Source: Candidatus Poseidoniaceae archaeon (lineage in GTDB: Archaea; Thermoplasmatota; Poseidoniia; Poseidoniales; Poseidoniaceae). From it: a DNA stretch of 64,000 bases. Under the pieces are notes generated by a model. The model did not search any database and had not been told where the DNA came from. It was given only the letters and a program-made list of their open reading frames with translations. The translations under genes were made by a program, and so were the position numbers. The stretch's first letter is position 1, and the number at the start of each line of letters is the position of its first letter. Of the stretch, positions 1-64,000 are shown one piece after another. The stretch lies in assembly GCA_943789275.1 (NCBI GenBank), contig CALSTM010000003.1, forward strand, positions 596,053 to 660,052. Reading direction: 5' to 3'.

Positions 1-591
1 GGCAAGGACGGTAACGCTCTCACCGGTGTTAAAGGCGTAACTCGTGTCTTTGGTACAGCTACCGTGGTAATGGTCAAGGACGATCTCCAAGTCATCAAGG
101 GTATTGGCCCATTCATTGAAGAAAAGCTCAATGCGCTCGGAATCTACACTTACCTACAAGTCTCGAAGATGACCTCAAAACTTGAAACAGACGTCAACGA
201 GGCCATCGAGTTCTTCCCTGGCCGTGTCAAGCGAGACCAATGGGTCAACCAGGCGAAGATTTTGCTCGGTGAGGACGTGAAACTCGATGAGAAGGCACTC
301 AAGCAAGCCGAAGACCTCGAACGAATCTCCAAGAAGGCTGAGTCAATTGACTTCGCTACGCTTGGTGTTGCAAGCGCTTCCGAGAAGGACTCGCTGCAGA
401 CAATCAAAGGGATTGGTCCGTTTATTGAAGAGAAGTTGAATGCGCTTGGTATTTACACCTTCGAACAAGTTGGAAACATGACGCCTGATATTGAAGAACA
501 GGTCAACAAGGCCATCGAGTTCTTCCCAGGCCGTGTCAAGCGAGACCAATGGGCGAAGCAGGCTCGTGAATTGCACAGTAACAAAAAGTGA
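1..591 (+). CDS. C-terminal fragment of a protein ending in two tandem HhH-like domains (IKGIGPFIEEKLNALGIYT...FFPGRVKRDQW). The gene starts upstream of the window and is probably the cytoplasmic tail of a third giant-adhesin paralog.
   Basis: Frame 1 is open from base 1 with no stop before the listed GTG at 64. There are two ~58-aa internal repeats. The segment is about 85% identical at protein level to the C-terminal ~95 aa of the giant ORF that ends at 13092. Confidence 0.6.
   Translation, partial: GKDGNALTGVKGVTRVFGTATVVMVKDDLQVIKGIGPFIEEKLNALGIYTYLQVSKMTSKLETDVNEAIEFFPGRVKRDQWVNQAKILLGEDVKLDEKALKQAEDLERISKKAESIDFATLGVASASEKDSLQTIKGIGPFIEEKLNALGIYTFEQVGNMTPDIEEQVNKAIEFFPGRVKRDQWAKQARELHSNKK
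88..570 (+). repeat. Tandem duplication of a ~58-aa HhH-like domain, with copies at about 88-260 and about 397-570.
   Basis: The protein repeat IKGIGPFIEEKLNALGIYT(Y/F)xQVxxMTxxxExxVNxAIEFFPGRVKRDQW occurs twice within the ORF. Confidence 0.7.
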
Positions 592-860
592 TGCTCTCAT
601 TTCTGATTGTCATTTGGTGCGTTTTTGAGCCAACGGTGCATCGACTCAAGAAAAAATCTGACGTCGCGGGAATGGAAAACCAGTTCTCCAGAACGGTGGG
701 TTTTTGACACCTCACTACGGCAGTTCCTTAGAAAGGTTCTATTCTTTCCGACGTCAGCAAACATCATGGGCGTCGTGTTAAACGAGCGTAATGGCTGCAT
801 TTGGCGATTGGATGTTGGTCTTGTTCAGATGGTCGAGACTGATGTTTCTTTTGAAGGAAG

Positions 861-1550
861 GTGATATGTATGGGTGGATTAAAAGCGAGCGGTGATATGC
901 GGTATTTTCAGATACGTATTCTGCATGAGCAAGCCCAGCATTTACCAGGGAATATCCTTACGAAGTTCTTCAGCAAAGTGGAAATGGTTACTGGAACTGG
1001 GGTTGTGGACTCCATCCCAACATGTATTCTCAGGGTAGAGCATGATGGCGTTGACATTAGGAAACTCAAAGATCAACTCAAGGGGAGTTTAATCATCGAT
1101 AAAATCCTCCAAGAAGGGGATGATTATGCCTACTTGAAAGCGAAAACTCCTGGACCGATTCAACTCATTATTGGGGCTGAAGAGGAAGCATGGATTATGC
1201 CACCATCGTATCTCTCCAGAGAAAGTGGTTTCTTTATGACCATACACGGCACGCCGAAAGGGCTGAAGAGAATCAAAGACAAATTAGAGGCATTGATTCC
1301 TGAAAAAATGGATATGCGAATTTCAAAACTGATTATCGGCGATTGGATGTCTGCTCCAAAACTGCCAAATAAGCGTTATTTAGCTATTAAAACTGCAGTT
1401 GATATGGGTTATTACAGCACTCCTCGAAGGTGCAATCAAAGCGATATTGCAGAAGTTTTGGGTGTTAAACAAGGAACCGTTGCAGAACATTTACACTTCG
1501 CTGAAAGCATAATCATCAATTCTTGGTCCGAGCAAACATCGAGTTCATAG
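861..1550 (+). CDS. Bat-type (bacterio-opsin-activator-like) HTH_10 DNA-binding transcription regulator.
   Basis: The C-terminal motif LPNKRYLAIKTAVDMGYYSTPRRCNQSDIAEVLGVKQGTVAEHLHFAESII matches the HTH_10 signature (LTxRQRExLxxAxxxGYFDxPRxxxxxELAxxLGISxSTxxxHLRxAE). The listed start is GTG, and an ATG lies 9 nt downstream. Confidence 0.6.
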   Translation: MICMGGLKASGDMRYFQIRILHEQAQHLPGNILTKFFSKVEMVTGTGVVDSIPTCILRVEHDGVDIRKLKDQLKGSLIIDKILQEGDDYAYLKAKTPGPIQLIIGAEEEAWIMPPSYLSRESGFFMTIHGTPKGLKRIKDKLEALIPEKMDMRISKLIIGDWMSAPKLPNKRYLAIKTAVDMGYYSTPRRCNQSDIAEVLGVKQGTVAEHLHFAESIIINSWSEQTSSS

Positions 1551-2156
1551 CCCTCGGATTGAGATAATCGTTGCCAATATGAAAAGTAAACTTCCTAAAA
1601 CAGTAAATGCTTTTTTGAGGAACTTCGGCTCGTCTGTTTTCGATTTTATCTTCTCGCCAAGATTCGACCAAACCAACATGGCGAGAATCCCGCCGCTTGT
1701 TGTAATGCTGGTGATGGTCAAGATGCCAACTACACCTCCGCCGAAATCATCCAAAAATTTCGTCATCAACATGAACACCATGGCCCATTCCTTGCCATTT
1801 ACATATTGCATCAAGACGCCGGTTTTGAATCCTAATTTAGGGACCACTTCAGGAAAATTTTGTATTTTTTCCGAACGTCCAAGATACAAAATACCGAAGG
1901 CGATTAAAAACATGAATAACGAACCAATGATGTCCATTACGGTGCGGACTGTTCCGTCTTCATCAAAAGAATCAACAGCCATACCGCAGATGAAATGTAT
2001 GGAACTGAAGCCCAAAGCCATTCCAGCAATCAGCGGTAAATTACTTTTTTTTCCATGCACAACTGCATGAACTGTACAGGTAATGTTGTTCGGTCCAGGC
2101 GTAATCAATCCGGCGAGAAGTAATGCCAGTAAGTATGCTAACGAATCCCACGGCAT
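1545..2156 (-). CDS. LysE/RhtB-family amino-acid exporter.
   Basis: A ~200-aa polytopic membrane protein with the LysE-type motif AGLITPGPNN near the N-terminus. The internal ATG at 2156 gives the typical family length, whereas the ORF-track start at 2375 adds a non-hydrophobic 73-aa extension. Confidence 0.7.
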   Translation of the reverse strand: MPWDSLAYLLALLLAGLITPGPNNITCTVHAVVHGKKSNLPLIAGMALGFSSIHFICGMAVDSFDEDGTVRTVMDIIGSLFMFLIAFGILYLGRSEKIQNFPEVVPKLGFKTGVLMQYVNGKEWAMVFMLMTKFLDDFGGGVVGILTITSITTSGGILAMLVWSNLGEKIKSKTDEPKFLKKAFTVLGSLLFILATIISIRGL

Positions 2157-2399
2157 GCTGATGGCAATGAAATACACGGTATAGTTATTTTGTTGTGTTG
2201 CCGATTTAATGATTGGTCTGTTCGTTTTTCGGTTTCTTTGAGATTGACTAAACCGTCGTAGATTCAGCTCTTCTTGAACGGGGTTGAAGAGCCACTTGTG
2301 CGAAATTATAGGGTCAACTATGATAGTCAGTTCGTCGTTGGTTGGCGCATGAATGATGCCGATGGTATAGGTCACAGCCGTGTATTTGGACTAAAATCC

Positions 2400-2870
2400 A
2401 TGAAATCACTCCTTCTTGCCGTGTTAATGGTCTCCATGTCCCTTTCTGTGGGCCTTGTGGAACTGAACAAAGCCCCTTGGCTTGTTGAAGACGGTGAAAG
2501 CGAACTTGAAGAGTTAAACAATCCCATGCACACAACCGCACCTTCGATTTCCTATTCCTCAAGCACACTCGCTCTTTCCAACAACACCGCTATGACGCCA
2601 GTGACAGCGACGAATTCAGGTGGTACGGTTGGAGTTCCGGTGGCAATAGAACTCAGTACCATCGATGAATGGCTGTCTTTAGCCCTTGATTCTGATGGAT
2701 ACAGGCATGTTTCCGCTGCCGACACCACCAGTAGTGATCTCATGTATGCGACCGACACCAGTGGGGCTTGGGTCAACATAACCGTTGATGCTCCAGGACA
2801 GGTCGGGGAATACAACTCAATCGCTGTTGATTCTGAAGACGTCGTGCATATTGCCTACTTCAGCCTATAA
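2400..2870 (+). CDS. N-terminal signal-peptide-bearing segment of giant surface protein 1. It is separated from the body by an apparent +1 frameshift at about 2865-2870.
   Basis: MKSLLLAVLMVSMSLSVGLVELN is an N-terminal signal-like hydrophobic segment. The segment ends with the repeat ...IAVDSEDVVHIAYFSL followed by a stop. The same repeat unit (..K..DLKYATC..) continues in frame +1 from about 2866. The upstream ORF-track start (2274) is TTG and lacks a signal peptide. Confidence 0.5.
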   Translation: MKSLLLAVLMVSMSLSVGLVELNKAPWLVEDGESELEELNNPMHTTAPSISYSSSTLALSNNTAMTPVTATNSGGTVGVPVAIELSTIDEWLSLALDSDGYRHVSAADTTSSDLMYATDTSGAWVNITVDAPGQVGEYNSIAVDSEDVVHIAYFSL

Positions 2871-5800
2871 GGATGATACGAACGCACTTACTCAAGACCT
2901 CAAGTACGCTACGTGCGCATCATCATGCGCATCAGCATCTTCATGGTCAAACATCACCCTTGACGCCACTGGTTTTGTAGGCGAGAGAACCTCCATCGCA
3001 GTTGATTCAAATGATGGAGTGCATATTTCCTACACCGATAATACCAACAATGCACTGAAGTATACCATGTGCTCCTCATCTTGTGGTACAGCATCTTCAT
3101 GGTCGAATGTTTCTGTTGACGATATAGGAACCGGTGATACTAAACCAACTGATATCGCGATTGATTCAAACGATGCAGTACACATTGCCTACCATTGGCA
3201 AGGAATCAGTAATCTCAACATACGATATGCCACGTGTACTACCTCGTGTGCATCGGCATCCTCATGGACAAACACATCAGGTATTAGCCTCAGCAACATA
3301 CACGATGTGGCACTCGCAATTGATTCAAACGACGCACTGCACATTGCTGGCTATGATTATGACAATAAGGATATCATTTACCTCGCATGTACCTCTTCAT
3401 GTACTTCTACCTCTTCATGGTCAAATATTAGCGCTGTTACCACTGGCGAAGTTGGTGCACGATTATCGATTGCAGTTGATTCTACGAATAACCCACACAT
3501 ATCCTATCAGGCTGGTGCGTGGGCCGTACATGTTGGTCTGCCCCTTGGATACGCCACTTGCACTTCATCGTGTCTAACTGCCTCAAGCTTTTGGACTCAC
3601 GGTACTGTTCATAGCGGCTCCGCCGTTTACACCTATGGTACATCAATTGCAGTCAATCATAACAACGATAGCGTACATATCGTCCATGGCAATTTGTTTT
3701 CCAAATTTTACTACCTCGGCTCAGACACTGCTCCATATACCGTAAGTCCCGACCTTCCAAGTGGTTTGAGTTTGGATTGGAGCAGCGGAAAAATTTCTGG
3801 GACACCGAGAGAACTCTCCACCTCCACGATCTACACCATTACCGCAAGAAATGCACATGGTTCGGATACCGCAACACTGACCATTTCGGTCAACGCACCA
3901 CCTTCGCTGTCCTACGATTTGGGTACAGGAAACAGCACTTCAGTCTATTCCAACAAACAGGTTGCTGCAGGATACCAACACACCTGCGCCATTCTTGACA
4001 ATGGTTCTGTGATGTGCTGGGGAGAGAATGGCCACGGACAGTTAGGCAATGGTGGAACAGGCGACGAACACATACCCGTTTGGGTTGATCTTGGCACGGA
4101 TAGGACCGCCGTTGCGATCACTGCTGGATACAGACACACCTGCGCCATTCTTGACAACGGTTCAGTTTCCTGTTGGGGACAGGGAATTTTTGGGCAATTA
4201 GGTAATGGAGGAACATCACAACAAACCTCACCAACGCTCACCAGCAGCCTTGGAACCGGCCGTACGGCCGTAGCGATCACTGCTGGATACAGTCACACCT
4301 GCGTCATTCTTGACAACGGTTCAGTTTCCTGTTGGGGAATCGGAAATAAAGGACACTTGGGTAACGGAGGTACATCACAACAAAACTCACCAACGCTCAC
4401 CAGCAGCCTTGGTACCGGCCGTACGGCCGTAGCGATTTCTGCTGGACAATATCACTCCTGCGCCATTCTTGACAGCGGTTCAGTTTCCTGTTGGGGGTAT
4501 GGAATTGAGGGACAATTGGGTAACGGAGGTACATCACAACAAAACTCACCAACACTCACCAGCAGCCTTGGAACCGGTCGTACGGCCGTAGCGATTTCTG
4601 CTGGAGGCATCCACACCTGTGCCATACTTGACAACGGTTCAGTCTCATGTTGGGGGGAGGGAAGTAAAGGACGATTGGGTAACGGAGGTACATCACAACA
4701 AAACTCACCAACGCTCACCAACAGCCTTGGAACCGGTCGTACGGCCGTAGCGATTTCTGGTGGAGCCAAACACACCTGCGCCATTCTTGACAGCGGTTCA
4801 GTCTCATGTTGGGGAGATGGAGCCATTGGCATACTGGGTGACGGGGGGACATCAGATCAACACTCACCAACGCTCACCAGCAGCCTTGGAACTGGCCGAA
4901 CGGCAGTTGCGCTTGAGAATGGACACGCCCACACCTGTGCCATTCTTGACGACGCTTCCATGAAGTGTTGGGGAAATGACAACAACAAGCAGTTAGGCAA
5001 TGGAGCCACAGGCAGCACCGGCGACCCACCCGTTTTGGTATCAGGCAGCCATACGTGGGACTCCACGATGATTTCAGGTTCATCAAGTACAGTTTACCTT
5101 GTACAGAATGCGCTTATGAGTTCACTTTCTCCAACGTTAGACGCTGGCTTCGGTGCACCCACTTCATGCAACCAAACAGGGCTACCTTCTGGCCTTTTAC
5201 TTAGCACCACATGCGTGCTCTCAGGAACACCGACAACGTTGGGCAGTACAACGCTGACAATTACCCCCTCGAATGCAGAAGGTAATGGTTCTGCAGCCAT
5301 TTTTATCGTCAATGTGAATGCTTCAGGTGGTTCAATCACCATCAACACAACCTCCACCGAAGGTGGCGTAGGCAGTGCCATCTCAGACATCACCATGTCG
5401 TATACACACACCGCCAGCATTCCAAATTGGGTCTCAGGTGTGACCAACAGCACAATTAATCCAGCCCCCTCAATTCCAGCCGGCGGGGGTTCAAAACTTT
5501 CAATCGATTCTGGTCTAAACGGAGACATCGCAGCTGTGTATTCAGTGGAGCGAACCGGCGCGACCTCAGCCAATCTCTCCTTGCTCTACAAGTGGAACGG
5601 GGCATGGACAGAGAGTACCATTGACAGCAGTGTCGATACGGAGGTTCCATCGGTTGCTATCGACCGACAGGGAGCACTTCACATCGGGTATGTCGATAAG
5701 GACAATGCCAAGTTGAAGTACGCCACCAATGCATCTGGGTCTTGGGTCGTTGAAACGTTGGGTGATGCAGCGACTCACCAATTTGCACAAACGGCAATTT

Positions 5801-8800
5801 CAGTGCATCCGGTCACAAATGCAATTCATATCATGGCCGTGAACGGATCGACCATCCCAACCGCAGGATTGAATCATCACACAAACGAAACAGGTACCTG
5901 GCTCTACTCAACCATTTCTGACCCATCAGAGGAAGAGGGATTCGGGGTTAATTTCGATATTGACTCAGATGGTAACCTGCATGTTGTTTTCCGAAGAGAA
6001 GCCAACAGTGTCACGACCCCTCACTATGACCACTTGATAATGGCCAGTCGAATAAACGGTGTTTGGCAAAACCAGACCATTGCAATCAATCTGATTAACG
6101 GTGCGTATGGACATCACTTTGACATGGCCATTGATTCACAAGATCAAATACACGTAACATATCAAGGTAACCTCAATCAAGGAAAATGGATTTGGCATGG
6201 CGTATTATCAAGTGTTAACCCAAGCAGTAGCTGGGTTTTAACTCAATTATCTACCTCAGGATTTTACCCAGCTTTGGCCGTCGATTCAAACGACAATGTG
6301 CACCTTTCTTATCACGGTGGTGCGGGCTGTCCAAGGATCAGTGGTACCAAACATACACCTCTGGAACGTGGAGTTCGACGAATCGAAACAAGCGCCACCG
6401 CCGGCAACATTCATGGGGGTTACTTCAATGAAATGACCACAGATTCCAATGATGATGTCTTTATATTTGCTTATGGGCAAGTGGTTTCCACTTGCAAAAG
6501 TTGTGACATTCGAATAACCAGAATTCAAGGTTTAGGACCAAGTCTTGCGACGAATCCGATTTTCGAGGTATCACCACCACTCCCAGACGGACTGAACATG
6601 AACTGGCACAACGGTACCATTTCTGGAACACCGACTGAAACCCACGCGAACACTACACACACCGTCACAGTGACTGCCTTTGGCGCAACCACAACTGAAA
6701 CATTCACACTTATGGTCATTGAAGCAGCCGATATTTCCTACGCAGGTTCACCGTTTACGTTCACCAAGAACACCGAAGTCGTTGGAGAAACACCAACCAA
6801 CGCTGGTGGAGCAGTCATCACATGGGCAATTCACCCGCCAGCATCTTCGCTACCAAACGGTCTCTTGTTTGGCCCATCCAACGGAACCATCTACGGTACA
6901 CCGACCACTGTGGTCTCTTCCGCCGTTACGTTCACCGTTTGGGCGAACAATTCGGCTGACAGCAATTCGACAACCATTTCGATCACCGTTCAAGACGAAG
7001 CTCCTGACATTTCGTATGCAGGTTCACCGTTTACGTTCACCAAGAACACGGAAGTTGTTGGAGAAACACCAACCAACGCTGGTGGTGCGGTAAGCACATG
7101 GGCAATTCACCCGCCAGCATCTTCGCTACCAAACGGTCTCTTGTTTGGCACATCCAACGGAACCATCTACGGAACACCGACCACTGTGGTCTCTTCAGCC
7201 GTTACGTTCACGGTTTGGGCGAACAATTCTGCCGATGATATTTCGACAACCATTTCGATTACTGTTCAAGATGAAGATGCTGACATTTCGTACGCAGGTT
7301 CACCGTTCACATTCACCAAGAACAGTCTTGTGAGCGGTGCAACGCCAACTAACGTTGGTGGCGCACCAGATGCATGGGCTATTGATCCAGAAATCTCTAC
7401 CACGATTCCAGGACTCTCGTTCAACACCGCAACGGGTGCTATCACCGGTACGCCAACAGGAGTACATTCGGCCACTATGTTCACCGTTTGGGCCAACAAT
7501 TCCGCAGGTGATATTTCGACAACCATTTCGATCACCGTTCAAGATGAAGATGCTGACATTTCGTACGCAGGTTCACCGTTCACGTTCACCAAGAACAGTC
7601 TTGTGAGCGGTGCAACGCCAACTAACGTTGGTGGCGCACCAGATGCATGGGCTATTGATCCAGAAATCTCTACCACGATTCCAGGACTCTCGTTCAACAC
7701 CGCAACGGGTGCTATCACCGGTACGCCAACAGGAGTACATTCGGCCACTATGTTCACCGTTTGGGCCAACAATTCCGCAGGTGATATTTCGACAACCATT
7801 TCGATCACCGTTCAAGATGAAGATGCTGACATTTCGTACGCAGGTTCACCGTTCACATTCACCAAGAACAGTCTTGTGAGCGGTGCAACGCCAACTAACG
7901 TTGGTGGCGCACCAGATGCATGGGCTATTGATCCAGAAATCTCTACCACGATTCCAGGACTCTCGTTCAACACCGCAACGGGTGCTATCACCGGTACGCC
8001 AACAGGAGTACATTCGGCCACTATGTTCACCGTTTGGGCCAACAATTCCGCAGGTGATATTTCGACAACCATTTCGATCACCGTTCAAGATGAAGATGCT
8101 GACATTTCGTACGCAGGTTCACCGTTCACATTCACCAAGAACAGTCTTGTGAGCGGTGCAACGCCAACTAACGTTGGTGGCGCACCAGATGCATGGGCTA
8201 TTGATCCAGAAATCTCTACCACGATTCCAGGACTCTCGTTCAACACTGCAACGGGTGCTATCACCGGTACGCCAACAGGAGTACATTCGGCCACTATGTT
8301 CACCGTTTGGGCCAACAATTCCGCAGGTGATATTTCGACAACCATTTCGATCACCGTTCAAGATGAAGATGCTGACATTTCGTACGCAGGTTCACCGTTC
8401 ACATTCACCAAGAACAGTCTTGTGAGCGGTGCAACGCCAACTAACGTTGGTGGCGCACCAGATGCATGGGCTATTGATCCAGAAATCTCTACCACGATTC
8501 CAGGACTCTCGTTCAACACCGCAACGGGTGCTATCACCGGTACGCCAACAGGAGTACATTCGGCCACTATGTTCACCGTTTGGGCCAACAATTCCGCAGG
8601 TGATATTTCGACAACCATTTCGATCACTGTGAACGACATTGCACCAGTTTTCACATATTCATCCCTCGAAGTGACATTAACCAATAATTCGGCGGTATCG
8701 CTCTTGCCAATCAGCACGGGCGGGGCGGTCACATCGTGGGAGTACGTAGGAACTGAACCACTCGGTTTGAACTTCGAAGGCGGAAATGGAACCATTTGGG

Positions 8801-11800
8801 GCACACCAACCGTTGTTCAATCGAAAACTCAATACTTGATTTGGGGGAACAATTCAGGTGGACAGCTTTTGGTTTACATGAACATCACCATTTCTGATGT
8901 GCCTGTTTCCTTGAGTTACACCTCTGACAATTACAACCTCACGCGTGCTGTCACAATGACAACGCCAATCAGTCCAGTTTACACTGGTATTGTTGATGCG
9001 TGGGGCATTGAACCTTCACCTACATTGGCGGGTCTCTCTTGGGATTCATCCACAGGTGTGATTTCAGGTACGCCAAACATCAACATGACCCGAACAGAAT
9101 ACACCGTTTGGGCAAACAATACCGGTGGTAACGTGTCTCATAAGTTCAACATCACCATCAACGAACCGATTGTGACCTTGGTCTACACTCCTGCGAGCGA
9201 AACCTTTGTTCGAGGTACGACAATCACCAACTGGCTCCCAACGGTGACCGGTGGAAACGTCGAAACTTGGGGCATTGAACCTTCAATTACGGGAACTGGT
9301 CTTTCGTTTGTCAACGGAGTGATTTCGGGTACACCGACCATCAACATGACCCAAGCCGATTACATCGTATGGGCCAACACGACCGGTGGCGAGACCAACT
9401 TTACCATCAGCATTACCATCAATGAACCGATTGTGACCTTGGTCTACACTCCTGCGAGCGAAACCTTTGTTCGAGGTACGACAATCACCAACTGGCTCCC
9501 AACGGTGACCGGTGGAAACGTCGAAACTTGGGGCATTGAACCTTCAATTACGGGAACTGGTCTTTCGTTTGTCAACGGAGTGATTTCGGGTACACCGACC
9601 ATCAACATGACCCAAGCCGATTACATCGTATGGGCCAACACAACCGGTGGCGAGACCAACTTTACCATCACCATCACCATCAATGAACCGATTGTGACCT
9701 TGGTCTACACTCCTGCGAGCGAAACCTTTGTTCGAGGTACGACAATCACCAACTGGCTCCCAACGGTGACCGGTGGAAACGTCGAAACTTGGGGCATTGA
9801 ACCTTCAATTACGGGAACTGGTCTTTCGTTTGTCAACGGAGTGATTTCGGGTACACCGACCATCAACATGACCCAAGCCGATTACATCGTATGGGCCAAC
9901 ACAACCGGTGGCGAGACCAACTTTACCATCACCATCACCATCAACGAACCTGGAGTCATCCTTGAGTACAATCCAGAAAATGTAATCGTCACAATTGGTG
10001 ACCCAATGACTGCGTTGACCCCAATTGTCAGCAACGGGAGCGTTGAGATATGGAGCATTTATCCCGAACTTGATAATGGATTGAACTTTGCAAACGGAAT
10101 CATCTCAGGAACGCCAACAAGCATTCAATCAAAACAAACCTACAAGATTTGGGCTAACAACACAGGCGGCAATACATATCACGATGTCAACATCACAATC
10201 CTTGACATCGTTCCTGAAATTTCCTACAGTCTCGTAAGCATTGACCTTACTAATGATACGACAAGCAGTGAGTTGCCTCTCTCCCCGAGTAACCTCGGCG
10301 GTCCAGTGGTGTCATGGTCGATTACGCCAGACCTCAGCCTTGGCTTGTCGTTTGACCCTGCAACCGGCGTCATCAGTGGAACACCCACTGAAGTCACAGC
10401 ACTTCGAGTCTACACCGTTACTGCAACAAATACAGGTGGAACGAGCACGACAGAGATTGAAATCACCGTTCTTGACCAAGTTCCGATGATTGCATACGTG
10501 CCTTCGGATGAAGTTCTGCTCTTGAACGAGAGTGTCCTGAACATGGTACCTGAATCCACGGGTGGAGCAATCACGGGCTGGTCAATCACACCTGAGCCAT
10601 CTGCTGGTTTGTTCTTTGACGCATCGACCGGTGTTTTCAGCGGTACGCCTACGGAGACAATGATTCGAACCCTGTACGAGATTACAGCAACAAATGATGT
10701 GGGAAGCATGACCGTTTCGGTTAACATCACCGTTGAAGATTTGAATTACAACCTCTCGCTTGGTCCGATTTATTTGCTCATTAATGAGGAAATGTTGAGT
10801 TTAGAACCGACATCAACCCTCTCTGATGCTGTCTATGAAGTCAGCCCAGATCTGCCTGATGGTCTCTTCCTTGGAGAAAGCAATGGAACCATTTGGGGCA
10901 CACCAACGGTTGGAATGCCTCTGACAAATTTCACCATCTATGCCAACAGCAGTTTGTTCAATGATGTGCTTGAAATCCAAATCGGAGTCCTAGAAGATTC
11001 AGATTCGGATGGAATGCCGAACCAACTGCCGCTTGGTTACAATCCACTCGGCGGTCTTACCGAAGACTTGGACGATGACGGTGACGGCTTCACTGATGCC
11101 GAGGAAAGCGAATGCGTTTCAGACGCATTGGATGCAGATTCAGCGCCAACCGACCTCGATGGCGATTCCATCTGCGACGCATTGGATGATGACGTCGACG
11201 GCGATGGCTTGTTGAATGATGTTGAAACAAACACCTCAACCTACGTGGATGAGAACGATACTGGAACCGACTCAATGAACGCTGACACCGACGGTGACGG
11301 CGTTTGCGATGGACCTCAAGTGCCAGCTAACGGCGGCTGCACCGCAGGACCAGATGTGTTCCCACTCGACCCTGCAGGCTCCGTTGACAGCGATGGTGAC
11401 GGCATGCCGGACACTTTGAACGGTGAATCCACCAGTTCACCACCTCTGGTCGAAGACCTCGATGACGACAACGACGCTTGGTCTGACGAGATGGAAGCAG
11501 CATGTGGAACGGACAGCGTCGATTCGAACAGTGTTCCTAGCGATGAAGACGCCGACGAAATCTGTGACAGCCTTGACACGAACCTGGACCTGCCGTTCAA
11601 CCTCACATACCCAACCGATACATTGACTGTAACATTAGGTGAAGAGATTTCAATCCTGCTTCCAAACCTCACCGGTTTGGGTGAAGTGTCTTCTTGGGAG
11701 ATTGAAGGTGAATTGCCCGAGGGATTGACCTTTGGCTGGAGTCCAGCAAGGGATGCTGCTCTTGACGGAAGTATACGTGGTACACCAACTGCAGTAATGT

Positions 11801-13092
11801 CTGCGACCGTCTTTACCATCTGGGCGAACAACTCTGCATACAGTCAATCGTTTGAACTTACGATTACTGTTCTCGAAGACCTCGTTCTTCCAAATGATGA
11901 TGGTGATGCTGGTGTTGATGAGGATGATGAGGACACCCCGCTGCTCCTCACTTGGGGTTACATCTGTTGCCCGTTGCTTCTTCTGCTTCTGCTGTCCGTC
12001 TTTATGTTGTTCTTCATCGGTGAAAAACAAGTCGTTATCGATGCTGAACCTTCAAACACTTTTGTAAAACCAGTTAGCAAAAGAGGCACAGGTACTCAAG
12101 AAGATCCTTTCGTATTGAAATCAATTGGAGGTCTCAAACCCGGTGGAAAAGCGAACAGCCATGAACGAATTACATTCGTCGGCTTGACAGTAGAGAGTAT
12201 TGAAATAATCGATTTGGAGCAAAAGAACAATGGAAATAAATTTTCCATGTTCATGCTCAAGCCAGCCTCCAGTGAAACGGGTGTTCGAATGCTTGGTATC
12301 GACGAGAATGTAGACACCACCATTGGCATGAGATTCGATGACAGTAAAGAAGAATCTTCCGTTAAGGGCGATGAATATTCAGCGTTGTTGAAAATTGGCA
12401 AATCCAGTGTTTACTTTTCTTGGACGGTGACGGTTAAACCGAGCAAGGTCAACAAAGTGAAGCCTAGAGAACCAATAGTGACGATTAAATCGACACAATC
12501 CATGTCCAAATCGGGTTCAATGAGTTCTTCTGAACCAAAGTCGTCCGTGGAGGAGAAGGCTGCAAAGGATGCTGAAGCTAAGGCTGCAAAGGATGCCAAA
12601 GCGCAAGCAGATGCGGATACTAAGGCGGCAAAGGAAGCCAAAGCGCAAGCAGATGCGGATGCTAAGGCGGCAAAGGAAGCCAAAGCGCAAGCAGATGCGG
12701 ATGCTAAGGCGGCGAAGGAACTCAAAGCACAAGCGGATTCAGAAGCCAAAGCAGTTAAAGAAGCCAGAGCCAAAGTCGACGAAGATGCTGCAGCTGTTGC
12801 CAAAAAGGCAGAAGAATTGGAACGTATCGCAAAGCGGGCTAAAAGTATTGATTTCGCTACGCTCGGTGTGGCTAACATCGGTGAAAAAGATGACCTGCAA
12901 GCCATCAAGGGCGTTGGTCCGTTCATCGGAGAAAAGTTGAATGCACTCGGCATCTTTACGTTTGAGCAAGTCGGAAACATGACGCCTGAAATTGAAGAAC
13001 AGGTCAACAAAGCGATTGAATTTTTCCCTGGCCGCGTTAAGCGAGACCAGTGGGCGAAGCAAGCAAGGCAACTTCATCATGATAAAAAGTGA
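2785..13092 (+). CDS. Body of giant secreted, membrane-anchored adhesin-like protein 1 (3435-aa ORF, ~3,600 aa with the N-terminal segment). It contains beta-propeller-like repeats, RCC1-like repeats, tandem Ig-like (He_PIG or cadherin-like) domains, TSP3-like Ca-binding repeats, a single TM helix, and a cytoplasmic tail with AK-rich repeats and an HhH-like domain.
   Basis: A single 10.3-kb ORF. The RCC1 signature HTCAILDNGSVSCWGxGxxGQLGNGG occurs seven times. LPxGLxFxxxxGxIxGTPT Ig-like units number more than 20. The acidic repeats include DxDxDGxxD (DTDGDGVCD). The hydrophobic helix is LLLTWGYICCPLLLLLLLSVFMLFFIG. The C-terminus is IKGVGPFIGEKLNALGIFTFEQV...FFPGRVKRDQW. Confidence 0.85.
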   Translation: MMLQDRSGNTTQSLLILKTSCILPTSAYKDDTNALTQDLKYATCASSCASASSWSNITLDATGFVGERTSIAVDSNDGVHISYTDNTNNALKYTMCSSSCGTASSWSNVSVDDIGTGDTKPTDIAIDSNDAVHIAYHWQGISNLNIRYATCTTSCASASSWTNTSGISLSNIHDVALAIDSNDALHIAGYDYDNKDIIYLACTSSCTSTSSWSNISAVTTGEVGARLSIAVDSTNNPHISYQAGAWAVHVGLPLGYATCTSSCLTASSFWTHGTVHSGSAVYTYGTSIAVNHNNDSVHIVHGNLFSKFYYLGSDTAPYTVSPDLPSGLSLDWSSGKISGTPRELSTSTIYTITARNAHGSDTATLTISVNAPPSLSYDLGTGNSTSVYSNKQVAAGYQHTCAILDNGSVMCWGENGHGQLGNGGTGDEHIPVWVDLGTDRTAVAITAGYRHTCAILDNGSVSCWGQGIFGQLGNGGTSQQTSPTLTSSLGTGRTAVAITAGYSHTCVILDNGSVSCWGIGNKGHLGNGGTSQQNSPTLTSSLGTGRTAVAISAGQYHSCAILDSGSVSCWGYGIEGQLGNGGTSQQNSPTLTSSLGTGRTAVAISAGGIHTCAILDNGSVSCWGEGSKGRLGNGGTSQQNSPTLTNSLGTGRTAVAISGGAKHTCAILDSGSVSCWGDGAIGILGDGGTSDQHSPTLTSSLGTGRTAVALENGHAHTCAILDDASMKCWGNDNNKQLGNGATGSTGDPPVLVSGSHTWDSTMISGSSSTVYLVQNALMSSLSPTLDAGFGAPTSCNQTGLPSGLLLSTTCVLSGTPTTLGSTTLTITPSNAEGNGSAAIFIVNVNASGGSITINTTSTEGGVGSAISDITMSYTHTASIPNWVSGVTNSTINPAPSIPAGGGSKLSIDSGLNGDIAAVYSVERTGATSANLSLLYKWNGAWTESTIDSSVDTEVPSVAIDRQGALHIGYVDKDNAKLKYATNASGSWVVETLGDAATHQFAQTAISVHPVTNAIHIMAVNGSTIPTAGLNHHTNETGTWLYSTISDPSEEEGFGVNFDIDSDGNLHVVFRREANSVTTPHYDHLIMASRINGVWQNQTIAINLINGAYGHHFDMAIDSQDQIHVTYQGNLNQGKWIWHGVLSSVNPSSSWVLTQLSTSGFYPALAVDSNDNVHLSYHGGAGCPRISGTKHTPLERGVRRIETSATAGNIHGGYFNEMTTDSNDDVFIFAYGQVVSTCKSCDIRITRIQGLGPSLATNPIFEVSPPLPDGLNMNWHNGTISGTPTETHANTTHTVTVTAFGATTTETFTLMVIEAADISYAGSPFTFTKNTEVVGETPTNAGGAVITWAIHPPASSLPNGLLFGPSNGTIYGTPTTVVSSAVTFTVWANNSADSNSTTISITVQDEAPDISYAGSPFTFTKNTEVVGETPTNAGGAVSTWAIHPPASSLPNGLLFGTSNGTIYGTPTTVVSSAVTFTVWANNSADDISTTISITVQDEDADISYAGSPFTFTKNSLVSGATPTNVGGAPDAWAIDPEISTTIPGLSFNTATGAITGTPTGVHSATMFTVWANNSAGDISTTISITVQDEDADISYAGSPFTFTKNSLVSGATPTNVGGAPDAWAIDPEISTTIPGLSFNTATGAITGTPTGVHSATMFTVWANNSAGDISTTISITVQDEDADISYAGSPFTFTKNSLVSGATPTNVGGAPDAWAIDPEISTTIPGLSFNTATGAITGTPTGVHSATMFTVWANNSAGDISTTISITVQDEDADISYAGSPFTFTKNSLVSGATPTNVGGAPDAWAIDPEISTTIPGLSFNTATGAITGTPTGVHSATMFTVWANNSAGDISTTISITVQDEDADISYAGSPFTFTKNSLVSGATPTNVGGAPDAWAIDPEISTTIPGLSFNTATGAITGTPTGVHSATMFTVWANNSAGDISTTISITVNDIAPVFTYSSLEVTLTNNSAVSLLPISTGGAVTSWEYVGTEPLGLNFEGGNGTIWGTPTVVQSKTQYLIWGNNSGGQLLVYMNITISDVPVSLSYTSDNYNLTRAVTMTTPISPVYTGIVDAWGIEPSPTLAGLSWDSSTGVISGTPNINMTRTEYTVWANNTGGNVSHKFNITINEPIVTLVYTPASETFVRGTTITNWLPTVTGGNVETWGIEPSITGTGLSFVNGVISGTPTINMTQADYIVWANTTGGETNFTISITINEPIVTLVYTPASETFVRGTTITNWLPTVTGGNVETWGIEPSITGTGLSFVNGVISGTPTINMTQADYIVWANTTGGETNFTITITINEPIVTLVYTPASETFVRGTTITNWLPTVTGGNVETWGIEPSITGTGLSFVNGVISGTPTINMTQADYIVWANTTGGETNFTITITINEPGVILEYNPENVIVTIGDPMTALTPIVSNGSVEIWSIYPELDNGLNFANGIISGTPTSIQSKQTYKIWANNTGGNTYHDVNITILDIVPEISYSLVSIDLTNDTTSSELPLSPSNLGGPVVSWSITPDLSLGLSFDPATGVISGTPTEVTALRVYTVTATNTGGTSTTEIEITVLDQVPMIAYVPSDEVLLLNESVLNMVPESTGGAITGWSITPEPSAGLFFDASTGVFSGTPTETMIRTLYEITATNDVGSMTVSVNITVEDLNYNLSLGPIYLLINEEMLSLEPTSTLSDAVYEVSPDLPDGLFLGESNGTIWGTPTVGMPLTNFTIYANSSLFNDVLEIQIGVLEDSDSDGMPNQLPLGYNPLGGLTEDLDDDGDGFTDAEESECVSDALDADSAPTDLDGDSICDALDDDVDGDGLLNDVETNTSTYVDENDTGTDSMNADTDGDGVCDGPQVPANGGCTAGPDVFPLDPAGSVDSDGDGMPDTLNGESTSSPPLVEDLDDDNDAWSDEMEAACGTDSVDSNSVPSDEDADEICDSLDTNLDLPFNLTYPTDTLTVTLGEEISILLPNLTGLGEVSSWEIEGELPEGLTFGWSPARDAALDGSIRGTPTAVMSATVFTIWANNSAYSQSFELTITVLEDLVLPNDDGDAGVDEDDEDTPLLLTWGYICCPLLLLLLLSVFMLFFIGEKQVVIDAEPSNTFVKPVSKRGTGTQEDPFVLKSIGGLKPGGKANSHERITFVGLTVESIEIIDLEQKNNGNKFSMFMLKPASSETGVRMLGIDENVDTTIGMRFDDSKEESSVKGDEYSALLKIGKSSVYFSWTVTVKPSKVNKVKPREPIVTIKSTQSMSKSGSMSSSEPKSSVEEKAAKDAEAKAAKDAKAQADADTKAAKEAKAQADADAKAAKEAKAQADADAKAAKELKAQADSEAKAVKEARAKVDEDAAAVAKKAEELERIAKRAKSIDFATLGVANIGEKDDLQAIKGVGPFIGEKLNALGIFTFEQVGNMTPEIEEQVNKAIEFFPGRVKRDQWAKQARQLHHDKK
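3960..5010 (+). repeat. Seven RCC1-like (beta-propeller blade) repeats of about 150 bp each, encoded within giant gene 1.
   Basis: Recurring xHTCAILDxGSVxCWGxxxxGQLGNGGTSQQNSPTLTSSLGTGRTAVAIxAG. Several copies share long identical nucleotide runs (for example acggttcagtttcctgttgggg). Confidence 0.75.
6724..8635 (+). repeat. Seven tandem 273-bp (91-aa) Ig-like domain repeats. The last five (7271-8635) are nearly identical at nucleotide level.
   Basis: The protein unit DADISYAGSPFTFTKNSLVSGATPTNVGGAPDAWAIDPEISTTIPGLSFNTATGAITGTPTGVHSATMFTVWANNSAGDISTTISITVQDE occurs five times. Spurious antisense and alternate-frame ORFs recur with an exact 273-nt period (7266, 7539, 7812, 8085, 8358) and identical translations. 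Confidence 0.9.
9163..9945 (+). repeat. Three near-identical tandem repeats of about 261 bp (87 aa), each encoding an Ig-like domain.
   Basis: EPIVTLVYTPASETFVRGTTITNWLPTVTGGNVETWGIEPSITGTGLSFVNGVISGTPTINMTQADYIVWANTTGGETNFTI(S/T)ITIN occurs three times. The nucleotide copies are visibly identical. Confidence 0.85.
12590..12720 (+). repeat. About three tandem copies of a 60-bp repeat encoding the Ala/Lys-rich unit AKEAKAQADADAKAAK in the cytoplasmic tail of giant protein 1.
   Basis: The string gcaaaggaagccaaagcgcaagcagatgcggatgctaaggcggca repeats three times with a 60-nt period. Confidence 0.8.
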
Positions 13093-13177
13093 TTTGAGTT
13101 CTTTTTCAAGGGTTCCAATCGATTCATCCGTTGATGTAAGGCATAACTCATTTAAGTGAGTTTTTCGACCTGCACTC

Positions 13178-13501
13178 ATGAGAGGGGACGCCGTAGGTAT
13201 GCCTCTCTTTCAATCGGGCCACTCTGCTGTGTTGAACAGAAAGTCCATCAAGTCAATTTGGCTTGCAGTTTTGATGGTTTCAATGTCGCTTTCTGTTGGC
13301 ATCGTTGAATTGAACCGGACACCGTTGGTAGATGCCATTGGTGTAGCAAGTGTTGGAGCAGGCTGTGCGTTTATCACTCGGGCCAGCGGCGAGGCAATCT
13401 ATGTCGATCCGGTCAACGGTTCGGATGCTTGGGACGGCACCTGGTCGTGTCCAAAAGCAACACTTTCCGATGCTCTGAACGACTCCATTTCAGAACGATG
13501 A
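13178..13501 (+). CDS. N-terminal signal-peptide segment of giant locus 2. It ends at a stop and continues in frame +1.
   Basis: The signal peptide ...KSIWLAVLMVSMSLSVGIVELN matches that of gene 1. YVDPVNGSDAWDGTWSCPKATLSDALNDS is the usual N-terminal lead-in of right-handed beta-helix proteins. The continuation (ND)EIVLYSGRYHENVTVDG lies in the next frame from about 13479. Confidence 0.5.
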   Translation: MRGDAVGMPLFQSGHSAVLNRKSIKSIWLAVLMVSMSLSVGIVELNRTPLVDAIGVASVGAGCAFITRASGEAIYVDPVNGSDAWDGTWSCPKATLSDALNDSISER

Positions 13502-16500
13502 AATCGTACTGTACAGCGGGCGGTATCACGAAAACGTCACTGTTGATGGCAAGGACAACCTTCTGATTCGTGCAGCCGATGGAGCCCGTGTTGTCTTTGA
13601 CGGTACTCGAAGCATTACTGAAGATTTAGGTGGTGTTTGGGGTGCAGCCGACAGCGATGGAATCCAAGAAGTCACTTTGCCTGTTGATGGCTGGCAACTG
13701 TTCCTTGCCTACGAAGAACAAGTTCCTGCTCGATGGCCAAATGCCCAATTCTCTGATGAAACGGTCTTCAATCGTTCGTACTGGGCTGAAGGCACATTGA
13801 CCGGTTCAAACAATGCCTACACGCAAGGCTGGTTGACAGATGCTGGTCCTGAAACAGGTGTTCACACAGGCCTCAATGAAACAATTAACGCCACAGGCCT
13901 CGACCCTGAAGGGGCTATTGCGGTGATGAACCTCGGTTCGTTCCGCTCCAACAGCCGTGTCATCACCGATTGGAATTCGGCCAACGGGACGTTTGCATAC
14001 GATGGCACTGGCGTAGGTTGGAAAACCAAGCATCACGCTTACTTCCTTGAGGGCAAGCGAGAACTCATCGATGTCGATGGTGAATGGTGGTTCAACAATG
14101 CAATCAACCGCCTGCATTACAAAACGCCAAGCGGGCAGAATGCAAACAATTTGGATTTGCGTGTCAAGGTACAACCGTTTGCGATGAGCGTTGAAAACTC
14201 CGACGGCGTGACCATCCAAGGCCTCGATTTCTTTGGAACGACGGTCAACTTCAACGAATGCGATGGATGCAGTTTCACCAATTCGACCCTCGAATATCCA
14301 AGCACCTCAAAGCGTGGATTGGGTATTGCCGGCGAATCAGAAGATGACCGTTGGATGACACGTTTCTATCGTTCAACCAACTCGTTTGTCGACAACATTT
14401 CCATCACCAACACCGACGGTGGCGCTCTTGAATTCCAAGGGTCTGCGGGTCAGTCGCACAACAACACGGTGAACAATTCCTACTTCCACGCCATCGACTG
14501 GTCAGCTGCCGACCAGAAAGGACTGATGGTCACAATTTACGAGGGAGGCCGAGACATGTACTTCACCAACAACACCGTTCACTTGACCGGGGCTTCATCC
14601 GTACTCTCCATTGGTGATGCGCCCAAGGTGTTCTACAACGAAGTCTGGGATGTTGGGCATTTGCAAACTGATGGCGCTGTTGTTCAGATCATGCAAGGTG
14701 AGGCCCCAGGTGCTGAAGTTGCTCACAACTGGATTCATGACATCATCAAGTACGGTGCCCGGTTTGATGCACCCATTGGAGAAGCGGGAGAAGGCCGGAA
14801 TGGAACCATGCATCACAATGTCATTTGGAATGTAACGGGCGGTTTGATGGTTAAGGGGGACTATCACGACGTCCACAACAACACGGTGTTCAATTCCTCA
14901 GATGGCAAAAATGACATCATTGCCCTCACCGATGGCGAGATCAACAACAAAAATTCGACGTTTCACCGCAATGCGGTGGATAAGATGGCCGACCATCGCT
15001 CAGGCTCATGGTCGCTTTATCCACTTCCCGCTGGGACGTATTGGAACAACTGGAACGGCTACGTCAACACCACGGATACGGTTTGGAATCAACTGGTTGA
15101 CCCTGCCAATTACGATTTCAGACCGAAGACCAACTCCCATCTTGACAACATGAGTGCGGGTGCATACGATGCTGGTGTGAGCAATCCGTGGACGGCCGGT
15201 ATTTCTTGGACATACACGACGCCCGATGCACCGGTCGAAGGGTGTATGCTCGATTATGCTGACAACTACGATGCAGACGCCACGCTATCAGACGGCTCGT
15301 GCTCCTTCGCATCGTATACGCCACCGGCCACGCTCGACCTCCGTCTCCATCTTGACCCAACCAACAGCAGTTCCTACAGCGGCAGCGGCACCAACGTCGC
15401 TGACCTTTCTGGGTTCAACAACTACGGAACCGTCGCCGCCGCTGGACCGACATGGGACGGCGATTTCACACGCTTCTCCTACGATGGGGCGTGCACTGGC
15501 TCGACCCCGAACCTGGTTTGCGATGAGATCGAAGTTTCTGACTCAACGAGCTTGCGCCCGGGCGGAAACGACTGGTCGGTATCAGTTTGGTTCAACGCCT
15601 CAACGCACCAACACAGCGTGATACTCGGCGCCTTCGACGACGGAGGGGCAGCAGTGGATGTTGGATGGGCCATCCGAATGAGAGCATCAGGTGGCATCTA
15701 TGCAAATGTGGGAACCACTTCCAACAATTCGGCCGCATGGACGTCAGAAGCATCCATCGATACGGACCGCTGGTATCACGTGGTCTTGGTTGCAGACCCG
15801 GGAAATACCCTCAGACTCTATGTTGATGGGCAAAACGTCGGAAGCGGTTCCTTGTCTGGAAGTGGAGCCCTGCGCAATGTAAGCAACAGCCTCTTCATCG
15901 CCTCCTACAACGGCGGTGAATATTCTCAGACCTTTGATGGACAAGTTGGTTCCGTCATGGCCTTTGCCGATGCACTCAACGCCACCACCATCAATCAAAT
16001 CTACAATGCAAGCAAGGGTGTGTACAGCAACACGACCACCCTGTCCTTCCCTCAATCTTCACCGACCTTGCTCCTCGGTCAAACATACAGTTTCCCCATG
16101 ACTGTCGCCAACGGTGAGATCACGACGTCCTATTCGCTCACGGGAACCTTGCCAAGCGGCATGAATTTCGAATCGAGCAACGGTACGATTTGGGGAACGC
16201 CAACGGCGGCTATGTCAACCACGAGCTACACCGTGACGGCCAACAACTCAGCCGGCACCTACTCGACCTCGTTCTCGTTGACATCGCAACATGCGGCACC
16301 GTACGATTTGGCCTACGCGCCAGAGAACATGACCCTTGAGAAGGGTACGGCCATGACGACCAACACGCCGAGTGTGAGCGGGGGCGCCATCACATCTTGG
16401 GAAATCAACCCCTCCGTGCCAACTGGACTTTCCTTTAGCACCTCAACCGGTGCCATCAGTGGTACGCCTTACGTGTTGCAAACAACAGCAACCACGTACA

Positions 16501-19500
16501 CGATATGGGCCAACAATTCAGGCGGAAATGCTTCAGCACAGGTCAACATCACCATCAACGATGAAGTGCCGATTATTTCCTATTCGTATGATGACATTAC
16601 CGGTACCAAGAGCGTGGCCATCAGCCCCCATTCTGGTCCAACTACGAGCGGTGGGACCATCACCTCATGGGAGATTTCACCATCACCAGGTTCTGCGTTC
16701 CACTTTAATTCCGCAAATGGCTACATCAGCGGAACTCCGGGGATTCTTCTGGCTAGAACCCAATACACCATTTGGGCCAACAATTCAGGTGGTTCGTCCG
16801 TTGCCTATGTCAACGTGACCATCAACGATGCAGCGCCGAACGCGTTGGGTTATTCTCCAGAAAATATGACACTCGAGAAGGATACAGCGATGACGCCGAA
16901 CCTTCCTTCGGTCAGTGGTGGAACCATCACGTCATGGGAAATCAGTCCTTCTCTGCCGAGCGGTCTGACATGGGGGGCCTCGGATGGGAAAATCAGTGGA
17001 ACACCCGCCGTTCTGCAAACGACGACGGTTACGTACACGATTTGGGCCAACAACTCAGGTGGTTCAGATTCCGCTCAAGTGAACATCACCATCAACGACC
17101 AACTCGCATCTGCAACCTATCCTTCAACCGTTGAAGTATCCAACGACCGAGCGATGACGACGGTCTCGCCGACCGTCACCGGTGGAGCGGTCATCTCGTG
17201 GGTCATCGTGCCTTCACTCTCCTCAGGCCTCAATTTCGGTAGTAGCAACGGAAGCATCTGGGGCACGCCAACAGGATTGTTGGAGAACGCCACCTACACC
17301 GTCTATGCGAACAACAGCGGCGGTTCAACCAGCATTACCTTCACGCTCGGGCTCAACTGGACGCTGACGCCAAGTGCCGAGGGTGCCTTCATCACCCGCA
17401 ACAGTTCCATTGCCAGCGACATCACGTGGGAATGGGATTACGATCCGCTTGAAGCTCAGAACCTTTCATTGGTGACTGGAGAATGGAACACCTGTGCCCT
17501 TGATAGCAATCAAAACGTGTTTTGTTGGGGACGAAACGGCAACGGTCAAATCGGCAACGGACAAACTGGAACGTCTGGTTGCGGTACATCAGGCCACAAG
17601 TGCAAGGACATTCCAACAGCAACGAACGATTTGGGCTCGGACGTGATCTCCCTTGCCTTTGGCCACCAGCATGCATGTGGCTTGCTTGACACTGGTGCCG
17701 TGAAGTGTTGGGGCCGAAACAATGCAGGGCAACTTGGAACCAGCGGTGGAGACAAGGATACGCCTCAAACCATCAATCTCGGGTCAGGGCGAACCGCTAC
17801 GAGCATCTACGCCGGTGGCCACTACACCTGCGCCATCCTCGATGACGCCTCCGTCAAGTGCTGGGGGGAGAATGGGAACGGTCAACTCGGTATTGGTTCA
17901 AACTCGAACGCCAACACACCGACCACCATTAACACCCTCGGGTCAGGTCGCACGGCTATTTCTTTAGCAACCGCCATGAGTGCAGTCTGTGCCCTCCTCG
18001 ATGACGGTTCAGTCAAGTGTTGGGGAGCCTCCGCAAATGGCCAGTTAGGCAATGGGGGTACCAGTTCAAATCTGAAGAGTCCACCTGCATCTGCAATTAA
18101 CCTCGGAACCGGCCGTACTGCAAAAGCCATCACAGGTGGCGAATCCCATTTCTGCGCCATCCTCGATGACGATTCCATCAAGTGTTGGGGCAATGGATTC
18201 AATGGGAAACTAGGAACCGGGACAACTTCCCACAGATCAACACCAACCTCAACCAGCGGAAGTTTCGCTACAGGTCGCTATGCGGTCGCCATTGACGCTG
18301 GCTACGATCACACCTGTGCCATTCTCGATAACGGCCAACTCACATGCTGGGGTTCTGATTCTGATGGCCAACTGGGTAACGGCGCTACCACGGGTACGAA
18401 ATCATCGATTCAATCCACAACCGTCACTCTTGGGTCGGGACGAACGGCCATTTCGCTTTCTGCAGGTGGAGAGCACACCTGTGCGCAACTGGACAATGGA
18501 CAACTCAAGTGCTGGGGGAATCGAGCAGACGGTCAAGTTGGCGACAACGGGAATTTCAACAATCCGTCCGATCGCACGAGCCCTTCCTCCGTATCCAACA
18601 ACAACCACGGCGGATATACCTATCTCAATACGGGCGTCATGCCTTCTTCCGCTGTTACTGGCGCTACCTGCGAGATCTCGCCTTCCCTCCCAACCGGCCT
18701 CAGTTTGACCGCCGGCACCTGCACCATCACCGGCACACCGACCGCTACAGCCAGCAACGCCACCTACACCATTTGGGCCAACGTTTCCGGCACATCGTAC
18801 AGCGGTCAAATCTGGCTTGAAGTCGGTTTGAATGCACCGGACATTTCCTATTCGTCTTCGACCTATACCTACACCAAGGACATAGAAATTTTCACGCTCA
18901 ACCCAACCAACGTCGGTGGCGAAGTGACAACTTGGGCCATCAACGCAACGTTGCCATCAGGCCTTACATTCGAGACCAGTAACGGTACAATTTGGGGCAC
19001 ACCGGACACGATTACGGCATCAACCACCTACACGGTATGGGCGAACAATTCCGCTGATTCAGATTCCTTCACCATCACGTTCACCGTAAACGATGCTACT
19101 CCGAATTTCTATTACGGCAGCGCAAGCGGTGGAGGCGCACACACACTTGTCCTCTATCTGGATCAGACCATGAATCCACTCACGCCGACCCAGGCATCCG
19201 GGGGTGGAGCGATCACTTCGTGCAGCAGTTCACCATCACTGCCTTCTGGGCTGTCGTTGAGTTCAACATGTGTCCTTTCAGGAACACCTGATGCAACCGC
19301 TACCGGGGCCTTCTACACCATCACAGGAACCAACACAGGCGGTAGCGATACAGCATCGTTGTACATCGAAATCCGCTCCTATGGTGGAACATTGAGCGTG
19401 ACACCAAGCAACACTGAAGGCAGCGTGAACAGTTCCATCTCAGACATCACGATGTCCTATGCGCATCAAATCAGCAACTACGGTTGGACATCTGGTGTAA

Positions 19501-22500
19501 GCAACACGACCACGACCCTCAGCAATAATTTCCTAACCGCAGGTGGAACGCACCTGCTCGGCATTGATTCGGGCGATCAAGGCGAGATGGTCGTTGTCTA
19601 TGCACATAACGATACGAGTTCCGCCAGTGGCACCTACAGCTTGGCCATGATGTACCGCTGGGGCGGAACATGGACTGAAACCATTCTCGACACCGGCACA
19701 GATACGGGGTATCATCCATCGGTTGCCATCGATCGTCAGGGCGCAATCCACATCGCCTACATCGATGATCACAACGACGAACTTCGTTATGCTACCAATG
19801 CTTCAGGGTCGTGGGTCTTCACAACCTTGGGAAGTTCAACCTACGACAACGATGACGGACGTGGAACGGCGATTGTCGTTCACCCAATTACAGATGCCGT
19901 TCACATTGTGACAACGATCAACGATAACACCTATCGTGATTTACAATATCACACCAATGAAAGTGGTTCTTGGGTGAATGAGACCATCACCAATACGCTC
20001 TCGGATGAAGGTCATGACCCTGCTATGGCGATGGATGGCGACGGAAATCTCCACGTCGCTTACTATTGCGACGATGGTTGTAGCGATTTGCGTATGTCCA
20101 GCCGAATCAATGGCGTTTGGCAAAACGAAACGGTTGCGAGCACCCTTAACATTGGAAACGATCCTGACATTGCCATCGATTCACAGGGTACGATTCACAT
20201 CGTGTCACAGTACCTCAATACCAAACGTATCTATCTCCATTCCGGTACGCCAGGAAGTTGGACTGAACAAACAGGGCTCTCAGGAGGAAACGCTCACTGG
20301 CCTGTGGTATCGGTTGATTCAAATGATGCTGTCCACATCTCCTATCATTTTGGAAACACACAAAAAGATGTGATGTACATGACCAACGCTTCTGGCTCTT
20401 GGTCAACAGCGTCCATGATTGAAGGATACGGTGGCTGGGGCAGTGAAATGGTCATCGATGCCAACGATGACATCTTCATTCCGAACGTCGCTCCAGGAAT
20501 AACAGAGATCCAATTGACCACAGTCAAGGGTTCAGGACAAGGTTTGACAGCCCGTCCAACCTATGACATTGCACCGATGCTTCCTGACGGTTTGATCATG
20601 AACTGGCGTAATGGAACCATTTCGGGCACACCAACAGAAGCCCTTGCCAACACAACCTTCACCGTCACAGTCACCGCCCTCGGAACCACCACCACATCGG
20701 CCTTCACGCTCTTCATCACCGGCGCTCCCGGTGCTATCGCTTACAGCGACATCTCAGGGACAAAGGGTACGGCCATCACCCCCGTCACACCGTCCATCAC
20801 CACCAACGGCACGACCGGTAGCGTGACCTCGTGGACCATCAGTCCAACTTTGCCAAGCGGGCTTTCATTCGGTACGAGCAATGGAACGATTTGGGGTACG
20901 CCAACAGTGGTTGTTTCCGGAGCGGTGTTCACGATTTGGGCGAACAACTCGGTCGGGTCCAAGTCAACAACGGTCAACATCACTGTCAATGATGAAGCAC
21001 CTGACATCTCTTACAATCCAGACTGGTTTGTTTTGACCAAGGGCACTGTCATGTCACCAACAGCGACACCAACCAATACAGGTGGTGCGATTCCATCGGG
21101 CATTGTCGACTCTGGAAGCAGTCTTGGTAGTCACACCTCAATCGCCCTTGATTCGAATGGATACAAGCATATTTCCTACTATCATGCCACCAATAAGGAC
21201 CTCATGTATGCAACCGATAAGAGCGGTTCTTGGGTCACCACTTCGATTGATACATCTGGAATTGTTGGCCATTACACCTCCATCGCCATTGATTCCAATG
21301 ATGATGTTCACATTTCCTACTATGATTCCACCAATGGCGACCTCAAGTATGCAACCGATAAGAGCGGTTCATGGGTCACTACTTCGATTGACACCTCTGG
21401 AATTGTTGGCCATTACACTTCCATCGCCATTGATTCCAATGACGACGTGCACATTTCCTACTATGACACCACCAATGGCGACCTCAAGTATGCAACCAAT
21501 AAGAGCGGTTCTTGGGTCACCACTTCGATCGATACATCTGGGACTTCGATTTTTAGCTCTTACACCTCCATTGGCATTGATTCCAATGATGATGTTCACA
21601 TTTCCTACTATGATTACACCAATGGCGACCTCAAGTATGCGACCGATAAGAGCGGTTCTTGGGTCACCACTTCGATTGATACATCTGGAATTGTTGGCCA
21701 TGACACCTCCATCGCCATTGATTCCAATGATGATGTTCACATTTCCTACTATGATTACACCAATGGCGACCTCAAGTATGCAACCGATAAGAGCGGTTCT
21801 TGGGTCACCACTTCGATCGATACATCTGGAAATGTTGGCGCTTACACCTCCATCGCCATTGATTCCAATGATGATGTGCACATTTCCCACCAAGATTTCG
21901 GGAATGGCGACCTCAAGTATGCAACCGATAAGAGCGGTTCTTGGGTCACCACTTCGATCGATACCTCTGGAAATGTTGGCGCTTACACCTCCATCGCCAT
22001 TGATTCCAACGATGATGTGCACATTTCTTACTATCACATCACCAATACCGAACTCAAGTATATCGGTCTTGATTCTTCTTCGAATGTGCTTGGCTATTCG
22101 GTCAGTCCAGCCCTACCTGCAGGATTGAGTTTGGATTTGGGTACGGGTGAAATTTCAGGCACACCAACTGCGCTTTCAACCAACACGACATACACGATAA
22201 CGGTACGCAACTCTGGCGGTACTAACACAACGACGATCACAATCGAGGTTCTCGACCAGTTGCCGACCATTGCTTACTCGCCAGAGAACTTGACGCTGAC
22301 CAACAACACGGCCAGCACCGATTTGCCGCTGACTGCAACGGTCACGGGTTCGGGGACGATCACCTCTTGGGCGATCAACGCAACCTTGCCTGCTGGCCTC
22401 AACTTCGGAACCAGCAACGGTACGATTTGGGGCATTCCGACCGTGCTCCAAACAACGGCAACAACCTACACGGTTTGGGCCAACAACAGCGGTGGTTCCT

Positions 22501-23309
22501 CCTCAGCTACGGTGACCATCACGATCAACGACGAGGCACCAGGTCCATTCGAGTACAACCCAGAGAACAACACGCTGACGAACAACACCTACGTGCATCT
22601 TGAGCCTGACTTCATCAACATGACAACGGGCAACGGCAGTTCTTGGTCCACCGCACCAGCGGGTTATCAATTGACGAGAACTGATTGGCCGAATGAACCG
22701 TGCCTCAATCATACCTACAATGGCACAACTTATGTCTCATATAATTCCAAATTGCACGGTTACGGTATTGCCAACAACACGTTATGGCTCATCAACAATA
22801 CCATCCAAGGTGTCGGTTGTTACACGTACTCTAAATGGCCCTCAGGCACTGGTTACTCGGAAGGTCTTAGCCAAATGTACGGGACATCGCTGTATTTCAT
22901 TGGTAAAGATGGTTCGGATCGAAAGTTGTACGGCTACGGTATGGAAAATGAAACCGTTTGGGTGGAGAGTACTGCGGAACCCCATGTATGGAGCATGCTG
23001 GTTGACGATGTCATGTACTTTTATGGCGAAACGGGTAACAGCGGGTATGAACTCCACGGTCACAACCTGAGCAACGGCACCACTTGGATGCTGGACGATA
23101 TTTACTCTGGCTCAGGAAGTATCACTGGGCCGGCTCTAGGACAGAATTGGCCGGTCTTGGTGGGATCGACATTTGTGTTTGTGGCAGTCTTCAGTAACGG
23201 TAGTACCTACAGTCGTGAGACATGGGCGCACAACATCAGCAACGGGACATCTTGGCGCCTCTCAATCGTATATGATGCATACCACAGCTGGCGCTCAGGT
23301 GATTGGTGA
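13479..23309 (+). CDS. Main segment of giant locus 2. It contains a pectin-lyase-like right-handed beta-helix, a LamG/ConA-like lectin domain, Ig-like domains, RCC1-like repeats, YATDKSGSWVTTSIDTSG...IAIDSNDDVHISYYD propeller-like repeats, and kelch-like repeats.
   Basis: The open frame extends upstream of the listed TTG (13677) to a stop at about 13476. It shows PbH1-like beta-helix rungs (NNTVxxS..., NxIHDIIKYGARFD). The LamG-like block is WSVSVWFNASTHQHSVILGAFDDGG...RLYVDGQNVGSGS. RCC1 repeats lie at about 17470-18560. Seven tandem 135-bp repeats lie at about 21100-22080. Confidence 0.75.
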   Translation, partial: TTPFQNDEIVLYSGRYHENVTVDGKDNLLIRAADGARVVFDGTRSITEDLGGVWGAADSDGIQEVTLPVDGWQLFLAYEEQVPARWPNAQFSDETVFNRSYWAEGTLTGSNNAYTQGWLTDAGPETGVHTGLNETINATGLDPEGAIAVMNLGSFRSNSRVITDWNSANGTFAYDGTGVGWKTKHHAYFLEGKRELIDVDGEWWFNNAINRLHYKTPSGQNANNLDLRVKVQPFAMSVENSDGVTIQGLDFFGTTVNFNECDGCSFTNSTLEYPSTSKRGLGIAGESEDDRWMTRFYRSTNSFVDNISITNTDGGALEFQGSAGQSHNNTVNNSYFHAIDWSAADQKGLMVTIYEGGRDMYFTNNTVHLTGASSVLSIGDAPKVFYNEVWDVGHLQTDGAVVQIMQGEAPGAEVAHNWIHDIIKYGARFDAPIGEAGEGRNGTMHHNVIWNVTGGLMVKGDYHDVHNNTVFNSSDGKNDIIALTDGEINNKNSTFHRNAVDKMADHRSGSWSLYPLPAGTYWNNWNGYVNTTDTVWNQLVDPANYDFRPKTNSHLDNMSAGAYDAGVSNPWTAGISWTYTTPDAPVEGCMLDYADNYDADATLSDGSCSFASYTPPATLDLRLHLDPTNSSSYSGSGTNVADLSGFNNYGTVAAAGPTWDGDFTRFSYDGACTGSTPNLVCDEIEVSDSTSLRPGGNDWSVSVWFNASTHQHSVILGAFDDGGAAVDVGWAIRMRASGGIYANVGTTSNNSAAWTSEASIDTDRWYHVVLVADPGNTLRLYVDGQNVGSGSLSGSGALRNVSNSLFIASYNGGEYSQTFDGQVGSVMAFADALNATTINQIYNASKGVYSNTTTLSFPQSSPTLLLGQTYSFPMTVANGEITTSYSLTGTLPSGMNFESSNGTIWGTPTAAMSTTSYTVTANNSAGTYSTSFSLTSQHAAPYDLAYAPENMTLEKGTAMTTNTPSVSGGAITSWEINPSVPTGLSFSTSTGAISGTPYVLQTTATTYTIWANNSGGNASAQVNITINDEVPIISYSYDDITGTKSVAISPHSGPTTSGGTITSWEISPSPGSAFHFNSANGYISGTPGILLARTQYTIWANNSGGSSVAYVNVTINDAAPNALGYSPENMTLEKDTAMTPNLPSVSGGTITSWEISPSLPSGLTWGASDGKISGTPAVLQTTTVTYTIWANNSGGSDSAQVNITINDQLASATYPSTVEVSNDRAMTTVSPTVTGGAVISWVIVPSLSSGLNFGSSNGSIWGTPTGLLENATYTVYANNSGGSTSITFTLGLNWTLTPSAEGAFITRNSSIASDITWEWDYDPLEAQNLSLVTGEWNTCALDSNQNVFCWGRNGNGQIGNGQTGTSGCGTSGHKCKDIPTATNDLGSDVISLAFGHQHACGLLDTGAVKCWGRNNAGQLGTSGGDKDTPQTINLGSGRTATSIYAGGHYTCAILDDASVKCWGENGNGQLGIGSNSNANTPTTINTLGSGRTAISLATAMSAVCALLDDGSVKCWGASANGQLGNGGTSSNLKSPPASAINLGTGRTAKAITGGESHFCAILDDDSIKCWGNGFNGKLGTGTTSHRSTPTSTSGSFATGRYAVAIDAGYDHTCAILDNGQLTCWGSDSDGQLGNGATTGTKSSIQSTTVTLGSGRTAISLSAGGEHTCAQLDNGQLKCWGNRADGQVGDNGNFNNPSDRTSPSSVSNNNHGGYTYLNTGVMPSSAVTGATCEISPSLPTGLSLTAGTCTITGTPTATASNATYTIWANVSGTSYSGQIWLEVGLNAPDISYSSSTYTYTKDIEIFTLNPTNVGGEVTTWAINATLPSGLTFETSNGTIWGTPDTITASTTYTVWANNSADSDSFTITFTVNDATPNFYYGSASGGGAHTLVLYLDQTMNPLTPTQASGGGAITSCSSSPSLPSGLSLSSTCVLSGTPDATATGAFYTITGTNTGGSDTASLYIEIRSYGGTLSVTPSNTEGSVNSSISDITMSYAHQISNYGWTSGVSNTTTTLSNNFLTAGGTHLLGIDSGDQGEMVVVYAHNDTSSASGTYSLAMMYRWGGTWTETILDTGTDTGYHPSVAIDRQGAIHIAYIDDHNDELRYATNASGSWVFTTLGSSTYDNDDGRGTAIVVHPITDAVHIVTTINDNTYRDLQYHTNESGSWVNETITNTLSDEGHDPAMAMDGDGNLHVAYYCDDGCSDLRMSSRINGVWQNETVASTLNIGNDPDIAIDSQGTIHIVSQYLNTKRIYLHSGTPGSWTEQTGLSGGNAHWPVVSVDSNDAVHISYHFGNTQKDVMYMTNASGSWSTASMIEGYGGWGSEMVIDANDDIFIPNVAPGITEIQLTTVKGSGQGLTARPTYDIAPMLPDGLIMNWRNGTISGTPTEALANTTFTVTVTALGTTTTSAFTLFITGAPGAIAYSDISGTKGTAITPVTPSITTNGTTGSVTSWTISPTLPSGLSFGTSNGTIWGTPTVVVSGAVFTIWANNSVGSKSTTVNITVNDEAPDISYNPDWFVLTKGTVMSPTATPTNTGGAIPSGIVDSGSSLGSHTSIALDSNGYKHISYYHATNKDLMYATDKSGSWVTTSIDTSGIVGHYTSIAIDSNDDVHISYYDSTNGDLKYATDKSGSWVTTSIDTSGIVGHYTSIAIDSNDDVHISYYDTTNGDLKYATNKSGSWVTTSIDTSGTSIFSSYTSIGIDSNDDVHISYYDYTNGDLKYATDKSGSWVTTSIDTSGIVGHDTSIAIDSNDDVHISYYDYTNGDLKYATDKSGSWVTTSIDTSGNVGAYTSIAIDSNDDVHISHQDFGNGDLKYATDKSGSWVTTSIDTSGNVGAYTSIAIDSNDDVHISYYHITNTELKYIGLDSSSNVLGYSVSPALPAGLSLDLGTGEISGTPTALSTNTTYTITVRNSGGTNTTTITIEVLDQLPTIAYSPENLTLTNNTASTDLPLTATVTGSGTITSWAINATLPAGLNFGTSNGTIWGIPTVLQTTATTYTVWANNSGGSSSATVTITINDEAPGPFEYNPENNTLTNNTYVHLEPDFINMTTGNGSSWSTAPAGYQLTRTDWPNEPCLNHTYNGTTYVSYNSKLHGYGIANNTLWLINNTIQGVGCYTYSKWPSGTGYSEGLSQMYGTSLYFIGKDGSDRKLYGYGMENETVWVESTAEPHVWSMLVDDVMYFYGETGNSGYELHGHNLSNGTTWMLDDIYSGSGSITGPALGQNWPVLVGSTFVFVAVFSNGSTYSRETWAHNISNGTSWRLSIVYDAYHSWRSGDW
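21100..22080 (+). repeat. About seven tandem 135-bp (45-aa) repeats, YATDKSGSWVTTSIDTSGxVGxYTSIAIDSNDDVHISYYDxTNGDLK. The units are BNR- or propeller-like.
   Basis: The periodicity is visible in both the protein and the nucleotide sequence. Several copies are nearly identical. Confidence 0.8.
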
Positions 23310-23508
23310 TGTGGCTTACTTTGGTCAACAAACATCTTCTGGAATTTTCTCGCTCTATGCTTACAATGCTTCAAATGCGACGCTATGGATGGTTTCAGGG
23401 AGTAATGCTAATCGTGGTGTTGCTGTAACTATTGACGGTGTATTGTATGGTAGTCGTGGTCTACAGTTCTCTTCCAGGTGGCTCTACACTCTGGGCGCAC
23501 AACCCTAA
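23173..23508 (+). CDS. Short frame-shifted fragment of giant locus 2 carrying kelch-like LYAYNASNATLWMVSG repeats.
   Basis: It continues the xLWAHNxSNGTxW repeat family seen at the end of the preceding ORF and the start of the following one. Confidence 0.35.
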   Translation: MCLWQSSVTVVPTVVRHGRTTSATGHLGASQSYMMHTTAGAQVIGDVAYFGQQTSSGIFSLYAYNASNATLWMVSGSNANRGVAVTIDGVLYGSRGLQFSSRWLYTLGAQP

Positions 23509-25891
23509 CAACGGAACCTCGTGGGTAATTGCTCCAAACATTGCTCCAGGAATTAATCAGGCTTTTGAGATAGCCGGAACGCTGTATTACAGGGGCGGTT
23601 TATCTTCCAGCCAAGAAGTATGGGCGTATGAGCCGACCAATACGACGGCATGGAAGGTCACGGACATCACGCTCCCTCAATCCGGCCTCTTCTTTGCCCT
23701 TGGTGACCTCATTTACTTTACAGGCAGCAACGCCACGACCAGTGGTGTTTGGGCGCACAGCACTTCCAACCATTCGACCTGGTTTGTGAGCAATCCATTC
23801 TCAAGCAACGCCGCCACCGCGGTTGCTGTTGTGAACGGTACGCTTTACTTGGGTAATTCTGGAATGGCTGCTCATCAGCCAACCTCCATCAACTACCGGA
23901 CGAACACGGGTGGACCCGTCACCTCGTGGGCGATCAACGCCAGCCTGCCGAGTGGCCTTTCCTTCAGCACGACCAACGGCAGCATCTACGGCACGCCGAC
24001 CGAGCTGTGGACACAAACGTCTTACATGGTCTGGGCCAACAACAGCGGTGGCTCAACCGTGGCCTACCTCAACATCACCGTGGTTGACGAGTTACCAACG
24101 CTTTCGTATTCTCCAGAGAACTTGACACTGACCAAGAATCAGACAAGCACCGATTTGCCACTGACTGCAACGGTCACGGGTTCGGGGACGATCACGTCCT
24201 GGGCCATCAGCCCAGTACTGCCTAGCGGTTTGTCCTTTGGAACGAGCAACGGAACGATTTGGGGCACTCCGACGGTCTTGCAGACCAGTCCAGTGACCTA
24301 CACCGTTTGGGCGAACAACAGCGGAGGTTCATCCTCAGCCACGGTCAACATCACTGTCAACGACGAAGCGCCTGACATCTCTTACAATCCAGACTGGTTT
24401 GTTCTTACCAACAATACGGCCATGTCTCCGATTGCAACACCGACGAATTCTGGTGGTGCGATTCCGTCAACCGTCATCGATTCAACTGGCAATGTTGGAG
24501 AAGATACTTCCATCGCCATTGATTCAAATGGAAACAGGCACATTTCCTACTACGACGAAACTGGTTCCGACCTCAAGTATGCGACGGATAAAACTGGTTC
24601 TTGGGTCACCGTTTCCGTTGACACAACAGGGTTTGTGGGAACTGACTCTTCTATCGCCATCGATTCCAACGATGCAGTCCACATTTCCTACTATGATTAC
24701 ACCAATAGCGACCTCAAGTACGCCACTTGTTCAAGCGGTTGCACAATCGCAAGCAATTGGGACGATGTCTCCGTTGACACAACAGGGTTTGTGGGAACTG
24801 ACTCTTCTATCGCCATCGATTCCAACGATGCAGTCCACATTTCCTACTATGATTACACCAATAGCGACCTCAAGTACGCCACCTGTTCAAGTGGTTGCAC
24901 AACCGCAAGCAACTGGGACGATGTTTCCGTTGAAACAACAGGTGTCGTGGGATCTTTCACTTCTATCGCCATCGATTCCAATGATGCAGTCCACATTTCC
25001 TACTATGATTCCACCAATAGGGATCTCGAGTACGCCACCTGTTCAAGTGGTTGCACAACCGCAAGCAATTGGATCACTACTTCGGTTGAAACGACAGGTG
25101 TTGTGGGATATTACACTTCAATCGCCATCGATTCAACCGATGCAGTCCACATTTCCTACTTCGATAATACCAATGATGACCTCAAGTACGCCACATGTTC
25201 AAGCGGTTGCACAACAGCAAGCAATTGGGTCGATGTCTCCGTTGACATAACAGGTCATGTGGGACGTTACACTTCCATCTCCATCGATTCTAACGATAAT
25301 GCCCACATTTCCTACTATGATACCACCAATAGCGATCTCAAGTACGCCACCTGTTCAAGCGGTTGTACAACCGCAAGCAATTGGGACAAGGTCTCCGTTG
25401 ACACATCAGGTAGTGTGGGATATTACACTTCAATCGCCATCGATTCCAGCGATACTATCCACATTTCCTACTTCGATAATACCAATGACGACCTCAAGTA
25501 CGTCGTTCTCGATTCTTCTTCGAATATGTATGGCTATTCCATCAGTCCAGACCTGCCTGCTGGATTGAGTTTGAACTTTACAAGTGGCGAAATCTCAGGA
25601 ACGCCAACTGCACTATCAACCAACACGACCTATACTATTACAGTGAGAAACAGTGGTGGTGTGAACACGACCACGATCACAATCGAGGTTCTCGACCAGT
25701 TGCCGACCATTGCTTACTCGCCAGAGAACTTGACACTGACCAAGAATCAGACCAGCACCGATTTGCCGCTGACTGCAACGCGTCATGGGTTCGGGGACAA
25801 TCACGTCCTGGGCCATCAGCCCAGCTTTGCCAAGCGGTCTTATCCTTTGGAACGAGCAACGGAACGATTTGGGGAACGCCGACATCATTGA
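23432..25891 (+). CDS. Frame-shifted fragment of giant locus 2 containing kelch-like repeats, Ig-like domains and YATCSSGCTTASNW...IAIDSNDAVHISYYD repeats.
   Basis: The ORF ends by running out of frame inside an Ig-like unit. Comparing 25781-25800 with its intact upstream copy at 24161-24180 shows 1-nt insertions. Confidence 0.55.
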   Translation: MTVYCMVVVVYSSLPGGSTLWAHNPNNGTSWVIAPNIAPGINQAFEIAGTLYYRGGLSSSQEVWAYEPTNTTAWKVTDITLPQSGLFFALGDLIYFTGSNATTSGVWAHSTSNHSTWFVSNPFSSNAATAVAVVNGTLYLGNSGMAAHQPTSINYRTNTGGPVTSWAINASLPSGLSFSTTNGSIYGTPTELWTQTSYMVWANNSGGSTVAYLNITVVDELPTLSYSPENLTLTKNQTSTDLPLTATVTGSGTITSWAISPVLPSGLSFGTSNGTIWGTPTVLQTSPVTYTVWANNSGGSSSATVNITVNDEAPDISYNPDWFVLTNNTAMSPIATPTNSGGAIPSTVIDSTGNVGEDTSIAIDSNGNRHISYYDETGSDLKYATDKTGSWVTVSVDTTGFVGTDSSIAIDSNDAVHISYYDYTNSDLKYATCSSGCTIASNWDDVSVDTTGFVGTDSSIAIDSNDAVHISYYDYTNSDLKYATCSSGCTTASNWDDVSVETTGVVGSFTSIAIDSNDAVHISYYDSTNRDLEYATCSSGCTTASNWITTSVETTGVVGYYTSIAIDSTDAVHISYFDNTNDDLKYATCSSGCTTASNWVDVSVDITGHVGRYTSISIDSNDNAHISYYDTTNSDLKYATCSSGCTTASNWDKVSVDTSGSVGYYTSIAIDSSDTIHISYFDNTNDDLKYVVLDSSSNMYGYSISPDLPAGLSLNFTSGEISGTPTALSTNTTYTITVRNSGGVNTTTITIEVLDQLPTIAYSPENLTLTKNQTSTDLPLTATRHGFGDNHVLGHQPSFAKRSYPLERATERFGERRHH

Positions 25892-25942
25892 TGACGCTCA
25901 AGACGTTCACAATTTCGGCGAGCAATAGCGGCGGTTCAGTCA

Positions 25943-27331
25943 ATGCAACCGTTAACATCACTGTCAATGATGAAGCCCCTGATATCGTATTCTCCAGACT
26001 GGTTTGTTCTCACCAACAATACGGCCATGTCGCCAACGGCTACACCAACCAATTCAGGTGGTGCAATCCCGTCTGGAATTATTGCTGAACCGTCGCAAGT
26101 TGGCTCTCAGTATTCCGAGGGGAGATACAATTCTATTGCCGTTGATTCGAATGGCGTCGCACATGTTGTTTATTTTGGCAACTATAATTCACAAACGTTG
26201 TATTACGCAACCAATGCCAACGGTTCATGGGTTACGACTGTGCTCAAGAATCAGAATGGTATAACCAACGGAGCATCAATTGTCATTGACTCTAACGATA
26301 CCATCCACATCAGTTATTCACACAGGTTTAGCCAATACAGTATGGGGAATAACCTCTATTACTCGACTTGTTCTTCATCTTGTTCATCTGCATCATCATG
26401 GAGTGGTGGTTTGGTCGTCGGAGGTGGGTATTACAACGATATTGCGATCGATACCAACGGTACATTGCACATCTCTCACTGGACAGGTTCCTCGCTCCAG
26501 CATTCGACCTGTTCCTCTTCTTGTTCAACAGCATCGTCTTGGACCACAACCTCGGTTACTTCGGTGACCCAACAGATGAGGATTTCAATGACAACCGATT
26601 CCAACAACAGTATACACATCCTTTACTCAGAGGGCTACCCAACAAGAGACCTCAACTATGCGACCTGCTCTTCTGGATGCACATCGTCATCATCGTGGTC
26701 TACAGTTGAGCTCAATGCTTCCAGCACTTCCACTTTTATAGGGGATCAATCCATTGCTGTTGATTCAAACAACGGTATTCACATAACATATCAATTCAAT
26801 ACTAACCTGACCTATGCGACCTGTTCTTCTTCATGTACATCAGCATCATCATGGACCAATACCACGGTTCCCCCTGTCAAGGCTTTATACGGCCTCGGGG
26901 AAATCGCCATTGATTCCAACGACCATCTCTACATCTCGTATGCAAAGGGTTCTTCCAATGCAGCATCTAAACTAACCTATGCGACCTGTTCTTCTTCATG
27001 TACATCAGCATCGTCGTGGACCAACACCACGTTTGACACAAATGGCGGTAATCAACGGTCAATGGCTCTTGATTCCAACGACCGTGTGCACATCTCCTAT
27101 CACTCAGGTAGTACGGATAAATCCCTTAGGTACCTCGCAGTTGAACCATCATCGATTGTTTATGCTTACTCCATCAGTCCAGCCTTGCCTGCAGGGTTAA
27201 GTTTGGAAATCAGCACAGGTGAGATCTCAGGAACGCCGACTGAGTTGTCGACCAATACAACATACACGATTACGGTACGCAATGCGGGGTGGCACAAATA
27301 CGACGACCATCACCATCGAAGTCAACGATGA
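25943..27331 (+). CDS. Frame-shifted fragment of giant locus 2 with YATCSSSC...IAVDSNNGIHITY propeller-like repeats and an Ig-like domain.
   Basis: The same repeat family continues. The end runs out of frame at ...TYTITVRNAG|WHKYDD, whereas intact copies read ...RNSGGTNTTTITIEV. Confidence 0.55.
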   Translation: MQPLTSLSMMKPLISYSPDWFVLTNNTAMSPTATPTNSGGAIPSGIIAEPSQVGSQYSEGRYNSIAVDSNGVAHVVYFGNYNSQTLYYATNANGSWVTTVLKNQNGITNGASIVIDSNDTIHISYSHRFSQYSMGNNLYYSTCSSSCSSASSWSGGLVVGGGYYNDIAIDTNGTLHISHWTGSSLQHSTCSSSCSTASSWTTTSVTSVTQQMRISMTTDSNNSIHILYSEGYPTRDLNYATCSSGCTSSSSWSTVELNASSTSTFIGDQSIAVDSNNGIHITYQFNTNLTYATCSSSCTSASSWTNTTVPPVKALYGLGEIAIDSNDHLYISYAKGSSNAASKLTYATCSSSCTSASSWTNTTFDTNGGNQRSMALDSNDRVHISYHSGSTDKSLRYLAVEPSSIVYAYSISPALPAGLSLEISTGEISGTPTELSTNTTYTITVRNAGWHKYDDHHHRSQR

Positions 27332-27458
27332 GGTCCCGACAATAGCGTACTCGCCGAACGATTTGGACCATGACCAATAACACGGCAAGCAGCGACCTTC
27401 CGCTCTCGCCGACCATCACAGGTTCGGTGAAATCACGTCGTGGGCCATCAACGCCATC

Positions 27459-30400
27459 TTGCCAGCGGTCTGTACCTTCGAGACCAGCAACGGTACCATT
27501 TGGGGAACACCGACCGAACTGTGGACGCAAACGGCCTACATGGTCTGGGCCAACAACAGCGGTGGGTCCGCCGTCGCCTACCTCAACATCACCGTAGTTG
27601 ACGAACTACCAACGATTGCTTACTCGCCGAACGATTTGGATTTGACCAACAACACGGCAAGCAGTGACCTTCCGCTCTCGCCGACCGTGACAGGTTCTGG
27701 TGAATTTACGTCGTGGGCCATTAACGCAAGTCTTCCGAGCGGACTTACCTTCGAGACCAGCAACGGAACCATTTGGGGAACACCGACCGAACTGTGGACG
27801 CAAACGGCCTACATGGTCTGGGCCAACAACAGCGGTGGGTCCGCCGTCGCCTACCTCAACATCACCGTAGTTGACGAACTACCAACGATTGCTTACTCGC
27901 CGAACGATTTGGATTTGACCAACAACACTGCTTCGAGCGATCTTCCACTTTCGCCGACCGTGACAGGTTCTGGTGAATTTACGTCGTGGGCCATTAACGC
28001 AAGTCTTCCGAGCGGACTTACCTTCGAGACCAGCAACGGAACCATTTGGGGCACACCGACCGAACTGTGGACGCAAACGGCCTACATGGTCTGGGCCAAC
28101 AACAGCGGTGGCTCAAGCGAGGCCTACCTCAACATCACCGTAGTTGACGAACTACCAACGATTGCTTACTCGCCAAACGACTTGGATTTGACCAACAACA
28201 CGGCAAGCAGTGACCTTCCACTCTCGCCGACCGTGACTGGTTCTGGTGAATTTACGTCGTGGGCCATTAACGCAAGTCTTCCGAGCGGTTTGACTTTCGG
28301 TACGAGCAACGGAACAATTTGGGGCACACCGACCGAACTGTGGACGCAAACGGCCTACATGGTCTGGGCCAACAACAGCGGTGGCTCAAGCGAGGCCTAC
28401 CTCAACATCACGGTCAACGATCAAATGCCAACGCTTTCGTATTCACCTGCCAACCTCACGCTCTACAAGAACACCGCCAGCAGTGATTTGCCGTTGAACG
28501 CCACGCTGACCGGTCCTGGAGAGATCACTTCGTGGACCATCGCACCCGGTTTGCCGAACGGTTTGACCTTTGAGACAAGCAACGGAACGATATGGGGCAT
28601 TCCAACACAGCGTATGACCACCACACAGTTCACGGTCTGGGCCAACAACAGCGGTGGGTCCGCCGTCGCTTACCTCAACATCACGGTGCTCCACGAAGCA
28701 CCGATGTTCAGCTATTCATCCTACAACTTGACGCTGGTCAACAACACGGCCATGACTGCAATGGGTGCGCCGATTACGGGTGGCGACGTCACATCGTGGG
28801 AAGTTGAACCGGCTTGGCCAACAGGTCTCTATTTAGGGTCCTTATATGGAACAATTTGGGGAACGCCAACCGTGGTTCAAAACATGACCATGTACCAGAT
28901 TTGGGGCAACAATTCAGGTGGCTCTCACTCTGTCTTCATCAACATCACCGTCGATGACCGAGCACCTTCGTTCACCTACAACCCAGAAAACCTCACCCTG
29001 ACCAACAACACGGTCAGCACTGACCTACCGCTTGTACCAACGGTTTCGAATACTGGAGATGCTCCAACAGGTTGGGTCTTGATGGGCACCTTGCCTGCAG
29101 GTCTCAACTTTGGCACCAACAACGGAACCATTTGGGGTACGCCAACCGAGCTATGGACGACCACAAATTACACCGTATACGGGAACAACACCGGCGGTTC
29201 GTTCAATGTGAGCATCAACATTACGGTCAACGATCAGATGCCAACGCTTTCGTATTCTCCAGAGAATTTGACATTCTACAATGATACTGCCAGCAGCGAC
29301 CTTCCACTTTCGCCGACCATCACCGGTTCAGGCGAGTTTGTATCATGGGCCATCAGTCCATCAGAGCCAAGCGGTCTTTCCTTTGATACTTCGAACGGAA
29401 CGCTCAGTGGAACGCCAACTGAACTGCTGACACGTACAATGTTCACGATTACGGCGACCAACACCGGTGGAACAGCAACAGCGTACATCAACATCACAAT
29501 TGTTGACCAAGTGCCGACGATTGCGTACTCGCCAAACGACTTGAGCATGACCAACAATACGGCGAGCAGTGACCTACCGCTTTCGCCAACCATCACTGGT
29601 TCAGGTGAGGTTGTGTCTTGGAGCATCAGTCCATCAGTGCCAAGTGGTTTGGCCTTTGATACTTCAAACGGAACGCTCAGCGGCACGCCGACTGAATTGC
29701 AGACACGGACAATGTACACCATCACAGCAACAAACACCGGTGGGACAGCAACAGCGTACATCAACATCACAATTGTTGACGAAGTGCCGACGATTGCGTA
29801 CTCGCCAAACGACTTGAACATGACCAACAACACGGCAAGCATTGACCTTCCACTTTTGCCGACCATCACCGGTTCAGGCGAGTTCGTATCGTGGGCCATC
29901 AGCCCATCAGAGCCAAGCGGTCTTTCCTTTGATACTTCGAACGGAACGCTCAGCGGAACGCCGACTGAATTGCTGACACGGACAATGTACACCATCACAG
30001 CAACAAACACCGGTGGAACGGCAACAGCCTACATCAACATCACAATCGTTGACGAAGTTCCGACGATTGTCTACTCACCAAACGATTTGAACATGACCAA
30101 CAACACTGCCTCGCTCGATCTTCCGCTCTCGCCAACAGTGACCGGTTCTGGCGAGTTCGTGTCCTGGGCCATCAGCCCTTCAGTGCCAAGCGGTTTGGCC
30201 TTCAGCACCTCAACAGGTGTGCTCAGTGGAACGCCGACAGAATTGCTGACACGTAGTATGTTCACGATTACGGCGACCAACACTGGTGGCTCAAGTATCG
30301 CCTACATCAACATCACCATTGTTGACGAGGTGCCGACCATTGCTTACTCGCCAAACGACTTGAGCATGACCAACAATACGGGGAGCAGTGACCTTCCACT

Positions 30401-30521
30401 TTTGCCGACCATCACCGGTTCAGGTGAGTTGTGTCTTGGGCCATCAGTCCAGCAGTGCCAAGCGGTCTTGCGTTTGACACCTCGACAGGTGTGCTCAGTG
30501 GAACGCCGACTGAATTGCTGA
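27459..30521 (+). CDS. Frame-shifted fragment of giant locus 2 consisting almost entirely of tandem 91-aa Ig-like (He_PIG-like) domains.
   Basis: The listed start is TTG inside a repeat. There are more than 10 consecutive LPTIAYSPNDLxxTNNTASSDLPLSPTxTGSGExxSWAIxxSxPSGLxFxTSNGTxxGTPTEL units. The end runs out of frame within a unit (TGSGELCLGPSVQQC...). Confidence 0.55.
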   Translation: MPAVCTFETSNGTIWGTPTELWTQTAYMVWANNSGGSAVAYLNITVVDELPTIAYSPNDLDLTNNTASSDLPLSPTVTGSGEFTSWAINASLPSGLTFETSNGTIWGTPTELWTQTAYMVWANNSGGSAVAYLNITVVDELPTIAYSPNDLDLTNNTASSDLPLSPTVTGSGEFTSWAINASLPSGLTFETSNGTIWGTPTELWTQTAYMVWANNSGGSSEAYLNITVVDELPTIAYSPNDLDLTNNTASSDLPLSPTVTGSGEFTSWAINASLPSGLTFGTSNGTIWGTPTELWTQTAYMVWANNSGGSSEAYLNITVNDQMPTLSYSPANLTLYKNTASSDLPLNATLTGPGEITSWTIAPGLPNGLTFETSNGTIWGIPTQRMTTTQFTVWANNSGGSAVAYLNITVLHEAPMFSYSSYNLTLVNNTAMTAMGAPITGGDVTSWEVEPAWPTGLYLGSLYGTIWGTPTVVQNMTMYQIWGNNSGGSHSVFINITVDDRAPSFTYNPENLTLTNNTVSTDLPLVPTVSNTGDAPTGWVLMGTLPAGLNFGTNNGTIWGTPTELWTTTNYTVYGNNTGGSFNVSINITVNDQMPTLSYSPENLTFYNDTASSDLPLSPTITGSGEFVSWAISPSEPSGLSFDTSNGTLSGTPTELLTRTMFTITATNTGGTATAYINITIVDQVPTIAYSPNDLSMTNNTASSDLPLSPTITGSGEVVSWSISPSVPSGLAFDTSNGTLSGTPTELQTRTMYTITATNTGGTATAYINITIVDEVPTIAYSPNDLNMTNNTASIDLPLLPTITGSGEFVSWAISPSEPSGLSFDTSNGTLSGTPTELLTRTMYTITATNTGGTATAYINITIVDEVPTIVYSPNDLNMTNNTASLDLPLSPTVTGSGEFVSWAISPSVPSGLAFSTSTGVLSGTPTELLTRSMFTITATNTGGSSIAYINITIVDEVPTIAYSPNDLSMTNNTGSSDLPLLPTITGSGELCLGPSVQQCQAVLRLTPRQVCSVERRLNC
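27480..28410 (+). repeat. About 3.4 near-identical tandem 273-bp Ig-like-domain repeats within giant locus 2.
   Basis: Spurious antisense ORFs recur at 27606, 27879 and 28152 (period 273) with nearly identical translations. The protein unit TSNGTIWGTPTELWTQTAYMVWANNSGGSAVAYLNITVVDELPTIAYSPNDLDLTNNTASSDLPLSPTVTGSGEFTSWAINASLPSGLTFE occurs three times. Confidence 0.85.
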
Positions 30522-30870
30522 CACGTAGCATGTTCACGATTACCGCAACCAACACCGGTGGAACGGCAACAGCGTACATCAACATCACAATCGTTGACGA
30601 ACTTCCAACGATTGCATACTCGCCGAACGATTTGATTATGACCAACAATACTGTTTCGAGTGATCTTCCGCTTTCGCCGACCATCACCGGCTCTGGCGAG
30701 ATTGTATCGTGGGCCATCAGCCCATCAGAGCCAAGCGGTCTTTCCTTTGATACTTCGAACGGAACGCTCAGCGGAACGCCGACTGAATTGCTGACACGTA
30801 CAATGTACACCATCACAGCAACAAACACAGGTGGGACAGCAACAGCGTACATCAACATCACCGTTCTTGA
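29230..30870 (+). repeat. About six tandem 273-bp Ig-like-domain repeats at roughly 90% identity. They span the frameshift at about 30430-30520.
   Basis: VPTIAYSPNDLxMTNNTASxDLPLxPTITGSGExVSWxISPSxPSGLxFDTSNGTLSGTPTELxTRTMxTITATNTGGTATAYINITIVDE recurs six times. Confidence 0.8.
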
Positions 30871-33121
30871 CATCATCCCAGAAATCTCCTATTCTCCGCC
30901 AGAAATGGTCCTTACAAACAACACTTCGATGGCCTATTGGTCTCCACTCAATGTCGGTGGGCCCGCTCTTTCATGGAGTATTTCTCCAGAACTTTCTCCA
31001 GGACTGTTGTTCGATTCCTCCAACGGTACAATTTCGGGACTACCAACCGAGGTTGCCCCACTGCTCAACTATACAGTCTCAGCGACCAACAGTGGAGGCA
31101 CTTCCGAGTTTAGCATCAACATCACCGTCGTTGGAAACGTTCCTCTCATTGAATATGTGCCGAGTGACATTGTTTTACTCAACAATTCGAGCATACTTGA
31201 TTTGTTACCGCTTTCTACCGGTGGAGCTGTGTTGGAATGGTCAATTACTCCGGAACTGCCGCTCGGCCTTACGTTTGACAACACATCTGGTCGCATGAAC
31301 GGTACGCCTGTTGAAGTGAGCAGCCAAACTCAGTATTCAGTGACGGTCATCAACGATGACGGATTTTTGACTGTTATGGTCAACATCACCGTTGAAGACC
31401 TTGTTTATGAGACCGCTCAAGGCGTTTTCAATGCCCTCAATAAATCGATGATTGAATCAATCGAGCCGCTTTCTTTCATCAGCGATTCAGTGTACGAGAT
31501 TCACCCTGCTCTTCCAACGGGTCTTTCGATTGGACCGTTGAACGGTACCATTTGGGGAGTTCCGAGTGAAGTCATGGAACTGAAGAGTTACACTGTGTAT
31601 TCGAATTCAAGTTTGTTCAATGACACCTTCATCATAATGCTGCGAGTTCTTGAAGACTCAGACAACGATTCCTTACCAGACGCTCTGCCTGTTGGATATG
31701 ATTTGATCGGAGAACTCATTGAAGATTTAGATGATGATGACGACGGTTATTCTGATTTGCTTGAAGACGAGTGTTTGAGCGATTCGCTTGACGATAATTC
31801 GATGCCCGGCGACCTTGACGGTGATTCCATTTGTGACCCGCTGGACAACGACGTTGACGGTGACGGACTGTTCAACCTCTTGGAAGATAGCAGTGGGAAC
31901 TACACATCAATCATTGATACGGGGACGAACCCACTGCTTGCAGATACTGATGGTGACGGCGTTTGTGATGGCCCACTCATCCCTGCGAACGGAGGCTGCA
32001 CAATGGGACCTGATGCCTTCCCGAATGACCCTTCAGCATTTGCCGATACCGATGGAGATGGTATGCCCGACGAAATGTTTGGAAATTCAACCAGTGAACC
32101 ACCGTTGATACTTGATTTGGATGATGATAATGATTTGTGGACCGACCTCCAGGAAGAGGAGTGCGGAACTGACCATCTTGACCAATACAGTGTACCTGAA
32201 GATGCAGACGGTGACGGAATCTGTAACAACCTCGATGAGCGAATGGATCTTTCTTTCAATCTCACCTATCCGATTACCAACCGAACACTCCTCTTGGATG
32301 AAGAGATGGAGCCTTTGCTTCCGAACATCACTGGAATTGGGGAAATTGAGACTTGGGAAATTGTTGGGGAATTACCTGATGGTTTGACCTTTGGATGGAG
32401 TCCAGCTCGAGACGCCCTTCTGGACGGAAGCATCCGAGGTACACCTACTGAACTGATGAACGCCACTGATTTCGTCATTTGGGCGAACAATTCGGGGTAC
32501 AGTCGATCGTTCATGATTACACTTGAAGTTTCATATGAATACTATCCAGAGGATAACAATGCGACACCGCAGGTATTGGGCTACATCTTGTGCCCGCTCT
32601 TTTTGTTGGTTTTGGTTGCCGTGGCTATGCTACTTGTTCCAAAGAAAAAAGTTGTCTTCAGAGATGCTCAGCCACAAAACACGTCCTCTCGTCCGAAGTT
32701 CAAGAGCGGTGCTGGAACTCGGGAGGACCCGTTCATTATCCAGACGCTTACCGGCGTTGAAGCCAGAACGTTTGTGCTTAGCAAGGAATCAATCACGACA
32801 AATGAAGTCTCACCTTCGAGCGTGTTTGACATTCGGGATGAAAACGAGGTCGAGAACGATGGCCGATTTAAAATCCTCAATCACCACAATGAATCTTCTT
32901 CTGTGGAAGAGGAATGGTCACCGGTTTCAAGACTCAACTCTGACCAAGAAGGTGTTCTCATCTACCAATTGGCTTTTGATGACCGTGACTCTGCTACGGT
33001 TCGTGAAAGTTCTTACACGACTTTGTTCAAGGTAGGGAACGAATCCGTGTATTTCCAATGGACGGTCAAGATGAAACCGAAGAAGAACCCGAGGAAGAAG
33101 TCGGGCAAGAAATCAAAGTGA
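30431..33121 (+). CDS. C-terminal segment of giant locus 2. It contains Ig-like domains, acidic TSP3-like Ca-binding repeats, a single TM helix, and a basic cytoplasmic tail homologous to the tail of giant protein 1.
   Basis: The acidic block DSDNDSLPD...DTDGDGVCDGPLIPANGGC...DADGDGICNNLD parallels the corresponding block of gene 1. The TM helix is LGYILCPLFLLVLVAVAMLLV. The tail shares GxGTxEDPF..., ...SVYFxWTVxxKP and the basic C-terminus KKNPRKKSGKKSK with gene 1. This locus has no terminal HhH-like domain. Confidence 0.65.
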   Translation: MSWAISPAVPSGLAFDTSTGVLSGTPTELLTRSMFTITATNTGGTATAYINITIVDELPTIAYSPNDLIMTNNTVSSDLPLSPTITGSGEIVSWAISPSEPSGLSFDTSNGTLSGTPTELLTRTMYTITATNTGGTATAYINITVLDIIPEISYSPPEMVLTNNTSMAYWSPLNVGGPALSWSISPELSPGLLFDSSNGTISGLPTEVAPLLNYTVSATNSGGTSEFSINITVVGNVPLIEYVPSDIVLLNNSSILDLLPLSTGGAVLEWSITPELPLGLTFDNTSGRMNGTPVEVSSQTQYSVTVINDDGFLTVMVNITVEDLVYETAQGVFNALNKSMIESIEPLSFISDSVYEIHPALPTGLSIGPLNGTIWGVPSEVMELKSYTVYSNSSLFNDTFIIMLRVLEDSDNDSLPDALPVGYDLIGELIEDLDDDDDGYSDLLEDECLSDSLDDNSMPGDLDGDSICDPLDNDVDGDGLFNLLEDSSGNYTSIIDTGTNPLLADTDGDGVCDGPLIPANGGCTMGPDAFPNDPSAFADTDGDGMPDEMFGNSTSEPPLILDLDDDNDLWTDLQEEECGTDHLDQYSVPEDADGDGICNNLDERMDLSFNLTYPITNRTLLLDEEMEPLLPNITGIGEIETWEIVGELPDGLTFGWSPARDALLDGSIRGTPTELMNATDFVIWANNSGYSRSFMITLEVSYEYYPEDNNATPQVLGYILCPLFLLVLVAVAMLLVPKKKVVFRDAQPQNTSSRPKFKSGAGTREDPFIIQTLTGVEARTFVLSKESITTNEVSPSSVFDIRDENEVENDGRFKILNHHNESSSVEEEWSPVSRLNSDQEGVLIYQLAFDDRDSATVRESSYTTLFKVGNESVYFQWTVKMKPKKNPRKKSGKKSK

Positions 33122-33130
33122 GGGGTCCCC

Positions 33131-34270
33131 TCAGTATTCGTGGTAACCATCCAATTCTTCATTGGCGAACTCAACCAGCATCTCACCAAGTCCTTGGTCG
33201 GCAAATTTCTTCATTTCAGTGACGATCTTAGCCAAAGCAATACAGATTCCAATCGAGCTGAGTGATCCTAGGGACAGCGCCCATCCGTACCAAGGAAGCG
33301 CTCCATATGTCCTGAACAGTGGGACGACGATAATGAGCGACAAGACCAGCAAAACCACACCTATTCCAGCGACAACGATTCCACCCTTCTTCAGGTGACC
33401 AGCCAAATCTTGACTCGCTTCCGAATCATGATTTTCGACTATTTCTTCTATTTCGACCAACCAATCTCTGTCAAGAGGAGTCGGGTTGTTCTTATCCTGA
33501 TTCTGTTTTTTACAGATGGTAAAGAACTCGTCGATTTGAGCGTCTGTACACGAATACAGTTTCATTTTTCTTGCTAATGCCTCAACAGATGGATGTGCAA
33601 AATGCAACTCACCCCAGACGTTTTTTGCCGATTCAAAATGTACCGGTTCATCCGAATAAGGGATGTCGGATTTTTCATCTGGATTCACTGGCTGGGTGGG
33701 ATTCAATATTTCTTTCACACCACCAATGACAAACAGTCCGGCAATCAAAGTGCTGAACAGAGCAACGAATACAGGTGGTATGAACGGGGCAAAGTTTCCT
33801 TGATCAGTATCGATATTGTTCGGATCTTCGGAATCATATGCAATTTCTCTGGTAGAGTTCTTTGGATAATCGACTTCCCATACTCGGGATTCAAAATGAG
33901 AAACTTTTTCATATCCCGATGCGGAATACGTCTGCTCATCGACGACATAACGTAGAAGGTAGTTGACGTAATAATCGGTACAAGTGGAACTGCTCTCGGC
34001 ATCGCCACATTCGTATTCTTGCGTCTCAATTTCAAGTTGTACAACTCTGGCATCGACGGTCTCCCACGATTGAGCTTCCAATTCATCGGTAAAATCACCG
34101 AGAACAATGAACGGCCAAATACATCCAAGAAGAAATACGACGATTCCGGCGACAAGAAGAGCACCTGGTGAGGACTGATTGGGGCCGCTGAGTTGTACTT
34201 CCATGAACATCAATCCTTGCCGTACTACTTTACCGTAGTCCCGATATCCTTCAAAGGACGCATCTTCCAT
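33131..34270 (-). CDS. Membrane protein of unknown function with the topology TM, soluble domain, two TM helices (DUF3592-like).
   Basis: A 379-aa ORF with hydrophobic helices near residues 35-60, 170-190 and 300-350. It is convergent with giant locus 2. Confidence 0.45.
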   Translation of the reverse strand: MEDASFEGYRDYGKVVRQGLMFMEVQLSGPNQSSPGALLVAGIVVFLLGCIWPFIVLGDFTDELEAQSWETVDARVVQLEIETQEYECGDAESSSTCTDYYVNYLLRYVVDEQTYSASGYEKVSHFESRVWEVDYPKNSTREIAYDSEDPNNIDTDQGNFAPFIPPVFVALFSTLIAGLFVIGGVKEILNPTQPVNPDEKSDIPYSDEPVHFESAKNVWGELHFAHPSVEALARKMKLYSCTDAQIDEFFTICKKQNQDKNNPTPLDRDWLVEIEEIVENHDSEASQDLAGHLKKGGIVVAGIGVVLLVLSLIIVVPLFRTYGALPWYGWALSLGSLSSIGICIALAKIVTEMKKFADQGLGEMLVEFANEELDGYHEY

Positions 34271-34906
34271 CTACCGCCGGGTGAGGACAAACACCGAAAG
34301 GCTGCAACGGCTAAGGTCACGTTGTTCTTCTTCTAAGAGGTCGCTCCATTGAACCCGCTGTACGTGAAAATGTTCTGAAAACAAAGTTTCGACTTCTGAA
34401 TCAGGCAACGCAAAGGGTGGGCCTTGCATCTCTGATTGTGGATAATCAAACGTCACCATGAGGCCCTTACTGCCTTTGGAAGTGAGGTTACACAGTTGTT
34501 CAACATAGGCTTGACGCATGGACGAGGGGAGGGCAACGAGTGCTGCTCGGTCGTACCAAGCATCAAACGGTGCTTCATCCGGTTGGACTTCAAAGAAGTC
34601 AGCATGGTAAAGGTGAATGTTTTCTGTTGAGTATTTTGTGCCGGTTGGCTTCTGGTCAACACTTGCAGTCGTTGAGGCATCTTCAAAAAAATGCTTGACC
34701 GCTTTCTCGACCAGTTCAATCCCGACAACGGCGTGACCTTGTTCATGCAACCAATGCATGTCAAGGGATTTACCGCATAATGGAACGAGCACTTTTGCGC
34801 CGTTGGCAAGATCAAGTGAAGACCAATGATCTTCTAAGGTCGGGTTCGCTTCAAGCCGATGAAAACCAATGCGGTTCTCATCCCATCGCTGGTGCCATAT
34901 GGACAT
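34271..34906 (-). CDS. tpm: Thiopurine S-methyltransferase family SAM-dependent methyltransferase.
   Basis: MSIWHQRWDENRIGFH...VLVPLCGKSLDMHWL...GHAVVGIELVEKAV closely matches the Tpm N-terminal signature (WxxRWxxxxIGFHQ...VLVPLCGKSxDMxWL). Confidence 0.85.
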   Translation of the reverse strand: MSIWHQRWDENRIGFHRLEANPTLEDHWSSLDLANGAKVLVPLCGKSLDMHWLHEQGHAVVGIELVEKAVKHFFEDASTTASVDQKPTGTKYSTENIHLYHADFFEVQPDEAPFDAWYDRAALVALPSSMRQAYVEQLCNLTSKGSKGLMVTFDYPQSEMQGPPFALPDSEVETLFSEHFHVQRVQWSDLLEEEQRDLSRCSLSVFVLTRR

Positions 34907-34910
34907 TCAA

Positions 34911-35777
34911 TCACTGGCCAGTGAAGTTGGCAACACGCTTTTCGACGTAGGCAGCAATTCCTTCTTTGGCGTCAGTACTGTTGAACAAAGACGCTTGCAA
35001 CTCACGCTCGAGAGCCAAGTGGTATTCGAATGGAATCTCTGGGCCGGTTTGGCATGAACGCTTGATGTTTCCAACAGCCTTGACTGCCTTGTTTGGTAGA
35101 GTGAATTGACTGCACCAGTCGAGAATGTCTCGACGGAAATCTTCTGCAGAGCCTTCCCAAATGTGGTTGATGAGGTTGCAGCCGTGTGCGTCCTCAAACG
35201 ACATGAGTTCGCCGGTGACCATCATTTCAAGAGCCATTGCCTTACCGATGAGGCGAGTCAAACGAGCAGTTCCACCGGTTCCAGCAAGAACACCAAGGTT
35301 AATTTCTGGAAGTCCGACTTTGCCTGCGTTCTTTCGAGCGATTCGAATGTCTGCAGCCATAGCGATTTCAAGACCGCCACCTACAGCGTGACCGTTGATA
35401 GCACAAACGACGAGCTTCGAAGTTTGCTCAAGTCGAGAAAGAGTTTCATTGGCGTGAAGACAGAAGTTGTACTTGAAACCTGGAGTGACGCTGTTCAACA
35501 TTTGAATGGATGCGCCGGCAGAAAAGAAGGATGCGCCGTTGCCGGTCAAGACAATGCAAGTGACATCGTCATCGAACCGAGCCTTGACAATTGCCGTGTC
35601 AATATCGCACATCATGGCGTGGGTGTAGGTGTTTGGAGAGCGGTCGTTTGCTCCTTCTAAAGGAGCACCTGCTGAGTCCGAGGTGAGTTCAATTACCGCA
35701 ATTCCGTTGGTGGTAACACCGTAGTTGACAAGACGGTTAGGCATAGGTTCGAGTTTGAGTCCATAGAGGTCGCTCAT
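34911..35777 (-). CDS. Enoyl-CoA hydratase/isomerase (crotonase) family protein.
   Basis: IAVIELTSD...FFSAGASI...INGHAVGGGLEIAMAADIRIA...GLPEINLGVLAGTGGTARL is the crotonase fold signature. The internal ATG at 35777 is chosen, and the ORF track extends to 35810. Confidence 0.8.
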   Translation of the reverse strand: MSDLYGLKLEPMPNRLVNYGVTTNGIAVIELTSDSAGAPLEGANDRSPNTYTHAMMCDIDTAIVKARFDDDVTCIVLTGNGASFFSAGASIQMLNSVTPGFKYNFCLHANETLSRLEQTSKLVVCAINGHAVGGGLEIAMAADIRIARKNAGKVGLPEINLGVLAGTGGTARLTRLIGKAMALEMMVTGELMSFEDAHGCNLINHIWEGSAEDFRRDILDWCSQFTLPNKAVKAVGNIKRSCQTGPEIPFEYHLALERELQASLFNSTDAKEGIAAYVEKRVANFTGQ

Positions 35778-35821
35778 ACATCGACCCACAAGGATTCGCA
35801 TTAAGAACAAATCGCTTTGAA

Positions 35822-37084
35822 TTACTGCGCATCGGTATCGGTTTCAGTATCTTTGGAAAACGAGAGTTTCGCCCCTTGTTTACGAACTTCAGTCCACTGC
35901 TCACCAATGGCAAGTGCTTCAGGTGATTGCTCCCAGACATCTCGTTTGAGGGCTTTACGGAACGGCATTCGACGAACTCCTCGACCGTGAGCCTTGGCGT
36001 CTTTTTCGAGCATGAACGGATTGACGATTCGATAGAGAAGAGATTTGAGCAGCGTTGGGCGGAACAGTTTTCCAATCCAAACTAAGCCGTCCCCACGCTT
36101 CTTCTGGTCTTTCATCCATGCTTTGCACATTCGCTTGAACATACGGTCACCAACACGATTCATCAACCATCGGTTGGCTACACTGGTACGTACATACGGC
36201 ATGAGGTGCTCTCTGACATCCGCTTCATAGTCGCCTTTACCGAGAATGTCATTCGCGGCTAGAACGCCCGACCAGACTGCCATTCTCATGCCGAAGCCCC
36301 ACATGAAATCCTGTAGGCCGCCTGATTCACCAACGTAGTATCGACCGTCTTGCTTGTAATTCCTGTTGATGGTGAAGTCACCTTTACCACCAACTCGCTT
36401 GATGGGTTTACGGTTCAAGTTTGGATAATGTGCTTCGTACCAGGCAATCGTTTCGTTGAGGAACCGTTCACTTTTCTTCTGTTTGCGCCACAAGCACGTA
36501 CAGATCAAGCCAACGCCATCGATGATGATGAGGTAGGAATAGGAACCAGGTGCCAATTTGTCGTTGAGTTGGAAGCCAATATGGTTTGGATGGTCGGTAT
36601 GAAAGATTTCCCCATAGGCAACTGCAGAGGTGCCCTTTGGCCCACAAGCGATAATGGTGCAGTCTTCTTCTTTGACCCTTGACTTGTAATGGATTTGAAC
36701 ACCGGCAGCCAAGGCTTGTCGCTTGAAACCTTGGTCGATGGTATGGTCGGATGTTCCTCGTTCAATGATTCGATAAGCAGTTCCTGGGGTGGTGGCTTGT
36801 GTAATGACATCGTCAGGGTGAATAAGGTCGACCACATCAAATTCTGTTGCTTTGAATTCCGATAAGTCGAAGCCCCATTCTTTCAACTGCTCAAAGAAAT
36901 CAACGCCCATACTCCAGTTTTCCAAGGCTTGGAAATCGCCGTCAAAGCGAGCACCAGAATCGGAGCGAATGTCGTGGACATGGACTTCCTTACCGCCCTT
37001 GGCCAACACCGTGGCAGCAGCAAGACCCGAGAGTCCTGCGCCCATGATGTGGATGGCCTCTTCGCTGCCCATGACACCTCCCAT
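35822..37084 (-). CDS. FAD-dependent oxidoreductase (geranylgeranyl-reductase-like or FAD-monooxygenase family).
   Basis: The N-terminal dinucleotide-binding motif HIMGAGLSGLAAATVLAKGGKEVHVHD (GxGxxG) is present. The ORF is 420 aa. Confidence 0.6.
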   Translation of the reverse strand: MGGVMGSEEAIHIMGAGLSGLAAATVLAKGGKEVHVHDIRSDSGARFDGDFQALENWSMGVDFFEQLKEWGFDLSEFKATEFDVVDLIHPDDVITQATTPGTAYRIIERGTSDHTIDQGFKRQALAAGVQIHYKSRVKEEDCTIIACGPKGTSAVAYGEIFHTDHPNHIGFQLNDKLAPGSYSYLIIIDGVGLICTCLWRKQKKSERFLNETIAWYEAHYPNLNRKPIKRVGGKGDFTINRNYKQDGRYYVGESGGLQDFMWGFGMRMAVWSGVLAANDILGKGDYEADVREHLMPYVRTSVANRWLMNRVGDRMFKRMCKAWMKDQKKRGDGLVWIGKLFRPTLLKSLLYRIVNPFMLEKDAKAHGRGVRRMPFRKALKRDVWEQSPEALAIGEQWTEVRKQGAKLSFSKDTETDTDAQ

Positions 37085-37101
37085 ACAGGCGTGAGGTTTG
37101 A

Positions 37102-37551
37102 ATGATGCGTTCCACTCGTGCGTCCATGCCGGGGTTCATTCTCATCGAAGAAGCGCTTGAATCGCTCGATGAAAATGCACTCAAAGCCAAGTTGCCAACC
37201 GAAGGTTGTGGAGCAATCGTCTCTTTTTTGGGAATTACCCGAGGAAAGGAGGGTGATGCGGATGTCTTGCGTCTCGAATTTGACGCATGGCAAAACCAGT
37301 TGTCGCCCGTTTTACACGGATTAGCCGAACAAGCCATCGAAAACTTCGGAGTTTTGGCTGTGGCAATGGCTCACAGGGTTGGCTCGGTTGGACCGTCTGA
37401 CTCCATCGTATCGATTCATGTTGGCAGCCCGCATCGGAAAGAAGCATTCCAAGCGTGTGAATGGCTCATCGACGAACTCAAGAAGCAGGCGCCTCTGTGG
37501 AAGAAAGAGGTCACCAGTGATGGTGAGTCTTGGAAGGCCGGTCTCGGTTAG
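37102..37551 (+). CDS. moaE: Molybdopterin synthase catalytic subunit MoaE.
   Basis: GAIVSFLGITRG...VLRLEFDAW...HRVGSVGPSDSIVSIHVGSPHRKEAFQACEWLIDELKKQAPLWKKE matches conserved MoaE blocks. Confidence 0.8.
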   Translation: MMRSTRASMPGFILIEEALESLDENALKAKLPTEGCGAIVSFLGITRGKEGDADVLRLEFDAWQNQLSPVLHGLAEQAIENFGVLAVAMAHRVGSVGPSDSIVSIHVGSPHRKEAFQACEWLIDELKKQAPLWKKEVTSDGESWKAGLG

Positions 37552-37562
37552 GAGTTGACACC

Positions 37563-38012
37563 ATGGAAAGAGAAATCGAAGGAATTGTAGAAATCGGTGC
37601 GAAAGCCGTTGTTGAACGCCGTGCCTCGGCAACAGGCCTCCTCAAACTAAGTGCTGAATCGGCACAAGCGATTCAAACAAAATCAGTCAAGAAAGGCGAT
37701 GTTTTGGAAGCCTCCACCATTGCTGCAATCCAAGCGGTGAAAGACACGCCACGCATTGTTCCGCATTGTCACCCAATCCCTCTGGAAGGATGTAAGGTCC
37801 AATGGGCGTGGGAAGGGAACGCACTGCGTTGTACCGTTCATGTCTCAGCCCATTACAAGACTGGCATCGAAATGGAGGCGCTTACAGGAGTAAGTGCAGG
37901 CCTCTTGTGTGCGCTGGACATGGTCAAATCCATTGAGAAAGACGAGAACGGTCAGTATCCCGGAACTTCCATTTCAGACATCGTTGTCCTTGAGAAGTTC
38001 AAAGGTCAGTAA
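37563..38012 (+). CDS. moaC: Cyclic pyranopterin monophosphate synthase accessory protein MoaC.
   Basis: KKGDVLEASTIAAIQAVKDTPRIVPHCHPIPLEG...TGIEMEALTGVSAGLLCALDMVKSIEKD matches MoaC (KGDVxxxAxIAGIxAAKxTxxLIPLCHPL...TGVEMEALTAxSVAALTIYDMCKAV). The ATG at 37563 avoids overlap with moaE. Confidence 0.85.
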   Translation: MEREIEGIVEIGAKAVVERRASATGLLKLSAESAQAIQTKSVKKGDVLEASTIAAIQAVKDTPRIVPHCHPIPLEGCKVQWAWEGNALRCTVHVSAHYKTGIEMEALTGVSAGLLCALDMVKSIEKDENGQYPGTSISDIVVLEKFKGQ

Positions 38013-39709
38013 TTCTCAGAAAGAACTTCTTTCGCGCACTGCAGTATGCGTTCGTTTTCTTTTTGTGAACGAATGGCGAATCGAACGGCCTTATTGGTGA
38101 GGGATACACCCATGTTTTGAGCATCCCGAATGAACACACCTTTGCCTTTACACGCTTCGATAAACGAGGCTGAAGTATGGTGTGTATGCTCGGGTAAGAA
38201 CGTCAAGATGAAATTAGCAACACCGGGTAGAACGGTAAACTTCTCTTCGTTCAACAAGCGGCTGAGCTCTTCCCTTTGCTGGTGAATGATGTTGTATTGC
38301 TGTCGGTAATATTCAGGGTTACGCAGTGCTGCAACCGCTGCGAGTTGTCCCGGTAGGCTAACGGCCCATGGCGGAATGAACCGCCGTAGTTCGTTCATCT
38401 TTTGACCGACCGCATAGGCTACACGCAGTCCTGACAGCGCGTAGCATTTGCTCATGCTTTTGCAGACGATGAGGCTTGGCGTGGTCGCAACCATCGATTC
38501 TAGCGATTGTGCTTCCGGTATGTAGTCGATGTAGGTCTCATCAACCCAAATCATCTTGCAACGGGTAGGGGATTCACTTTCATCTTGGATTCGGCGTACA
38601 ATCTCACTCATTTCTTCGCTGTAAACGCCCGTCGGACTGTTGGGATTGACAAAAATCACGGCATCGTGGAGGCGCGATTGTTCGACCAAATCATCAGCAT
38701 TGATCTGAAAACCGTCTTCTTGGTGAAGAACAAAGTTCGTCATATGGCAACCAATGACATGGGTGAGGATGTGACTGTATTCACCGTACATCGGCGAGAG
38801 TACCATCACGTTCGAATCTTGATTGAGCAATTGCGGCAGGAACGAGAACATCAACGAGGAGGAACCCGATGATACGGCAACATGCTTGGCGTTCACGCCA
38901 CGGACATCAGCAACCGTTTCAATCAGTTCTTCACATTGCGTCGGAGGAGATTCTTGGCAACATCGTTCAAGTTGTTCCCGCAAAACATCGAGTGCTTCGG
39001 GACAAGGTGGGAACGGGCTATCGAGCACGTCGGCAACCACCAAGGAATCACGAATTTCAAAATCGAACTTCGAAGTATCCCATGACTTGCCGCCGTGGTA
39101 GCAAACATCATCATCATCTTCTAAATTGATGTCAGCATCGATGCGTAGGGCGTGTTCCTTCATCACTTTTATGGGGTTTAGGTACATTGGATAATACAAC
39201 GTTTGACCGTGCAGAACTCCGTGTTCATCAAAGACAGTCATGCCGTTTTTCCGGTACAACTCTGCAACTTCGGAATGTCCCATAGCGACGATATCTGTGC
39301 CGTCTCTTTCCAGGATAAATTCGAGCGCATACCGCATCAATCGGAATGAAATGTTCTGTCCTCGGAAAGCCGGATTTACGGTGAGAGCTCGAACTTCAAA
39401 GGTCGTGTTAAGTCGATGTTCGCATTCAGCATAGACCGTTTGTTCAAGAGTTTCTTTTGAGAAATAAGTGGTTATTCGGAACGGTTTTTCTTGAGGTGGA
39501 TTGAGGCTGATGTATCCTGCGAGGACTCCGTTTTCCACGCAAGCGATAAAGTGACGTCCAGGGTCTTCGATTTTTTGTTCGGAATTGGCATCGTATTGTT
39601 GCAATTCGTTGGCATACACTTCATGACGAAGTCGAGAGATGCCGTTCCAAATCTGTACAACTTCTTTGTCATCGGGGAGCGGGTAATCAAAGTGCAAGAA
39701 ATCTGCCAT
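38006..39709 (-). CDS. Fusion protein: N-terminal GNAT-type N-acetyltransferase fused to a C-terminal class I/II PLP-dependent aminotransferase (HisC/CobD-like).
   Basis: The N-terminal ~200 aa has a GNAT-like core (VRALTVNPAFRGQNISFRLMRYALEFI). The C-terminus has aminotransferase blocks (VFVNPNSPTG..., WVDETYIDY, and a lysine block KSMSKCYALSGLRVAYAVG). Confidence 0.65.
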   Translation of the reverse strand: MADFLHFDYPLPDDKEVVQIWNGISRLRHEVYANELQQYDANSEQKIEDPGRHFIACVENGVLAGYISLNPPQEKPFRITTYFSKETLEQTVYAECEHRLNTTFEVRALTVNPAFRGQNISFRLMRYALEFILERDGTDIVAMGHSEVAELYRKNGMTVFDEHGVLHGQTLYYPMYLNPIKVMKEHALRIDADINLEDDDDVCYHGGKSWDTSKFDFEIRDSLVVADVLDSPFPPCPEALDVLREQLERCCQESPPTQCEELIETVADVRGVNAKHVAVSSGSSSLMFSFLPQLLNQDSNVMVLSPMYGEYSHILTHVIGCHMTNFVLHQEDGFQINADDLVEQSRLHDAVIFVNPNSPTGVYSEEMSEIVRRIQDESESPTRCKMIWVDETYIDYIPEAQSLESMVATTPSLIVCKSMSKCYALSGLRVAYAVGQKMNELRRFIPPWAVSLPGQLAAVAALRNPEYYRQQYNIIHQQREELSRLLNEEKFTVLPGVANFILTFLPEHTHHTSASFIEACKGKGVFIRDAQNMGVSLTNKAVRFAIRSQKENERILQCAKEVLSENY

Positions 39710-39805
39710 GGGGGGGTTATTGCTTCGGATGTCTTCAAGAGTTTGCCGGACATTTGCAAAATTTTGAATCGTAAAGTCATTATTGGTTGGCAGGCAGGGA
39801 CAACC

Positions 39806-41374
39806 ATGCGAGCAAAGGCTATGATGTTGGTTCTCCTTGTTTCGACGATGTCGATGGCAGGCTGCTTTGGTGCCGAAGATTCCGTTGTGGAAGTTGAAAT
39901 GGAACCTGAAATGGACAAGAGGGTTTTCGTTACCGACGGCACAGGTATGGCCGTTAATGAGATGCCTCTTGAGATGGATTTCGTGTTCAGCGATGTTGGG
40001 GAAACCGGTAAGGAACCGAGCATTGGCATCACTTCAAGCGGATGTATGTTCTTTATCGCCATGGAAAAACCAATGCGCTCTTGCGACCATGGAGAGAGTT
40101 GGGAAAACACAGCCGACATTACACAAGCTCCGTTCACCAGCGACCCGTATGGATGGGTCGACCCGGTAACTGACCGGATTTTCAACATCCACATGATGGG
40201 GCTTGCAACGACTTGGATTGGCTGGTCCGATGACGATGGAGAATCCTGGTTGGGTAACCCATACGACAGCGGTCCAGTGCCTCTCAACGATCACATCAAA
40301 TTAGGTTCCGGGCCATGGACCGATTCGGGTTACGGCGGATTAGGACAACTGAGTCCGCTTTACTCTGAAGCGGTGTATTTCTGTTACAACAAGTTGGCTG
40401 GGATTTTCTGCTACACCAGTTACGATGGAGGTGCCACTTTCCCAACTGGAGGCCAGATTTACGGACTTGCAACCAGTAATGGAGGTCTGCATGGAGCCAT
40501 TACCACCGCTCCTGATGGAACGGTCTATGTGACTCCAAGAGTTGCAACTCCAACCATCATTTACTCGAAGGATAACGGTCTTACTTGGGATACTCGAGAA
40601 ATGGGACAGGACGCATCGACTCCAAACCCGCGTAAAAATTCCGAAGTTGCAACCGACTCTGAATCCAACGCATATCACGTGTGGACAGGAGGCGACCAAG
40701 GGATTTACATGGCTCGAAGTACCGATTCAGGGGATACTTGGGATTCAGAAAGTATTCGCATCAGTCCAGCAGGCGTCATCTCGACAACGTTCCCTCAAAC
40801 AGATGCTGGTGACCCAGGAAGAATTGCGATAACATACCTTGGAAGTGAAAACGTTTCCTTGCTCAATACAACGGACATTGACGGAAATAATTGGAACGGA
40901 AACGGTCATTACGCACCGAGCGGGGTGCACTACCATCTTTACGTCACGTACAGTCTCAATGCACTGGATGAAAACCCAACATTCCACACCTATCGAGTTT
41001 CTGACGACCCCGTTCAAATTGGAAGTATGTGCCTAAACAGTGGCGATTGCCGTACCGATGAGGGGGGCTCAAACCGAAACTTGCTCGACTTCAACGACCT
41101 CACCATCGATCTTGAAGGAAGAGTCTACATTGCTTTCGCAGACGGTTGCATCGATGCTTGCGCTACTGGAAACAATTCGCAACCTCAAGATTCCCGTGCT
41201 GGTCGTGGCTCAGTCTACTTCATGGCCAACGGGCCAAGCCTCTATGTAGCCAACGGTGAGCTGACTTCTCCAGTTCAATCAGCAGAGATGCTTAACACCT
41301 CAACGCTCCCTCAGCTCTGTGAAGCAGAGCAGTGTCGCTACGAAGACCAAGAAGTGGTCATGAGCGACGAATAA
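39806..41374 (+). CDS. Secreted lipoprotein-like BNR/Asp-box repeat protein with a sialidase-type beta-propeller fold.
   Basis: The signal or lipobox-like N-terminus is MRAKAMMLVLLVSTMSMAGCFG. Repeated SxDxGxTW Asp-box motifs are present (SDDDGESW, SYDGGATF, SKDNGLTWD, STDSGDTWD). The ATG at 39806 avoids the ORF-track extension that would overlap the divergent upstream gene. Confidence 0.65.
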   Translation: MRAKAMMLVLLVSTMSMAGCFGAEDSVVEVEMEPEMDKRVFVTDGTGMAVNEMPLEMDFVFSDVGETGKEPSIGITSSGCMFFIAMEKPMRSCDHGESWENTADITQAPFTSDPYGWVDPVTDRIFNIHMMGLATTWIGWSDDDGESWLGNPYDSGPVPLNDHIKLGSGPWTDSGYGGLGQLSPLYSEAVYFCYNKLAGIFCYTSYDGGATFPTGGQIYGLATSNGGLHGAITTAPDGTVYVTPRVATPTIIYSKDNGLTWDTREMGQDASTPNPRKNSEVATDSESNAYHVWTGGDQGIYMARSTDSGDTWDSESIRISPAGVISTTFPQTDAGDPGRIAITYLGSENVSLLNTTDIDGNNWNGNGHYAPSGVHYHLYVTYSLNALDENPTFHTYRVSDDPVQIGSMCLNSGDCRTDEGGSNRNLLDFNDLTIDLEGRVYIAFADGCIDACATGNNSQPQDSRAGRGSVYFMANGPSLYVANGELTSPVQSAEMLNTSTLPQLCEAEQCRYEDQEVVMSDE

Positions 41375-41424
41375 CCAACCTTAATGTCATCAACGACTAA
41401 TAACTTCTCAGTCAAGGGCACATT

Positions 41425-42069
41425 ATGTTCAGCCAGTTTCATTTGACGAAACCTACCCAGTGGCATCTCGCACTTTCACACGATGATTCCACCGTTCTTG
41501 AGCGGGCCATCGGCATTTTCTTCTTTGCTGGATTAACTGCATTATGTGCTCAACTCGCCCTCCCTACCAGTTGGACGCCGGTGCCTTACACGTTCCAGAC
41601 GTTTTCCATTATGGCAGCAGGTGTTTACCTGCGAAGGAACGACGCATTCCTCTCCGGTGCTGTTTACCTCATTGCTGGGGCTGTTGGTGCTCCAGTGTTC
41701 GCCGGTGGAGCCAGTGGTTTGTTTTCCGGTTCACAACTCATTGCTTCGGGAGGATATCTCCTTGCCTTCCCAGTTGCTTCTGCCTTGATTGCAGAAGGTT
41801 TAGATCGTTCACGAAAAGCAGGAGTTGCAGACATCAAGGCGCAAATTCTCTGCTGGACTCTTGCTATGATTCCGGTCTACATCTTCGGAACTTTGTGGTT
41901 AGCCGAAGCGTATGGTGTGGACATGGCCCAAGCCTTTGTCTGGGGCACTGAACCGTTCCTGCTTTGGGATTTTGGCAAGATTGTTCTTCTTGCCTTCGTG
42001 ACGACCAAGGTATGGTCTTACGAATCTTTTGAAGAAGCTTCAGATGATGAAGTTGGCTCGATTGAGTGA
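41425..42069 (+). CDS. bioY: BioY-family biotin transporter (ECF-type S component).
   Basis: A ~200-aa, 5-6 TM protein. ALCAQLALP...VPYTFQTFSIMAAGVYL...GAVGAPVFAGGASG...SGGYLLAFPVASALIA matches the BioY consensus. Confidence 0.8.
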   Translation: MFSQFHLTKPTQWHLALSHDDSTVLERAIGIFFFAGLTALCAQLALPTSWTPVPYTFQTFSIMAAGVYLRRNDAFLSGAVYLIAGAVGAPVFAGGASGLFSGSQLIASGGYLLAFPVASALIAEGLDRSRKAGVADIKAQILCWTLAMIPVYIFGTLWLAEAYGVDMAQAFVWGTEPFLLWDFGKIVLLAFVTTKVWSYESFEEASDDEVGSIE

Positions 42070-42129
42070 ACAGATGACCCGTCAATTCAAACCGTTTCAT
42101 TCATGGATGGGGCGCGCCCGTCGTGATTC

Positions 42130-43083
42130 ATGGGCAGTGTAGGCGACCTTTACCACCACTTCTTAGAAGCCGTAGACCAAGCGGCAATTTCCAGTGCAGC
42201 ATGGCGCGGTCTTGGTGAAAAAGAAAAGGCTGATGAAGCCGCTGTTGAAGCCATGCGCCGTACCTTTGACCGCGTACCTTTTGACGGACGCGTCGCCATT
42301 GGTGAAGGCGAACGGGACGAAGCGCCCATGCTCTACATTGGGGAAGAAATCGGCAGCATGGTTGGCGTTGCTGGCGCTCCTCAGATTGACATCGCCGTTG
42401 ATCCGCTTGAATGCACCAACAACTGTGCTTCCAATTCTCCGAACTCGATTGCAGTACTTGCTGCAGCACCTCGTGGAACGCTTCTTCACGCCCCTGATTG
42501 TTACATGGACAAGATTGCCGGTGGCCCGGAACTCGTCGGTCACATCAGCCTTGACGGTGGGGTTGCTTACAATCTTGAACAAACTGCTGCGGCTTTGGAC
42601 AAAGCAGTCTCCGATGTTCGAGTTGTTGCACTTGACCGTGAGCGTCATTCGCAATTGTTCAAAGAAATCCGTGCCAGCGGTGCTCAATTGGAACTGATGG
42701 GAGATGGAGATGTCTCTGGCGCAATTTGGGCGGCTCGCTCAGACGGTCCATTCGATTTACTCATGGGGATTGGTGCTGCGCCAGAGGGCGTCATATCAGC
42801 CGCCGCCATTCGTGGCTTGGGGGGCGTCTTTGAAGGGCGTCTTGTTTTCCGCTCCGATGAAGAAGAAGCCCGTGCCGGAAACATGGTTGGTGACGATTTG
42901 ACACGGCTATGGGAAGCGCACGACTTGTGCAAGAGTGAAAACGCCATCTTTGCCGCATCCGGTGTATGCGATGGATATCTACCGGCTGCAATACTTGGCA
43001 AGACTCACACGACAACTTTTGGTGAAGTCATCGATGTCGAGTCTGGAACTGTTCGACGAATCGAGACCACTCGTAAAGTGTGA
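42130..43083 (+). CDS. glpX: Class II fructose-1,6-bisphosphatase (GlpX family).
   Basis: RVAIGEGERDEAPMLYIGEEIG...DIAVDPLECT...LLHAPDCYMDKIAGGP...GDGDVSGAI...MGIGAAPEGVISAAAIRGLGG aligns strongly with E. coli GlpX. Confidence 0.88.
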   Translation: MGSVGDLYHHFLEAVDQAAISSAAWRGLGEKEKADEAAVEAMRRTFDRVPFDGRVAIGEGERDEAPMLYIGEEIGSMVGVAGAPQIDIAVDPLECTNNCASNSPNSIAVLAAAPRGTLLHAPDCYMDKIAGGPELVGHISLDGGVAYNLEQTAAALDKAVSDVRVVALDRERHSQLFKEIRASGAQLELMGDGDVSGAIWAARSDGPFDLLMGIGAAPEGVISAAAIRGLGGVFEGRLVFRSDEEEARAGNMVGDDLTRLWEAHDLCKSENAIFAASGVCDGYLPAAILGKTHTTTFGEVIDVESGTVRRIETTRKV

Positions 43084-43285
43084 TTCAGTTCTTCTCAACT
43101 GCGTTCAACTTGCCTGTCCCGGCAAGGAATGTTAAGCGTATACCACTCCGCTACACTATGCAGCATCTCATGACCTCTCGCGATGGACGAAATTTAGACG
43201 TTCTGCTTGGAGGTAATCCAAACGCTTCAATGGCTCTTGTTTGCCACCACGGCACCCCCAGCGTAAGAGTTCAGGTGCAACCGTT

Positions 43286-43525
43286 CTATTTCTGAGGCAC
43301 AGCATTCGGGTTTGCTTCAACGTTGTTGATCGGGGTGTCAACAGATTGGAGGTTGTAGAGTACCAATCCGAGTATGCCGCAAACTACCGGAGCAAAGAGC
43401 AACGGAACAAGGGCGGTCAATGCTTGGGTAACGGCAATCAGAGAGATGCCCAGTAATCCCAAGATGTATCCTACGATGTTGGTCGCAGAAAATAGTTTTC
43501 GTGTGTCTGACATAATTTTGTCCAT
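43286..43525 (-). CDS. Small hypothetical membrane protein of about 80 aa with two TM helices.
   Basis: Hydrophobic helices NIVGYILGLLGISLIAV and LVPLLFAPVVCGILGLVLY. The start is uncertain, and the ORF track extends to 43720. Confidence 0.3.
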   Translation of the reverse strand: MDKIMSDTRKLFSATNIVGYILGLLGISLIAVTQALTALVPLLFAPVVCGILGLVLYNLQSVDTPINNVEANPNAVPQK

Positions 43526-43744
43526 GCATTGTACATCGTAAAGGGGGTATATGAGGTCCTGTATTTTGAACGTGCCAAAATTGGAAGGTCTTTGAGCTTG
43601 GTTTATATTCGGTTTATTCCAGTCCAGTGCGGCGTTTTTGATGGTTTTGTACGTGCCTTCACTGCAACGGTTTACCACCAAACCATTACGATTCATTGGT
43701 TTTTGTTTCGTGAACTTCAAGTGCGTGGCTCCCTACAACCCATC

Positions 43745-44371
43745 ATGGCGGTTCAGCAAGTTCGCATCGAAGTTCGGTTGCCGGAAGGCCATTGGGCGGG
43801 GGATGTAACGCGCAGCCACCCTTCAGCAGTCTTGCGAATCGAGGAACACATGCCCTTGCAGAAGGGAAGAGGGACGGCTCGTGCTTCATGCAGTGAGGAG
43901 ATTACTGCTACGGTATCGGAACATTCTGGTATCGAAGAAGTCCGCAGTTTTGGGAAACAGAGTTTTGTGGTGGACATTATTGCAGGAGGTGGAGGTTTTC
44001 TCAAACCACTTCTCAAAGTCGGCGTAATCCCACATACACCGTTCGAGGTTCGGGACGGTTGGGTCGAATGGACCATTTCATGCGCTCGTGAAAAAGTGCG
44101 AGATTTGCTTTCTGGCTTTGATGATGAAGACATTCCCTACCAACTGGTTTCGACGCGTGGAGTCACCAATCGATTGCTCACACCTCGTCAACGCTATGTG
44201 TTTGATACGGCCATGAAGGAAGGGTACTACGATGTGCCACGACGTATCACATTGACCGAGTTAGCCGTTGTCCTTGACGTTGCGAAATCCACTTTGTCTG
44301 CACAACTCCATCTCATCGAATCAACGGTACATCACGCCTTTGCTGATGATATCCGTCGGCGTAGCCCCTAA
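43745..44371 (+). CDS. Bat-type HTH_10 transcription regulator with an N-terminal sensor-like domain.
   Basis: The C-terminus LTPRQRYVFDTAMKEGYYDVPRRITLTELAVVLDVAKSTLSAQLHLIEST is a canonical HTH_10 motif. An internal ATG at 43745 is chosen over the ORF-track start at 43529. Confidence 0.6.
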   Translation: MAVQQVRIEVRLPEGHWAGDVTRSHPSAVLRIEEHMPLQKGRGTARASCSEEITATVSEHSGIEEVRSFGKQSFVVDIIAGGGGFLKPLLKVGVIPHTPFEVRDGWVEWTISCAREKVRDLLSGFDDEDIPYQLVSTRGVTNRLLTPRQRYVFDTAMKEGYYDVPRRITLTELAVVLDVAKSTLSAQLHLIESTVHHAFADDIRRRSP

Positions 44372-44429
44372 CATGTTCGTACGAACATGTTCGCAAAGGC
44401 AATAAGGTGGACCCACCCATCCTCTCACC

Positions 44430-45590
44430 ATGGACAACCTACCGAATACATGGGAAGACTGGATTTCAAACTTTACCGAATGGCAAGACCGCGTCGGATT
44501 TGACCGCGATTGGATGGGTGACTTTGACCTCTCCATTCAGTTCGACTGGGACCGTGCTGGTGACCTCATCGAATACGGCGACTATGCAGGACGCCCAAAG
44601 TGGGAACGTTCGCTCCAAGTTCCTCAGCAAAGCATGCGCGACGCTCTTGTCAGTATGATTACCGTTCAGGGCGACACAGAATTCGCTTCCGTTGAACAAC
44701 AACGTCACCTTCTCGCCTCCGCACCAACGGACTACGACCGCTATGCAGCTGCCAGGATCATGGCCGAAGAACAACGCCATGGATGGCAAATGGCTTACCT
44801 TTTGATGACCTACTTTGGACAACAAGGACGTCGCGAGGCACAAAAACTCCTCGAGCGCAACGCCCAAGACGGCGATCGATTGCTTGGTGCTTTCAACCGC
44901 CCAATGCCACACTGGCTCGATTTCTTCTGCTACACCATGTTTGTTGACCGTGACGGTAAGTTCCAACTTGGCATGCTCTCAACATCCGCTTTCAAGCCTC
45001 TGGCTGCGTCCATGGGACCAATGCTCAAGGAAGAGTCGTTCCACCTTGGAACCGGCTCCAACGGATTGCGCCGAGTCATCAAGGCCGGTATTATCCCGCT
45101 CGACATGCTTCAGAAATTCTTCAACAAGTGGGTTTCAACCGCACATGACTTGTTTGGTGTCGACGCATCATCTTCGGCTCACTGGTCGTATGTCTGGGGT
45201 GTTAAAGGACGCTGGGACGAGCGCAAGAAACTCGAAGCTGGTATTGAAGTGGACAAGGAAGTTCTCAATGAAGAAGCCCGAGGCCACTACCACGCAGAGA
45301 TTGTTGCTGAAGTTGCTAAACTCAATGGATACCTTCCAGAAGGCAGCACTCCGCTGATCGTTCCTCACGAAAACTTCAACCGTGACATTGGTGCATTCAA
45401 GCGTCAACGCTTCACCATCGAAGGTACGCCGTTCGAAGGCAGCGATGAAGAGTGGGACGCCTACATGGATTCGGCTCTTCCAAACGCATCGGACGAAGCA
45501 CAACTCAAAGAATTTTTCAAGCAAGAATGGGTCGCTAACAAGCCGATGTCTGCTCGTCAAATCGCATCCGGTATCGGTGCCAAAGTTTGA
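44430..45590 (+). CDS. Ferritin-like di-iron oxygenase of the PaaA/BoxB (aryl-CoA epoxidase) family.
   Basis: The di-iron ligand blocks AEEQRHGWQMAYLL and LKEESFHLGTG resemble the PaaA blocks QDEAGHGLYLYS and CKEESFHQRQG. Confidence 0.5.
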   Translation: MDNLPNTWEDWISNFTEWQDRVGFDRDWMGDFDLSIQFDWDRAGDLIEYGDYAGRPKWERSLQVPQQSMRDALVSMITVQGDTEFASVEQQRHLLASAPTDYDRYAAARIMAEEQRHGWQMAYLLMTYFGQQGRREAQKLLERNAQDGDRLLGAFNRPMPHWLDFFCYTMFVDRDGKFQLGMLSTSAFKPLAASMGPMLKEESFHLGTGSNGLRRVIKAGIIPLDMLQKFFNKWVSTAHDLFGVDASSSAHWSYVWGVKGRWDERKKLEAGIEVDKEVLNEEARGHYHAEIVAEVAKLNGYLPEGSTPLIVPHENFNRDIGAFKRQRFTIEGTPFEGSDEEWDAYMDSALPNASDEAQLKEFFKQEWVANKPMSARQIASGIGAKV

Positions 45591-45604
45591 GACCCGTACG
45601 CTCT

Positions 45605-45610
45605 GGAGGG
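45605..45610 (+). promoter_or_regulatory. Shine-Dalgarno-like ribosome-binding site GGAGGG, 5 nt upstream of the ATG at 45616.
   Basis: Read directly in the sequence (ctctggagggtaactATG). Confidence 0.4.
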
Positions 45611-45615
45611 TAACT

Positions 45616-46152
45616 ATGATTCCAGTCTCATTGTACGGTATCGACGTCGAAAAGTGCGAAGCGTTCTACGCAGCACTGCCCGGACTTGTGGCGGACACGG
45701 TCGACGATGAAAAGTACGCGAACGCTCTGTTTTCCATTGAAAGTGAAGCATCCCTTGAACACATCCGTGTCGCTGACCAATGGTCAGACAACGACCCTTT
45801 CGTTTGGCCTGAAGACATCTCGAACGAAGTAGAAATGACGCTTCGTACCGTGAACTATCCTGACGTGTCCCTGCTGGAACACCTCTTAACCCTCGACAAT
45901 GTGGACGCTGCTCGTGTTTCAACATGGATGCACTTCTCGACCAACTTGTTTCCTCTGTACACAGAGGCTGCTTGTGCCACTCTGACTCGAATGGGTGTTC
46001 CGACGCCCTATGACCCAACCGACATTGCCAGTTATGGGCTCTATGTTTCTCGCATTGAAGGCTTGAAACTTTACGCACCTGCGGCTGGTCTGCCTGAAAT
46101 CGGCTTACCCCGTTCACGCATGCTCCAACTCGGATTGGAGCGGTTTTCATGA
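45616..46152 (+). CDS. Hypothetical protein of 178 aa immediately downstream of the PaaA-like oxygenase. It is a possible partner subunit.
   Basis: The ATG at 45616 is preceded by GGAGGG at 45605-45610. The ORF-track start at 45382 would overlap the upstream CDS. Confidence 0.45.
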   Translation: MIPVSLYGIDVEKCEAFYAALPGLVADTVDDEKYANALFSIESEASLEHIRVADQWSDNDPFVWPEDISNEVEMTLRTVNYPDVSLLEHLLTLDNVDAARVSTWMHFSTNLFPLYTEAACATLTRMGVPTPYDPTDIASYGLYVSRIEGLKLYAPAAGLPEIGLPRSRMLQLGLERFS

Positions 46153-47069
46153 AGAACCTCTTGGTTCACATGAAATTAATATTTGTCGTCATCGTTTGGG
46201 GTTTTGGCTGGCCTGCTGGTCGTGTGATTGCACAAGACATTGCCCCGTTTGCAGCCTCATGGATTCGTTACGTCGTCGCTGTCGCTTTGTTTGTGATTTA
46301 CCTCAAACTCTCCAGTCAGTGGATGATTCCTACTCGAGGTGAATGGAAAAGAATTGCTTGGATCGGTTTTTTTGCAACCTGTCTGTATCAGGCCTTCTTC
46401 ATGGTTGGAATGAAATACACCGCAGCCGGCGACGCATCTTTGATGATTACCTTCAATCCCTTTTTCACTGCCGTTCTTGCCATTTTCTTCCTCAATGAAG
46501 CGATGCACTGGCGACTCGGTGCGGGTATTGCTCTGGGTCTAGCAGGTGTAACCGTTCTCTTTCTCTACTCACCAAACGTCGACATTCCGTTCTATGAACG
46601 GGCACTTGGTGATGTTCTCATCGCAGGTGCTGCCTTTGCGTGGGCTTGCAACTCCATCCAAATGAAAATTGCAATGACAGAACCGGCCGTAGATTCGGAC
46701 CGTTGTCTCTCTCCGTTGCAGCTCACCGTCTGGTCCTCTGTGATTGGCCTGGTGATGTTGACTCCAATCGCAGCAGTTGAAACTGCAGTTATGGGGATTC
46801 CTGAACCGTCGTTTGATGGTTGGGTTGCCATTCTATTCCTTGCCATCTTCTCGACCGTTGTTTCGTACGTTTGGTTTGCTGACGGTATACTTACCATCGG
46901 GGCAGGTAAAAGTGCCTTGTACGTCTATCTTGTACCCATCTTCGGCATTTACAGCGGCTATTTACTGCTTGACGAGAAACTCGGTGCTTCGCTTCTGGTT
47001 GCCTTCGTGTTGATTGTCGGCGGTGTTGCGCTTGCCCAAAGCAAGCAACACGCTGTCAAGGAAGCATGA
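46149..47069 (+). CDS. EamA/DMT-family (drug/metabolite) transporter.
   Basis: A 306-aa protein with 10 predicted TM helices in the two-EamA-domain pattern. Its start overlaps the previous stop by 4 nt (ATGA). Confidence 0.75.
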   Translation: MKNLLVHMKLIFVVIVWGFGWPAGRVIAQDIAPFAASWIRYVVAVALFVIYLKLSSQWMIPTRGEWKRIAWIGFFATCLYQAFFMVGMKYTAAGDASLMITFNPFFTAVLAIFFLNEAMHWRLGAGIALGLAGVTVLFLYSPNVDIPFYERALGDVLIAGAAFAWACNSIQMKIAMTEPAVDSDRCLSPLQLTVWSSVIGLVMLTPIAAVETAVMGIPEPSFDGWVAILFLAIFSTVVSYVWFADGILTIGAGKSALYVYLVPIFGIYSGYLLLDEKLGASLLVAFVLIVGGVALAQSKQHAVKEA

Positions 47070-47094
47070 TGAAGTCCGGCCTGTTGGGTCACGC

Positions 47095-47982
47095 ATGGAG
47101 ATTCGTTGCGTAGCGGTTATCGGCGCAGGAACAATGGGTGCTGGAATTGCACAAGTTTGTGCTCAAAGCGGTTGGAAAACGAACCTGTTTGACGCCTTTC
47201 CGGAAGGGTTGGAGCGAGGTATGGCTCGAATTGATGCATTTTGGGACAAGGGAATCGCTCGAGGTAAGACGACTCTTGAGCAAAAGGAGTCGTGGAGTGC
47301 GAACCTCCACGCTGTATCGAACATGGCTGAGGCAGTAGCGCAGGCAGACATGATCATCGAAGCAGTTCCAGAAATACCGGACTTGAAACACTCCATTTTT
47401 GCCGAATTGGACAAACTTGCTCAACCTCATGCCATACTTGGTACAAACACTTCATCGCTCTCCATTGCAGATATTGCGGCAGCGACTTCTCGCCCTGAAA
47501 GCGTCATTGGTATGCATTTCTTTAATCCAGTTCCAATCATGAAGTTGCTCGAACTCGTTCGACATGATTCGACCAGTGAACATACAGTTGCAGTTGCTCA
47601 AGCAGCCGGTGCTGCAATGGGTAAAACGACAATTCTTGTCAAAGACATCCCAGGGTTTGCGACCAGTCGACTTGGCGTTGTTCTTGGAAACGAAGCCATC
47701 CGTATGCTGGCCGATGGTGTTGCGAGTGCCAAAGACATTGACACTGCAATGGTACTCGGCTACAAACATCCAATGGGACCGTTGGCCCTAACCGATTTGG
47801 TTGGTCTTGATGTGCGCCGTGATATTCTCAAGAATTTACAAACCTCGTTCAACGATGATGCCTATGCACCCCATCCGATGTTGGAAAAACTCGTCGCCTC
47901 AGGCCGTTTGGGTAAGAAATCCGGTAAGGGGATCTACGATTGGTCCACCGGCGAGGCAGTTGAGACTGAGCTACCTGAATGA
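47095..47982 (+). CDS. 3-hydroxyacyl-CoA (3-hydroxybutyryl-CoA) dehydrogenase.
   Basis: The N-terminus VAVIGAGTMGAGIAQV carries the NAD-binding motif. Also present are ...EAVPEIPDLKHSIF...TNTSSLSI...GMHFFNPVP...ELV... and the C-terminal dimerisation block YKHPMGPLALTDLVGLDV. Confidence 0.88.
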   Translation: MEIRCVAVIGAGTMGAGIAQVCAQSGWKTNLFDAFPEGLERGMARIDAFWDKGIARGKTTLEQKESWSANLHAVSNMAEAVAQADMIIEAVPEIPDLKHSIFAELDKLAQPHAILGTNTSSLSIADIAAATSRPESVIGMHFFNPVPIMKLLELVRHDSTSEHTVAVAQAAGAAMGKTTILVKDIPGFATSRLGVVLGNEAIRMLADGVASAKDIDTAMVLGYKHPMGPLALTDLVGLDVRRDILKNLQTSFNDDAYAPHPMLEKLVASGRLGKKSGKGIYDWSTGEAVETELPE

Positions 47983-48803
47983 TTCAGTTCATAGCCGCAG
48001 TGTTTGCAATGTTTTGCGTTTGAGTCGTGGCCTTCTTTGGAACACTGCATGCAAGCACGAGTGCTGAAATCTCCAGCCTTGATGAGTTCGGTTGAGATAA
48101 TTCCTGTCGGGACGATGATGAGGCTGTATCCCATGATCATAATGAATATCGCCAGCACTTTGCCAACTGGAGTCAACGGGACGGTATCTCCGTATCCGGT
48201 ACTCGTCAAGGTTACAATCGCCCAATAGACGCTTTGGGGAATGGAAGTGAATCCGTTTTCAGGCCCTTCAAACAGGTACATGCCGGCACCGGTAATAAAA
48301 CTGAGAATGGTGACCGTGGTCAAGAAGACAATAATTCTTGAACGTGATTCGAGAATTGCAGCACCGAGTATCGATGCTTCGCCGACGTATCGGGTGAGTT
48401 TGAACACTCGAAAAACTCGGAGCAGACGCAGTGCACGGATGATGAGAAGGCTTTGAGCTCCGGGGATGAAAAAGCTCAGGTAGGTTGGAAGAATTGCCAA
48501 AAGGTCCACTATTCCGAAGAACGAGGTTGCGTACTCTATCGAATGGCGAGTGATGTAGAGGCGCGTGAAGTATTCAATGGTGAACAAGATGGTGAAAAAC
48601 CATTCAGCAAAAACCAATTCTGTGTGGTACTGTGAATTGATGCTGTCCACACTTTCAAGCGAGACCGCGATAATCGAGCCAATAATGGATACGAGTAATG
48701 CTGCATCAAAGTAGGTGCCGTACTTGGTATCGGCTTCAAATATGATTTCGTGCATTTTTTCCCGAAACGATTTTTCTTCTACCGTTTCAGACACGAACTT
48801 CAC
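47934..48803 (-). CDS. Voltage-gated K+ channel (6-TM Kv/KvAP-like) with a C-terminal Cys4 zinc-ribbon.
   Basis: The S4 arginine ladder is LRALRLLRVFRVFKLTRY. The selectivity filter is TLTSTGYGDTVP. The C-terminus is CMQCSKEGHDSNAKHCKHCGYEL. Confidence 0.85.
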   Translation of the reverse strand: MKFVSETVEEKSFREKMHEIIFEADTKYGTYFDAALLVSIIGSIIAVSLESVDSINSQYHTELVFAEWFFTILFTIEYFTRLYITRHSIEYATSFFGIVDLLAILPTYLSFFIPGAQSLLIIRALRLLRVFRVFKLTRYVGEASILGAAILESRSRIIVFLTTVTILSFITGAGMYLFEGPENGFTSIPQSVYWAIVTLTSTGYGDTVPLTPVGKVLAIFIMIMGYSLIIVPTGIISTELIKAGDFSTRACMQCSKEGHDSNAKHCKHCGYELNHSGSSVSTASPVDQS

Positions 48804-49588
48804 TCCTTGTGAAACACTGGCTTACGCTTGTCAAGAAAGGCAGTCACGCCTTCTTTGAACGCTTCAGTCGTTCCTGCTGCCTCGATGAGGGTGCGTTCAT
48901 GGTTGAGGTGGGATTCGAAATCCTGTGACGATTGGACATGAAGTAAATGCTTGGTTGCTTCTTTGGTGTGTTCGCCCCATTGACTCCATCGAGCAGCCAT
49001 AGAACACGCTGCGTCAACGAGTCTGTCTGCATCAACAAGAGCATCTGCTGCACCAACGGCTACGCATTGCTCTGCATTCCAAATTTCGTTTTCCAAAAAG
49101 AACCGTCGTGAGACCTGTTCGCCGACCAGCCGAGGAAGGAGCCATGTTGTCCCACCATCCGGTGAAAGTCCCATGCCAGCATAGGATGCAGCCATTTTCG
49201 CTTGAGGCGAGGCGATACGAGCGTCACACGCTAGAGCCAGTCCAAGGCCACCACCTGCACTTGCACCGTTGAGGGCTGCAATGGTGATGGTTGGTGATTG
49301 CCGCATTCGTATCAGCAGTGGGTGAAGGATTCCTGTAAGGTCACGAATCAACTGAGGCGCTTCTTTGTCTTCAATCGATTGAGCGAAGGCATTGATGTCA
49401 GCACCTGCAGAGAAGAACTTCCCTTCTCCAGTAAGGACCAACGCTCGGACGTTTGGGTGAGTGAGTCCAGCATCGATGGCTTGGACGATGTGCGGTAAGA
49501 ATTCACGAGAAAACGACTGCGTTGCCGATGGACCAGAGAATTGAATGAGACGAATGCCGTTTTCCAAATCGGTAGATTCTATTGCCAT
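48800..49588 (-). CDS. Enoyl-CoA hydratase/isomerase (crotonase) family protein.
   Basis: VLTGEGKFFSAGADI...ALNGASAGGGLGLALACDARIA is the crotonase signature. Confidence 0.8.
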   Translation of the reverse strand: MAIESTDLENGIRLIQFSGPSATQSFSREFLPHIVQAIDAGLTHPNVRALVLTGEGKFFSAGADINAFAQSIEDKEAPQLIRDLTGILHPLLIRMRQSPTITIAALNGASAGGGLGLALACDARIASPQAKMAASYAGMGLSPDGGTTWLLPRLVGEQVSRRFFLENEIWNAEQCVAVGAADALVDADRLVDAACSMAARWSQWGEHTKEATKHLLHVQSSQDFESHLNHERTLIEAAGTTEAFKEGVTAFLDKRKPVFHKE

Positions 49589-49597
49589 TGTGATCCC

Positions 49598-51034
49598 TCA
49601 AAGTTTGACGTTGACGTTCTTCACCTTGGTGTAGAATCGCAATGCATCTTTGCTTTGCTCTATCCCGATGCCGGATTGTTTCCAACCGGTAAATGCAGTT
49701 TGTGGGAAGGTAATTGGGTACTCGTTAATGGAGACCATGCCGCTTTCCAAATCACGAGCCATCGAATGAGCACGGCTCAAGTTCTGCGTCCAGATGCCGT
49801 TGAGAAGGCCAAACGGTGAGTCGTTCGCAAGGGCGAGTGCTTCAGCATCATCGCTGAATGAAGTGACGGAGAGAACTGGGCCAAACAATTCCTCATTGAA
49901 CAGAAGATTGGAACTGTCAACACCGGTGATAACGGTTGCTTCCATGAAAGCGCCTTCACCTTCGATGATGTTTCCACCGCATACCACTTCTCCACCCATG
50001 GCGAGTCCTGCTTGTAATTTTTCCATGACTTCAGCACGGTGATTTTCGTGAACCAAACTGCCAATTCGTACGCCTTCAGACATACCAGGGCCGACTTTCC
50101 ACTTGGCGACTTCAGCCACGACTGCTTCGACCAACTGGTCATGAACATCTTCGTGAACAATGAGTCGAGAACCAGCCCAGCACATTTGTCCAGCGTTCAT
50201 GAATATGCCAAAGCAGATGGCTTTAGCAGCGTAGCGAAGGTTGGCGTCAGCAAACACGAGGTTTGCTCCTTTTCCACCGAGTTCAAGAGTCACTGGAGTG
50301 AGGTTTTCACTGGCCTTGGCCATGACCGTTTGACCGGTTGGTACACCGCCCGTAAGGACGATTCCGTCCACACCCTTGTGGCCTGCTAAAGCGTCTCCAA
50401 TCAGTCCACCGGAGCCGGTGATCACTTGGAGAACGCCGGTTGGAAGGCCGACTTCTGCTTCTTCCATGGCCTTGGCCCATGCCAAGAGTGACAGCGGAGT
50501 CCACGATGCGGGTTTGGCAATCACGGTGCATCCTGCTGCCAGTGCAGGTGCAATGGAACGGATGGCCAGTTGAAGTGGAAAGTTCCACGGAACGATGTGA
50601 ACGGTAACGCCGAGCGGTTGTCGCAGGGTGTAGTTGAGACGGTTACCCGGAACAGGAATGGTACTGCCTTCGATTTTATCAGATAGACCTGCAAAGTATT
50701 CCAGTGTCCATGCACCGTAGCGAATTTCAGATAGGGCTTCACGGAACGTCTTACCGTTGTTGTTGGATTCTATGGCTGCCAGTTCCTTGGCTTTCGCATA
50801 GGTGGCTTGTGCCATTTTATTGAGGATTCGTCCACGCTGAGCAGGGTCCATTGCTTTCCATGATGGGTCTTCGAACGCTGCACGAGATGCGTCAACGCAA
50901 CGGTTGACGTCGGCGAGAGTTGCTTTGGGTGTTGTCGCCATAACTTCGCCCGTAGCAGGGTTCAGAATATCGGCCGTCGTTCCATCTTCAGCATCACACC
51001 ATACTCCAGCAATTGACATCTGTTCTGCGCTCAT
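49598..51034 (-). CDS. NAD(P)-dependent aldehyde dehydrogenase.
   Basis: The ALDH catalytic blocks ELGGKGANLVF (Glu) and FMNAGQMCWAGSRLIVHE (Cys) are present, as is a GxGxxxG-like GSGGLIGDAL motif. The ATG at 51034 is chosen, and the ORF track extends to 51100. Confidence 0.85.
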   Translation of the reverse strand: MSAEQMSIAGVWCDAEDGTTADILNPATGEVMATTPKATLADVNRCVDASRAAFEDPSWKAMDPAQRGRILNKMAQATYAKAKELAAIESNNNGKTFREALSEIRYGAWTLEYFAGLSDKIEGSTIPVPGNRLNYTLRQPLGVTVHIVPWNFPLQLAIRSIAPALAAGCTVIAKPASWTPLSLLAWAKAMEEAEVGLPTGVLQVITGSGGLIGDALAGHKGVDGIVLTGGVPTGQTVMAKASENLTPVTLELGGKGANLVFADANLRYAAKAICFGIFMNAGQMCWAGSRLIVHEDVHDQLVEAVVAEVAKWKVGPGMSEGVRIGSLVHENHRAEVMEKLQAGLAMGGEVVCGGNIIEGEGAFMEATVITGVDSSNLLFNEELFGPVLSVTSFSDDAEALALANDSPFGLLNGIWTQNLSRAHSMARDLESGMVSINEYPITFPQTAFTGWKQSGIGIEQSKDALRFYTKVKNVNVKL

Positions 51035-51125
51035 GAACTGCCCAAGTGCTGTCCCCTCAAAGGCATTCGCTTTGGCAAGACAAGCACAAAGGATGCTCAA
51101 GCAACGGTAAAGGGCGAAAAGACTC

Positions 51126-51818
51126 TTGAAGCAGATTCATTGTGCTTTGTCCATGGCTCGAAATGTAAGTTTGGCTGATGCTGCTGCTCGAACCATTGCT
51201 GACCGAGCACCGAGATTGTTGGTTGTGGCAGGAGCAACCGGAACAGGGAAATCCACTGCCTCGGTTCAATTGGCGGCTGAGAACAACTTCGCACGGCTTC
51301 TTTCAACCGATGCAATACGAGAAATTATGCGTTCTTGCGATGAAGAGCGCAGCCAGTCAGCCCTCCACCGTTCATCCTTTTCACGTGGTGATTCAGGTGA
51401 GCCTGTCCTTGATTGGATGGAAACATGCAAAGCTGTGGAAACTGGAATCATCGCTACGATTGATCGAGCTCGTCGTGAAGGCATCGACTTGATTATCGAA
51501 GGCGTACATATCAATCCAAGTGAACGCTTACTGCGCAGTTGGCGCGAGGCCGGTGGAATTGCAATTGGCCTTGTTATGGCCGTCGGTGAGGAAGACCGTC
51601 ATCGTTCGATGATTCGTTCCCGAGAAGCCCATTCGTTTCGACGTGCAGACCGTTACTTGGCAGCCTTCCCTCGAATTCGCGCCATACAAGACGGGTTAAT
51701 CGAGCGAGCTAAAATTGCATCTTGGCCAATCGTTGATTTATCCCGCGTCAGTAAAGATACTGAACGCATCAAGCACCTCATGGACCTTGCTTGGAACGAA
51801 CACACGCAGCGTCGTTAG
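51126..51818 (+). CDS. P-loop kinase resembling archaeal 2-phosphoglycerate kinase.
   Basis: Walker A motif VAGATGTGKSTASVQLA followed by STDAIREIMR, which is characteristic of the 2-PGK family. Confidence 0.5.
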   Translation: MKQIHCALSMARNVSLADAAARTIADRAPRLLVVAGATGTGKSTASVQLAAENNFARLLSTDAIREIMRSCDEERSQSALHRSSFSRGDSGEPVLDWMETCKAVETGIIATIDRARREGIDLIIEGVHINPSERLLRSWREAGGIAIGLVMAVGEEDRHRSMIRSREAHSFRRADRYLAAFPRIRAIQDGLIERAKIASWPIVDLSRVSKDTERIKHLMDLAWNEHTQRR

Positions 51819-52264
51819 GCGTGCGTGATGTCAAACGCCAACTGTACAGTCATCATTACTGAACCGTCAGATATGCCGAGTTCCGCTTCAAAGTGAAGTG
51901 TGCTCGCTGAAGTTTCGTTGACCTGCATTCCGATGAGTTTGATTTCAATACCCCTCAACTCGCCATGATAGAGCATGTCGTTGTGGACGCTTTGGAATGC
52001 CGTTTCTCCGGCTTCAAGCGGTTCCAGACCACCGTCAATCCACAACTGTGTTCGTGCTTCAGTAAGTTCCGGAACGGCATCGGCCACTTCCAGCGAGGTC
52101 ACCAGCACTCCGTCGGAAGCCGTGTCATGGGGCATGGTAAGCCCAGCAACTTTGACGCCAAAGATGGCCATCGACAGCAGCGACATCAGCAAGACCACAC
52201 CGGTTGCCAGCAGCATTTGTGCAGCATCTCTGTCTTCTGTTGAGCGATCATGGAGCGTGCGCAT
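51815..52264 (-). CDS. Type-IV-pilin-like (class III signal peptide) protein, possibly a minor pilin or FlaF/FlaG-like.
   Basis: The N-terminus ...EDRDAA|QMLLATGVVLLMSLLSMAIFGV has a charged region, then Ala-Gln, then a ~20-aa hydrophobic helix. It lies in a tight operon with the secretion ATPase and membrane platform genes. Confidence 0.4.
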   Translation of the reverse strand: MRTLHDRSTEDRDAAQMLLATGVVLLMSLLSMAIFGVKVAGLTMPHDTASDGVLVTSLEVADAVPELTEARTQLWIDGGLEPLEAGETAFQSVHNDMLYHGELRGIEIKLIGMQVNETSASTLHFEAELGISDGSVMMTVQLAFDITHA

Positions 52265-52710
52265 CAGGCACCACCTCCACGGTTCCAGACGTCAAGCGTA
52301 ACCGTCCATGCGTGTTCATCGATGGACAGCAAGTGGTGAACAGTTACCGTTTCACCGGCGGGTGTCCCCGTATTCCCGTACGGAGCAGAAGTGCCGCTGT
52401 TCTGTGCTAACCAGCAGTTGGATTCTTTTCCTGCGACGATGTAATCCTGGAGCAGTTGGCACGCTTCGTCCAATTCTCCGTTTTCGAGTAATTCACTCAA
52501 GCGATTCTCACCCGAGATTTCTGCTTCAAGTCCAATACCGTATCGAAAGGCATCATCTCCAGCGATTTCCAGCGCTGCATCATGAGCGACCGAGGGTGCA
52601 TCCGGCACTTGAATTCGAATCAAGAAGGTTGCCGACATGAAAAACAGCCAAAACAGCGTCAACATCTCGAGGATGTGGATTTGCGCTTCTTCGTTTTGAC
52701 GCATTCTCAA
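52264..52710 (-). CDS. Type-IV-pilin-like (class III signal peptide) protein.
   Basis: The N-terminus ...RQNEEA|QIHILEMLTLFWLFFMSATFLI shares the same architecture. Its start abuts the stop of the upstream TadC-like gene. Confidence 0.4.
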   Translation of the reverse strand: MRMRQNEEAQIHILEMLTLFWLFFMSATFLIRIQVPDAPSVAHDAALEIAGDDAFRYGIGLEAEISGENRLSELLENGELDEACQLLQDYIVAGKESNCWLAQNSGTSAPYGNTGTPAGETVTVHHLLSIDEHAWTVTLDVWNRGGGA

Positions 52711-54345
52711 TCACCCGAAGAACAGCGGCGAAGGAACGAACGTACCCGTAGACGGATTGAGACCTGGCACTTCGGTGATACCGATAAGGTTCGGTGTGAA
52801 CGCTAAGAAGTTGAACACGACAATGGACACGAGAATCATCATTCCCGAGTGCTTGAATCCAGTTGAGAATCGACCGGTTGACATGAGGCCCGCCATTGTA
52901 CCGTTACCGACCGCCTGCATGGTGACACCGTAATAGAACACCGTCAGGAAAAACAACGGGTCAATGTTACGAATCGTCATGTTACCGATGGTTTGACCTC
53001 CACTGTCACCACCGTCTTCACCGCTGGAGTTCGAACCGGCAATGGCAGGAATAAAGACCACAGCAAGTGTAACAATAACCCCGAGGAAAACGAAGTATGA
53101 TGTCCAAATAACCGCAATATACGAACCGATTGCACGCTTTCGTTCTCCTTCTAAGAACTTCAATTCTCGAGAGTCGTTTGCCGCAGTGACAAGGATATCC
53201 GAAATCTTACCACCTGCGCGGTCTGCTTCAGCAATAAGAGCAATCGCACGTTGAACCAGAGGCGTTCCTACACGGTCAGCAAATTGTTTGATGACATCAC
53301 TGAACTTGATACCCCAACTGAGTTGGTCGGACATTTTCTTGACTTCGTCATTTAACGCTCCGTATTCGGAGGTCGCCAGCGTTTGAATTGCAACGGTCAT
53401 CGAAAGACCACCCTTCCAGTATTCTGCCAAGTCACGAAGGAAATCGGGGAACTTTTCTTCGACTTCGTTCTTTGCGTTCTCGACCCGTTCCCAGTAGTAG
53501 GACGCAGGATACAAGAGGAAAAAGAACGTCATCCCGAAGAAGTTGAGGAAAATGAACGGCCGTATGGATTTGGGCCCGAGATTGACTTCAGGGCCAAGCC
53601 AGTACGATTTGTTGTTCATGTTCGATGGAATGCCATCGTAGTAGTGGACAGTGACATCAAACGTCATTTCTGATATTCGCTTCCCTTCTTCTTGGGAAAA
53701 GGCAACAAGTTCGTATCGTTTTTCCGCAGGAATATGATCAAGGGTGATGCCACAACCGTCGTTATCGGGATTGTTATCGGTATCTGTAGTGCCTTGGTGG
53801 GTTGCAAGGACTTCACCGCTTTGGGAGCGAATAGCGATGATGTAGTCGGTTGGTGTATCTGCATCAACGCTGCAATTGAGCCAAAGAGGCTGGAGTACGA
53901 CGATACCGGCAATCTGGTCCGAGTTTACGCCAGGGACGTCGAAGTTCTTGCCTTGTTTGGAAAATGTTCTCCATTCTTCGTTTGCCCATACCACACGGTC
54001 AGGTTCATCCTGAAGAATCGAACACGATTGATTTGCGGAGTAATCCGGTTTAATGTTCGTGTTGAACTTATCTCCCATTGAATTGCCTTGAGAATCTTCA
54101 GCGGTCATACCACAGTACAGGTTGGTGAACATTGGCTCACCGTTTGCAGTTGGAATGAATCCCGAATTGGTGGCCCAAACAGCTCCAGTGACCAAGCCTA
54201 AGAAGATGGAAACGAAAAGAATGGCATACAGTTTTGTGAGGGTGGAGTCGTCCTTCGGTAGGTCAAGTTTGACGATAATTTTATTCTTCTTTTTTGCCAA
54301 CTTCTCACCTCCTCTCACATTTCTTGTTCTTTGCTGCTTGTCCAA
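52711..54345 (-). CDS. TadC/FlaJ-like type IV pilus or archaellum assembly membrane protein (T2SSF domain) with a large N-terminal extracytoplasmic insertion.
   Basis: The C-terminal T2SSF-like block is WKGGLSMTVAIQTLATSEYGAL...LVQRAIALIAEADRAGGKISDIL, flanked by TM helices. The N-terminus has one TM followed by a ~230-aa hydrophilic domain. Confidence 0.7.
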   Translation of the reverse strand: MDKQQRTRNVRGGEKLAKKKNKIIVKLDLPKDDSTLTKLYAILFVSIFLGLVTGAVWATNSGFIPTANGEPMFTNLYCGMTAEDSQGNSMGDKFNTNIKPDYSANQSCSILQDEPDRVVWANEEWRTFSKQGKNFDVPGVNSDQIAGIVVLQPLWLNCSVDADTPTDYIIAIRSQSGEVLATHQGTTDTDNNPDNDGCGITLDHIPAEKRYELVAFSQEEGKRISEMTFDVTVHYYDGIPSNMNNKSYWLGPEVNLGPKSIRPFIFLNFFGMTFFFLLYPASYYWERVENAKNEVEEKFPDFLRDLAEYWKGGLSMTVAIQTLATSEYGALNDEVKKMSDQLSWGIKFSDVIKQFADRVGTPLVQRAIALIAEADRAGGKISDILVTAANDSRELKFLEGERKRAIGSYIAVIWTSYFVFLGVIVTLAVVFIPAIAGSNSSGEDGGDSGGQTIGNMTIRNIDPLFFLTVFYYGVTMQAVGNGTMAGLMSTGRFSTGFKHSGMMILVSIVVFNFLAFTPNLIGITEVPGLNPSTGTFVPSPLFFG

Positions 54346-55334
54346 ACCAATATGGCGTAAGCAATGTGAATCATTGGTACAAACCCGAGGACAATACCAT
54401 AGAGCATACCTTCAGACATTTGAGCACCGCTACCGGAGACCCAGAACATGATGACCAGCATGACAATCAGGAACAGCGGCATAGCCACAGCGACGACAAT
54501 GTACGATTCTGCCAGAAGCGCAATCGATTCAAGGAACATCTGAAGGCGTGTTCGGTTTTCACGCATGTAGTGCTCTGCACGGTTAAGGAAATACAATTTC
54601 AGTTGACCACCAGCAGTCAATGTACCAACCATGCCTTGGAAGAACTCCGTTAACCAAACGGATGCGGCTCGATCGACGCTCATTTTCATGGCCGTGATGA
54701 GGTCATAGCCAAGCAAGGTAACATCTCTGTACACCATGGCAGCGTCGTCTGCGACGTCACCGTAGATGTCTTTGTTCATGGCAAGAGAGCGGAAAATCTT
54801 GGAAGGTGTTGCGTTTGCCGCAGACATTGCAGCGGTATAGGATGCAGCGTAAGGAAGGTACTTCTCAATCATAGCACCTCGTCGTGCAGCCTCTCGGGCT
54901 GCTCCACCCTTGTTGTACTTGAAAGCGCCATAGGGAATAATCAATCCACCAAGAGCAATGATGAGTGTTTTGAGGATTGGTGGGAAGACTTGGTATGCAA
55001 ATCCATCGCAACCGTTTCCTGGTTTGTTCGGGTCAACCAAATCTTGATTCCAGTACTCCCACTCGAAACAGTAGTCGATGGTCGCAGGGTCTTGGATGCT
55101 CTCCCAATAGGCAATGACGCCGATATCTGGGATGAAAAACAGCGAGACGAACCCCCATGAAACCAGCGTAATGGCAATGGTTGTCATGATTGCAGTAGCA
55201 AGATAGACTTCTGGCATAATCGGCATAGCGCCTTTGACCAGGCTCTTTGCGAGCTCTTTGTCGCCACGAGCACGCTTACGCAAGAATCGACCGAGAAAAC
55301 GGTTGCAAATCCTTTGCCACGTGGTTAAGTCCAT
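54315..55334 (-). CDS. TadB/FlaJ-like pilus assembly membrane protein (T2SSF domain).
   Basis: Typical T2SSF topology with a cytoplasmic helical domain (...KYLPYAASYTAAMSAANATPSKIFRSLAMNKDIYGDVADDAAMVYRDVTLLGYDLITAMK...) between TM helices. It overlaps the downstream gene by 31 nt. Confidence 0.7.
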   Translation of the reverse strand: MDLTTWQRICNRFLGRFLRKRARGDKELAKSLVKGAMPIMPEVYLATAIMTTIAITLVSWGFVSLFFIPDIGVIAYWESIQDPATIDYCFEWEYWNQDLVDPNKPGNGCDGFAYQVFPPILKTLIIALGGLIIPYGAFKYNKGGAAREAARRGAMIEKYLPYAASYTAAMSAANATPSKIFRSLAMNKDIYGDVADDAAMVYRDVTLLGYDLITAMKMSVDRAASVWLTEFFQGMVGTLTAGGQLKLYFLNRAEHYMRENRTRLQMFLESIALLAESYIVVAVAMPLFLIVMLVIMFWVSGSGAQMSEGMLYGIVLGFVPMIHIAYAILVWTSSKEQEM

Positions 55335-55353
55335 CGAATCACTCCACTTTTGT

Positions 55354-56880
55354 TCAACGAAGGCCGTCGACCCGCTCTAAGATTTCAGTTGGCCGGACAT
55401 AATACTCGGTGACGATTTGCGACACTTGGTCTGCCTTACGAATATCGTTCAAAACCATCCATTCAAGGATACGCTTTCGAGTACGCAATTCTCGTCGCAT
55501 ATCATCTTGTGAATAATTGAGTTTCACCATGATTTTCTCAAGAACATAGGATTTACCGCTAAAGATGAAATCATCACTGGTGACGTCCCAACGGAACACT
55601 TCGTTGGTGATGATTTCCAGAGAGTTCGGGTCGATACCGACAATCTCAACCAGTTGCTTCGTACGTCGAACACGCTTTCCATTGATACGGGTTTGAATCT
55701 GAATGCAACACGCTTCCAAAGCAGGCAGAAGAACACGCGGGATGTCAATCGGTTTGTTCTCTAACCGGTGGACAAGGGACGGTACGGAGTCGGCGTGGAC
55801 CGTTGAATATGCGCAGTGACCCGTCGCCATGGCTTGGAACAGAACGTAGGCTTCAGCACCACGAATCTCCCCGACAATGATGTATTCTGGCCGCTCACGA
55901 AGAGCCGCTTTGAGCAACTCGAACTCCCCAATGACACCGTCGGTCGATTCTCCACCGAAACCTTGCCGAGTAAGACCTGGCACCCAGTTTGGTTGAGGGA
56001 TATTGACTTCACGGGTTGATTCGATTGAGACGATTTTCATTTGCCAAGGAATGAAAATACACATGGCGTTGAGCGTCGTTGTCTTCCCGGAAGCAGTACC
56101 GCCGACAAACAGCATTGGAACTTCATTTTGGAATCCGATCCAAAGATAAGCGACCATTAACGACGACATGGTTCTGAACGCCACGATATCAGCAGGTGAG
56201 AACGGGTCGTCTTTGAATCGTCGAATACAGAAGGCTGAACCACGGGTTGAGATTTCGTGCCCAAGTTTCATGACAATTCGAGAACCATCCATCAGCGTAG
56301 CATCCAGCAATGGGTCGGCAACTGAAATGTGCTTGCCACAACGTTGGGCGAGTTTGATAACATAGGATTCCAATTCGTGGTCTGTGTTCCAAACGCAGGT
56401 TGTTTCAACCGATTCGAATTTCCGATGGTAGGCAAAGATCGGAACTCCAGTGCCGTCCATAGAAATATCTTCGACGTTAATGTCATTCATGAGGACATCC
56501 ATTTGCCCGTAACCAATCAGGTCTCGGCGCAAATAATAGAAAATCTTGGATTTCGACTTTTTATTTATTTTCATGCTATAGGCTTTGATGACTTTATCCA
56601 TAGCCGTTCGAATGTAGGCTTCCGGATTTGCATCGATTTCTTCGATGTTGGCCGTAAGGGAGCGAATGAAGATGTCGAGGATTTCATCTCGGTATTCTTG
56701 TTCTCTTTTGGTCATCGGTGGCTCGATGATTTGGTAGATGATGTTGAGCGTTTGCTTGTCACGAACGATGCGCGCAAAGGCGTGCGGTGGCATGACTGGG
56801 TACTTGTCGAGCTCGTCGTATTGGGCGCGTTGTTTGGCTCGCTGACGCTTGCCACCACCTTTGTTTTGTTTTCTTGCCAT
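55354..56880 (-). CDS. FlaI/TadA/VirB11-family type IV pilus or archaellum assembly ATPase.
   Basis: Walker A motif GGTASGKTTTLNA. Asp or His box ...EYIIVGEIRGAEAYVLFQAMATGH... The C-terminal zinc-less FlaI-like domain is ~500 aa. Confidence 0.9.
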   Translation of the reverse strand: MARKQNKGGGKRQRAKQRAQYDELDKYPVMPPHAFARIVRDKQTLNIIYQIIEPPMTKREQEYRDEILDIFIRSLTANIEEIDANPEAYIRTAMDKVIKAYSMKINKKSKSKIFYYLRRDLIGYGQMDVLMNDINVEDISMDGTGVPIFAYHRKFESVETTCVWNTDHELESYVIKLAQRCGKHISVADPLLDATLMDGSRIVMKLGHEISTRGSAFCIRRFKDDPFSPADIVAFRTMSSLMVAYLWIGFQNEVPMLFVGGTASGKTTTLNAMCIFIPWQMKIVSIESTREVNIPQPNWVPGLTRQGFGGESTDGVIGEFELLKAALRERPEYIIVGEIRGAEAYVLFQAMATGHCAYSTVHADSVPSLVHRLENKPIDIPRVLLPALEACCIQIQTRINGKRVRRTKQLVEIVGIDPNSLEIITNEVFRWDVTSDDFIFSGKSYVLEKIMVKLNYSQDDMRRELRTRKRILEWMVLNDIRKADQVSQIVTEYYVRPTEILERVDGLR

Positions 56881-57010
56881 ACGCGCACCCTCTGCCGAAG
56901 CATTTTGTCACACGCTATGGCCGACTATAACTCTTGGGTGAAAACAACCCCAAAAACCGTTACCTGCGAGCAGAATATTTTCTCCACAATCTCCGTTTTG
57001 ACGGCAGAGT

Positions 57011-57568
57011 TTATTCCTCGTTTTCAAACGCAGAAAGCCACTGTTCACAGGCGGCTTGAAACTGGTCGAGTTCAACGTTGTTATCAATCAAATAATTTGA
57101 TTCAGCAATGATTTGTTCAAGGCCCCATCCACGCTCTCGTGCATCACGAATCTCAAACGATTCTCGGTCACCGTCTTCCGAACGACCTCGGTTCTGAATC
57201 CGAGTAAATCGTGTATCGGGTGAAGCATCAACAGCCAAGGAAGAGAAGTTATTCCCCCAGCGTTGTTCAAAAACGATGCGTTCGGCCGTTCCTCGCATGC
57301 CCTCGATAAGGACAATTGAGTGGTTCTTCAAGTGTGCATCAACAGCGTCTGCCAGTCGCACTGCGAGTACATCTTCACCGTGTTCGGCACGTAACTGTGC
57401 TGCGATTTCACCAAAAATTCCTGGAGATTCTTCCAATTCTAACCGTCGAACTTCAGCACGAACCATGTCACCCATCGACAACACTGGGATGCCGTGTGAA
57501 TGCAGTACATTGGCGAACTCACCTTTGCCTGAGCCCGGCATACCGCACACTGCAACGACTCGGGCCAT
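57011..57568 (-). CDS. UPF0200-family archaeal P-loop nucleotide kinase (adenylate or dephospho-CoA-kinase-like).
   Basis: MARVVAVCGMPGSGKGEFA...VLSMGDMVR...IVLIEGMRG...RFTRIQNRGRSED...RDARERGWGLEQIIAESNYLIDN aligns with the archaeal UPF0200 family (MKIIGITGMPGSGKST...GIRG...RGRSDD...ERELSWG). The ATG at 57568 is chosen. Confidence 0.75.
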   Translation of the reverse strand: MARVVAVCGMPGSGKGEFANVLHSHGIPVLSMGDMVRAEVRRLELEESPGIFGEIAAQLRAEHGEDVLAVRLADAVDAHLKNHSIVLIEGMRGTAERIVFEQRWGNNFSSLAVDASPDTRFTRIQNRGRSEDGDRESFEIRDARERGWGLEQIIAESNYLIDNNVELDQFQAACEQWLSAFENEE

Positions 57569-57630
57569 GCTTGAACGGCGCAGCCGAATGCTCATCAAGA
57601 TACCTCCTTTCAGTAGCCAAAGTTTGCGTT

Positions 57631-59331
57631 TCAGTTTGAGAACTCCGCCTTGCCCCAACGTCGGTCCATCAACTTCCAAAGCAGTGCAGAGGCAAGAATC
57701 AAACCAACCGAGATAGCAATCATGCCTTTGTAACCTTGCTCAACCATGCTCTGGTCGTACATGGAAGCAGTCGCAGCCAGACCGTCTTGCGATGCTCGCT
57801 CCCACCAGTTCCCGTACAGTGACACGTCGCCTTGAGTGAACGACAGCAGGAACAACAGCAACAGCGGGACAACGGTTCCAATCCAAAACCAAATCATAAT
57901 CGATGCATCAAAAATGGCCTTGTTCGGACGTAAACCCATCAAGAAAGCCGTCAGAGCAACGATGTAAACGGAGTTCGCAAACATGACGATGATGCTGGTT
58001 GGAAGCGCACCCCATTCGTCCAATCGCCACGCCATGAGGACAATGAAAATCAGTGAGATCCATGATGTTGCAAGGAAGTAAACCACCACTTTTGCTCGAA
58101 TCAGTTGCGGGACACGGAGAGGGAGTCCGTTCATGAATTCCGGTGAGTCAAGTATGGTCAGCCATGAGTAGAAGTTGAATCCAAAGAAGCCGAGGAAAGG
58201 GGCATACGAAAGTAAATTGATTGGTATTGGGGCTTCTGCAAAGTCAACCAGCCACGCCATTCCAAGCAGAACAAGCAACGGAATGGCGTATGAAACGGTC
58301 ATTTTCTTGAGCGACCCCGAACGGAACAGGTCAACGAATTCTTTCGCCACGATGAGTCGAATCTCACCGCGCCCAAGGAAGCCCAATCGATTGTAAATCG
58401 GGAGAAACAATTCTTTTCGCTCGACAACTGATACGTCGAAGTCATCGATGATGAGGGTGGATGAAAGCCAACCCAATCCGACACTCCCGGCCAAGGCCAG
58501 TAAAGCAGTGAAAGGGTTCTGTGAATTCTGTACGCCGAGTCCCCAGAGCATCGAACCAATGTCGAATTTACCTAAGCCAATCGCGATTCCAAGTACAACG
58601 ATAAGTGCAGGTCCGACGATGGTGTACGGTCGTCCTCGCATCCACAGTGCTGAGGCAAAAAAGGCGATGGCAAGGCCTTGTGCAAGGGTGATAATCATCG
58701 CTAACCAAGTCCATGGCAGGCTTGACCATTCCAGTGGAGTCTTGATGTTCGCCGCCGATTCAAGCAGTATGCCAAGTGCCATTCCGGTGACCACAGGAGT
58801 GAGGATGAGCATGACATAGAAGCACAAGTCTTTGACAAAATAAGCAAAGTGAGCAACCGAATTCGGCAAGGGCTGCAGCGCTGGAGCTGCAAGGAGGTAA
58901 TTCTTGGTTCCTGCCCGGTGAACGATGGCGTCATGACCCATGAAAGCGAACGTACCCATTCCAAGACTGAACATCAACAAGGGGAGGTGGAGCGCAAATC
59001 GGAGTTCATCCCAAGTGAACGTTTTCGATTCCAAGTCGCTCACTTGGGCGGTCGAATCCCCAACTAAAAACTGCAAACCAATGGTCGTCACAGCGGTAAC
59101 CAACGTCAGTAGAAGCGGAAACAACACGATTTGTCGTTTTTTAGCGAACTCAATGCTTTTTCGTCCTTCCTCTTTGAACATCACTCGAAAGGTGGCAGAA
59201 AAGGCGTTCCAACCTCGCAACGGCTCGTGCAAGTGTTGCTGATGTGAACTGGTGCCAAGCGGCTCTTGCAGCGAATGTCCATCGCCAACCACTTCTTCCC
59301 AATCACGTGAGACAACGCTTACTCCTGGCAC
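57631..59331 (-). CDS. Large polytopic ABC-2-type transporter permease.
   Basis: A 566-aa protein with at least 12 hydrophobic helices. It has a GTG start and is separated by only 2 nt from the stop of the upstream ABC ATPase. Confidence 0.6.
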   Translation of the reverse strand: MPGVSVVSRDWEEVVGDGHSLQEPLGTSSHQQHLHEPLRGWNAFSATFRVMFKEEGRKSIEFAKKRQIVLFPLLLTLVTAVTTIGLQFLVGDSTAQVSDLESKTFTWDELRFALHLPLLMFSLGMGTFAFMGHDAIVHRAGTKNYLLAAPALQPLPNSVAHFAYFVKDLCFYVMLILTPVVTGMALGILLESAANIKTPLEWSSLPWTWLAMIITLAQGLAIAFFASALWMRGRPYTIVGPALIVVLGIAIGLGKFDIGSMLWGLGVQNSQNPFTALLALAGSVGLGWLSSTLIIDDFDVSVVERKELFLPIYNRLGFLGRGEIRLIVAKEFVDLFRSGSLKKMTVSYAIPLLVLLGMAWLVDFAEAPIPINLLSYAPFLGFFGFNFYSWLTILDSPEFMNGLPLRVPQLIRAKVVVYFLATSWISLIFIVLMAWRLDEWGALPTSIIVMFANSVYIVALTAFLMGLRPNKAIFDASIMIWFWIGTVVPLLLLFLLSFTQGDVSLYGNWWERASQDGLAATASMYDQSMVEQGYKGMIAISVGLILASALLWKLMDRRWGKAEFSN

Positions 59332-59333
59332 GG

Positions 59334-60125
59334 TTACTCCTCCTCAGTTTCTCCGTCCTTGACACCTTCGTTACTCAGCCGCTCAACATCTTCGATTGAG
59401 CGTCCAACCAAGCGGATGAAGACATCTTCCAACGTCTCTTCATCCGATGTTTTGAGTCCTTTAACGGTGCCAGCGGCGAGGACTTTGCCGTTGTTGATAA
59501 TCGCCATTCGGTTGCACATGCGCTCCGCCATTTCCAGAACGTGTGAACAGAGAAAAATCGTTCCACCGTTTTTCACATGTTCAAGGAGCCATTGGCGGCA
59601 TTTTCGCTGATAAATTGGGTCAAGGTTGGCAAACGGTTCATCGAGGAACAGGAGTTTCGGTTTGTGAATAAACGCAGCAGCAAGCATGACTTTTTGACGT
59701 TGACCTTTGGACAAATCTTTGCACATTGTGTCTCGCTTCTCATCCAGTCCAAACCAGTCAATCCAGTGCTCAACATTGTCATCGATACGGTCAACACTGC
59801 GGAGTTTTGCCACGAACTCAAGGAATTCTACAGGGGTAAGGAAGGACGGTGGTGATTCTGATTCAGGGACAATTCCGATGTTGGCTTTGACCTTCTGGGG
59901 GTCGGACACTGCATTGACTCCCAAAACTTCGATTCGACCTTTACTGGGTCGTAATTGGCCGGTGAGGAGTTTGATGAAGGTGGATTTCCCGGCACCGTTG
60001 GGGCCAAAAACACCGAAGAATTCACCGGCGTGAACTTCGACGTTCAGCGGATGAAGAGCAATGAAGTCACCGTATTTTTTGGCCATGTCTATTGCCTTAA
60101 CGAGCGGTGCGGTCGATTCAACCAT
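59334..60125 (-). CDS. ABC transporter ATP-binding protein.
   Basis: Walker A GPNGAGKSTFIKLL, ABC signature LSKGQRQKV, Walker B LLFLDEPFANLD and the H-loop CSHVLE are all present. The ATG at 60125 is chosen. Confidence 0.88.
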   Translation of the reverse strand: MVESTAPLVKAIDMAKKYGDFIALHPLNVEVHAGEFFGVFGPNGAGKSTFIKLLTGQLRPSKGRIEVLGVNAVSDPQKVKANIGIVPESESPPSFLTPVEFLEFVAKLRSVDRIDDNVEHWIDWFGLDEKRDTMCKDLSKGQRQKVMLAAAFIHKPKLLFLDEPFANLDPIYQRKCRQWLLEHVKNGGTIFLCSHVLEMAERMCNRMAIINNGKVLAAGTVKGLKTSDEETLEDVFIRLVGRSIEDVERLSNEGVKDGETEEE

Positions 60126-60212
60126 ACACTGTGTAAACGGTCGTGGTCTTTGAGTTCTTGGTTGACAGTTCATGAACGGTGAAATGATGAACTGAAACCG
60201 TTTGGCACAACC

Positions 60213-61055
60213 ATGAGCGCACCACAGTCGGATGTATTGTCCATCGAAATCCTTCCAGTAAACGACGAAGCAGACCTCGGTTCAATTGCTTGGGTCACCA
60301 TTAATCGACCCGATAAACTCAATGCACTCAACGCAGATGTCATGTCGAGCATCAAAGCAATGGTTGCGTGGGTGGAAGCAACAGATTCGGTTCGTGTCGT
60401 CGTACTCACTGGCGCTCAACCGAACGAACCTGCGGAAGGAAAGCGGGCCAAACCGAATGCATTTGTTGCCGGTGCCGACATCACCGAATTCGTTGGTAAG
60501 AAGAGCGATGATATCCGAGTAATGTTCACTGACAATGCTGTCGAAGCACTTTGGAATCTCAGTAAACCAACCATAGCCATGGTCGATGGGTTTGCATTGG
60601 GCGGTGGCTGTGAAGTTGCTTGCTCGTGTGATGTTCGTATTGCCAGCGACCGTTCACGGTTCGGGACCCCTGAAATCAACCTTGGACTGATTCCAGGCTA
60701 CGGTGCTACGCAGCGTTTGGTCGGATTGGTTGGCTACGGTAAAACCATGGAAATGATCATGACCGGAGAGATGGTTCATGCTGAGGAAGCACACAGAATT
60801 GGCTTAGCCAACCACGTATGCACTCCTGAAGAACTCCATGCGTTCACCCTCAAGATGGCCCAAACCATCGGTAGCAAATCCTCCAACACACTCCGGGTTG
60901 GAAAGGCAACCATTCGAGCAGCGCTCGATGTTGGTTTGACTGAGGGAGTTGCCATCGAGGCTGAAGCTTTCGCCAGCCTTTTTGATTCGAAGGACAAAGA
61001 GATTGGCGTGAACGCCTTTCTCAATCGGACAACCCCCGAATGGGAACATCAGTGA
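60213..61055 (+). CDS. Enoyl-CoA hydratase/isomerase (crotonase) family protein.
   Basis: VTINRPDKLNAL...VVLTGAQ...FVAGADITEF...MVDGFALGGGCEVACSCDVRIA...GTPEINLGLIPGYGATQRL is the crotonase signature. Confidence 0.85.
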   Translation: MSAPQSDVLSIEILPVNDEADLGSIAWVTINRPDKLNALNADVMSSIKAMVAWVEATDSVRVVVLTGAQPNEPAEGKRAKPNAFVAGADITEFVGKKSDDIRVMFTDNAVEALWNLSKPTIAMVDGFALGGGCEVACSCDVRIASDRSRFGTPEINLGLIPGYGATQRLVGLVGYGKTMEMIMTGEMVHAEEAHRIGLANHVCTPEELHAFTLKMAQTIGSKSSNTLRVGKATIRAALDVGLTEGVAIEAEAFASLFDSKDKEIGVNAFLNRTTPEWEHQ

Positions 61056-61097
61056 GCGTAGGTCGCTACCCTTGACGGTGGCTTTCGCCACCCTTAC

Positions 61098-61505
61098 CTA
61101 CCGGCTTCTGTAACCGTTTTCACGAGCAAACTCGCGGAAGTGCGGCATGTGTGCAGCATTCTTGTTCACGAAGGCGCGAGGCATGACACCGTCCCAGCGG
61201 CCAAACGTTTCGTTCCAAACGCGGTTGCAGACAGTGGATTGCAGTTCGCGAAGCAGGCGAAGGTTCGTTGCGTTCTTGGCAGCCTCGTTTGCACAGCAAG
61301 GACCCTTTGCAAGAGCAGCAGCGGCAGCAGCTGACTTTTGCTCTCGCTCGAGTAGCTTTGCAGCAACCCATGCCAGGCGAATTTCTTCTGCGCGATCGCT
61401 GTTAGCTGTCGCTGGACCCTTGTTGTTCCTTCGTGCGGTGGACTTACGGCCAGTTCGACGGTTCTTACCGTTGTGGTGGGGCTTAATCTTTCGGTTCGTT
61501 CTCAT
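61098..61505 (-). CDS. Hypothetical highly basic protein of 135 aa, possibly nucleic-acid-binding.
   Basis: The N-terminus MRTNRKIKPHHNGKNRRTGRKSTARRNNKGP is Arg/Lys-rich. There is a conserved-looking C-terminus GRWDGVMPRAFVNKNAAHMPHFREFARENGY. An overlapping + strand ORF looks less protein-like. Confidence 0.3.
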   Translation of the reverse strand: MRTNRKIKPHHNGKNRRTGRKSTARRNNKGPATANSDRAEEIRLAWVAAKLLEREQKSAAAAAALAKGPCCANEAAKNATNLRLLRELQSTVCNRVWNETFGRWDGVMPRAFVNKNAAHMPHFREFARENGYRSR

Positions 61506-61706
61506 GTATATATCTCTCCAATTTGCTTATGGCTTTGCCATGGCTTAGCCACGACATTGCGATTTCAGCGTTTTGGAGATTATTCGTTCATGTTTTCACC
61601 AGAAAGTAAGGCTGAGTATTACCCTGCCGTTCCTACAACTTAGAGTTGTGTCCACACTTTATCAATGAGTTGCGGGATGTCCCGTTTTTGAGCGTTTTAG
61701 GCGGAT

Positions 61707-62429
61707 TTAGAAGCCTATGACAATTTCCCAAGCGATAGCGAAAATCGCTACATCAGCACACGCATGAGCGATCCATGCAACCCAAATGCTACGGTATTCA
61801 AGGTACAGCCATGAAAAAATTGAACCTCCAATGAATACCCCCAAGGATGCAAGCAAAGCACCTACAGGGTCGAGGAAGACAAACAATGCAATCGAGTGGT
61901 GAAGGGTAAATATTGCTGATGAAATGAACGTTGAACGCCATTTCCCATCAACGAATTGTTCGACTTTGGAGGTGATAAACCATCGGAATACATATTCTTC
62001 AAGAACGGAATTAATGAACACCCAGAACACGATTGCTGCAGCCAACTTCCAAGGCGTGGTGAGTCCAACAGGATCGAGTATGGAGATCAGAACCTCAGGT
62101 TGCAACATCTGTTCTCCGAGCAGAAAATAAGCCAACCACACGACGATCATCATACCAGCGCCGAGCAACAGGGACATGCCCCAACCACCTTTTTTTGCTG
62201 GTGACCAAGAGAACGCTTGCTTTTCGATTTTCAAATGCCAAAATCCAGGAAGTCCGAACATCCAGAGTTTTGTGAAGATAAAAACGAACACAGAGAGAAT
62301 TCCTGCCTTGAATACATATCCGGTTGTGACTGAAATGCTTGGGGCTATGCTTACGAGAATTAATCCAAGTAAAGCCGTATTACGAGCACTTTTACCCGCA
62401 TTTTCCGGCAATGTGGTTTCACTCAACAT
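61707..62429 (-). CDS. CPBP-family (CAAX/Abi-type) intramembrane metalloprotease.
   Basis: Motif 1 NSVLEEYVFRWFI (EExxxR), motif 2 FTLHHS (FxxxH), and the C-terminal His block IAHACADV are present in a 6-7 TM protein. Confidence 0.78.
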   Translation of the reverse strand: MLSETTLPENAGKSARNTALLGLILVSIAPSISVTTGYVFKAGILSVFVFIFTKLWMFGLPGFWHLKIEKQAFSWSPAKKGGWGMSLLLGAGMMIVVWLAYFLLGEQMLQPEVLISILDPVGLTTPWKLAAAIVFWVFINSVLEEYVFRWFITSKVEQFVDGKWRSTFISSAIFTLHHSIALFVFLDPVGALLASLGVFIGGSIFSWLYLEYRSIWVAWIAHACADVAIFAIAWEIVIGF

Positions 62430-62487
62430 GACGCTTCAAACTGCTACATGACTCAAAGTCACTTCAATGTTGACCCGTACAAGCGGC

Positions 62488-63438
62488 TCAATCATCCATC
62501 TCTTTCTTCAACTGAGCCAGTGCACTGCTTGCATCGGGCAGAGGAAGGGCGGGAAGAGGGAGTGCTGCACCATCCGAACCAATCAATGCGGGCAGAGGCA
62601 GTCCATCCGGTCCGAGCAGAGGCGGTAGGGTTGGTTCTTCCTTTTTCTTGACCTGTTGGAATCCATCGTCCAACGGTGTACGAAGTTTGAGAATACGACC
62701 TTCATCGATACGAACAAACGTGGCACCGTAAATGTGCCCTGGCGTTGGATGTTCGGGTGAATCGAGAACAGAATGTCCGTGGCCCGGCGTTTGCAAGAGT
62801 TTGACGAGGTCTTCACCCGCAGTTTGCTCTTCCCACATGCGTGCTGTTGATGCACGAATGTCTGCCAATTGGCCTCTGCGTCGCATTTCAATCTTCTTTC
62901 GAATCTCGTCATGCTTGATTTTGCGTTGTGAAATAGCCATTTCGATATCAGCGTTTTCAACCGATTCGGGACTGACTTCGACGACGAATTCGTCTGCAAC
63001 GTGGACGTCTTCCATTTCCAACGTTACTTCGACCAAATTTTCTTCGGAAGTATCGGCTTGAGCGACCAGAGTTGCCGCGATCAATTCTTCTTGCTTGGAT
63101 TGAGCGGATTGAATTTTAGCCATTTTTCGTTCACGTAATGTGGCCCCGTCAAGTTCCTTTTCGGTAACGGGCTCAGGAATATCTGAATCGATTTCTTGCT
63201 CTTCAACTGATGGCTCAGGTTCTGAAGAGTTCGATGGAGCGGCTTTTCGAGCAGGTCGAGCAGCCTGTTTGGGTGCTCCCATCGTAATCCATGAAAAGGT
63301 GAGAATGAGGATTGCTGCAATGCACATCCACTTGAAATTCGAAGTGAGTGAGCCAGCAAAAAGAAGGTAGAAGGCAGCGATACTGAGGGCTGCAAGGCCA
63401 GTGACAGTACGTCCGAATCCCATGTCCCTCACTTCCAT
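62488..63438 (-). CDS. Hypothetical membrane protein with two N-terminal TM helices, an acidic linker and a C-terminal Pro/Leu-rich region.
   Basis: A 316-aa ORF. The TM helices are LAALSIAAFYLLFAGSL and MCIAAILILTFSWITM. No family is recognised. Confidence 0.4.
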   Translation of the reverse strand: MEVRDMGFGRTVTGLAALSIAAFYLLFAGSLTSNFKWMCIAAILILTFSWITMGAPKQAARPARKAAPSNSSEPEPSVEEQEIDSDIPEPVTEKELDGATLRERKMAKIQSAQSKQEELIAATLVAQADTSEENLVEVTLEMEDVHVADEFVVEVSPESVENADIEMAISQRKIKHDEIRKKIEMRRRGQLADIRASTARMWEEQTAGEDLVKLLQTPGHGHSVLDSPEHPTPGHIYGATFVRIDEGRILKLRTPLDDGFQQVKKKEEPTLPPLLGPDGLPLPALIGSDGAALPLPALPLPDASSALAQLKKEMDD

Positions 63439-63456
63439 CCAATTGGTTTTAACTTA

Positions 63457-64000
63457 TCATGCTGATGGCAATTGCCGCAGTAAGTCATTCAATGCCTTTG
63501 TTCGGTGACTGAAGACTTGTTTCTCATTCAACGGAATGGCTCCAAAGGTCTTTCCATGGGTACTTTTTTCTCCATAGTTCCCCGGTTGGAGAGGTTCTCC
63601 CAGAGCATCAAGGTCATACGGCGTGAAGATGGGGTCAAATCCGAATCCTTCACCTTCACTGCTTTCAAGTGCAATCCACCCCGGGCAACTTCCGTTGCCG
63701 TATAGGATTTCACCGTTGTTCCACAGTGCGGCAACCGCTTGGAATTCAGCGGAGCGTAACTGTGCCGATTGCACCGTGTCTTCACTGTTCAAGTGTTCAA
63801 GCAATTTCAGGATTCCAGAGCATCCAATGGTCTTCAATGCGTAGGCCGAAATGACGCCGGGAAAACCGTTCAGTGCATCAACAAACAATCCCGCATCTTC
63901 GACCATGAGTAAATCCTTAGAATCCTTACCGCCCGGAAGATGCGCAAGAGCTTGCGATATTTTCGACTTGGCCACTTCTTCGAGGGTGTCTGCTTGGGGT
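63457..64000 (-). CDS. Ham1/RdgB-family non-canonical purine NTP pyrophosphatase (ITPase). The 5' end is truncated by the window boundary.
   Basis: EDAGLFVDALNGFPGVISAY...FGFDPIFTPY...GKTFGAIPLNEKQVFSHRTKAL matches Ham1 blocks (DSGLxVDALNGxPGVYSAR..., GFGYDPIF, KNxISHR). The reading frame stays open beyond 63975 to the window end. Confidence 0.8.
   Translation of the reverse strand, partial: PQADTLEEVAKSKISQALAHLPGGKDSKDLLMVEDAGLFVDALNGFPGVISAYALKTIGCSGILKLLEHLNSEDTVQSAQLRSAEFQAVAALWNNGEILYGNGSCPGWIALESSEGEGFGFDPIFTPYDLDALGEPLQPGNYGEKSTHGKTFGAIPLNEKQVFSHRTKALNDLLRQLPSA

Follow-up and report, generated by a model that had tools for sequence, protein, structure and literature searches.

The COG3743 family of HhH modules is already known and is poorly characterised. 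In Caulobacter crescentus the protein PhaH is reported to bind PHB granules through its N-terminus and to bind DNA non-specifically through its C-terminal HhH domain (review PMC13052382, citing Salinas et al. 2023, doi 10.1111/mmi.15124). According to the same review, PhaH spreads the PHB granules along the nucleoid, tethering them, and it is the only homologue of the module for which an activity, namely DNA binding, has been reported. The structures of Urf1/protein-O resolve only the N-terminal TM part, and the function of the C-terminal domain is called obscure by their authors (PMC12079452, PMC13066640); the function in the module hosts NuoE and Urf1/protein-O has been described in the same terms (PMC12079452). 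Our literature searches returned nothing relevant on giant proteins of Poseidoniales or on MGII genomic islands with giant genes, nothing on the C-terminal HhH extensions of NuoE, and nothing that describes the COG3743 module at the cytoplasmic end of giant surface proteins in archaea.

The Marine Group II (MGII) archaea rank with the most abundant members of the uncultured plankton, and a role in attachment to particles is attributed to their giant surface proteins. The window (the whole stretch of 64,000 nucleotides that was analysed) begins inside a reading frame in which the HhH module occurs in tandem. An earlier note on this DNA had described the frame as open to base 1, with two copies of a ~58-aa HhH-like module and an end about 85% identical to that of giant gene 1 of the same window, and these points are confirmed. 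The frame is indeed open to base 1 (frame 1, TGA at 589-591), the two copies are of about 65 aa each, and the last 95 aa are identical to giant gene 1 at 78 of 95 positions (82%). The identity rises to 86% over the last 70 aa and is 74% at the DNA level, while the two modules of the window ORF share 47 of 65 residues (72%) and 73% of their DNA. Recent gene conversion between the two genes was rejected as the source of the similar tails because the DNA identity (74%) is below the protein identity (82%). When the whole window was searched by tblastn with each putative module, exactly three copies were found, with E values of 1e-27 to 7e-37 (nt 82-267 and 391-576 in the window ORF and nt 12892-13077 where giant gene 1 ends), and there was no fourth credible copy. 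The true repeat unit is of 103 aa and comprises a helical linker, an 'ELERI..IDF..LG' leader and the module. The leader found between the two modules also precedes the module of giant gene 1 and a beta domain located upstream in the same protein, and the stop codon follows only 3 aa after module 2. The coordinates of all features are given in Table 1, where the gene to which the window ORF belongs is named G0.

Table 1. Features of the G0 tail and of its neighbourhood (nucleotide positions in the window)
Position	Strand	Feature	Basis
1..591	+	Almost certain 3' end of the giant surface-protein gene G0, 196 codons and stop; remainder upstream of the window	Open frame; identical contigs
1..75	+	Last 25 aa of a small beta domain (WTGKDGNALTGVKGVTRVFG...) ahead of module 1; variable side of the allele-replacement junction at ~nt 75	
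76..270	+	HhH module 1, aa 26-90; G-I-G hairpin at aa 34-36; GRVKRDQW motif at aa 74-81	
271..384	+	Helical linker and 'EDLERISKKAESIDFATLGVA' leader between the modules	Model helix aa 97-115
385..579	+	HhH module 2, aa 129-193; identity to the giant gene 1 module 90%	
870..1550	+	HTH_10 transcription regulator gene, conserved downstream neighbour	Pfam HTH_10, E 7e-13
1545..2375	-	LysE-type translocator gene, conserved neighbour	Pfam LysE; synteny
11962..12018	+	Single TM helix of giant gene 1 (ICCPLLLLLLLSVFMLFFI)	
12019..12435	+	Juxtamembrane domain of giant gene 1, predicted to be cytoplasmic	Three-tail alignment
12550..12807	+	K/A/E/D-rich spacer of giant gene 1, 42% Ala and 22% Lys, TolA-domain-II-like	Composition
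12889..13089	+	Single HhH module at the end of giant gene 1 (ORF 2785-13092)	tblastn, alignment
32582..33121	+	TM helix and juxtamembrane tail of giant gene 2	Three-tail alignment

The earlier note had also taken the window ORF as probably the cytoplasmic end of a giant gene located upstream, and had suggested extending the contig in search of a multi-kb ORF with a TM helix before base 1. No exact match to window 1-60 was present in the GTDB genomes scanned, so the source contig itself could not be extended and contigs encoding the identical HTH_10 protein (window 870-1550) were used in its place. Ten near-identical ENA contigs were found in this way. Three of them (L084, L089 and L090) are 100% identical to window 1-591, and L084 and L090 remain 99.7-99.8% identical over the next ~8 kb. 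In the contigs identical to window 1-591 the upstream frame is open over the entire 9.7 kb, that is 3,239 codons, up to the edge of the locus, and it encodes He_PIG repeats, one TM helix and a tail of 638 aa. These contigs do carry an ORF of the expected kind. The called products are of 6,833 aa (L084, L089 and L092), 5,392 aa (L086) and 5,289 aa (L090); the supporting contigs appear to carry indel errors, judging from overlapping split gene calls, and the exact length of G0 is for this reason uncertain within the called range of 5,289-6,833 aa. Since the frame stays open upstream in identical contigs, with products of up to 6,833 aa, window 1-591 is taken as the 3' end of a giant gene and is almost certainly the tail of a giant transmembrane protein, the upstream sequence being that of near-identical contigs.

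The opposite outcome foreseen in the earlier note, a short standalone gene, is what the gene calls seem to show at first sight. A protein search with the 196 aa gave 1,563 matches, of which the best 120 come from Poseidoniaceae (Marine Group IIa), for example Candidatus Poseidonia alphae. These best 120 are all of 165-343 aa and some are located on megabase-length contigs, which would suit a standalone cytoplasmic HhH protein of ~165-340 aa ending at nt 591. However, many of them are labelled 'partial', and the starts of the short homologues fall at contig ends or inside a Lys/Ala/Glu-rich (K/A/E) repeat, or their N-termini are frame-shifted versions of this repeat. In scaffold L002 it is an N-gap in the K/A/E repeat (2880-2990) that separates the 'short gene' from an upstream ORF of 961 aa, which is open to the contig end and encodes Ig-like repeats, Asp-rich repeats and a TM helix. 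Moreover, about 45 of 80 GTDB loci have at least 650 in-frame codons upstream, in ORFs ranging from 654 aa to more than 3,590 aa and often open to the locus edge; in nearly all of these loci a single strong TM helix is encoded, 440-790 aa ahead of the C-terminus, and in every one the modules number two, rarely three. Another 28 GTDB contigs, L006, L012, L021 and L028 among them, end within ~1.3 kb upstream of the tail, and 20 of the 28 start inside the K/A/E repeat. The short lengths of 165-343 aa are thus explained as an artefact, because the K/A/E-rich repeat directly ahead of the tail is where contigs and scaffolds are interrupted, and the single uninterrupted ORF of at least 3,239 codons in the window-identical contigs, with which the ~45 GTDB loci agree, makes a short standalone protein very improbable. 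The breaking of short-read assemblies in this repeat has left many 'partial' or mis-started HhH proteins of 165-343 aa in the public databases.

The anatomy of the protein was read from L084, in which the 2,580 aa upstream contain at least 25 He_PIG Ig-like matches, in stretches of 11, 12 and 2, with E values down to 1e-120. The He_PIG domains are followed by Asp-rich TSP3-like repeats, the single TM helix MYALCCLPLLLLLLLVFLL, the residues RRKK and the 638-aa tail. The tail starts with a juxtamembrane domain of ~150 aa (GSGTREDPF...VYFKWAVEIA), and Lys-rich and acidic stretches lead from this domain to a spacer of ~170 aa of K/A/E-rich AEADAKAAKEAKAK-type repeats, which has a weak match to the TolA profile (E 0.011). 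After the spacer come the leader ELKRVKSRADTIDFKTLG, a beta domain of ~65 aa, of which the final 25 residues are window aa 1-25, module 1, the linker with its leader and module 2. Neither the beta domain nor the juxtamembrane domain has a match in Pfam or PHROGs. The intact orthologues L069 and L027 have signal peptides at their N-termini. The ectodomain of giant gene 1 has a pI of 4.05 and 66 N-x-S/T sites in 3,059 aa, whereas its tail has a pI of 8.6 and one such site. Because of the signal peptides, the RRKK after the TM helix and this contrast between ectodomain and tail in pI and N-x-S/T sites, a type I topology with a cytoplasmic tail is predicted from the sequence. The protein shows the features of a giant type I He_PIG adhesin: many He_PIG domains, a signal peptide in the orthologues, and a single C-proximal TM helix with positive residues on the predicted inner side. 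The HhH module is the most conserved part of the protein. Across Poseidoniales families, including MGIII, the last 170 aa are 76-93% identical, in comparison with 30-54% for the juxtamembrane domain and 27-69% for the ectodomain.

The upstream giant gene is itself variable, as near-identical strains (99.2-99.8% identity from nt 75 on) carry two unrelated alleles of it. In five of the contigs (L083, L085, L087, L088 and L091) the match to L084 and to the window begins no earlier than window nt 75 (99.2% to L084), with the junction at locus position 9206, and upstream of nt 75 this second allele has only patches of ~68% identity to L084. Its product, too, is a giant TM protein, whose tail has the spacer and both modules but lacks the beta domain. 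As the two alleles diverge upstream of nt 75, the start of module 1 marks the boundary of a replacement-type variable island. Contig L086, aligned to L084 over ~9.4 kb, carries the allele of the window with one extra unit of 309 bp, which yields a third module. Three modules are also present in L042 and L063, so that the copy number of the module varies within the population. Poseidoniales-type giant tails, 78-80% identical, were also found in L045 (NHDB01000028.1, 'Flavobacteriaceae bacterium TMED48') and L057 (CALDQY010000310.1, 'Rhodobiaceae bacterium'), where the taxon labels probably reflect binning contamination.

The suggestion of the earlier note that the region is a cluster of paralogous giant genes with a shared intracellular module is supported, with one qualification, by the alignment of the three tails (G0, giant gene 1 and giant gene 2). 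A TM helix with the juxtamembrane domain after it is common to all three, whereas the HhH module and the K/A/E spacer are found only in G0 and giant gene 1. These two share the spacer, the leader and the terminal module, G0 alone adding the beta domain and a second module, and giant gene 2 ends 160 aa past its TM helix, with neither spacer nor HhH module. The juxtamembrane domain of ~150 aa (G.GT.EDPF ... SVYF.W.V), which has no Pfam match, lies at window 12019-12435 and 32639-33118 and in the L084 tail. In many Poseidoniaceae loci the HhH-tailed giant gene is succeeded, in this same order, by the HTH_10 regulator and the LysE-type translocator, and the pair lies between two giant genes. In the window, the signal peptide MKSLLLAVLMVSMSLSVG at ~nt 2400 likely marks the true start of giant gene 1, in another frame than its main ORF; a frameshift within 2785-2870 separates ORF 2298-2870 from the main ORF 2785-13092, and in related contigs the gene call starts at the counterpart of position 2298. 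Giant gene 2 (13677-33121) is present as at least six consecutive ORFs on the + strand with ends that look frame-shifted, such as '...TATRHGFGDNHVLG', which points to assembly indel errors or else to decay of the gene; the last of these ORFs (30431-33121) encodes the TM helix and the juxtamembrane domain without an HhH tail.

The modules very probably belong to the COG3743/H3TH family. The NCBIfam profiles matched are those of long-form NuoE (E 1e-36), S2 (4e-27), L21 (2e-24) and PhaH (2.8e-17, profile positions 154-231 of 234), and all these matches run through C-terminal extensions only. That the window ORF is one of these four proteins proper was rejected, because its scores are far below the whole-protein cut-offs. 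Among PDB sequences, the C-termini of protein-O of the D. shibae RC-LH1 and of Urf1/protein-3h of Rdv. sulfidophilum were matched with E 1e-11. From 535 module instances the family signature was derived as DDL..I.GIGP..E..LN..GI..F.Q...FPGR..R[DE].W..QA, and all three modules in the window (two in the window ORF, one in giant gene 1) conform to DDL..I.G[IV]GP..E..LN..G...F.Q ... F.GR[IV].R[DE].W..QA. An exhaustive search with one module returned 8,454 cluster representatives at E<=1e-3. In 133 of the best 147 of these, no more than 25 aa separate the end of the last module from the C-terminus; among the same 147 a TM helix lies before the modules in 92 and after them in 1. The window ORF has the same arrangement, with its modules in tandem at the extreme C-terminus and downstream of the membrane anchor. 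Up to 26 tandem modules occur in one protein, for example in a Verrucomicrobiota protein of 3,115 aa, and bacterial proteins of 1,769-3,115 aa from Verrucomicrobiota and other groups (P0121, P0122, P0123 and P0147) are made up of 12-26 tandem copies; another protein, P0220, combines five TM helices and PAS/GGDEF domains with four C-terminal modules.

In Pfam, the window ORF exceeds the cut-off of Cdd1 (PF11731; 31 bits against 25.5), but the match is limited to profile positions 6-39 of 86, which correspond to the HhH hairpin, and several other HhH families fall just under their cut-offs. From an alignment of 50 sequences AF2 gave a model with a mean pLDDT of 73 (~80-90 in the modules), in which each module is a bundle of four to five helices. 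A Foldseek search gave no significant match, and no experimentally solved structure of the module was found. Their pI of 6.4-6.9 makes the modules charge-neutral, distant relatives having an average net charge of -1.3, and their G-I-G-P hairpin is followed by the acidic stretch Phe-Ile-Glu-Glu, where the Rhodobacterales PDB relatives Urf1 and protein-O have Lys.

Many homologues bear the JGI name 'flap endonuclease-1-like 5' DNA nuclease', which is accounted for by the membership in COG3743 'H3TH'. If the name were taken literally the tail would be a FEN-1-like 5' DNA nuclease, and the H3TH/HhH similarity to DNA polymerase and repair proteins would agree with this. The match is nevertheless restricted to a small helical motif of the DNA-binding type, and in Pfam searches neither the window ORF nor the 3,239 aa that precede it in L084 showed a PIN-like, XPG or 5'-3' exonuclease domain. 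Nuclease activity is not expected of the tail and the probability of such a role is negligible. An HhH domain anchored to the membrane also brings to mind ComEA, a membrane-anchored HhH DNA receptor, and with this precedent and a weak match to the ComEA profile (E 0.07) the modules could be imagined as an extracellular receptor for DNA. This is highly unlikely, however, as the modules lie across the TM helix from an Ig-repeat ectodomain that is led by a signal peptide, acidic and rich in glycosylation sites, and the residues right after the TM helix are positive. From these ectodomain features and the positive-inside rule, the HhH modules are placed on the face of the membrane opposite to that expected for a receptor of the ComEA type.

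More weight should be given to the reading of the modules as protein-protein docking units, similar to the NusA acidic repeat or to SAM domains, which would bind a conserved protein or complex of the cytoplasm (cytoskeleton, ribosome or membrane complex) and not DNA, or would serve in oligomerisation of the tails. The structural neighbours found at similar Z include the protein-binding NusA AR repeats and SAM domains. On the other hand PhaH, the sole homologue with a reported activity, is reported to bind DNA through the module (PMC13052382), and every module has a basic cluster (K, GRVKR, K) that does not vary, together with a G-h-G hairpin of canonical form. Docking to a protein is therefore regarded as a serious alternative, although a somewhat unlikely one. 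Against DNA binding stand the neutral charge of the modules, the average net charge of -1.3 in distant relatives, the acidic residues after the hairpin and the equal closeness in fold of NusA AR and SAM; a neutral charge as such (pI 6.4-6.9) neither supports nor excludes non-specific binding of DNA.

The explanation that we propose, which is reasonably probable when taken as a whole, is a giant type I surface protein with cytoplasmic COG3743 modules that may act as a nucleoid tether. G0 would expose dozens of He_PIG domains and the Asp-rich TSP3-like repeats outside the cell after export by a signal peptide, and the K/A/E segment, probably a long helical spacer similar to TolA domain II, would carry the modules from the membrane into the cytoplasm. 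The 76-93% identity of the last 170 aa, in contrast with the more divergent other domains, suggests that the modules face a highly conserved partner, which may also be large. The most likely partner would be chromosomal DNA, bound without sequence specificity in the manner reported for PhaH, so that the adhesin would be held to the nucleoid by its tail, either for mechanical anchorage or for positioning. Judged by itself, this role of the tail as a DNA or nucleoid tether, although the best supported of the mechanisms considered, is put forward tentatively, as a possibility suggested by the analysis. The wider proposition, that the giant adhesins of Poseidoniales in general are physically coupled to the chromosome through a TolA-like spacer and PhaH-type HhH modules, is more doubtful still. 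If it is true, it would represent a prokaryotic tether between surface and nucleoid, functionally reminiscent of eukaryotic membrane-chromatin links, which could hold adhesins on the 100-nm scale against pull-out, or position and partition them. The conserved module would in that case also mark the recombination junction for swaps of whole adhesin alleles between strains.

Apart from the nature of the partner, hundreds of database entries for 'short HhH / FEN-1-like nuclease' proteins prove to be severed tails of giant genes, and the giant adhesins of Poseidoniales share a structured and extremely conserved intracellular end (76-93% identity against 27-69% elsewhere). The link with PhaH suggests a nucleoid-tether role for the tail and a possible general role for the widespread and uncharacterised COG3743 module.

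When G0 is compared with the known systems, one likeness is to the (HhH)2/SAM-like bundles, namely NusA AR1/AR2, the N-terminal domain of RAD51/RadA and the mitoribosomal mL85, which are only 11-21% identical to the module. TolA resembles the tail in having a TM anchor, an Ala/Lys/Glu-rich spacer and a terminal binding domain, a likeness of composition with no evidence of homology, and it spans the periplasm whereas the G0 tail is predicted to be cytoplasmic. Long-form NuoE (PRK12373), S2 (PRK12311) and L21 (PRK12278) have the same module and signature in their C-terminal extensions, although these hosts are soluble subunits of complex I or of the ribosome, unlike G0. Urf1, protein-O and protein-3h of the Rhodobacterales RC-LH1 (PDB 8yy9_O and 9wqv_a) carry the same C-terminal module (E 1e-11) and, like the G0 tail, combine a membrane anchor, a long flexible linker and a cytoplasmic module (PMC12079452, PMC13066640); they are, however, small bacterial proteins of 229-239 aa with an N-terminal TM hairpin and without an ectodomain. 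PhaH (NCBIfam NF045508) has a homologous C-terminal module that is set apart from an N-terminal part which binds the cargo. It is a soluble granule protein of 234 aa with one module, whereas in G0 the 'cargo' would be a giant adhesin that crosses the membrane, and the modules, two or three in number, are carried by a long spacer.

Follow-up and report, generated by a model that had tools for sequence, protein, structure and literature searches.

Architecture of the giant gene

The window analysed here, a 64,000-nt stretch of the genome of a Poseidoniales (marine group II) archaeon, encodes on its + strand a giant surface protein of roughly 3,560 residues (3,563 aa once its reading frame is repaired). 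An earlier reading, made from the sequence alone, had described a single gene combining a signal peptide, repeated ectodomain modules, one transmembrane (TM) helix and a cytoplasmic tail with a helix-hairpin-helix (HhH)-like end. We found this architecture, but in the window the gene is not one intact open reading frame: an extra A at 2867 splits it. The features are as follows.

2400-2866, + strand: N-terminal piece of the giant gene in frame A, with the signal peptide MKSLLLAVLMVSMSLSVGLV and the first propeller-like repeats
2867, + strand: single extra A that shifts the frame and makes a TAA at 2868-2870, from DNA alignment with L020, L021 and L022
2868-13092, + strand: remainder of the giant gene in frame B, with a TGA stop at 13090-13092
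2962-3684, + strand: propeller-like block 1, 'SIAVDSNDxVHISY...YATC.SSC' repeats, motifs at aa 71, 124, 177, 229 and 288
3937-5019, + strand: seven-bladed RCC1-like propeller (Pfam WD40_RLD 3.4e-95; RCC1_2 in 7 stretches)
5422-6429, + strand: propeller-like block 2, 'AIDxxGxxHI' motifs at aa 957 and 1114
6487-10959, + strand: He_PIG Ig-like array of about 17 domains, some of them near-identical tandem copies (Pfam He_PIG, GxIxGTP motifs)
10987-11499, + strand: acidic DxDxDG repeats, thrombospondin-type-3-like and putatively Ca-binding
11602-11874, + strand: last He_PIG-like domain before the membrane (Pfam He_PIG E = 8.6e-4, segment aa 242-329)
11941-12021, + strand: single TM helix LLLTWGYICCPLLLLLLLSVFMLFFIG, the only hydropathy peak in the main frame
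12022-12450, + strand: domain X, a conserved Ig-like beta-sandwich (about 140 aa) on the cytoplasmic side, next to the membrane
12451-12546, + strand: Ser/Lys-rich connector, probably disordered, read in the sequence as KPSKVNKVKPREPIVTIKSTQSMSKSGSMSSSEPKSS and not conserved among homologues
12547-12843, + strand: Ala/Lys/Asp/Glu helical spacer of 99 aa that includes 14-aa repeats (TRF, composition)
12814-13089, + strand: C-terminal COG3743/PhaH-type (HhH)2 module of 92 aa

Frame A starts at the ATG at 2400 (MKSLLLAVLMVSMSLSV...) and stops at 2868-2870; the predicted signal peptide was indeed found in this piece, which has its hydropathy peak at aa 42-47. The downstream + strand open frame, 2785-13092, comprises 3,435 codons. 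Removing A2867 yields a CTT codon (2865, 2866, 2868) that leads into frame B, and the N-terminal piece is 97% identical to the beginning of the unbroken gene in L020. None of three related metagenome contigs (L020, L021 and L022, with amino acid identity of up to 97%) carries A2867, and all three read through ...VVHIAYYSLKDDTN... at this point. The extra A may be an error of sequencing or assembly; otherwise it is a mutation of very recent date. Generally poor assembly was rejected as the cause of the frameshift, as housekeeping genes examined at 34-46 kb give almost full-length matches to their Pfam profiles. The frameshift itself would suit a dead pseudogene or a misassembly; against a pseudogene, relatives read through the site and the 3,435 downstream codons stay open.

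A repeat-rich ectodomain

The ectodomain, of about 3,180 residues, is acidic and rich in cysteines and N-x-S/T sequons, and a Sec-type signal peptide would direct its export. The IAIDSNDxVHISY repeats noted earlier were recovered as seven 'IAIDSNDxVHI'-type motifs, and a Pfam search of both propeller-like blocks matched no family. The seven RCC1 blades were likewise confirmed by RCC1, RCC1_2 and WD40_RLD matches that pass Pfam (PF25390, PF00415, PF13540), with WD40_RLD scoring 319.9 bits against a cut-off of 150; a 159-nt tandem period runs over 4108-4958. He_PIG (PF05345) also passes (2e-97; 320 bits, cut-off 24), and 14 of its stretches exceed the per-stretch limit. The GxIxGTP motif count gives 19 Ig units, so that the figure of more than 20 Ig-like domains in the sequence-only reading was too high: there are about 19 by motif, 14 of which pass Pfam. 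Tandem repeats in the array comprise 5.2 copies of a 273-nt unit at 99% identity and 3.1 copies of a 261-nt unit at 98%.

For the proposed thrombospondin-3-like repeats, six DxDxDG motifs are present and the label is a tentative one: Pfam TSP3_bac (PF18884) scores 14 bits against a cut-off of 25, and homologues have a precomputed PF18884 hit. The last He_PIG-like domain is kept directly upstream of the TM helix in all homologues. Judging from its domain types, the ectodomain probably forms a long adhesive fibre, and Rinke et al. have tied Poseidoniales 'thrombospondin' genes to adhesion (PMC6461757).

A single TM helix and a cytoplasmic tail

The main frame contains exactly one strongly hydrophobic segment (aa 3053-3079), in agreement with the single TM helix proposed earlier, and 356 aa (aa 3080-3435) follow it, close to the predicted tail of about 350 aa. 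We assigned topology from hydropathy, charge and composition. The 25-aa flank N-terminal to the helix, on the outside, has a charge of -11 and the C-terminal flank, on the inside, +1; among homologues, 59 of 65 have a C-flank more positive than the N-flank. The ectodomain (pI 4.05) has 36 cysteines and 66 sequons against zero and one in the tail, and its K+R content is 2.2% compared with 16.9% in the tail. Because of this asymmetry in charge, cysteines and sequons, we place the tail in the cytoplasm. Every characterised carrier of the COG3743-type module is likewise cytoplasmic or at the cytoplasmic face, and an extracellular or wall-binding tail, the outcome that would have overturned the sequence-only reading, was rejected on the topology evidence. 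With an N-terminal signal peptide, one TM helix and an N-out/C-in orientation by hydropathy and by charge, Cys, sequon and K+R asymmetry, the giant gene product is a type I surface protein.

The tail does not carry a PGF-CTERM/archaeosortase signal: the helix has 356 residues after it and lacks a preceding PGF motif. A PEP-CTERM-like meaning of a conserved GPEPENT motif was also rejected, since the motif lies after, not before, the TM helix.

The tail ends in a COG3743-type (HhH)2 module

The tail consists of domain X, the helical spacer and the (HhH)2 module. A Pfam scan of the tail returned only sub-threshold HHH_5 (PF14520, 17.4 against 27 bits) and Cdd1 (PF11731, 16.5 against 25.5 bits) and a spurious UvrB_inter, and the module was identified through NCBIfam and PDB sequence searches. 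Over its final 75 or so residues, the tail aligns with the C-terminal stretch, about 70 positions long, of four NCBIfam profiles, namely NuoE (3.6e-18), S2 (1.5e-13), L21 (1.6e-10) and the phasin PhaH (1.4e-8), and with the C-terminal domains of the PDB chains 8yy9_O (1.4e-12) and 9wqv_a (6e-12). Identity to the alphaproteobacterial Urf1 copies, counted in the alignment, is about 42% over 73 residues. Because the E-values of the tail modules span 1e-8 to 1e-55, these are not chance matches.

The module occupies residues 3344-3435 of the main frame, and its confident AF2 model (pLDDT 89.9, pTM 0.82) has a compact, all-helical (HhH)2 fold; its best matches among solved structures are (HhH)2 domains, the closest being NusA AR1/AR2. 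The hairpin motifs hxxhxGhGP... and ...PGR..RD.W..QA are present, and the same residues align in the bacterial Urf1 proteins. Across 17 diverse copies of the module, G33, G35, P36, R74, W80 and Q83 are invariant and G73, D78 and A84 are conserved in at least 90%. The module is not basic (pI 6.1, net charge -1). Profile, PDB and AF2 evidence thus agree with the HhH-like end proposed from the letters, and specify it as a COG3743-type (HhH)2 module.

No nuclease (PIN-like catalytic) domain was found in the tail by Pfam or NCBIfam, and a nuclease function was rejected in its absence. The database name 'flap endonuclease-1-like 5' DNA nuclease' is misleading, because only the H3TH/HhH-like part is present.

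Domain X and a spacer of variable length

The conserved tail domain noted earlier is real: domain X is a new, conserved Ig-like domain that falls in no curated family and always lies within a few residues after the TM helix. It is a candidate for the ASH/MSP/PapD-like Ig fold, with some resemblance to cytosolic ASH/MSP-type Ig domains, which are protein-interaction modules. An alignment of 26 domain X sequences was too diverse for a locus scan, for which a 9-sequence subset worked. Relatives of domain X that lack a TM helix suggest a link to viruses, through a PHROG match for P0154 and one BFVD hit; tblastn with the TM-less relatives against GenBank phages found nothing, and two IMG/VR scans with P0154 and P0212 gave no match. 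If the link holds, domain X would represent a hitherto unnamed family that also takes in virus tail-fibre-like proteins.

The AK-rich repeats of the spacer had been described with a period of 20 aa; the repeats are there, but the period is 42 nt, or 14 aa (4.1 copies at 12568-12738, TRF). The spacer contains 39 A, 21 K, 23 D/E, 7 large hydrophobic residues and no G or P, with 22 opposite-charge pairs at i/i+4, and would be about 15 nm long if wholly helical. Linker length among homologues ranges from 7 to 290 aa.

The cassette recurs across Poseidoniales

A search for the same tail on other giant proteins, suggested in the sequence-only reading, found the same order (acidic repeats or He_PIG, TM helix, domain X, linker, HhH) at at least 17 genome loci, the scan being tied to one peptide pattern (SVYFSWTV) that undercounts them. 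All are in Poseidoniales and they cover both families of the order, including the published MG-II genome CM001443.1. Between the families, no part of the cassette is better conserved than the HhH module. After domain X, the one tail element common to both forms, Poseidoniales tails end in one to four HhH modules or in a short polybasic K/S-rich end, the latter exemplified by a second giant gene of the window and by P0160, P0163, P0210 and P0217. A roughly 60-aa insert in the multi-copy tails had no Pfam match. The cassette is a common C-terminal anchor for giant surface proteins across Poseidoniales, with one to four HhH copies.

Both forms occur next to the giant gene within the window.

1-591, + strand: end of the upstream gene, cut by the window edge, with a tail carrying two COG3743 modules (translation, Pfam, profile)
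32576-33121, + strand: end of the next giant gene (13178-33121) (translation, profile match 3.1e-40)

The upstream copy passes Pfam Cdd1 (31.6 bits), with profile matches at 49-273 and 316-582. The next giant gene has its TM helix at 32576-32641, domain X at 32645-33088 and the polybasic KMKPKKNPRKKSGKKSK instead of an HhH module; P0163, from another assembly, has the same end.

Many database entries list the tail as a separate protein of 500-650 aa (TM helix, domain X and two or three HhH modules), which would suit a separate gene joined to the giant one by misassembly. We rejected these hits as a stand-alone family: the short proteins are gene-call fragments of giant genes, produced by frameshifts or contig ends. 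At L001, for example, an upstream RCC1/He_PIG gene runs directly into P0007, with a frameshift within the DDDNDG...CGSNP motif, and the gene calls at L002 overlap likewise. Furthermore, the frame is unbroken from He_PIG through the TM helix to the stop, here and at 17 genome loci. Together with the topology indicators that point to the tail being inside, these observations contradict the reading of the tail as extracellular, the HhH end as misassembled or the locus as a dead pseudogene, to which we give almost no credence.

No conserved candidate partner gene was found beside the cassette genes at the loci examined.

Relation to known systems

The tail had been put forward as an undescribed architecture. 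In the literature searched we found no description of an HhH-ended tail on Poseidoniales surface proteins, but the module itself is known and widely fused, and a membrane anchor, a flexible linker and a cytoplasmic COG3743 domain are already known in combination from bacterial Urf1/protein-O (PMC12079452). Urf1/protein-O of Dinoroseobacter shibae (8YY9 chain O) and Urf1/protein-3h of Rhodovulum sulfidophilum (9WQV chain a) share with the tail a membrane anchor, a long flexible linker and a compact cytoplasmic C-terminal COG3743 domain. Unlike the tail, they are anchored by a small N-terminal TM hairpin inside RC-LH1 and have no ectodomain, and the maps do not resolve their COG3743 domain, whose function the authors of the RC-LH1 structures call obscure (PMC12079452).

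The phasin PhaH of Caulobacter crescentus (NF045508) also has a C-terminal COG3743-type HhH, its profile matching module residues 19-82 (1.4e-8). Its two parts divide the work much as proposed for the giant protein: the N-terminal one is seated on a large structure of the cell and the C-terminal HhH acts as the tether. According to two secondary sources, this HhH has been reported to attach PHB granules to the nucleoid by non-specific DNA binding (PMC13052382, PMC12678847). PhaH, however, is a small soluble bacterial PHB-granule protein without signal peptide, TM helix, ectodomain or domain X. A COG3743 domain also occurs in one Halomonas PhaC2 where another has a histone-H1-like DNA-binding tail (PMC8686332). 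In PhaM, PhaF and AlgP, Lys-rich, histone-H1-like C-terminal DNA tethers are interchangeable with HhH (PMC13052382), which recalls the polybasic ends of Poseidoniales tails; those ends, however, are K/S-rich, about 15-25 residues long and only putative DNA binders that could bind lipids.

The same terminal module closes the alphaproteobacterial NuoE, S2 and L21 extensions (PRK12373, PRK12311, PRK12278), which differ in being bacterial cytoplasmic subunits of respiratory or ribosomal complexes. There the module is preceded by low-complexity linkers rich in Ala, Lys, Glu and Pro.

On the outer side, the closest counterparts are giant bacterial adhesins (SiiE, LapA/RTX adhesins, Embp), with Ig-like repeat chains of several thousand residues, Ca-binding motifs and a presumed role in attachment. 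These leave the cell by T1SS or sortase routes and remain fixed in the outer membrane or the cell wall, and none has a single TM helix plus a folded cytoplasmic tail of nucleic-acid type. Eukaryotic integrins and cadherins offer an analogy only: they combine type I topology with a Ca-dependent repeat ectodomain and with a tail linking to an internal scaffold, but there is no homology, and their tails bind adaptor proteins of the actin cytoskeleton rather than DNA. Archaeal PGF-CTERM/archaeosortase proteins share a surface glycoprotein-like ectodomain and a C-terminal hydrophobic helix, yet their helix lies at the extreme C-terminus, with just a short basic end behind it, and is cleaved off when the protein is anchored to lipid.

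What the tail may do

Our best reading, held at slightly less than even confidence, is that the protein tethers the envelope to the nucleoid through putative DNA binding by its end module. The protein would be anchored by its one TM helix while the 356-residue tail remains in the cytoplasm, with domain X directly beneath the membrane, where it may act as a stopper or scaffold. The terminal module would bind DNA without sequence preference via its two conserved hairpins (G-V-G-P and P-G-R), and such binding would fasten the protein, at its cytoplasmic end, to the nucleoid, which is expected to lie near the membrane in these small cells. The tether would fix the fibres in place and set their distribution, and in turn would keep the nucleoid attached to the envelope, a job analogous to the one PhaH is reported to do for PHB granules in Caulobacter. 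The sequence-only reading had raised a nucleic-acid tether among its possibilities, and membership of the COG3743 family together with the DNA binding reported for PhaH (PMC13052382) supports it, with binding by the tail itself put forward by extension. The exchange of HhH modules for basic tails, seen in PhaC2 and in Poseidoniales alike, also speaks for it, and the conservation of the module between bacteria and archaea would fit a universal ligand, e.g. DNA. Against a tether, the module is near-neutral to acidic, and its closest folds, NusA AR1/AR2, are protein-binding (HhH)2 domains. The obscure function ascribed to the domain in RC-LH1, the sub-threshold HHH_5 and Cdd1 scores, the possible lipid binding of polybasic ends and the frameshift in the window also count against it.

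The charge of the module and its likeness to NusA AR1/AR2 suit a different proposal, that the (HhH)2 module is a protein-protein domain like NusA AR1/AR2, used for partner docking or for self-association and clustering, and so for anchoring or for inside-out or outside-in signalling. The presence of one to four copies per tail would suit multivalent scaffolding, and the resemblance of domain X to protein-interaction modules points the same way. We nevertheless consider this proposal unlikely. The roughly 42% identity to alphaproteobacterial copies on unrelated carriers (NuoE, S2, L21, Urf1, PhaH) disfavours a lineage-specific partner, and no candidate partner gene is conserved alongside. The hairpins show, without variation, the GhG pattern typical of HhH motifs that bind backbones, and the sole relative with a reported function, PhaH, is reported to bind DNA. 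The inside-out signalling suggested in the sequence-only reading found no specific support. Candidate partners under a protein-binding role are a cytoskeletal, secretion, quality-control or signalling protein.

Alternatively, the tail could be a mechanical or biogenesis device in which domain X and the spacer form a stopper, and the distal module, or the polybasic end, adheres to the inner membrane leaflet rather than to DNA. Such a stopper would set the topology and keep the lone TM helix from being pulled out under load. Acidic lipids are a classic target of polybasic ends, and the ends that adjoin the membrane here could bind such lipids instead of DNA; folded retention modules serve as plugs in giant bacterial adhesins of the LapA type. 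The constant position of domain X near the TM helix, in HhH-ended and polybasic-ended forms alike, is also in keeping with this proposal. However, a spacer of 7-290 residues that keeps the end module off the membrane is hard to reconcile with membrane binding. Lipids, moreover, are not the same in archaea and bacteria, whereas the module keeps about 42% identity between these two domains of life. We regard a mainly mechanical role as distinctly improbable.

Less probable again is that the tail binds RNA or ribosomes, e.g. to retain mRNAs, or ribosomes engaged in translation, at the membrane close to where these very long proteins are exported. HhH domains generally bind nucleic-acid backbones, and the same module ends the alphaproteobacterial ribosomal proteins S2 and L21, where, however, it is an appended extra and not the ribosome-binding part. 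Moreover, a module at the extreme C-terminus is made last and cannot target its own nascent chain, and DNA, for PhaH, is the only ligand reported. The ribosome tether raised in the sequence-only reading accordingly gained no specific support.

Implications for marine group II archaea

In surface oceans, marine group II are the most abundant planktonic archaea, and no member has ever been grown in culture (PMC6461757). Next to nothing is known of their envelope and internal organisation. A conserved cytoplasmic cassette on their largest proteins amounts to a family-wide way of anchoring fibres that is distinct from the PGF-CTERM, S-layer and bacterial adhesin routes. The analysis also corrects annotation, as many 500-650-aa database 'proteins' are fragments of giant genes and the 'flap endonuclease-1-like' name misleads, and it delimits two pieces well suited to recombinant work: domain X, of 140 aa, and the HhH module, of 92 aa.

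Should the terminal module bind DNA as PhaH reportedly does, it would provide an envelope-to-nucleoid link in archaea and would suggest a general role as a nucleoid tether for large assemblies for COG3743, whose function on NuoE, S2, L21 and Urf1 is described as obscure. A stronger form of this idea, which we find somewhat doubtful, is a physical line running straight from the cell exterior to the chromosome, in which giant fibres grip the nucleoid via a tunable spacer and one to four HhH modules or a polybasic end. Were this so, domain X would be a second new element of the system, the chromosome would be the scaffold inside the cell by which the fibres are anchored and spaced, and forces of attachment, or the state of the surface, could in turn affect nucleoid position or segregation.

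The giant gene 1 and its interrupted reading frame

The giant surface-protein gene at 2400-13092, read from the sequence alone as one gene with a signal peptide and a product of about 3,600 residues, is split close to its 5′ end. Its features are as follows.

2400, + strand: ATG start of the signal peptide, MKSLLLAVLMVSMSLSVGLV, in a frame that differs from the main frame and stops at 2868-2870
2785-13092, + strand: main open frame, 3,435 codons, stop TGA
within 7206-8627 and 9146-9950, + strand: near-identical tandem He_PIG copies (273 nt x 5.2, 99% identity; 261 nt x 3.1, 98%)
10987-11499, + strand: acidic region with six DxDxDG motifs
11941-12021, + strand: transmembrane (TM) helix, residues 3053-3079 of the main frame
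12022-12450, + strand: domain X, about 140 residues
12547-12843, + strand: spacer, 99 residues (39 Ala, 21 Lys, 23 Asp/Glu)
12814-13089, + strand: terminal HhH module, from NCBIfam and PDB sequence matches

Compared with three related contigs in a DNA alignment, the window carries a single extra A at 2867 (AGCCT[A]TAAGG), and this separates the main frame from the exon-like piece that encodes the signal peptide. A search of metagenome contigs with the repaired N-terminus matched 8 related loci, three of them at 87-97% amino-acid identity, and in all three of these close relatives the junction is uninterrupted, reading ...VVHIAYYSLKDDTNALTQDLKYATC.... Read-through in the relatives and the one-base difference at 2867 therefore indicate that gene 1 is intact in them, and the extra A is either an artefact of sequencing or assembly or a mutation that arose very recently. 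An old pseudogene is disfavoured because the downstream codons are all still open and because the checked housekeeping genes of the window fit their Pfam profiles nearly full length. Thus the signal peptide holds and so do intact relatives, a single intact frame in this contig does not, and the repaired protein of about 3,563 residues comes close to the proposed length.

The modular ectodomain described by the sequence-only reading was largely recovered. Pfam found RCC1, RCC1_2 and WD40_RLD, with seven RCC1_2 stretches matching the seven RCC1 blades proposed, and the propeller-like repeats were found again as seven [IV]A[IV]DSNDxVHI motifs in two blocks that no Pfam family covers. The Ig-like array is present (He_PIG, Pfam 2e-97), but the figure of more than 20 domains falls to 19 by counting the GxIxGTP motif and to 14 Pfam stretches. 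Similarly, the acidic DxDxDG motifs stand, but TSP3_bac reaches 14 bits against a Pfam cut-off of 25, and the description “thrombospondin-3-like” is therefore motif-based only. The near-identical He_PIG copies indicate recent duplication or gene conversion, and their tandem copy number may be mis-assembled.

The tail is predicted to be cytoplasmic

The TM helix is the sole strongly hydrophobic segment of the main frame. Its 25-residue flanks have a net charge of -11 outside and +1 inside, and among the 65 homologues with enough upstream sequence for this comparison the inner flank is the more positive in 59. The ectodomain and the tail differ in pI (4.05 versus 6.1-9.0 according to the part), cysteines (36 versus 0), N-x-S/T sequons (66 versus 1) and K+R content (2.2% versus 16.9%). 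As the protein combines one TM helix with a signal peptide at its N-terminus and shows these N-out/C-in indicators, the tail is predicted from hydropathy and composition to be cytoplasmic, in agreement with the topology first proposed.

Domain X, spacer and HhH module form the tail

Domain X follows the TM helix directly and is conserved in all relatives. It has 17 invariant columns in 26 sequences, the motifs GPEPENT, GxGTxxDPF and SVYFSW among them, and corresponds to no family in Pfam or NCBIfam. Searched exhaustively with a profile of the domain, 1.84 billion representatives yielded 345 proteins at E <= 1e-3 (130 at E <= 1e-10), which split into two groups. In group A, domain X comes directly after a TM helix near the C-terminus of proteins of up to about 2,900 residues, and beyond it are one to four HhH modules or a short polybasic end. 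Group B consists of long proteins without a TM helix (among them P0154, P0175, P0207, P0212 and P0214), in which the module is near the N-terminus or in tandem (two to five copies); P0154 matches the phage virion-structural and tail-fibre families phrog_19943 and phrog_24898. Among viral structures (BFVD), the domain X model matches best a protein of Synechococcus phage S-CBWM1 (23% identity, E 7.7e-7). Profile-profile comparison with hhalign relates the two groups at 99.9% probability (E 3e-32), and domain X is therefore part of a wider, unnamed module family, which by sequence comparison appears to be common to archaeal cytoplasmic tails and virion-type proteins.

A Ser/Lys-rich connector precedes the spacer, which contains no Gly or Pro, just seven large hydrophobic residues and 22 opposite-charge pairs at i/i+4. 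Its composition suits a single long helix, which would measure about 15 nm if fully helical. Ala/Lys-rich repeats had been proposed here with a 20-residue period; the repeats are confirmed, but the period is 14 residues (42 nt, 4.1 copies). In 146 relatives domain X and the first HhH module are 7-290 residues apart (median 122), a variability that is the expected pattern for a spacer.

The HhH-like nature of the terminal module is well supported. In Pfam its only matches are HHH_5 and Cdd1, both below threshold. In NCBIfam it has clear local matches to the C-termini of alphaproteobacterial NuoE (3.6e-18), S2 (1.5e-13) and L21 (1.6e-10) and of the phasin PhaH (1.4e-8), and the PDB sequence search links it to the domains at the C-termini of 8yy9 chain O (1.4e-12) and 9wqv chain a (6e-12), with about 42% identity over 73 residues as counted from the alignment. 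This is the module labelled COG3743, “predicted flap endonuclease-1-like 5′ DNA nuclease”, a misleading name because Pfam and NCBIfam find no nuclease domain in the gene 1 tail.

The same tail ends other giant proteins of Poseidoniales

All proteins matched by the tail belong to Poseidoniales (marine group II). Many are entries of 500-650 residues that begin with the TM helix or close to it. Two of these lie on long contigs, each immediately after an RCC1/He_PIG gene whose call overlaps its own, and in L001 (9700-10150) the break falls inside a DDDNDG...CGSNP motif. The short entries are thus pieces of giant genes and do not make up a separate family. Many of the entries P0002-P0120 that bear the flap endonuclease name are C-terminal fragments, cut by frameshifts or contig ends.

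Scanning one genome per GTDB species gave 17 cassette loci, all from Poseidoniales (Poseidoniaceae and one Thalassarchaeaceae), including the published MG-II genome CM001443.1. Thus the same tail does occur on other giant proteins, a point that the sequence-only reading had proposed to check: the order is acidic repeats or He_PIG, TM helix, domain X, linker and HhH in 17 of 17, with open frames of up to >3,545 codons. In the 146 proteins that carry both tail elements, the number of HhH copies is one in 39, two in 27, three in 74 and four in six, counts that are skewed by fragments and clustering.

The neighbourhood supports a family of giant genes with such tails.

1-591, + strand: tail of the upstream gene, cut by the window start, with two COG3743 modules (49-273 and 316-582)
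861-1550 and 43529-44371, + strand: two HTH_10-type regulators, one between two giant genes
1545-2375, - strand: LysE-type exporter, divergent from gene 1 and immediately 5′ of it
13178-33121, + strand: gene 2, giant surface protein with a signal peptide near-identical to that of gene 1, an RCC1 propeller, Laminin_G_3 and many He_PIG
32576-32641 and 32645-33088, + strand: TM helix and domain X in the last piece of gene 2

In the upstream tail, a segment of about 60 residues (…GKDGNALTGVKGVTRVFGTATVVMVKDD…) precedes the first COG3743 module; it has no Pfam match and recurs before the penultimate module of the multi-copy tails P0056, P0070, P0074, P0075 and P0114. Gene 2 is split into at least six frames, with breaks at about 13501, 23309, 25891, 27331 and 30431-30521. 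Its last piece has acidic repeats before the TM helix and, in place of an HhH module, which is absent, a polybasic end, KMKPKKNPRKKSGKKSK. In P0163, which comes from a different assembly, the protein ends in the same way and is uninterrupted at the 30431-30521 break, and other representatives also carry K/S-rich tails after domain X. Frameshifts cluster in the giant genes of the window, and the checked housekeeping genes look intact.

A possible link between surface fibre and nucleoid

Previous studies have described the module in bacteria. Protein-O (Urf1) of the Dinoroseobacter shibae RC-LH1 complex begins with a TM hairpin and continues through a long flexible loop to a C-terminal COG3743 domain. 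This domain is invisible in the map, and domains of its kind are described by the authors as obscure in function (PMC12079452); Rhodovulum Urf1 gives the same picture (PMC13066640). As summarised in a review on how organelles are positioned (PMC13052382, citing Salinas et al. 2023), Caulobacter PhaH binds PHB granules through its N-terminus and DNA, non-specifically, through its C-terminal helix-hairpin-helix domain, and the order of the granules is lost when phaH is deleted; PhaH is also treated in PMC12678847. One Halomonas PhaC2 has a COG3743 domain where another has a histone-H1-like DNA-binding tail (PMC8686332).

By analogy, we tentatively favour a reading in which the HhH module would bind DNA without sequence preference and, so bound, would fasten the fibre's inner end to the nucleoid. 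It is favoured because of the activity reported for PhaH in the above summary, because the HhH hairpins are invariant, and because a polybasic end recurrently replaces the module, mirroring the HhH and histone-like tethers of PHB granules. Furthermore, archaeal and bacterial copies, attached to unrelated carriers, are about 42% identical to each other, a level that suits a universal ligand. Against DNA binding, with a pI of 6.1 the module is not basic, and its closest solved folds are the protein-binding NusA domains; we consider a protein-docking role of the module doubtful, a lipid-binding or stopper role of the tail improbable, and binding of the tail to RNA or ribosomes the least credible.

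The architecture had been called undescribed. The module and the “anchor + linker + COG3743” logic were already known in bacteria from PhaH and Urf1/protein-O, but as far as our literature search reached, the use of the HhH module by giant archaeal surface proteins of the single-pass type is new, as are domain X, which has no name, and the family-wide conservation of the cassette in Poseidoniales. Taken together, these results show that gene 1 encodes a type I giant surface protein with a cytoplasmic tail in which a conserved domain of Ig-like type is followed by a charged, probably helical spacer of variable length and by an (HhH)2 module of the PhaH type. This cassette is conserved across the archaeal order Poseidoniales.

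Follow-up and report, generated by a model that had tools for sequence, protein, structure and literature searches.

The reading-frame break in gene 1, which encodes a giant surface protein, is very probably an artefact of the assembly consensus rather than something carried in the genome of a cell. It was found in a stretch of 64,000 nucleotides from a Candidatus Poseidoniaceae archaeon, which we refer to as the window. In cells, gene 1 is most likely a single ORF of ~3,560 to 3,600 codons with conventional translation. The biological weight of the break is small, since gene 1 is almost certainly one ordinary ORF; the site is a clear worked example of an indel-broken gene prediction and not new biology.

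The product of gene 1 contains RCC1 repeats and at least 14 He_PIG Ig-like domains, and its coding sequence was divided between two frames (Table 1). Frame 0 begins at ATG 2400 or at GTG 2298, the latter being the start chosen by the gene callers of sister assemblies (190 aa). The frame 0 translation reads MKSLLLAVLMVSMSLSVG...VHIAYFSL before the TAA, and the product of positions 2400 to 2870 runs MKSLLLAVLMVSMSLSVGLVELN...GEYNSIAVDSEDVVHIAYFSL. The open stretch of frame +1 spans 2782 to 13092 and, with the sequence ...AYKDDTNALTQDLKYATC..., carries on the same beta-propeller repeat; from 2869, the sequence KDDTNALTQDLKYATCASSCASASSWSNITLDATG... forms the remainder of the same propeller blade and is followed by more blades. 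The shift was due to a single extra base within positions 2865 to 2868, where CTAT is present as opposed to a 3-nt codon in relatives, and the junction with CTAT reads ...TTCAGCCTATAAGGAT.... A stop in frame 0 with the same repeat running onward in frame +1 had been noted in a preliminary description of this DNA, and the sequence was as described there. This continuity between frames is not due to chance, because ortholog proteins and the DNA of relatives align across the junction. The two overlapping ORFs jointly encode one protein homologous to single-ORF relatives. There is next to no probability that they represent two genuine genes, i.e., a small secreted protein of 156 to 190 aa and a large downstream protein from an internal start codon: a TTG at 2785 does open the +1 ORF, but the break interrupts a propeller blade midway, a protein from the downstream ORF would be without a signal peptide, and the orthologs are continuous, their alignments excluding this reading.

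Table 1. Features of genes 1 and 2 and forms of the gene 1 junction codon in the window and in related assemblies
Feature	Position in window	Strand	Frame	Details
Frame 0 N-terminal ORF, gene 1	2298-2870	+		Signal peptide (ATG 2400, MKSLLLAVLMVSMSLSVGLVELN) and first propeller blade
Haplotype-linked flanking SNPs	2860-2935	+		2860 T linked to TAT allele; 2935 G linked to CTT allele
Four-base "codon" CTAT with extra base	2865-2868	+		Hypervariable 3-nt codon in relatives
Frame 0 TAA stop arising from extra base	2868-2870	+		
Frame +1 continuation, gene 1	2869-13092	+		Propeller blades, RCC1 repeats, at least 14 He_PIG Ig-like domains, C-terminal conserved domain
Hypervariable patch, gene 1	6316-6384	+		At least 4 indel haplotypes among nine assemblies
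N-terminal frame 2 piece, gene 2	13241-13501	+		Same signal-peptide type; ends ...ALNDSISER at TGA 13499-13501
GAAC, extra base in gene 2	13493-13496	+		Variable D/N codon
AGC TAT AAG (S-Y-K)			In frame	L020, L021, L022, L025
AGC CTT AAG (S-L-K)			In frame	L023 (plus L005, L006)
AGC CTAT AAG			+1	Window, L024 (= L027), L026
AGC TT AAG			-1	L019

A search with the fused N terminus produced 1300 hits, and those with a name belonged to Candidatus Poseidoniaceae, Poseidonia or Thermoplasmatota (Marine Group II [MGII] archaea). Orthologs of gene 1 with 45 to 94% identity were unbroken across the junction, and their residue count was exactly that obtained by skipping one base (for example, VHIAYYSL-KDDTNALTKDLKYATC). 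The closest protein match was P0002, with 94% identity, and orthologous proteins of 85 to 94% identity aligned without a break (VHIAYYSLKDDTNALTKDLKYATC). At the DNA level, relatives aligned on both sides of the junction with 90 to 99.8% identity. DNA was available for 15 more distant loci, consisting of L001, three GTDB genomes (L002 to L004) and 11 metagenome contigs (L005 to L015). All 15 (72 to 98.8% nucleotide identity) had one base fewer than the window, a 3-nt codon and a continuous ORF; the extra base was present in 0 of the 11 loci from the metagenome contig scan. The junction codon was hypervariable across relatives, with TAT, CTT, CAT, TTT, ATG and AAT all being detected. The nearest of the 15 loci, L005, was 98.5% identical over positions 2384 to 7149 of the window (4.8 kb) and, like L006, had CTT at this codon. 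The junction base was the sole uncompensated indel in these 4.8 kb, with the remaining six gap openings clustering at 6316 to 6384 and summing to a multiple of three. The L005 contig (Ga0209534_10002669; 1 to 9984), which is the closest short-read relative, exhibited no similarity to the window upstream of 2384 (window 1 to 2383), and either its gene 1 lies in a different genomic context or the contig is chimeric.

Assemblies of the same species were obtained by an exact look-up of the neighboring LysE-like protein (window 1545 to 2156, minus strand), which worked from an internal ATG. Eight contigs of 0.29 to 1.03 Mb were recovered (L019 to L026; ENA analyses ERZ10646226 to ERZ10646689), with 98.4 to 99.8% identity to the window. 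Four outcomes were observed at the junction codon (Table 1): five of the eight assemblies were in frame, two had the +1 form with CTAT and one had the -1 form with TT. The source population thus contained at least two in-frame alleles, encoding Ser-Tyr-Lys and Ser-Leu-Lys, at a loop codon of the first propeller blade. The CTAT form corresponds to the union of the TAT and CTT alleles, and the TT of L019 to their intersection; when the alleles are aligned as AGC-TATAAG and AGCCT-TAAG, the window retains both of the optional columns and L019 retains neither. Both in-frame parental alleles were therefore present in one population together with a column-wise hybrid, the window, and its reciprocal. 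The flanking SNPs of the window were also a mosaic, combining the two haplotypes within 75 nt.

Other parts of gene 1 differed similarly between the same-species assemblies. The gene was cut at differing places in seven of the eight, with first ORFs of 98, 190, 190, 226, 1322, 1377 and 1552 aa, and extended for >3414 aa in the intact one. The hypervariable patch at 6316 to 6384 was in frame in the window, L020, L024, L025 and L026 and was frame broken in L022. The exact truncated 190-aa product (GTG 2298 to 2867) was found in 2 blocks of the collection, both being long contigs, and the one block that was read belonged to the same ERZ series; for comparison, the adjacent LysE-like protein was found in 103 blocks and two housekeeping proteins in 225 and 262. 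The rarity of the truncated product also speaks for a consensus artefact. Exact look-ups of the truncated product from ATG 2400 and ATG 2349 had no match, the GTG 2298 version being the only one on record, and those for the product of the upstream HTH_10 gene, from either of two alternative starts, also had no match.

Programmed +1 slippage at CUA-UAA-G had been put forward in the preliminary description, and these data count heavily against it. In such a scheme, a ribosome paused at the stop codon, its P site occupied by tRNA-Leu, would skip U2868 and resume at AAG, so producing the full-length protein. A sense codon directly before a stop at a 0/+1 overlap is indeed the arrangement in prfB and antizyme, and skipping exactly one base would restore an ortholog-length product, ...YFSL-KDDTNAL, with a junction-spanning peptide of ...VHIAYFSLKDDTNALTQDLK.... 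The site was missing, however, from all 15 of the more distant loci and from six of the eight same-species assemblies, and five of these eight encode the gene 1 protein in one frame. After a +1 shift, the codon opposite the tRNA-Leu that reads CUA (anticodon UAG) would be UAU, which is mismatched at positions 2 and 3. The downstream 100 nt folded no better than shuffled sequences (z = -1.08), and the upstream 12 nt, GCCTACTTCAGC, were without a purine-rich Shine-Dalgarno-like tract. The CTATAAG heptamer carries no statistical weight, because it occurred once in the window against a chance expectation of 1.36 occurrences, and the remaining breaks of the window differ from it in context and include -1 and -2 changes. 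At CUA-UAA-G, conservation, re-pairing in the +1 frame (or another slippage-prone pair) and a stimulatory element were thus all lacking. Comparison of orthologs had been proposed in the preliminary description, with an intact ortholog that is without the motif being named as evidence against recoding; the relatives proved to lack both the extra base and the motif and to have one unbroken ORF. Overall, these results left programmed frameshifting with an extremely low probability.

Two known recoding systems resemble the gene 1 site in part. In the bacterial release factor 2 gene, prfB (CUU-UGA-C), a Leu codon likewise precedes an in-frame stop where the 0 and +1 ORFs overlap, and a skip of one base restores the full protein. 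The prfB site, however, is conserved across bacteria, has an upstream Shine-Dalgarno-like stimulator and has a CUU codon for which UUU allows re-pairing after the +1 shift; the gene 1 site is without all three of these features. Euplotes ciliates, in which a stop-dependent +1 shift occurs at AAA-UAA/UAG, share a sense codon and UAA at the frame junction. Frameshifting in Euplotes is genome-wide and lineage specific, with a conserved AAA-UAR motif in many genes, whereas gene 1 has a single non-conserved archaeal site that is absent from sister genomes.

The four outcomes would be expected if reads of the TAT and CTT alleles had been collapsed into one contig. The two-base difference between the alleles would then be represented as an insertion plus a deletion, with the columns being decided independently; alternatively, a consensus based on an indel-favoring error model may prefer a "median" string that is one indel from each allele. 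Keeping both optional columns would give CTAT (+1) and dropping both would give TT (-1). The CTAT hybrid carried by the window places the TAA in frame and shifts the remainder of gene 1 to frame +1. A roughly even mixture of two alleles with independent column decisions would give all four outcomes. If the break arose in this manner, the underlying reads should fall into two classes, ...AGCTATAAGG... and ...AGCCTTAAGG..., and CTAT should be virtually absent from them, so that of the four strings AGCTATAAGG, AGCCTTAAGG, AGCCTATAAGG and AGCTTAAGG, only the first two would be expected among the reads. We infer this route from a strain mixture to a hybrid consensus from what is generally known of long-read polishers. 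Names of the type contig_N and scaffold_N, as used for these contigs, are consistent with Flye output, and the platform and polisher are presumed from these names.

A 1-nt indel error and a real inactivating mutation had also been listed as explanations in the preliminary description. The first of these is the one that the evidence favors. The second would require a recent 1-nt insertion, such that some cells carry a null or truncated gene 1 allele as a strain-level pseudogene, and such an insertion could be selected, for example where viruses use the lost surface protein as their receptor. Consistent with a real insertion, three assemblies that derive from different samples (the window, ERZ10646672 and ERZ10646650) had an identical CTAT, the giant genes belong to a hypervariable island in which SNPs are ~30-fold more numerous than in the housekeeping flank, and many database orthologs on long contigs are likewise truncated. 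The inserted base, however, makes exactly the union of both alleles, and a reciprocal -1 form is found at the same codon; two independent real mutations are unlikely because of this exact union and the reciprocal TT. The mosaic of flanking SNPs, the absence of the extra base from all 11 loci of the metagenome contig scan and the differing break points among near-identical assemblies also stand against it. We therefore regard a real insertion as improbable.

Phase-variable contingency loci present a further parallel, as they also have frame-breaking indels near the 5' ends of surface-protein genes, with +1 and -1 forms in one population. Indels at such loci occur in simple-sequence repeats, by gain or loss of repeat units, whereas the gene 1 site is without a homopolymer or short tandem repeat and its variants are the exact union and intersection of two substitution alleles. 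Tandem Repeats Finder detected no simple repeat at 2860 to 2875, and AGCCTATAAGG has no run of >2 bases. There is only a slight chance that CTAT (+1) and TT (-1) are real, maintained alleles, with MGII archaea switching giant adhesin genes or with a subpopulation rescuing the protein by low-level +1 frameshifting at CUA-UAA. If these forms were real, giant adhesins would be turned off, and perhaps on again, through indels in a hypervariable codon, for example in order to escape viruses that use these adhesins as receptors.

A similar break was present in gene 2, which continues in frame 0 (NDEIVLYSG...; ORF 13479 to 23309) past the TGA at 13499 to 13501, i.e., with a +1 break soon after the signal peptide. 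The orthologs of gene 2 were unbroken at this junction (ALNDSVS-DDEIILYSG and ALNDSVA-NDEIVLYSG), and the DNA of one ortholog, L028, read TCAGA-CGATG as opposed to TCAGAACGATG in the window. The D of the variable D/N codon is GAC in the L028 DNA; the N is from the P0123 protein alone, with an AAC codon being inferred. These parental alleles of gene 2 are known from orthologs that are 72 to 87% identical over the aligned N-terminal region and not from same-species assemblies. A homopolymer-type error, GAC to GAAC, is possible at this break. An error of that type was ruled out for the gene 1 site by the lack of any run of >2 bases.

Further frame-breaking indels were detected between 22.5 and 33.3 kb by alignment to paralogous repeat copies, a frame map from best tblastn hits being too coarse for their location. 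These indels lay at 25.78 to 25.98 kb (+1, +1 and -2), ~27368 (+1), ~27425 (-1) and ~30430 (-1), the last being a position at which the window is without one base where paralogous copies have T or C. A single 1863-aa ORF spans the 30.4-kb break in a sister contig, contig_8532, as compared to pieces of 1020 aa and 896 aa in the window. The occurrence of breaks soon after the signal peptides of both gene 1 and gene 2 is best read as a coincidence among at least eight breaks. The ORFs at 23432 to 25891, 25943 to 27331, 27459 to 30521 and 30431 to 33121 appear to be fragments of one giant He_PIG gene, or of two, cut by these indels, and the tail of gene 2 appears to switch frame around 23.2 to 23.5 kb.

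When the window was compared with contig_8532, the housekeeping DNA (20,954 nt) had 5 mismatches without any gap, and the giant-gene region (9,620 nt) had 67 mismatches together with 11 gaps. The difference between 0 and 11 gaps for the same pair of contigs indicated that indels track strain variability and not position within the gene. Indels were thus limited to variable regions, with conserved regions being clean, and the giant surface-protein genes had ~30-fold more SNPs than the housekeeping flank. The housekeeping genes of the window gave full-length Pfam matches; together with the lack of housekeeping indels relative to the sister contig, these matches ruled out a generally error-ridden assembly. 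The giant-gene block (window 1 to 33000) behaves like a strain-variable island, having 0.70% mismatches against contig_8532 as compared to 0.024% in the housekeeping block (32130 to 64000).

These patterns resemble the consensus errors of collapsed-strain long-read assemblies, which are the problem addressed by proovframe, Strainy and Strainberry. In such assemblies, as in the window, isolated 1- to 2-nt indels break ORFs in an otherwise excellent sequence, the errors are concentrated where co-assembled strains differ, break points vary between assemblies of the same population and hybrids are one indel from each true allele. A classic homopolymer-length error differs in that the gene 1 site is not a homopolymer. 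Small-indel frameshifts, which disrupt gene predictions, are a documented problem of gene calling in long-read genomes and metagenomes (10.1101/2021.08.23.457338; PMC10182627). For annotation, the giant surface-protein genes of MGII archaea are hypervariable between strains, and collapsed-strain assemblies cut them at differing points; apparent pseudogenes, split genes and recoding sites in these genes therefore need read-level support. The signature of four outcomes (allele A, allele B, union and intersection) provides a simple comparative test for separating a consensus artefact from a real frameshift.

Fragmentation of giant genes seems to be widespread in public MGII assemblies. Among the orthologs of genes 1 and 2 that databases place on long contigs of up to 1.3 Mb, many are just 200 to 800 aa in length (for example, P0122, P0123, P0127, P0130 and P0140). 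Several of the short orthologs end in tails that look out of frame, as in P0130, with ...FTNSTLTVSEYLKAWTGYCG as compared to a consensus of ...FTNSTLEYPSTSKRGLGIAG.

Nearly identical 273-nt tandem repeats, corresponding to He_PIG units, were observed at 7334 to 8632 in gene 1 and were accompanied by periodic ORFs on both strands. Offset BLAST alignments between sister assemblies suggest that the copy number of this repeat may vary or that the repeat may be mis-assembled. Genes 1 and 2 have a nearly identical leader, KS(L/I)xLAVLMVSMSLSVG(L/I)VELN (window 2400 to 2470 and 13250 to 13320). This leader is almost invariant in gene 1 orthologs, with the remaining protein diverging to ~50% identity, and a different leader (LMIMLAQTSYIG) is present in the closer orthologs of gene 2. 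These leader sequences suggest a lineage-specific signal or sorting sequence that may be swappable between giant genes. A motif of ~35 to 60 aa (IEEQVNKAIEFFPGRVKRDQWAKQAR...) was found twice in the ORF at 64 to 591 and again at the C terminus of gene 1 (12990 to 13092). In sister assemblies, the ORF at 64 to 591 forms the C terminus of a giant ORF located upstream, which is as long as 6833 aa and gave faint Cdd1 and HHH_5 Pfam hits. Judged from its placement in these ORFs, the IEEQVNKAIEFFPGRVKRDQWAKQAR motif seems to be a shared C-terminal domain of the giant proteins.

Follow-up and report, generated by a model that had tools for sequence, protein, structure and literature searches.

Five head-to-tail 273-bp units on the + strand of a 64,000-nucleotide stretch (the window; units at 7271–8635) from a Candidatus Poseidoniaceae (Marine Group IIa) archaeon raise the question of whether an archaeal surface protein varies in length through gain and loss of whole domains. 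The gene that holds them is ∼3,560 codons long (2400–13092, + strand). The original prediction took the units for near-identical coding repeats, each a complete Ig-like domain, that are prone to expansion and contraction and hence to changes in the length of a surface stalk, and warned that such an array may collapse during assembly. Marine Group II (MGII) is among the most abundant groups of planktonic archaea and has no cultured member, and attachment to particles or other cells has been inferred from gene content only (PMC6461757).

The 273-bp array and its encoded domain

The array was found by TRF, by alignment of its units and by a lag-273 comparison, which together confirmed five near-identical tandem coding repeats. 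TRF gave 5.2 copies of a 273-bp unit at 7206–8627 (99% matches, score 2781), and the lag-273 comparison placed the near-perfect run at 7264–8627 (+ strand; 1364 bp, or 5.0 units), with two internal differences, both synonymous. In the register 7271 + k × 273, unit 1 equals unit 3 exactly, unit 2 carries 7584 A>G, unit 4 carries 8247 C>T and unit 5 deviates in its final 8 bases only, at the junction with the next domain. The internal units are 99.6–100% identical over 273 bp. Chance is unable to yield five such units. The period is 91 codons and all five protein units are identical, save the C-terminal end of the last. The periodic alternate-frame ORFs differing by one residue, which had been described earlier, are present. 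The location at 7271–8635 stands for the repeats but not for the reading register, since the in-frame units lie at 7273–7545, 7546–7818, 7819–8091, 8092–8364 and 8365–8637 (+ strand), i.e. at 7273–8637.

Each unit comprises an 86-aa He_PIG domain and a 5-aa acidic linker. A single unit scored 34.5 bits against Pfam He_PIG (cut-off 24; profile positions 14–95 of 96), and the whole protein scored 320 bits against this family (PF05345) in 14 stretches. The AlphaFold2 model of one unit was all-beta (pLDDT 95.6, pTM 0.84). Its best PDB matches were Ig, cadherin and He_PIG-like domains, and it superposed on the He_PIG-like domain of Bacteroides alpha-galactosidases (4nzj) with a TM of 0.76. In agreement with the original prediction, each unit is a complete Ig-like domain, and the model predicts that each folds independently as a globular domain. 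In a model of three units, all domains were folded (pLDDT 92.3, pTM 0.67); the TM against cadherin-23 EC1–3 and titin I67–69, taken from summary scores only, was only about 0.3. Every stalk domain, including each 273-bp unit, was above the Pfam threshold for He_PIG, a 'putative Ig domain' family that takes in dystroglycan-type cadherin-like domains; this label describes a fold and implies neither copy-number dynamics nor function.

Two diverged copies had been noted ahead of the array. These are present as two 276-bp units encoding 92-aa He_PIG domains (6721–6996 and 6997–7272, + strand) that are 91% identical to each other and share about 69–70% nucleotide and 66–68% amino acid identity with the 273-bp units. 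Other species also have 276-type-like units directly upstream of a 273-bp-type array. Judged by these sequence comparisons, the 276-bp units are not early copies from the 273-bp burst.

Architecture of the gene and its neighbourhood

The 5′ end of the gene (2400–2867, + strand), with the start codon, the signal peptide (MKSLLLAVLMVSMSLSVGLV...) and the first N-terminal repeat, lies in the ORF 2274–2870. The main ORF (2785–13092, + strand) has 3435 codons, 14 significant He_PIG stretches and an RCC1-like propeller. Both ORFs contain the same repeat, 'YAT...IAVDS..VHI.Y'. The array lies in the ORF at 2785–13092, whose true 5′ end (ATG at 2400, with the signal peptide) is in another frame in the window, owing to one extra base near 2866 that puts the signal-peptide segment out of frame with the main ORF.

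The N-terminal head, which is probably the membrane-distal part, includes an RCC1-like beta-propeller (3943–5004, + strand; PF25390, PF00415 and PF13540), encoded by 159-bp repeats that are 85% identical and invariant in copy number. It is followed on the same strand by a stalk of 17 contiguous He_PIG Ig-like domains (6511–10995; envelopes aa 1243–2737 from an iterated HMM built from the unit). Within the stalk, two unique He_PIG domains (8638–9144, + strand; iterated HMM), which served as the anchor in the metagenome search, lie between the 273-bp array and a second near-identical array 500 bp downstream of it (9146–9950, + strand; 261-bp units × 3.1, 98% identity by TRF). Further along the + strand are an aspartate-rich, thrombospondin-type-3-like region, putatively Ca2+-binding (10996–11604; from its sequence and a weak TSP3_bac match, E 0.024), a membrane-proximal He_PIG domain (11605–11877; iterated HMM) and a single predicted transmembrane helix (LLLTWGYICCPLLLLLLLSVFMLFFIG; 11941–12021), the sole strongly hydrophobic segment in the ORF (Kyte–Doolittle maximum 2.97 at aa 3060). 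The predicted cytoplasmic tail of about 355 aa (12022–13089) has Lys/Ala-rich 42-bp repeats at 12556–12770 and a C-terminal module (12856–13074) homologous to the C-terminus of PDB chains 8yy9_O and 9wqv_a.

This order fits a protein with a signal peptide and propeller-type domains at its N-terminus and a predicted C-terminal transmembrane helix. The mature topology would run from a propeller-repeat head (including the RCC1-like part) through 17 He_PIG domains, the acidic thrombospondin-3-like region and one more He_PIG domain to the membrane and tail, as far as sequence alone predicts it. The stalk may be rod-like, and the head may be adhesive or have another function. The N-terminal repeats, the middle region and the tail had no significant match in Pfam, and no RTX family (HemolysinCabind) was among the Pfam matches of the protein. 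Scans of the window for tRNA genes and Rfam families found nothing, and the taxon was assigned through neighbouring genes.

The neighbouring genes encode a LysE-like protein (ATG at 2156) and, next to it, an HTH_10 regulator. Relatives of the LysE-like gene were found at 24 loci, in MAGs labelled Ca. Poseidoniaceae or Poseidoniales, Methanobacteriota archaeon or uncultured euryarchaeote; CM001443 ('MG-II') is among them. Weak TSP3_bac matches were also seen in three of the contigs compared below (L006, L007 and L011); there, pieces of the giant gene next upstream gave the matches, and not the array gene.

Copy-number variation and its probable explanation

We compared ten contigs of 0.29–1.03 Mb, from ten different samples, each with an identical LysE-like protein. 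The flanks of the array are 99.2–100% identical to the window in all ten assemblies. Nine hold 3–7 units of 273 bp: three (L005, L010 and L011), four (L007 and L009), five (L003 and L006, which share the assembled count of the window, and L008, with 2 diverged units in addition) or seven (L004). In the tenth (L012), one 273-bp unit is accompanied by a rearranged array. Copy number differs by whole units only. This comparison across metagenomes bears out the expansion and contraction, and thus the variation in stalk length, that had been predicted from the window. The 261-bp array also ranges from 2 to 4 copies across the compared assemblies. The 276-bp pair (91%) is altered in L008 alone; in L012 the rearranged array comes after it. 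In nine of the ten contigs the RCC1 array (85%), within a single match of about 4300 nt, and the rest of the gene are colinear, and no unit is gained or lost there; L012 differs in the RCC1 region by a large duplication and not by blade number. Only arrays that are at least 98% identical are variable, and the less identical arrays of the gene are constant.

Five sites segregate among the units (positions 34, 73, 149, 151 and 259), four of them synonymous. They are reshuffled, occurring in varied combinations and positions, and sites 34 and 149 show all four combinations. The alternative bases at four of the five are also found in units of other species; these four are therefore alleles and not random read errors. 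Since all five changes are transitions, nanopore-type systematic error was considered and rejected for four of them, whose bases are fixed or common in other species. The fifth, 149A>G, is confined to this population and is less certain than the other sites. We conclude that the five units are very probably a genuine variable-number tandem repeat in the gene for a giant, C-terminally membrane-anchored MGIIa surface protein.

The main alternative, which we regard as unlikely, is that the five copies or the differences in count arose through collapse, over-expansion or chimeric consensus during assembly. Short-read assemblies demonstrably fail at the array, as had been foreseen: of the 11 closest contigs from short-read metagenomes, 10 terminate within 1 kb of it, and contigs with the neighbouring LysE-like gene are mostly <10 kb, compared with mostly 50–200 kb for those with a gene 50 kb away. 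The window itself has consensus errors, including the 1-nt frameshift near 2866, many frameshifts at 23–31 kb and a He_PIG domain spread across three frames at 25.7–26.1 kb. Its array could therefore be a mixed-population consensus, and five is its assembled count. Gene calls break at different points in each comparison contig. Judged by their length, their names and the pattern of indels, these contigs (ERZ10646xxx) are probably long-read assemblies; any error of an assembler in counting tandem copies would make some of the variation technical. Against an artefact, the array was found in ten independent assemblies and four other species, the differences are of whole units only, and five units recur in L003 and L006. 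The five marker SNPs recur in varied arrangements, with four common to other species, and variation is limited to arrays of at least 98% identity, with the remainder of the 10-kb gene colinear in nine of ten contigs. Moreover, a 1.4-kb array is far below the read length needed to assemble 0.3–1 Mb contigs through these genes.

The out-of-frame signal-peptide segment in the window, together with a neighbouring giant gene full of frameshifts, might instead point to a decaying pseudogene in which repeat variation is neutral debris without functional effect. We find this very improbable. At the frameshift site, other assemblies have in-frame AGC-TAT-AAG or AGC-CTT-AAG, and the AGCCTATAAG of the window looks like a chimeric consensus of these two alleles. 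In L005 the giant gene is one uninterrupted ORF, and the breaks differ in place among assemblies, as indel errors would. The units retain a length divisible by three, four of the five segregating sites are synonymous, and pN/pS between species is about 0.1–0.2.

That last ratio comes from a comparison of the four internal units with units of other species. Within the array, pS is 0–0.014, against 0.13–0.36 for comparisons with other species' units, where pN is 0.015–0.05; the unit protein is 92–98% identical in amino acids between species. The units of the window are all mutual nearest neighbours. Orthologous arrays in other Poseidoniaceae have 6 (L019 and L024), 11 (L021) or 2 (L028) units and are less homogenised than that of the window (90–98% identity within the array). 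The array type is thus old, and was homogenised or expanded recently in this lineage. The original prediction of a recent amplification of the distal copies stands insofar as all units here derive recently from one, but the array type is old (2–11 units elsewhere) and the 276-bp units do not belong to the same burst. Strong purifying selection on an essential domain in a static, ancient array, with which the conserved unit protein and the low pN/pS agree, is the least probable explanation of all, as it leaves the synonymous identity (pS 0–0.014 within vs 0.13–0.36 between species) unexplained, near-identical genomes differ in copy number and other species tolerate 90–95% identity between their own units.

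For a genuinely variable array, the anatomy of the locus suggests how alleles would arise. A unit is one stalk domain plus linker, with a length divisible by three, so that the frame survives when units are gained or lost and only whole domains are added or removed. Misaligned units could undergo homologous recombination, as unequal exchange or as gene conversion, with a sister chromosome or another genome copy as partner; replication slippage is the other possible route. As the units are identical over 273 bp, either process would alter unit number and shuffle variants. A diversity-generating or programmed mechanism was also considered; the locus anatomy does not require one. The population accordingly carries alleles of 3–7 units here and 2–4 in the second array. 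At ∼4 nm per Ig-like domain, the observed alleles would span about 16 nm, and the head would presumably be shown at differing distances from the cell, as in Periscope Proteins. On the same assumption, a fibre of about 20 Ig-like domains would measure roughly 70–90 nm. Such length variation may be of selective value.

The surrounding gene may also be a mosaic. It is 90–99% identical in nucleotides to counterparts in other GTDB Poseidoniaceae species, whereas the adjacent HTH_10 and LysE-like genes are 70–76% identical. The best partner shifts along the gene: positions 5401–6000 of the window are 98% identical to CM001443, and positions 3000–5100 are 92–99% identical to FRAM bins vs 67–79% to CM001443. 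It is possible, though less likely than not, that the array is one part of a hypervariable surface-protein locus exchanged between species. If so, MGII would diversify a giant adhesin-like protein by two routes: between-species recombination giving a mosaic head and stalk, and rapid in-frame domain gain and loss, which would set length in the manner of a periscope. MGII would then possess an archaeal system of surface variation, with viruses, grazers or particle type as plausible drivers. Short-read MAGs of these organisms break or collapse at the array, so that most public genomes systematically lack or misrepresent their largest genes, which are probably also those most exposed ecologically.

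Comparison with known systems

In the FLO and ALS adhesins of yeast, intragenic tandem repeats recombine often, and in-frame length alleles alter projection and adhesion strength. The archaeal gene likewise has coding tandem repeats in a surface protein and in-frame length alleles. The yeast proteins differ in being eukaryotic and without discrete Ig-like domains; their repeats are Ser/Thr-rich and glycosylated, and the anchor is GPI or the cell wall. The giant RTX/BIg adhesins, such as Marinomonas primoryensis MpIBP, Salmonella SiiE and Pseudomonas LapA, are multi-thousand-residue proteins with tandem Ig-like extenders that are often near-identical, Ca2+-binding acidic motifs and distal ligand-binding modules. 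They reach the surface by type I secretion and have an RTX signal at the C-terminus and a retention module at the N-terminus. What they share with the archaeal protein is giant size, display on the surface (here predicted) of cells that are aquatic or host-associated, a long Ig-like tandem region and acidic motifs. In contrast, the archaeal protein has no RTX Pfam match and combines an N-terminal signal peptide with a predicted C-terminal transmembrane helix, so its orientation is opposite.

In the literature searched we found neither an account of surface proteins of archaea or MGII varying in copy number nor any study of archaeal He_PIG domains. Periscope Proteins include SasG/Aap (G5-E), Rib/Alpha C, Sgo_0707 (SHIRT) and CdrA (Whelan et al. 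2021, PMC8201768; review PMC9704523). The survey that defined the class drew on bacterial genomes (NCTC3000; PMC8201768), and archaea are unmentioned in both papers (PMC8201768, PMC9704523). By analogy, the MGII locus can be regarded as an archaeal counterpart of these proteins. Both consist of a single chain with a C-terminal anchor (here predicted), candidate functional domains at the N-terminus and a stalk in which folded domains (mostly Ig-like E-set) follow one another in tandem and are encoded by near-identical DNA repeats. In both, closely related strains differ in repeat number, variation is highest where repeat identity is highest, long reads are needed to resolve the repeats and homologous recombination has been proposed. 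Here a predicted transmembrane helix and cytoplasmic tail take the place of the sortase or outer-membrane anchor, the repeats are He_PIG domains, and only 5 + 3 of about 20 stalk domains are near-identical. The host, an uncultured planktonic archaeon, lies outside the earlier survey, which is a matter of what that survey covered and not of mechanism. The stalk length of a giant, predicted MGII surface protein thus differs within natural populations according to the Periscope genetic principle, which would then apply in archaea too, and among the free-living plankton of the ocean.

Structure of the 273-bp array and its gene

Tandem Repeats Finder placed a 273-bp unit at 7206–8627 (5.2 copies, 99% matches), within which a lag-273 self-comparison delimited a near-perfect run of 1364 bp, or 5.0 units, at 7264–8627. 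In the register of the original prediction (7271 + k × 273), units 1 and 3 show no differences, unit 2 carries 7584 A>G, unit 4 carries 8247 C>T, and unit 5 deviates only in its last eight bases, at the passage into the next domain. The unit spans 91 codons (in-frame register 7273–8637), and since both internal differences are synonymous third-position changes, the protein copies are identical. Therefore, the five near-identical coding units proposed from the sequence are real in the window and far beyond chance; the periodic alternate-frame ORFs reported with them are present and are by-products of the repeat. Two diverged copies do precede the array, as had been claimed, but their period is 276 bp (6721–6996 and 6997–7272), and they share 91% identity with each other and about 70% with the 273-bp units.

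The array lies in a main ORF of 3435 codons (2785–13092; all features of this gene are on the forward strand), in which Pfam recognised an RCC1-like propeller and 14 significant stretches of He_PIG ('putative Ig domain'). An HMM iterated from the unit raised the number of He_PIG-type domains in the giant protein to 20, of which 17 form a contiguous stalk (aa 1243–2737, window 6511–10995); each 273-bp unit supplies one 86-residue domain and an acidic linker of 5 residues. Downstream of the stalk are an aspartate-rich, thrombospondin-3-like stretch (10996–11604; weak TSP3_bac match), one further He_PIG domain (11605–11877), the protein's sole strongly hydrophobic segment (11941–12021) and a predicted cytoplasmic tail of ∼355 residues, which contains Lys/Ala-rich repeats and a C-terminal module. 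Over its final ∼75 residues (12856–13074), the tail matches the C-terminal part of two PDB chains, 8yy9_O ('Reaction center protein O chain', E 2e-12) and 9wqv_a ('NADH:ubiquinone oxidoreductase 41 kd complex I subunit', E 5e-12). The upstream giant protein, 6833 aa long in four comparison contigs (L004, L008, L010 and L012), has two copies of this module at its end (window 64–591).

The signal peptide is outside the main ORF, in an ORF at 2274–2870 (Met at 2400) that shares an N-terminal repeat motif with it and joins its frame with one surplus base near 2866. At 2862–2870 the window reads AGCCTATAAG, which looks like a blend of the two in-frame alleles of other assemblies, AGCTATAAG and AGCCTTAAG (in-frame forms AGC-TAT-AAG or AGC-CTT-AAG). 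The chimeric form recurs in L008 and L010, L003 has a −1 form, and in L005 the gene is a single uninterrupted ORF. Mixed strains probably gave rise to the frameshift as an artefact of the consensus. Based on the in-frame alleles, the blend-like site and the L005 ORF, we took the giant gene as intact (2400–13092).

With 31 of the window's He_PIG domains aligned as input, AlphaFold2 modelled a single unit (pLDDT 95.6, pTM 0.84) as beta strands except for one four-residue helical turn. A Foldseek search of the PDB matched this model to cadherin EC domains, to Ig domains of titin, Robo and Sidekick, and to the He_PIG-like domain found in Bacteroides alpha-galactosidases (4nzj, TM 0.76, rmsd 2.1 Å). 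These models support the original prediction of one complete Ig-like domain per unit. In a three-unit model all three domains were folded (pLDDT 92.3, pTM 0.67); since its matches (cadherin-23 EC1-3, protocadherins, titin I67-69) reached a TM of only about 0.3, a rod-like arrangement is plausible, no more.

Unit number among assemblies

The assembly collection has 103 blocks with the exact LysE-like protein encoded beside the giant gene. Ten of these contigs, 0.29–1.03 Mb long and each from a different ENA sample, were compared with the window, with 10 kb on each side. A second array in the same stalk (9146–9950; 261 bp × 3.1, 98%) was counted in parallel. The window has five 273-bp and three 261-bp units (5/3); L003 and L006 have 5/2, L004 7/2, L005 and L011 3/3, L007 and L009 4/3, and L010 3/4. 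L008 has five 273-bp and four 261-bp units, and in place of the 276-bp pair it has two more 273-like units, both diverged (88%, 93%). L012 carries a rearranged array, [276a][276b][273][276b′], and its locus ends before the 261-bp array, which has 2–4 copies elsewhere. Thus, the predicted variation in stalk length by gain and loss of units is documented, with 3–7 units among assemblies that are 99.2–100% identical to the window outside the arrays.

As an internal control, a 159-bp RCC1 array (85% identical) and the rest of the gene were colinear in all ten contigs but L012, where the difference is a large duplication and not a changed repeat-unit number. Copy-number change was confined to arrays at least 98% identical, and the colinearity of the remainder therefore supports a real copy-number effect. 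That variability follows repeat identity in this way has also been reported for bacterial Periscope Proteins (PMC8201768). The L012 duplication is tandem, ∼3.9 kb (10856–18916, reverse-complemented locus coordinates), covers the protein head (window 2400–6300) and is either real or an assembly artefact. Besides number, unit order and type vary (L008 15180–15722; L012 19494–20039; L038 1–757), and a 276b-type unit directly precedes the post-array domain in both L012, a long contig, and L038, a short-read contig.

Five unit positions vary in the population (34, 73, 149, 151 and 259; register 7278), four of them synonymously and the remaining one as T1548A. The variants occur in differing units and combinations from assembly to assembly, with all four combinations at sites 34 and 149, and marker SNPs of the 261-bp array are also shuffled. 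A 151T unit serves as a positional landmark: it is the penultimate unit in the window and in L003, and the third-last of the seven units in L004. Random read errors are ruled out as the source of the variants at 34, 73, 151 and 259, because the alternative bases are also present, fixed or common, in other species' units and are thus real alleles. We read this pattern as a sign of recombination rather than of error.

The predicted assembly risk was also borne out. With the two unique domains directly after the array (8638–9144) as its anchor, a protein search found 37 metagenome contigs, mostly short-read; in 10 of the 11 closest, the match begins 1–959 nt from the contig end, so these contigs stop in or beside the array. 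The LysE-like gene, between two giant genes, is on contigs <10 kb in 67 of its 103 blocks, whereas a T2SSE gene 50 kb away is mostly on contigs of 50–200 kb. The comparison contigs look like long-read assemblies, judging from their size (0.3–1 Mb), names ('contig_N', 'scaffold_N') and scattered indels that break the gene at differing places. Because the window has similar consensus errors, its five-unit count, shared by two other assemblies, is the value of the assembled consensus and is provisional. Downstream, five successive He_PIG-rich ORFs (13677–33121; 3210, 819, 462, 1020 and 896 aa) can be read as a single gene, about 6,480 codons long and interrupted by many frameshifts, with one domain (25700–26085) spread across three frames and a TTT>TT change near 30425; either long-read indel errors or gene decay would account for its state. 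It contains further 273-bp arrays at 27348–28411 (93%) and 29284–30861 (82%).

Age of the array and possible exchange between species

Orthologues in other Poseidoniaceae species contain the same unit type, with 6 units in L019 and L024, 11 in L021 and 2 in L028 (CM001443). Mean within-array identity is 99.0% in the window, 97.7% in L024, 95.0% in L019, 94.2% in L021 and 90.1% in L028, and units are 87–96% identical between species. Every window unit has another window unit as its nearest neighbour. Synonymous divergence is 0–0.014 among the window's four internal units, compared with 0.13–0.36 (pN 0.015–0.05) against units of other species. Together, the orthologous arrays and the low internal divergence indicate an array that is old as a feature and under purifying selection, with the present units of this lineage stemming recently from a single unit by concerted evolution or recent expansion. 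The proposed recent amplification of the distal copies thus holds for the present lineage, but the 276-bp units did not arise as early copies in that burst, since similar 276-type units adjoin the array upstream in other species.

Across 2400–11600, the giant gene is 90–99% identical in nucleotide sequence to these four loci, while the adjoining HTH_10 regulator and LysE-like transporter genes (870–2156) are only 70–76% identical; the shift is sharp and falls at the 5′ end of the giant gene. The best-matching species also changes along the gene: 5401–6000 is 98% identical to CM001443, and 3000–5100 is 67–79% identical to CM001443 and 92–99% to FRAM bins. This contrast and switching suggest that the whole gene may be a mosaic recombined between species, a more novel possibility than length variation.

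Among GTDB species representatives, the LysE-like protein has a best match of 98%, and loci with its relatives are mostly labelled Ca. Poseidoniaceae/Poseidoniales (Marine Group IIa, MGIIa), including the original 'MG-II' chromosome CM001443, with some labelled more broadly as Methanobacteriota archaeon or uncultured euryarchaeote. tRNA and Rfam scans of the 64-kb window gave no match. About 45 kb downstream, T2SSE/T2SSF-type ATPase and membrane-protein genes (52711–59331) probably encode an archaeal type IV pilus or archaellum-like assembly system, which fits the adhesion-oriented genes reported from MGIIa.

Proposed mechanism and relation to known systems

The units are in-frame whole domains with near-perfect 273-bp identity, polymorphic number and order, shuffled markers and recent homogenisation. 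Misaligned homologous recombination or gene conversion between units, or replication slippage, may add and remove them. Each unit would add one Ig-like domain to the stalk that separates the N-terminal propeller head from the membrane. As an Ig-like domain is about 4 nm long, the 3-to-7 unit range would give a stalk difference of roughly 16 nm. For MGIIa, whose genomes are rich in adhesion-type genes, adhesion to particles or cells is suspected (PMC6461757), and the head may have a part in it. Unit gain and loss by such recombination has been proposed for Periscope Proteins, bacterial surface proteins whose stalk length varies with repeat number (PMC9704523), and, according to work cited there, was demonstrated early on for streptococcal M protein.

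The RTX-type giant adhesin family was excluded, given no RTX match, the opposite orientation and a predicted transmembrane anchor. For specialists in surface-protein repeats, length variation is expected behaviour; for marine archaeal genomics this is a useful example, unreported within the literature searched. In concept, the Periscope Protein class (PMC8201768; PMC9704523) comes closest, and the giant protein shares with it near-identical DNA repeats, one predicted folded domain in each repeat, copy-number variation at strain level and a predicted architecture of N-terminal head and C-terminal tether. In contrast to that class, which was drawn from bacterial genomes in two papers that do not mention archaea, the giant protein is archaeal, He_PIG-based and predicted to be transmembrane-anchored, and we file it with Periscope Proteins as a candidate member of this kind.
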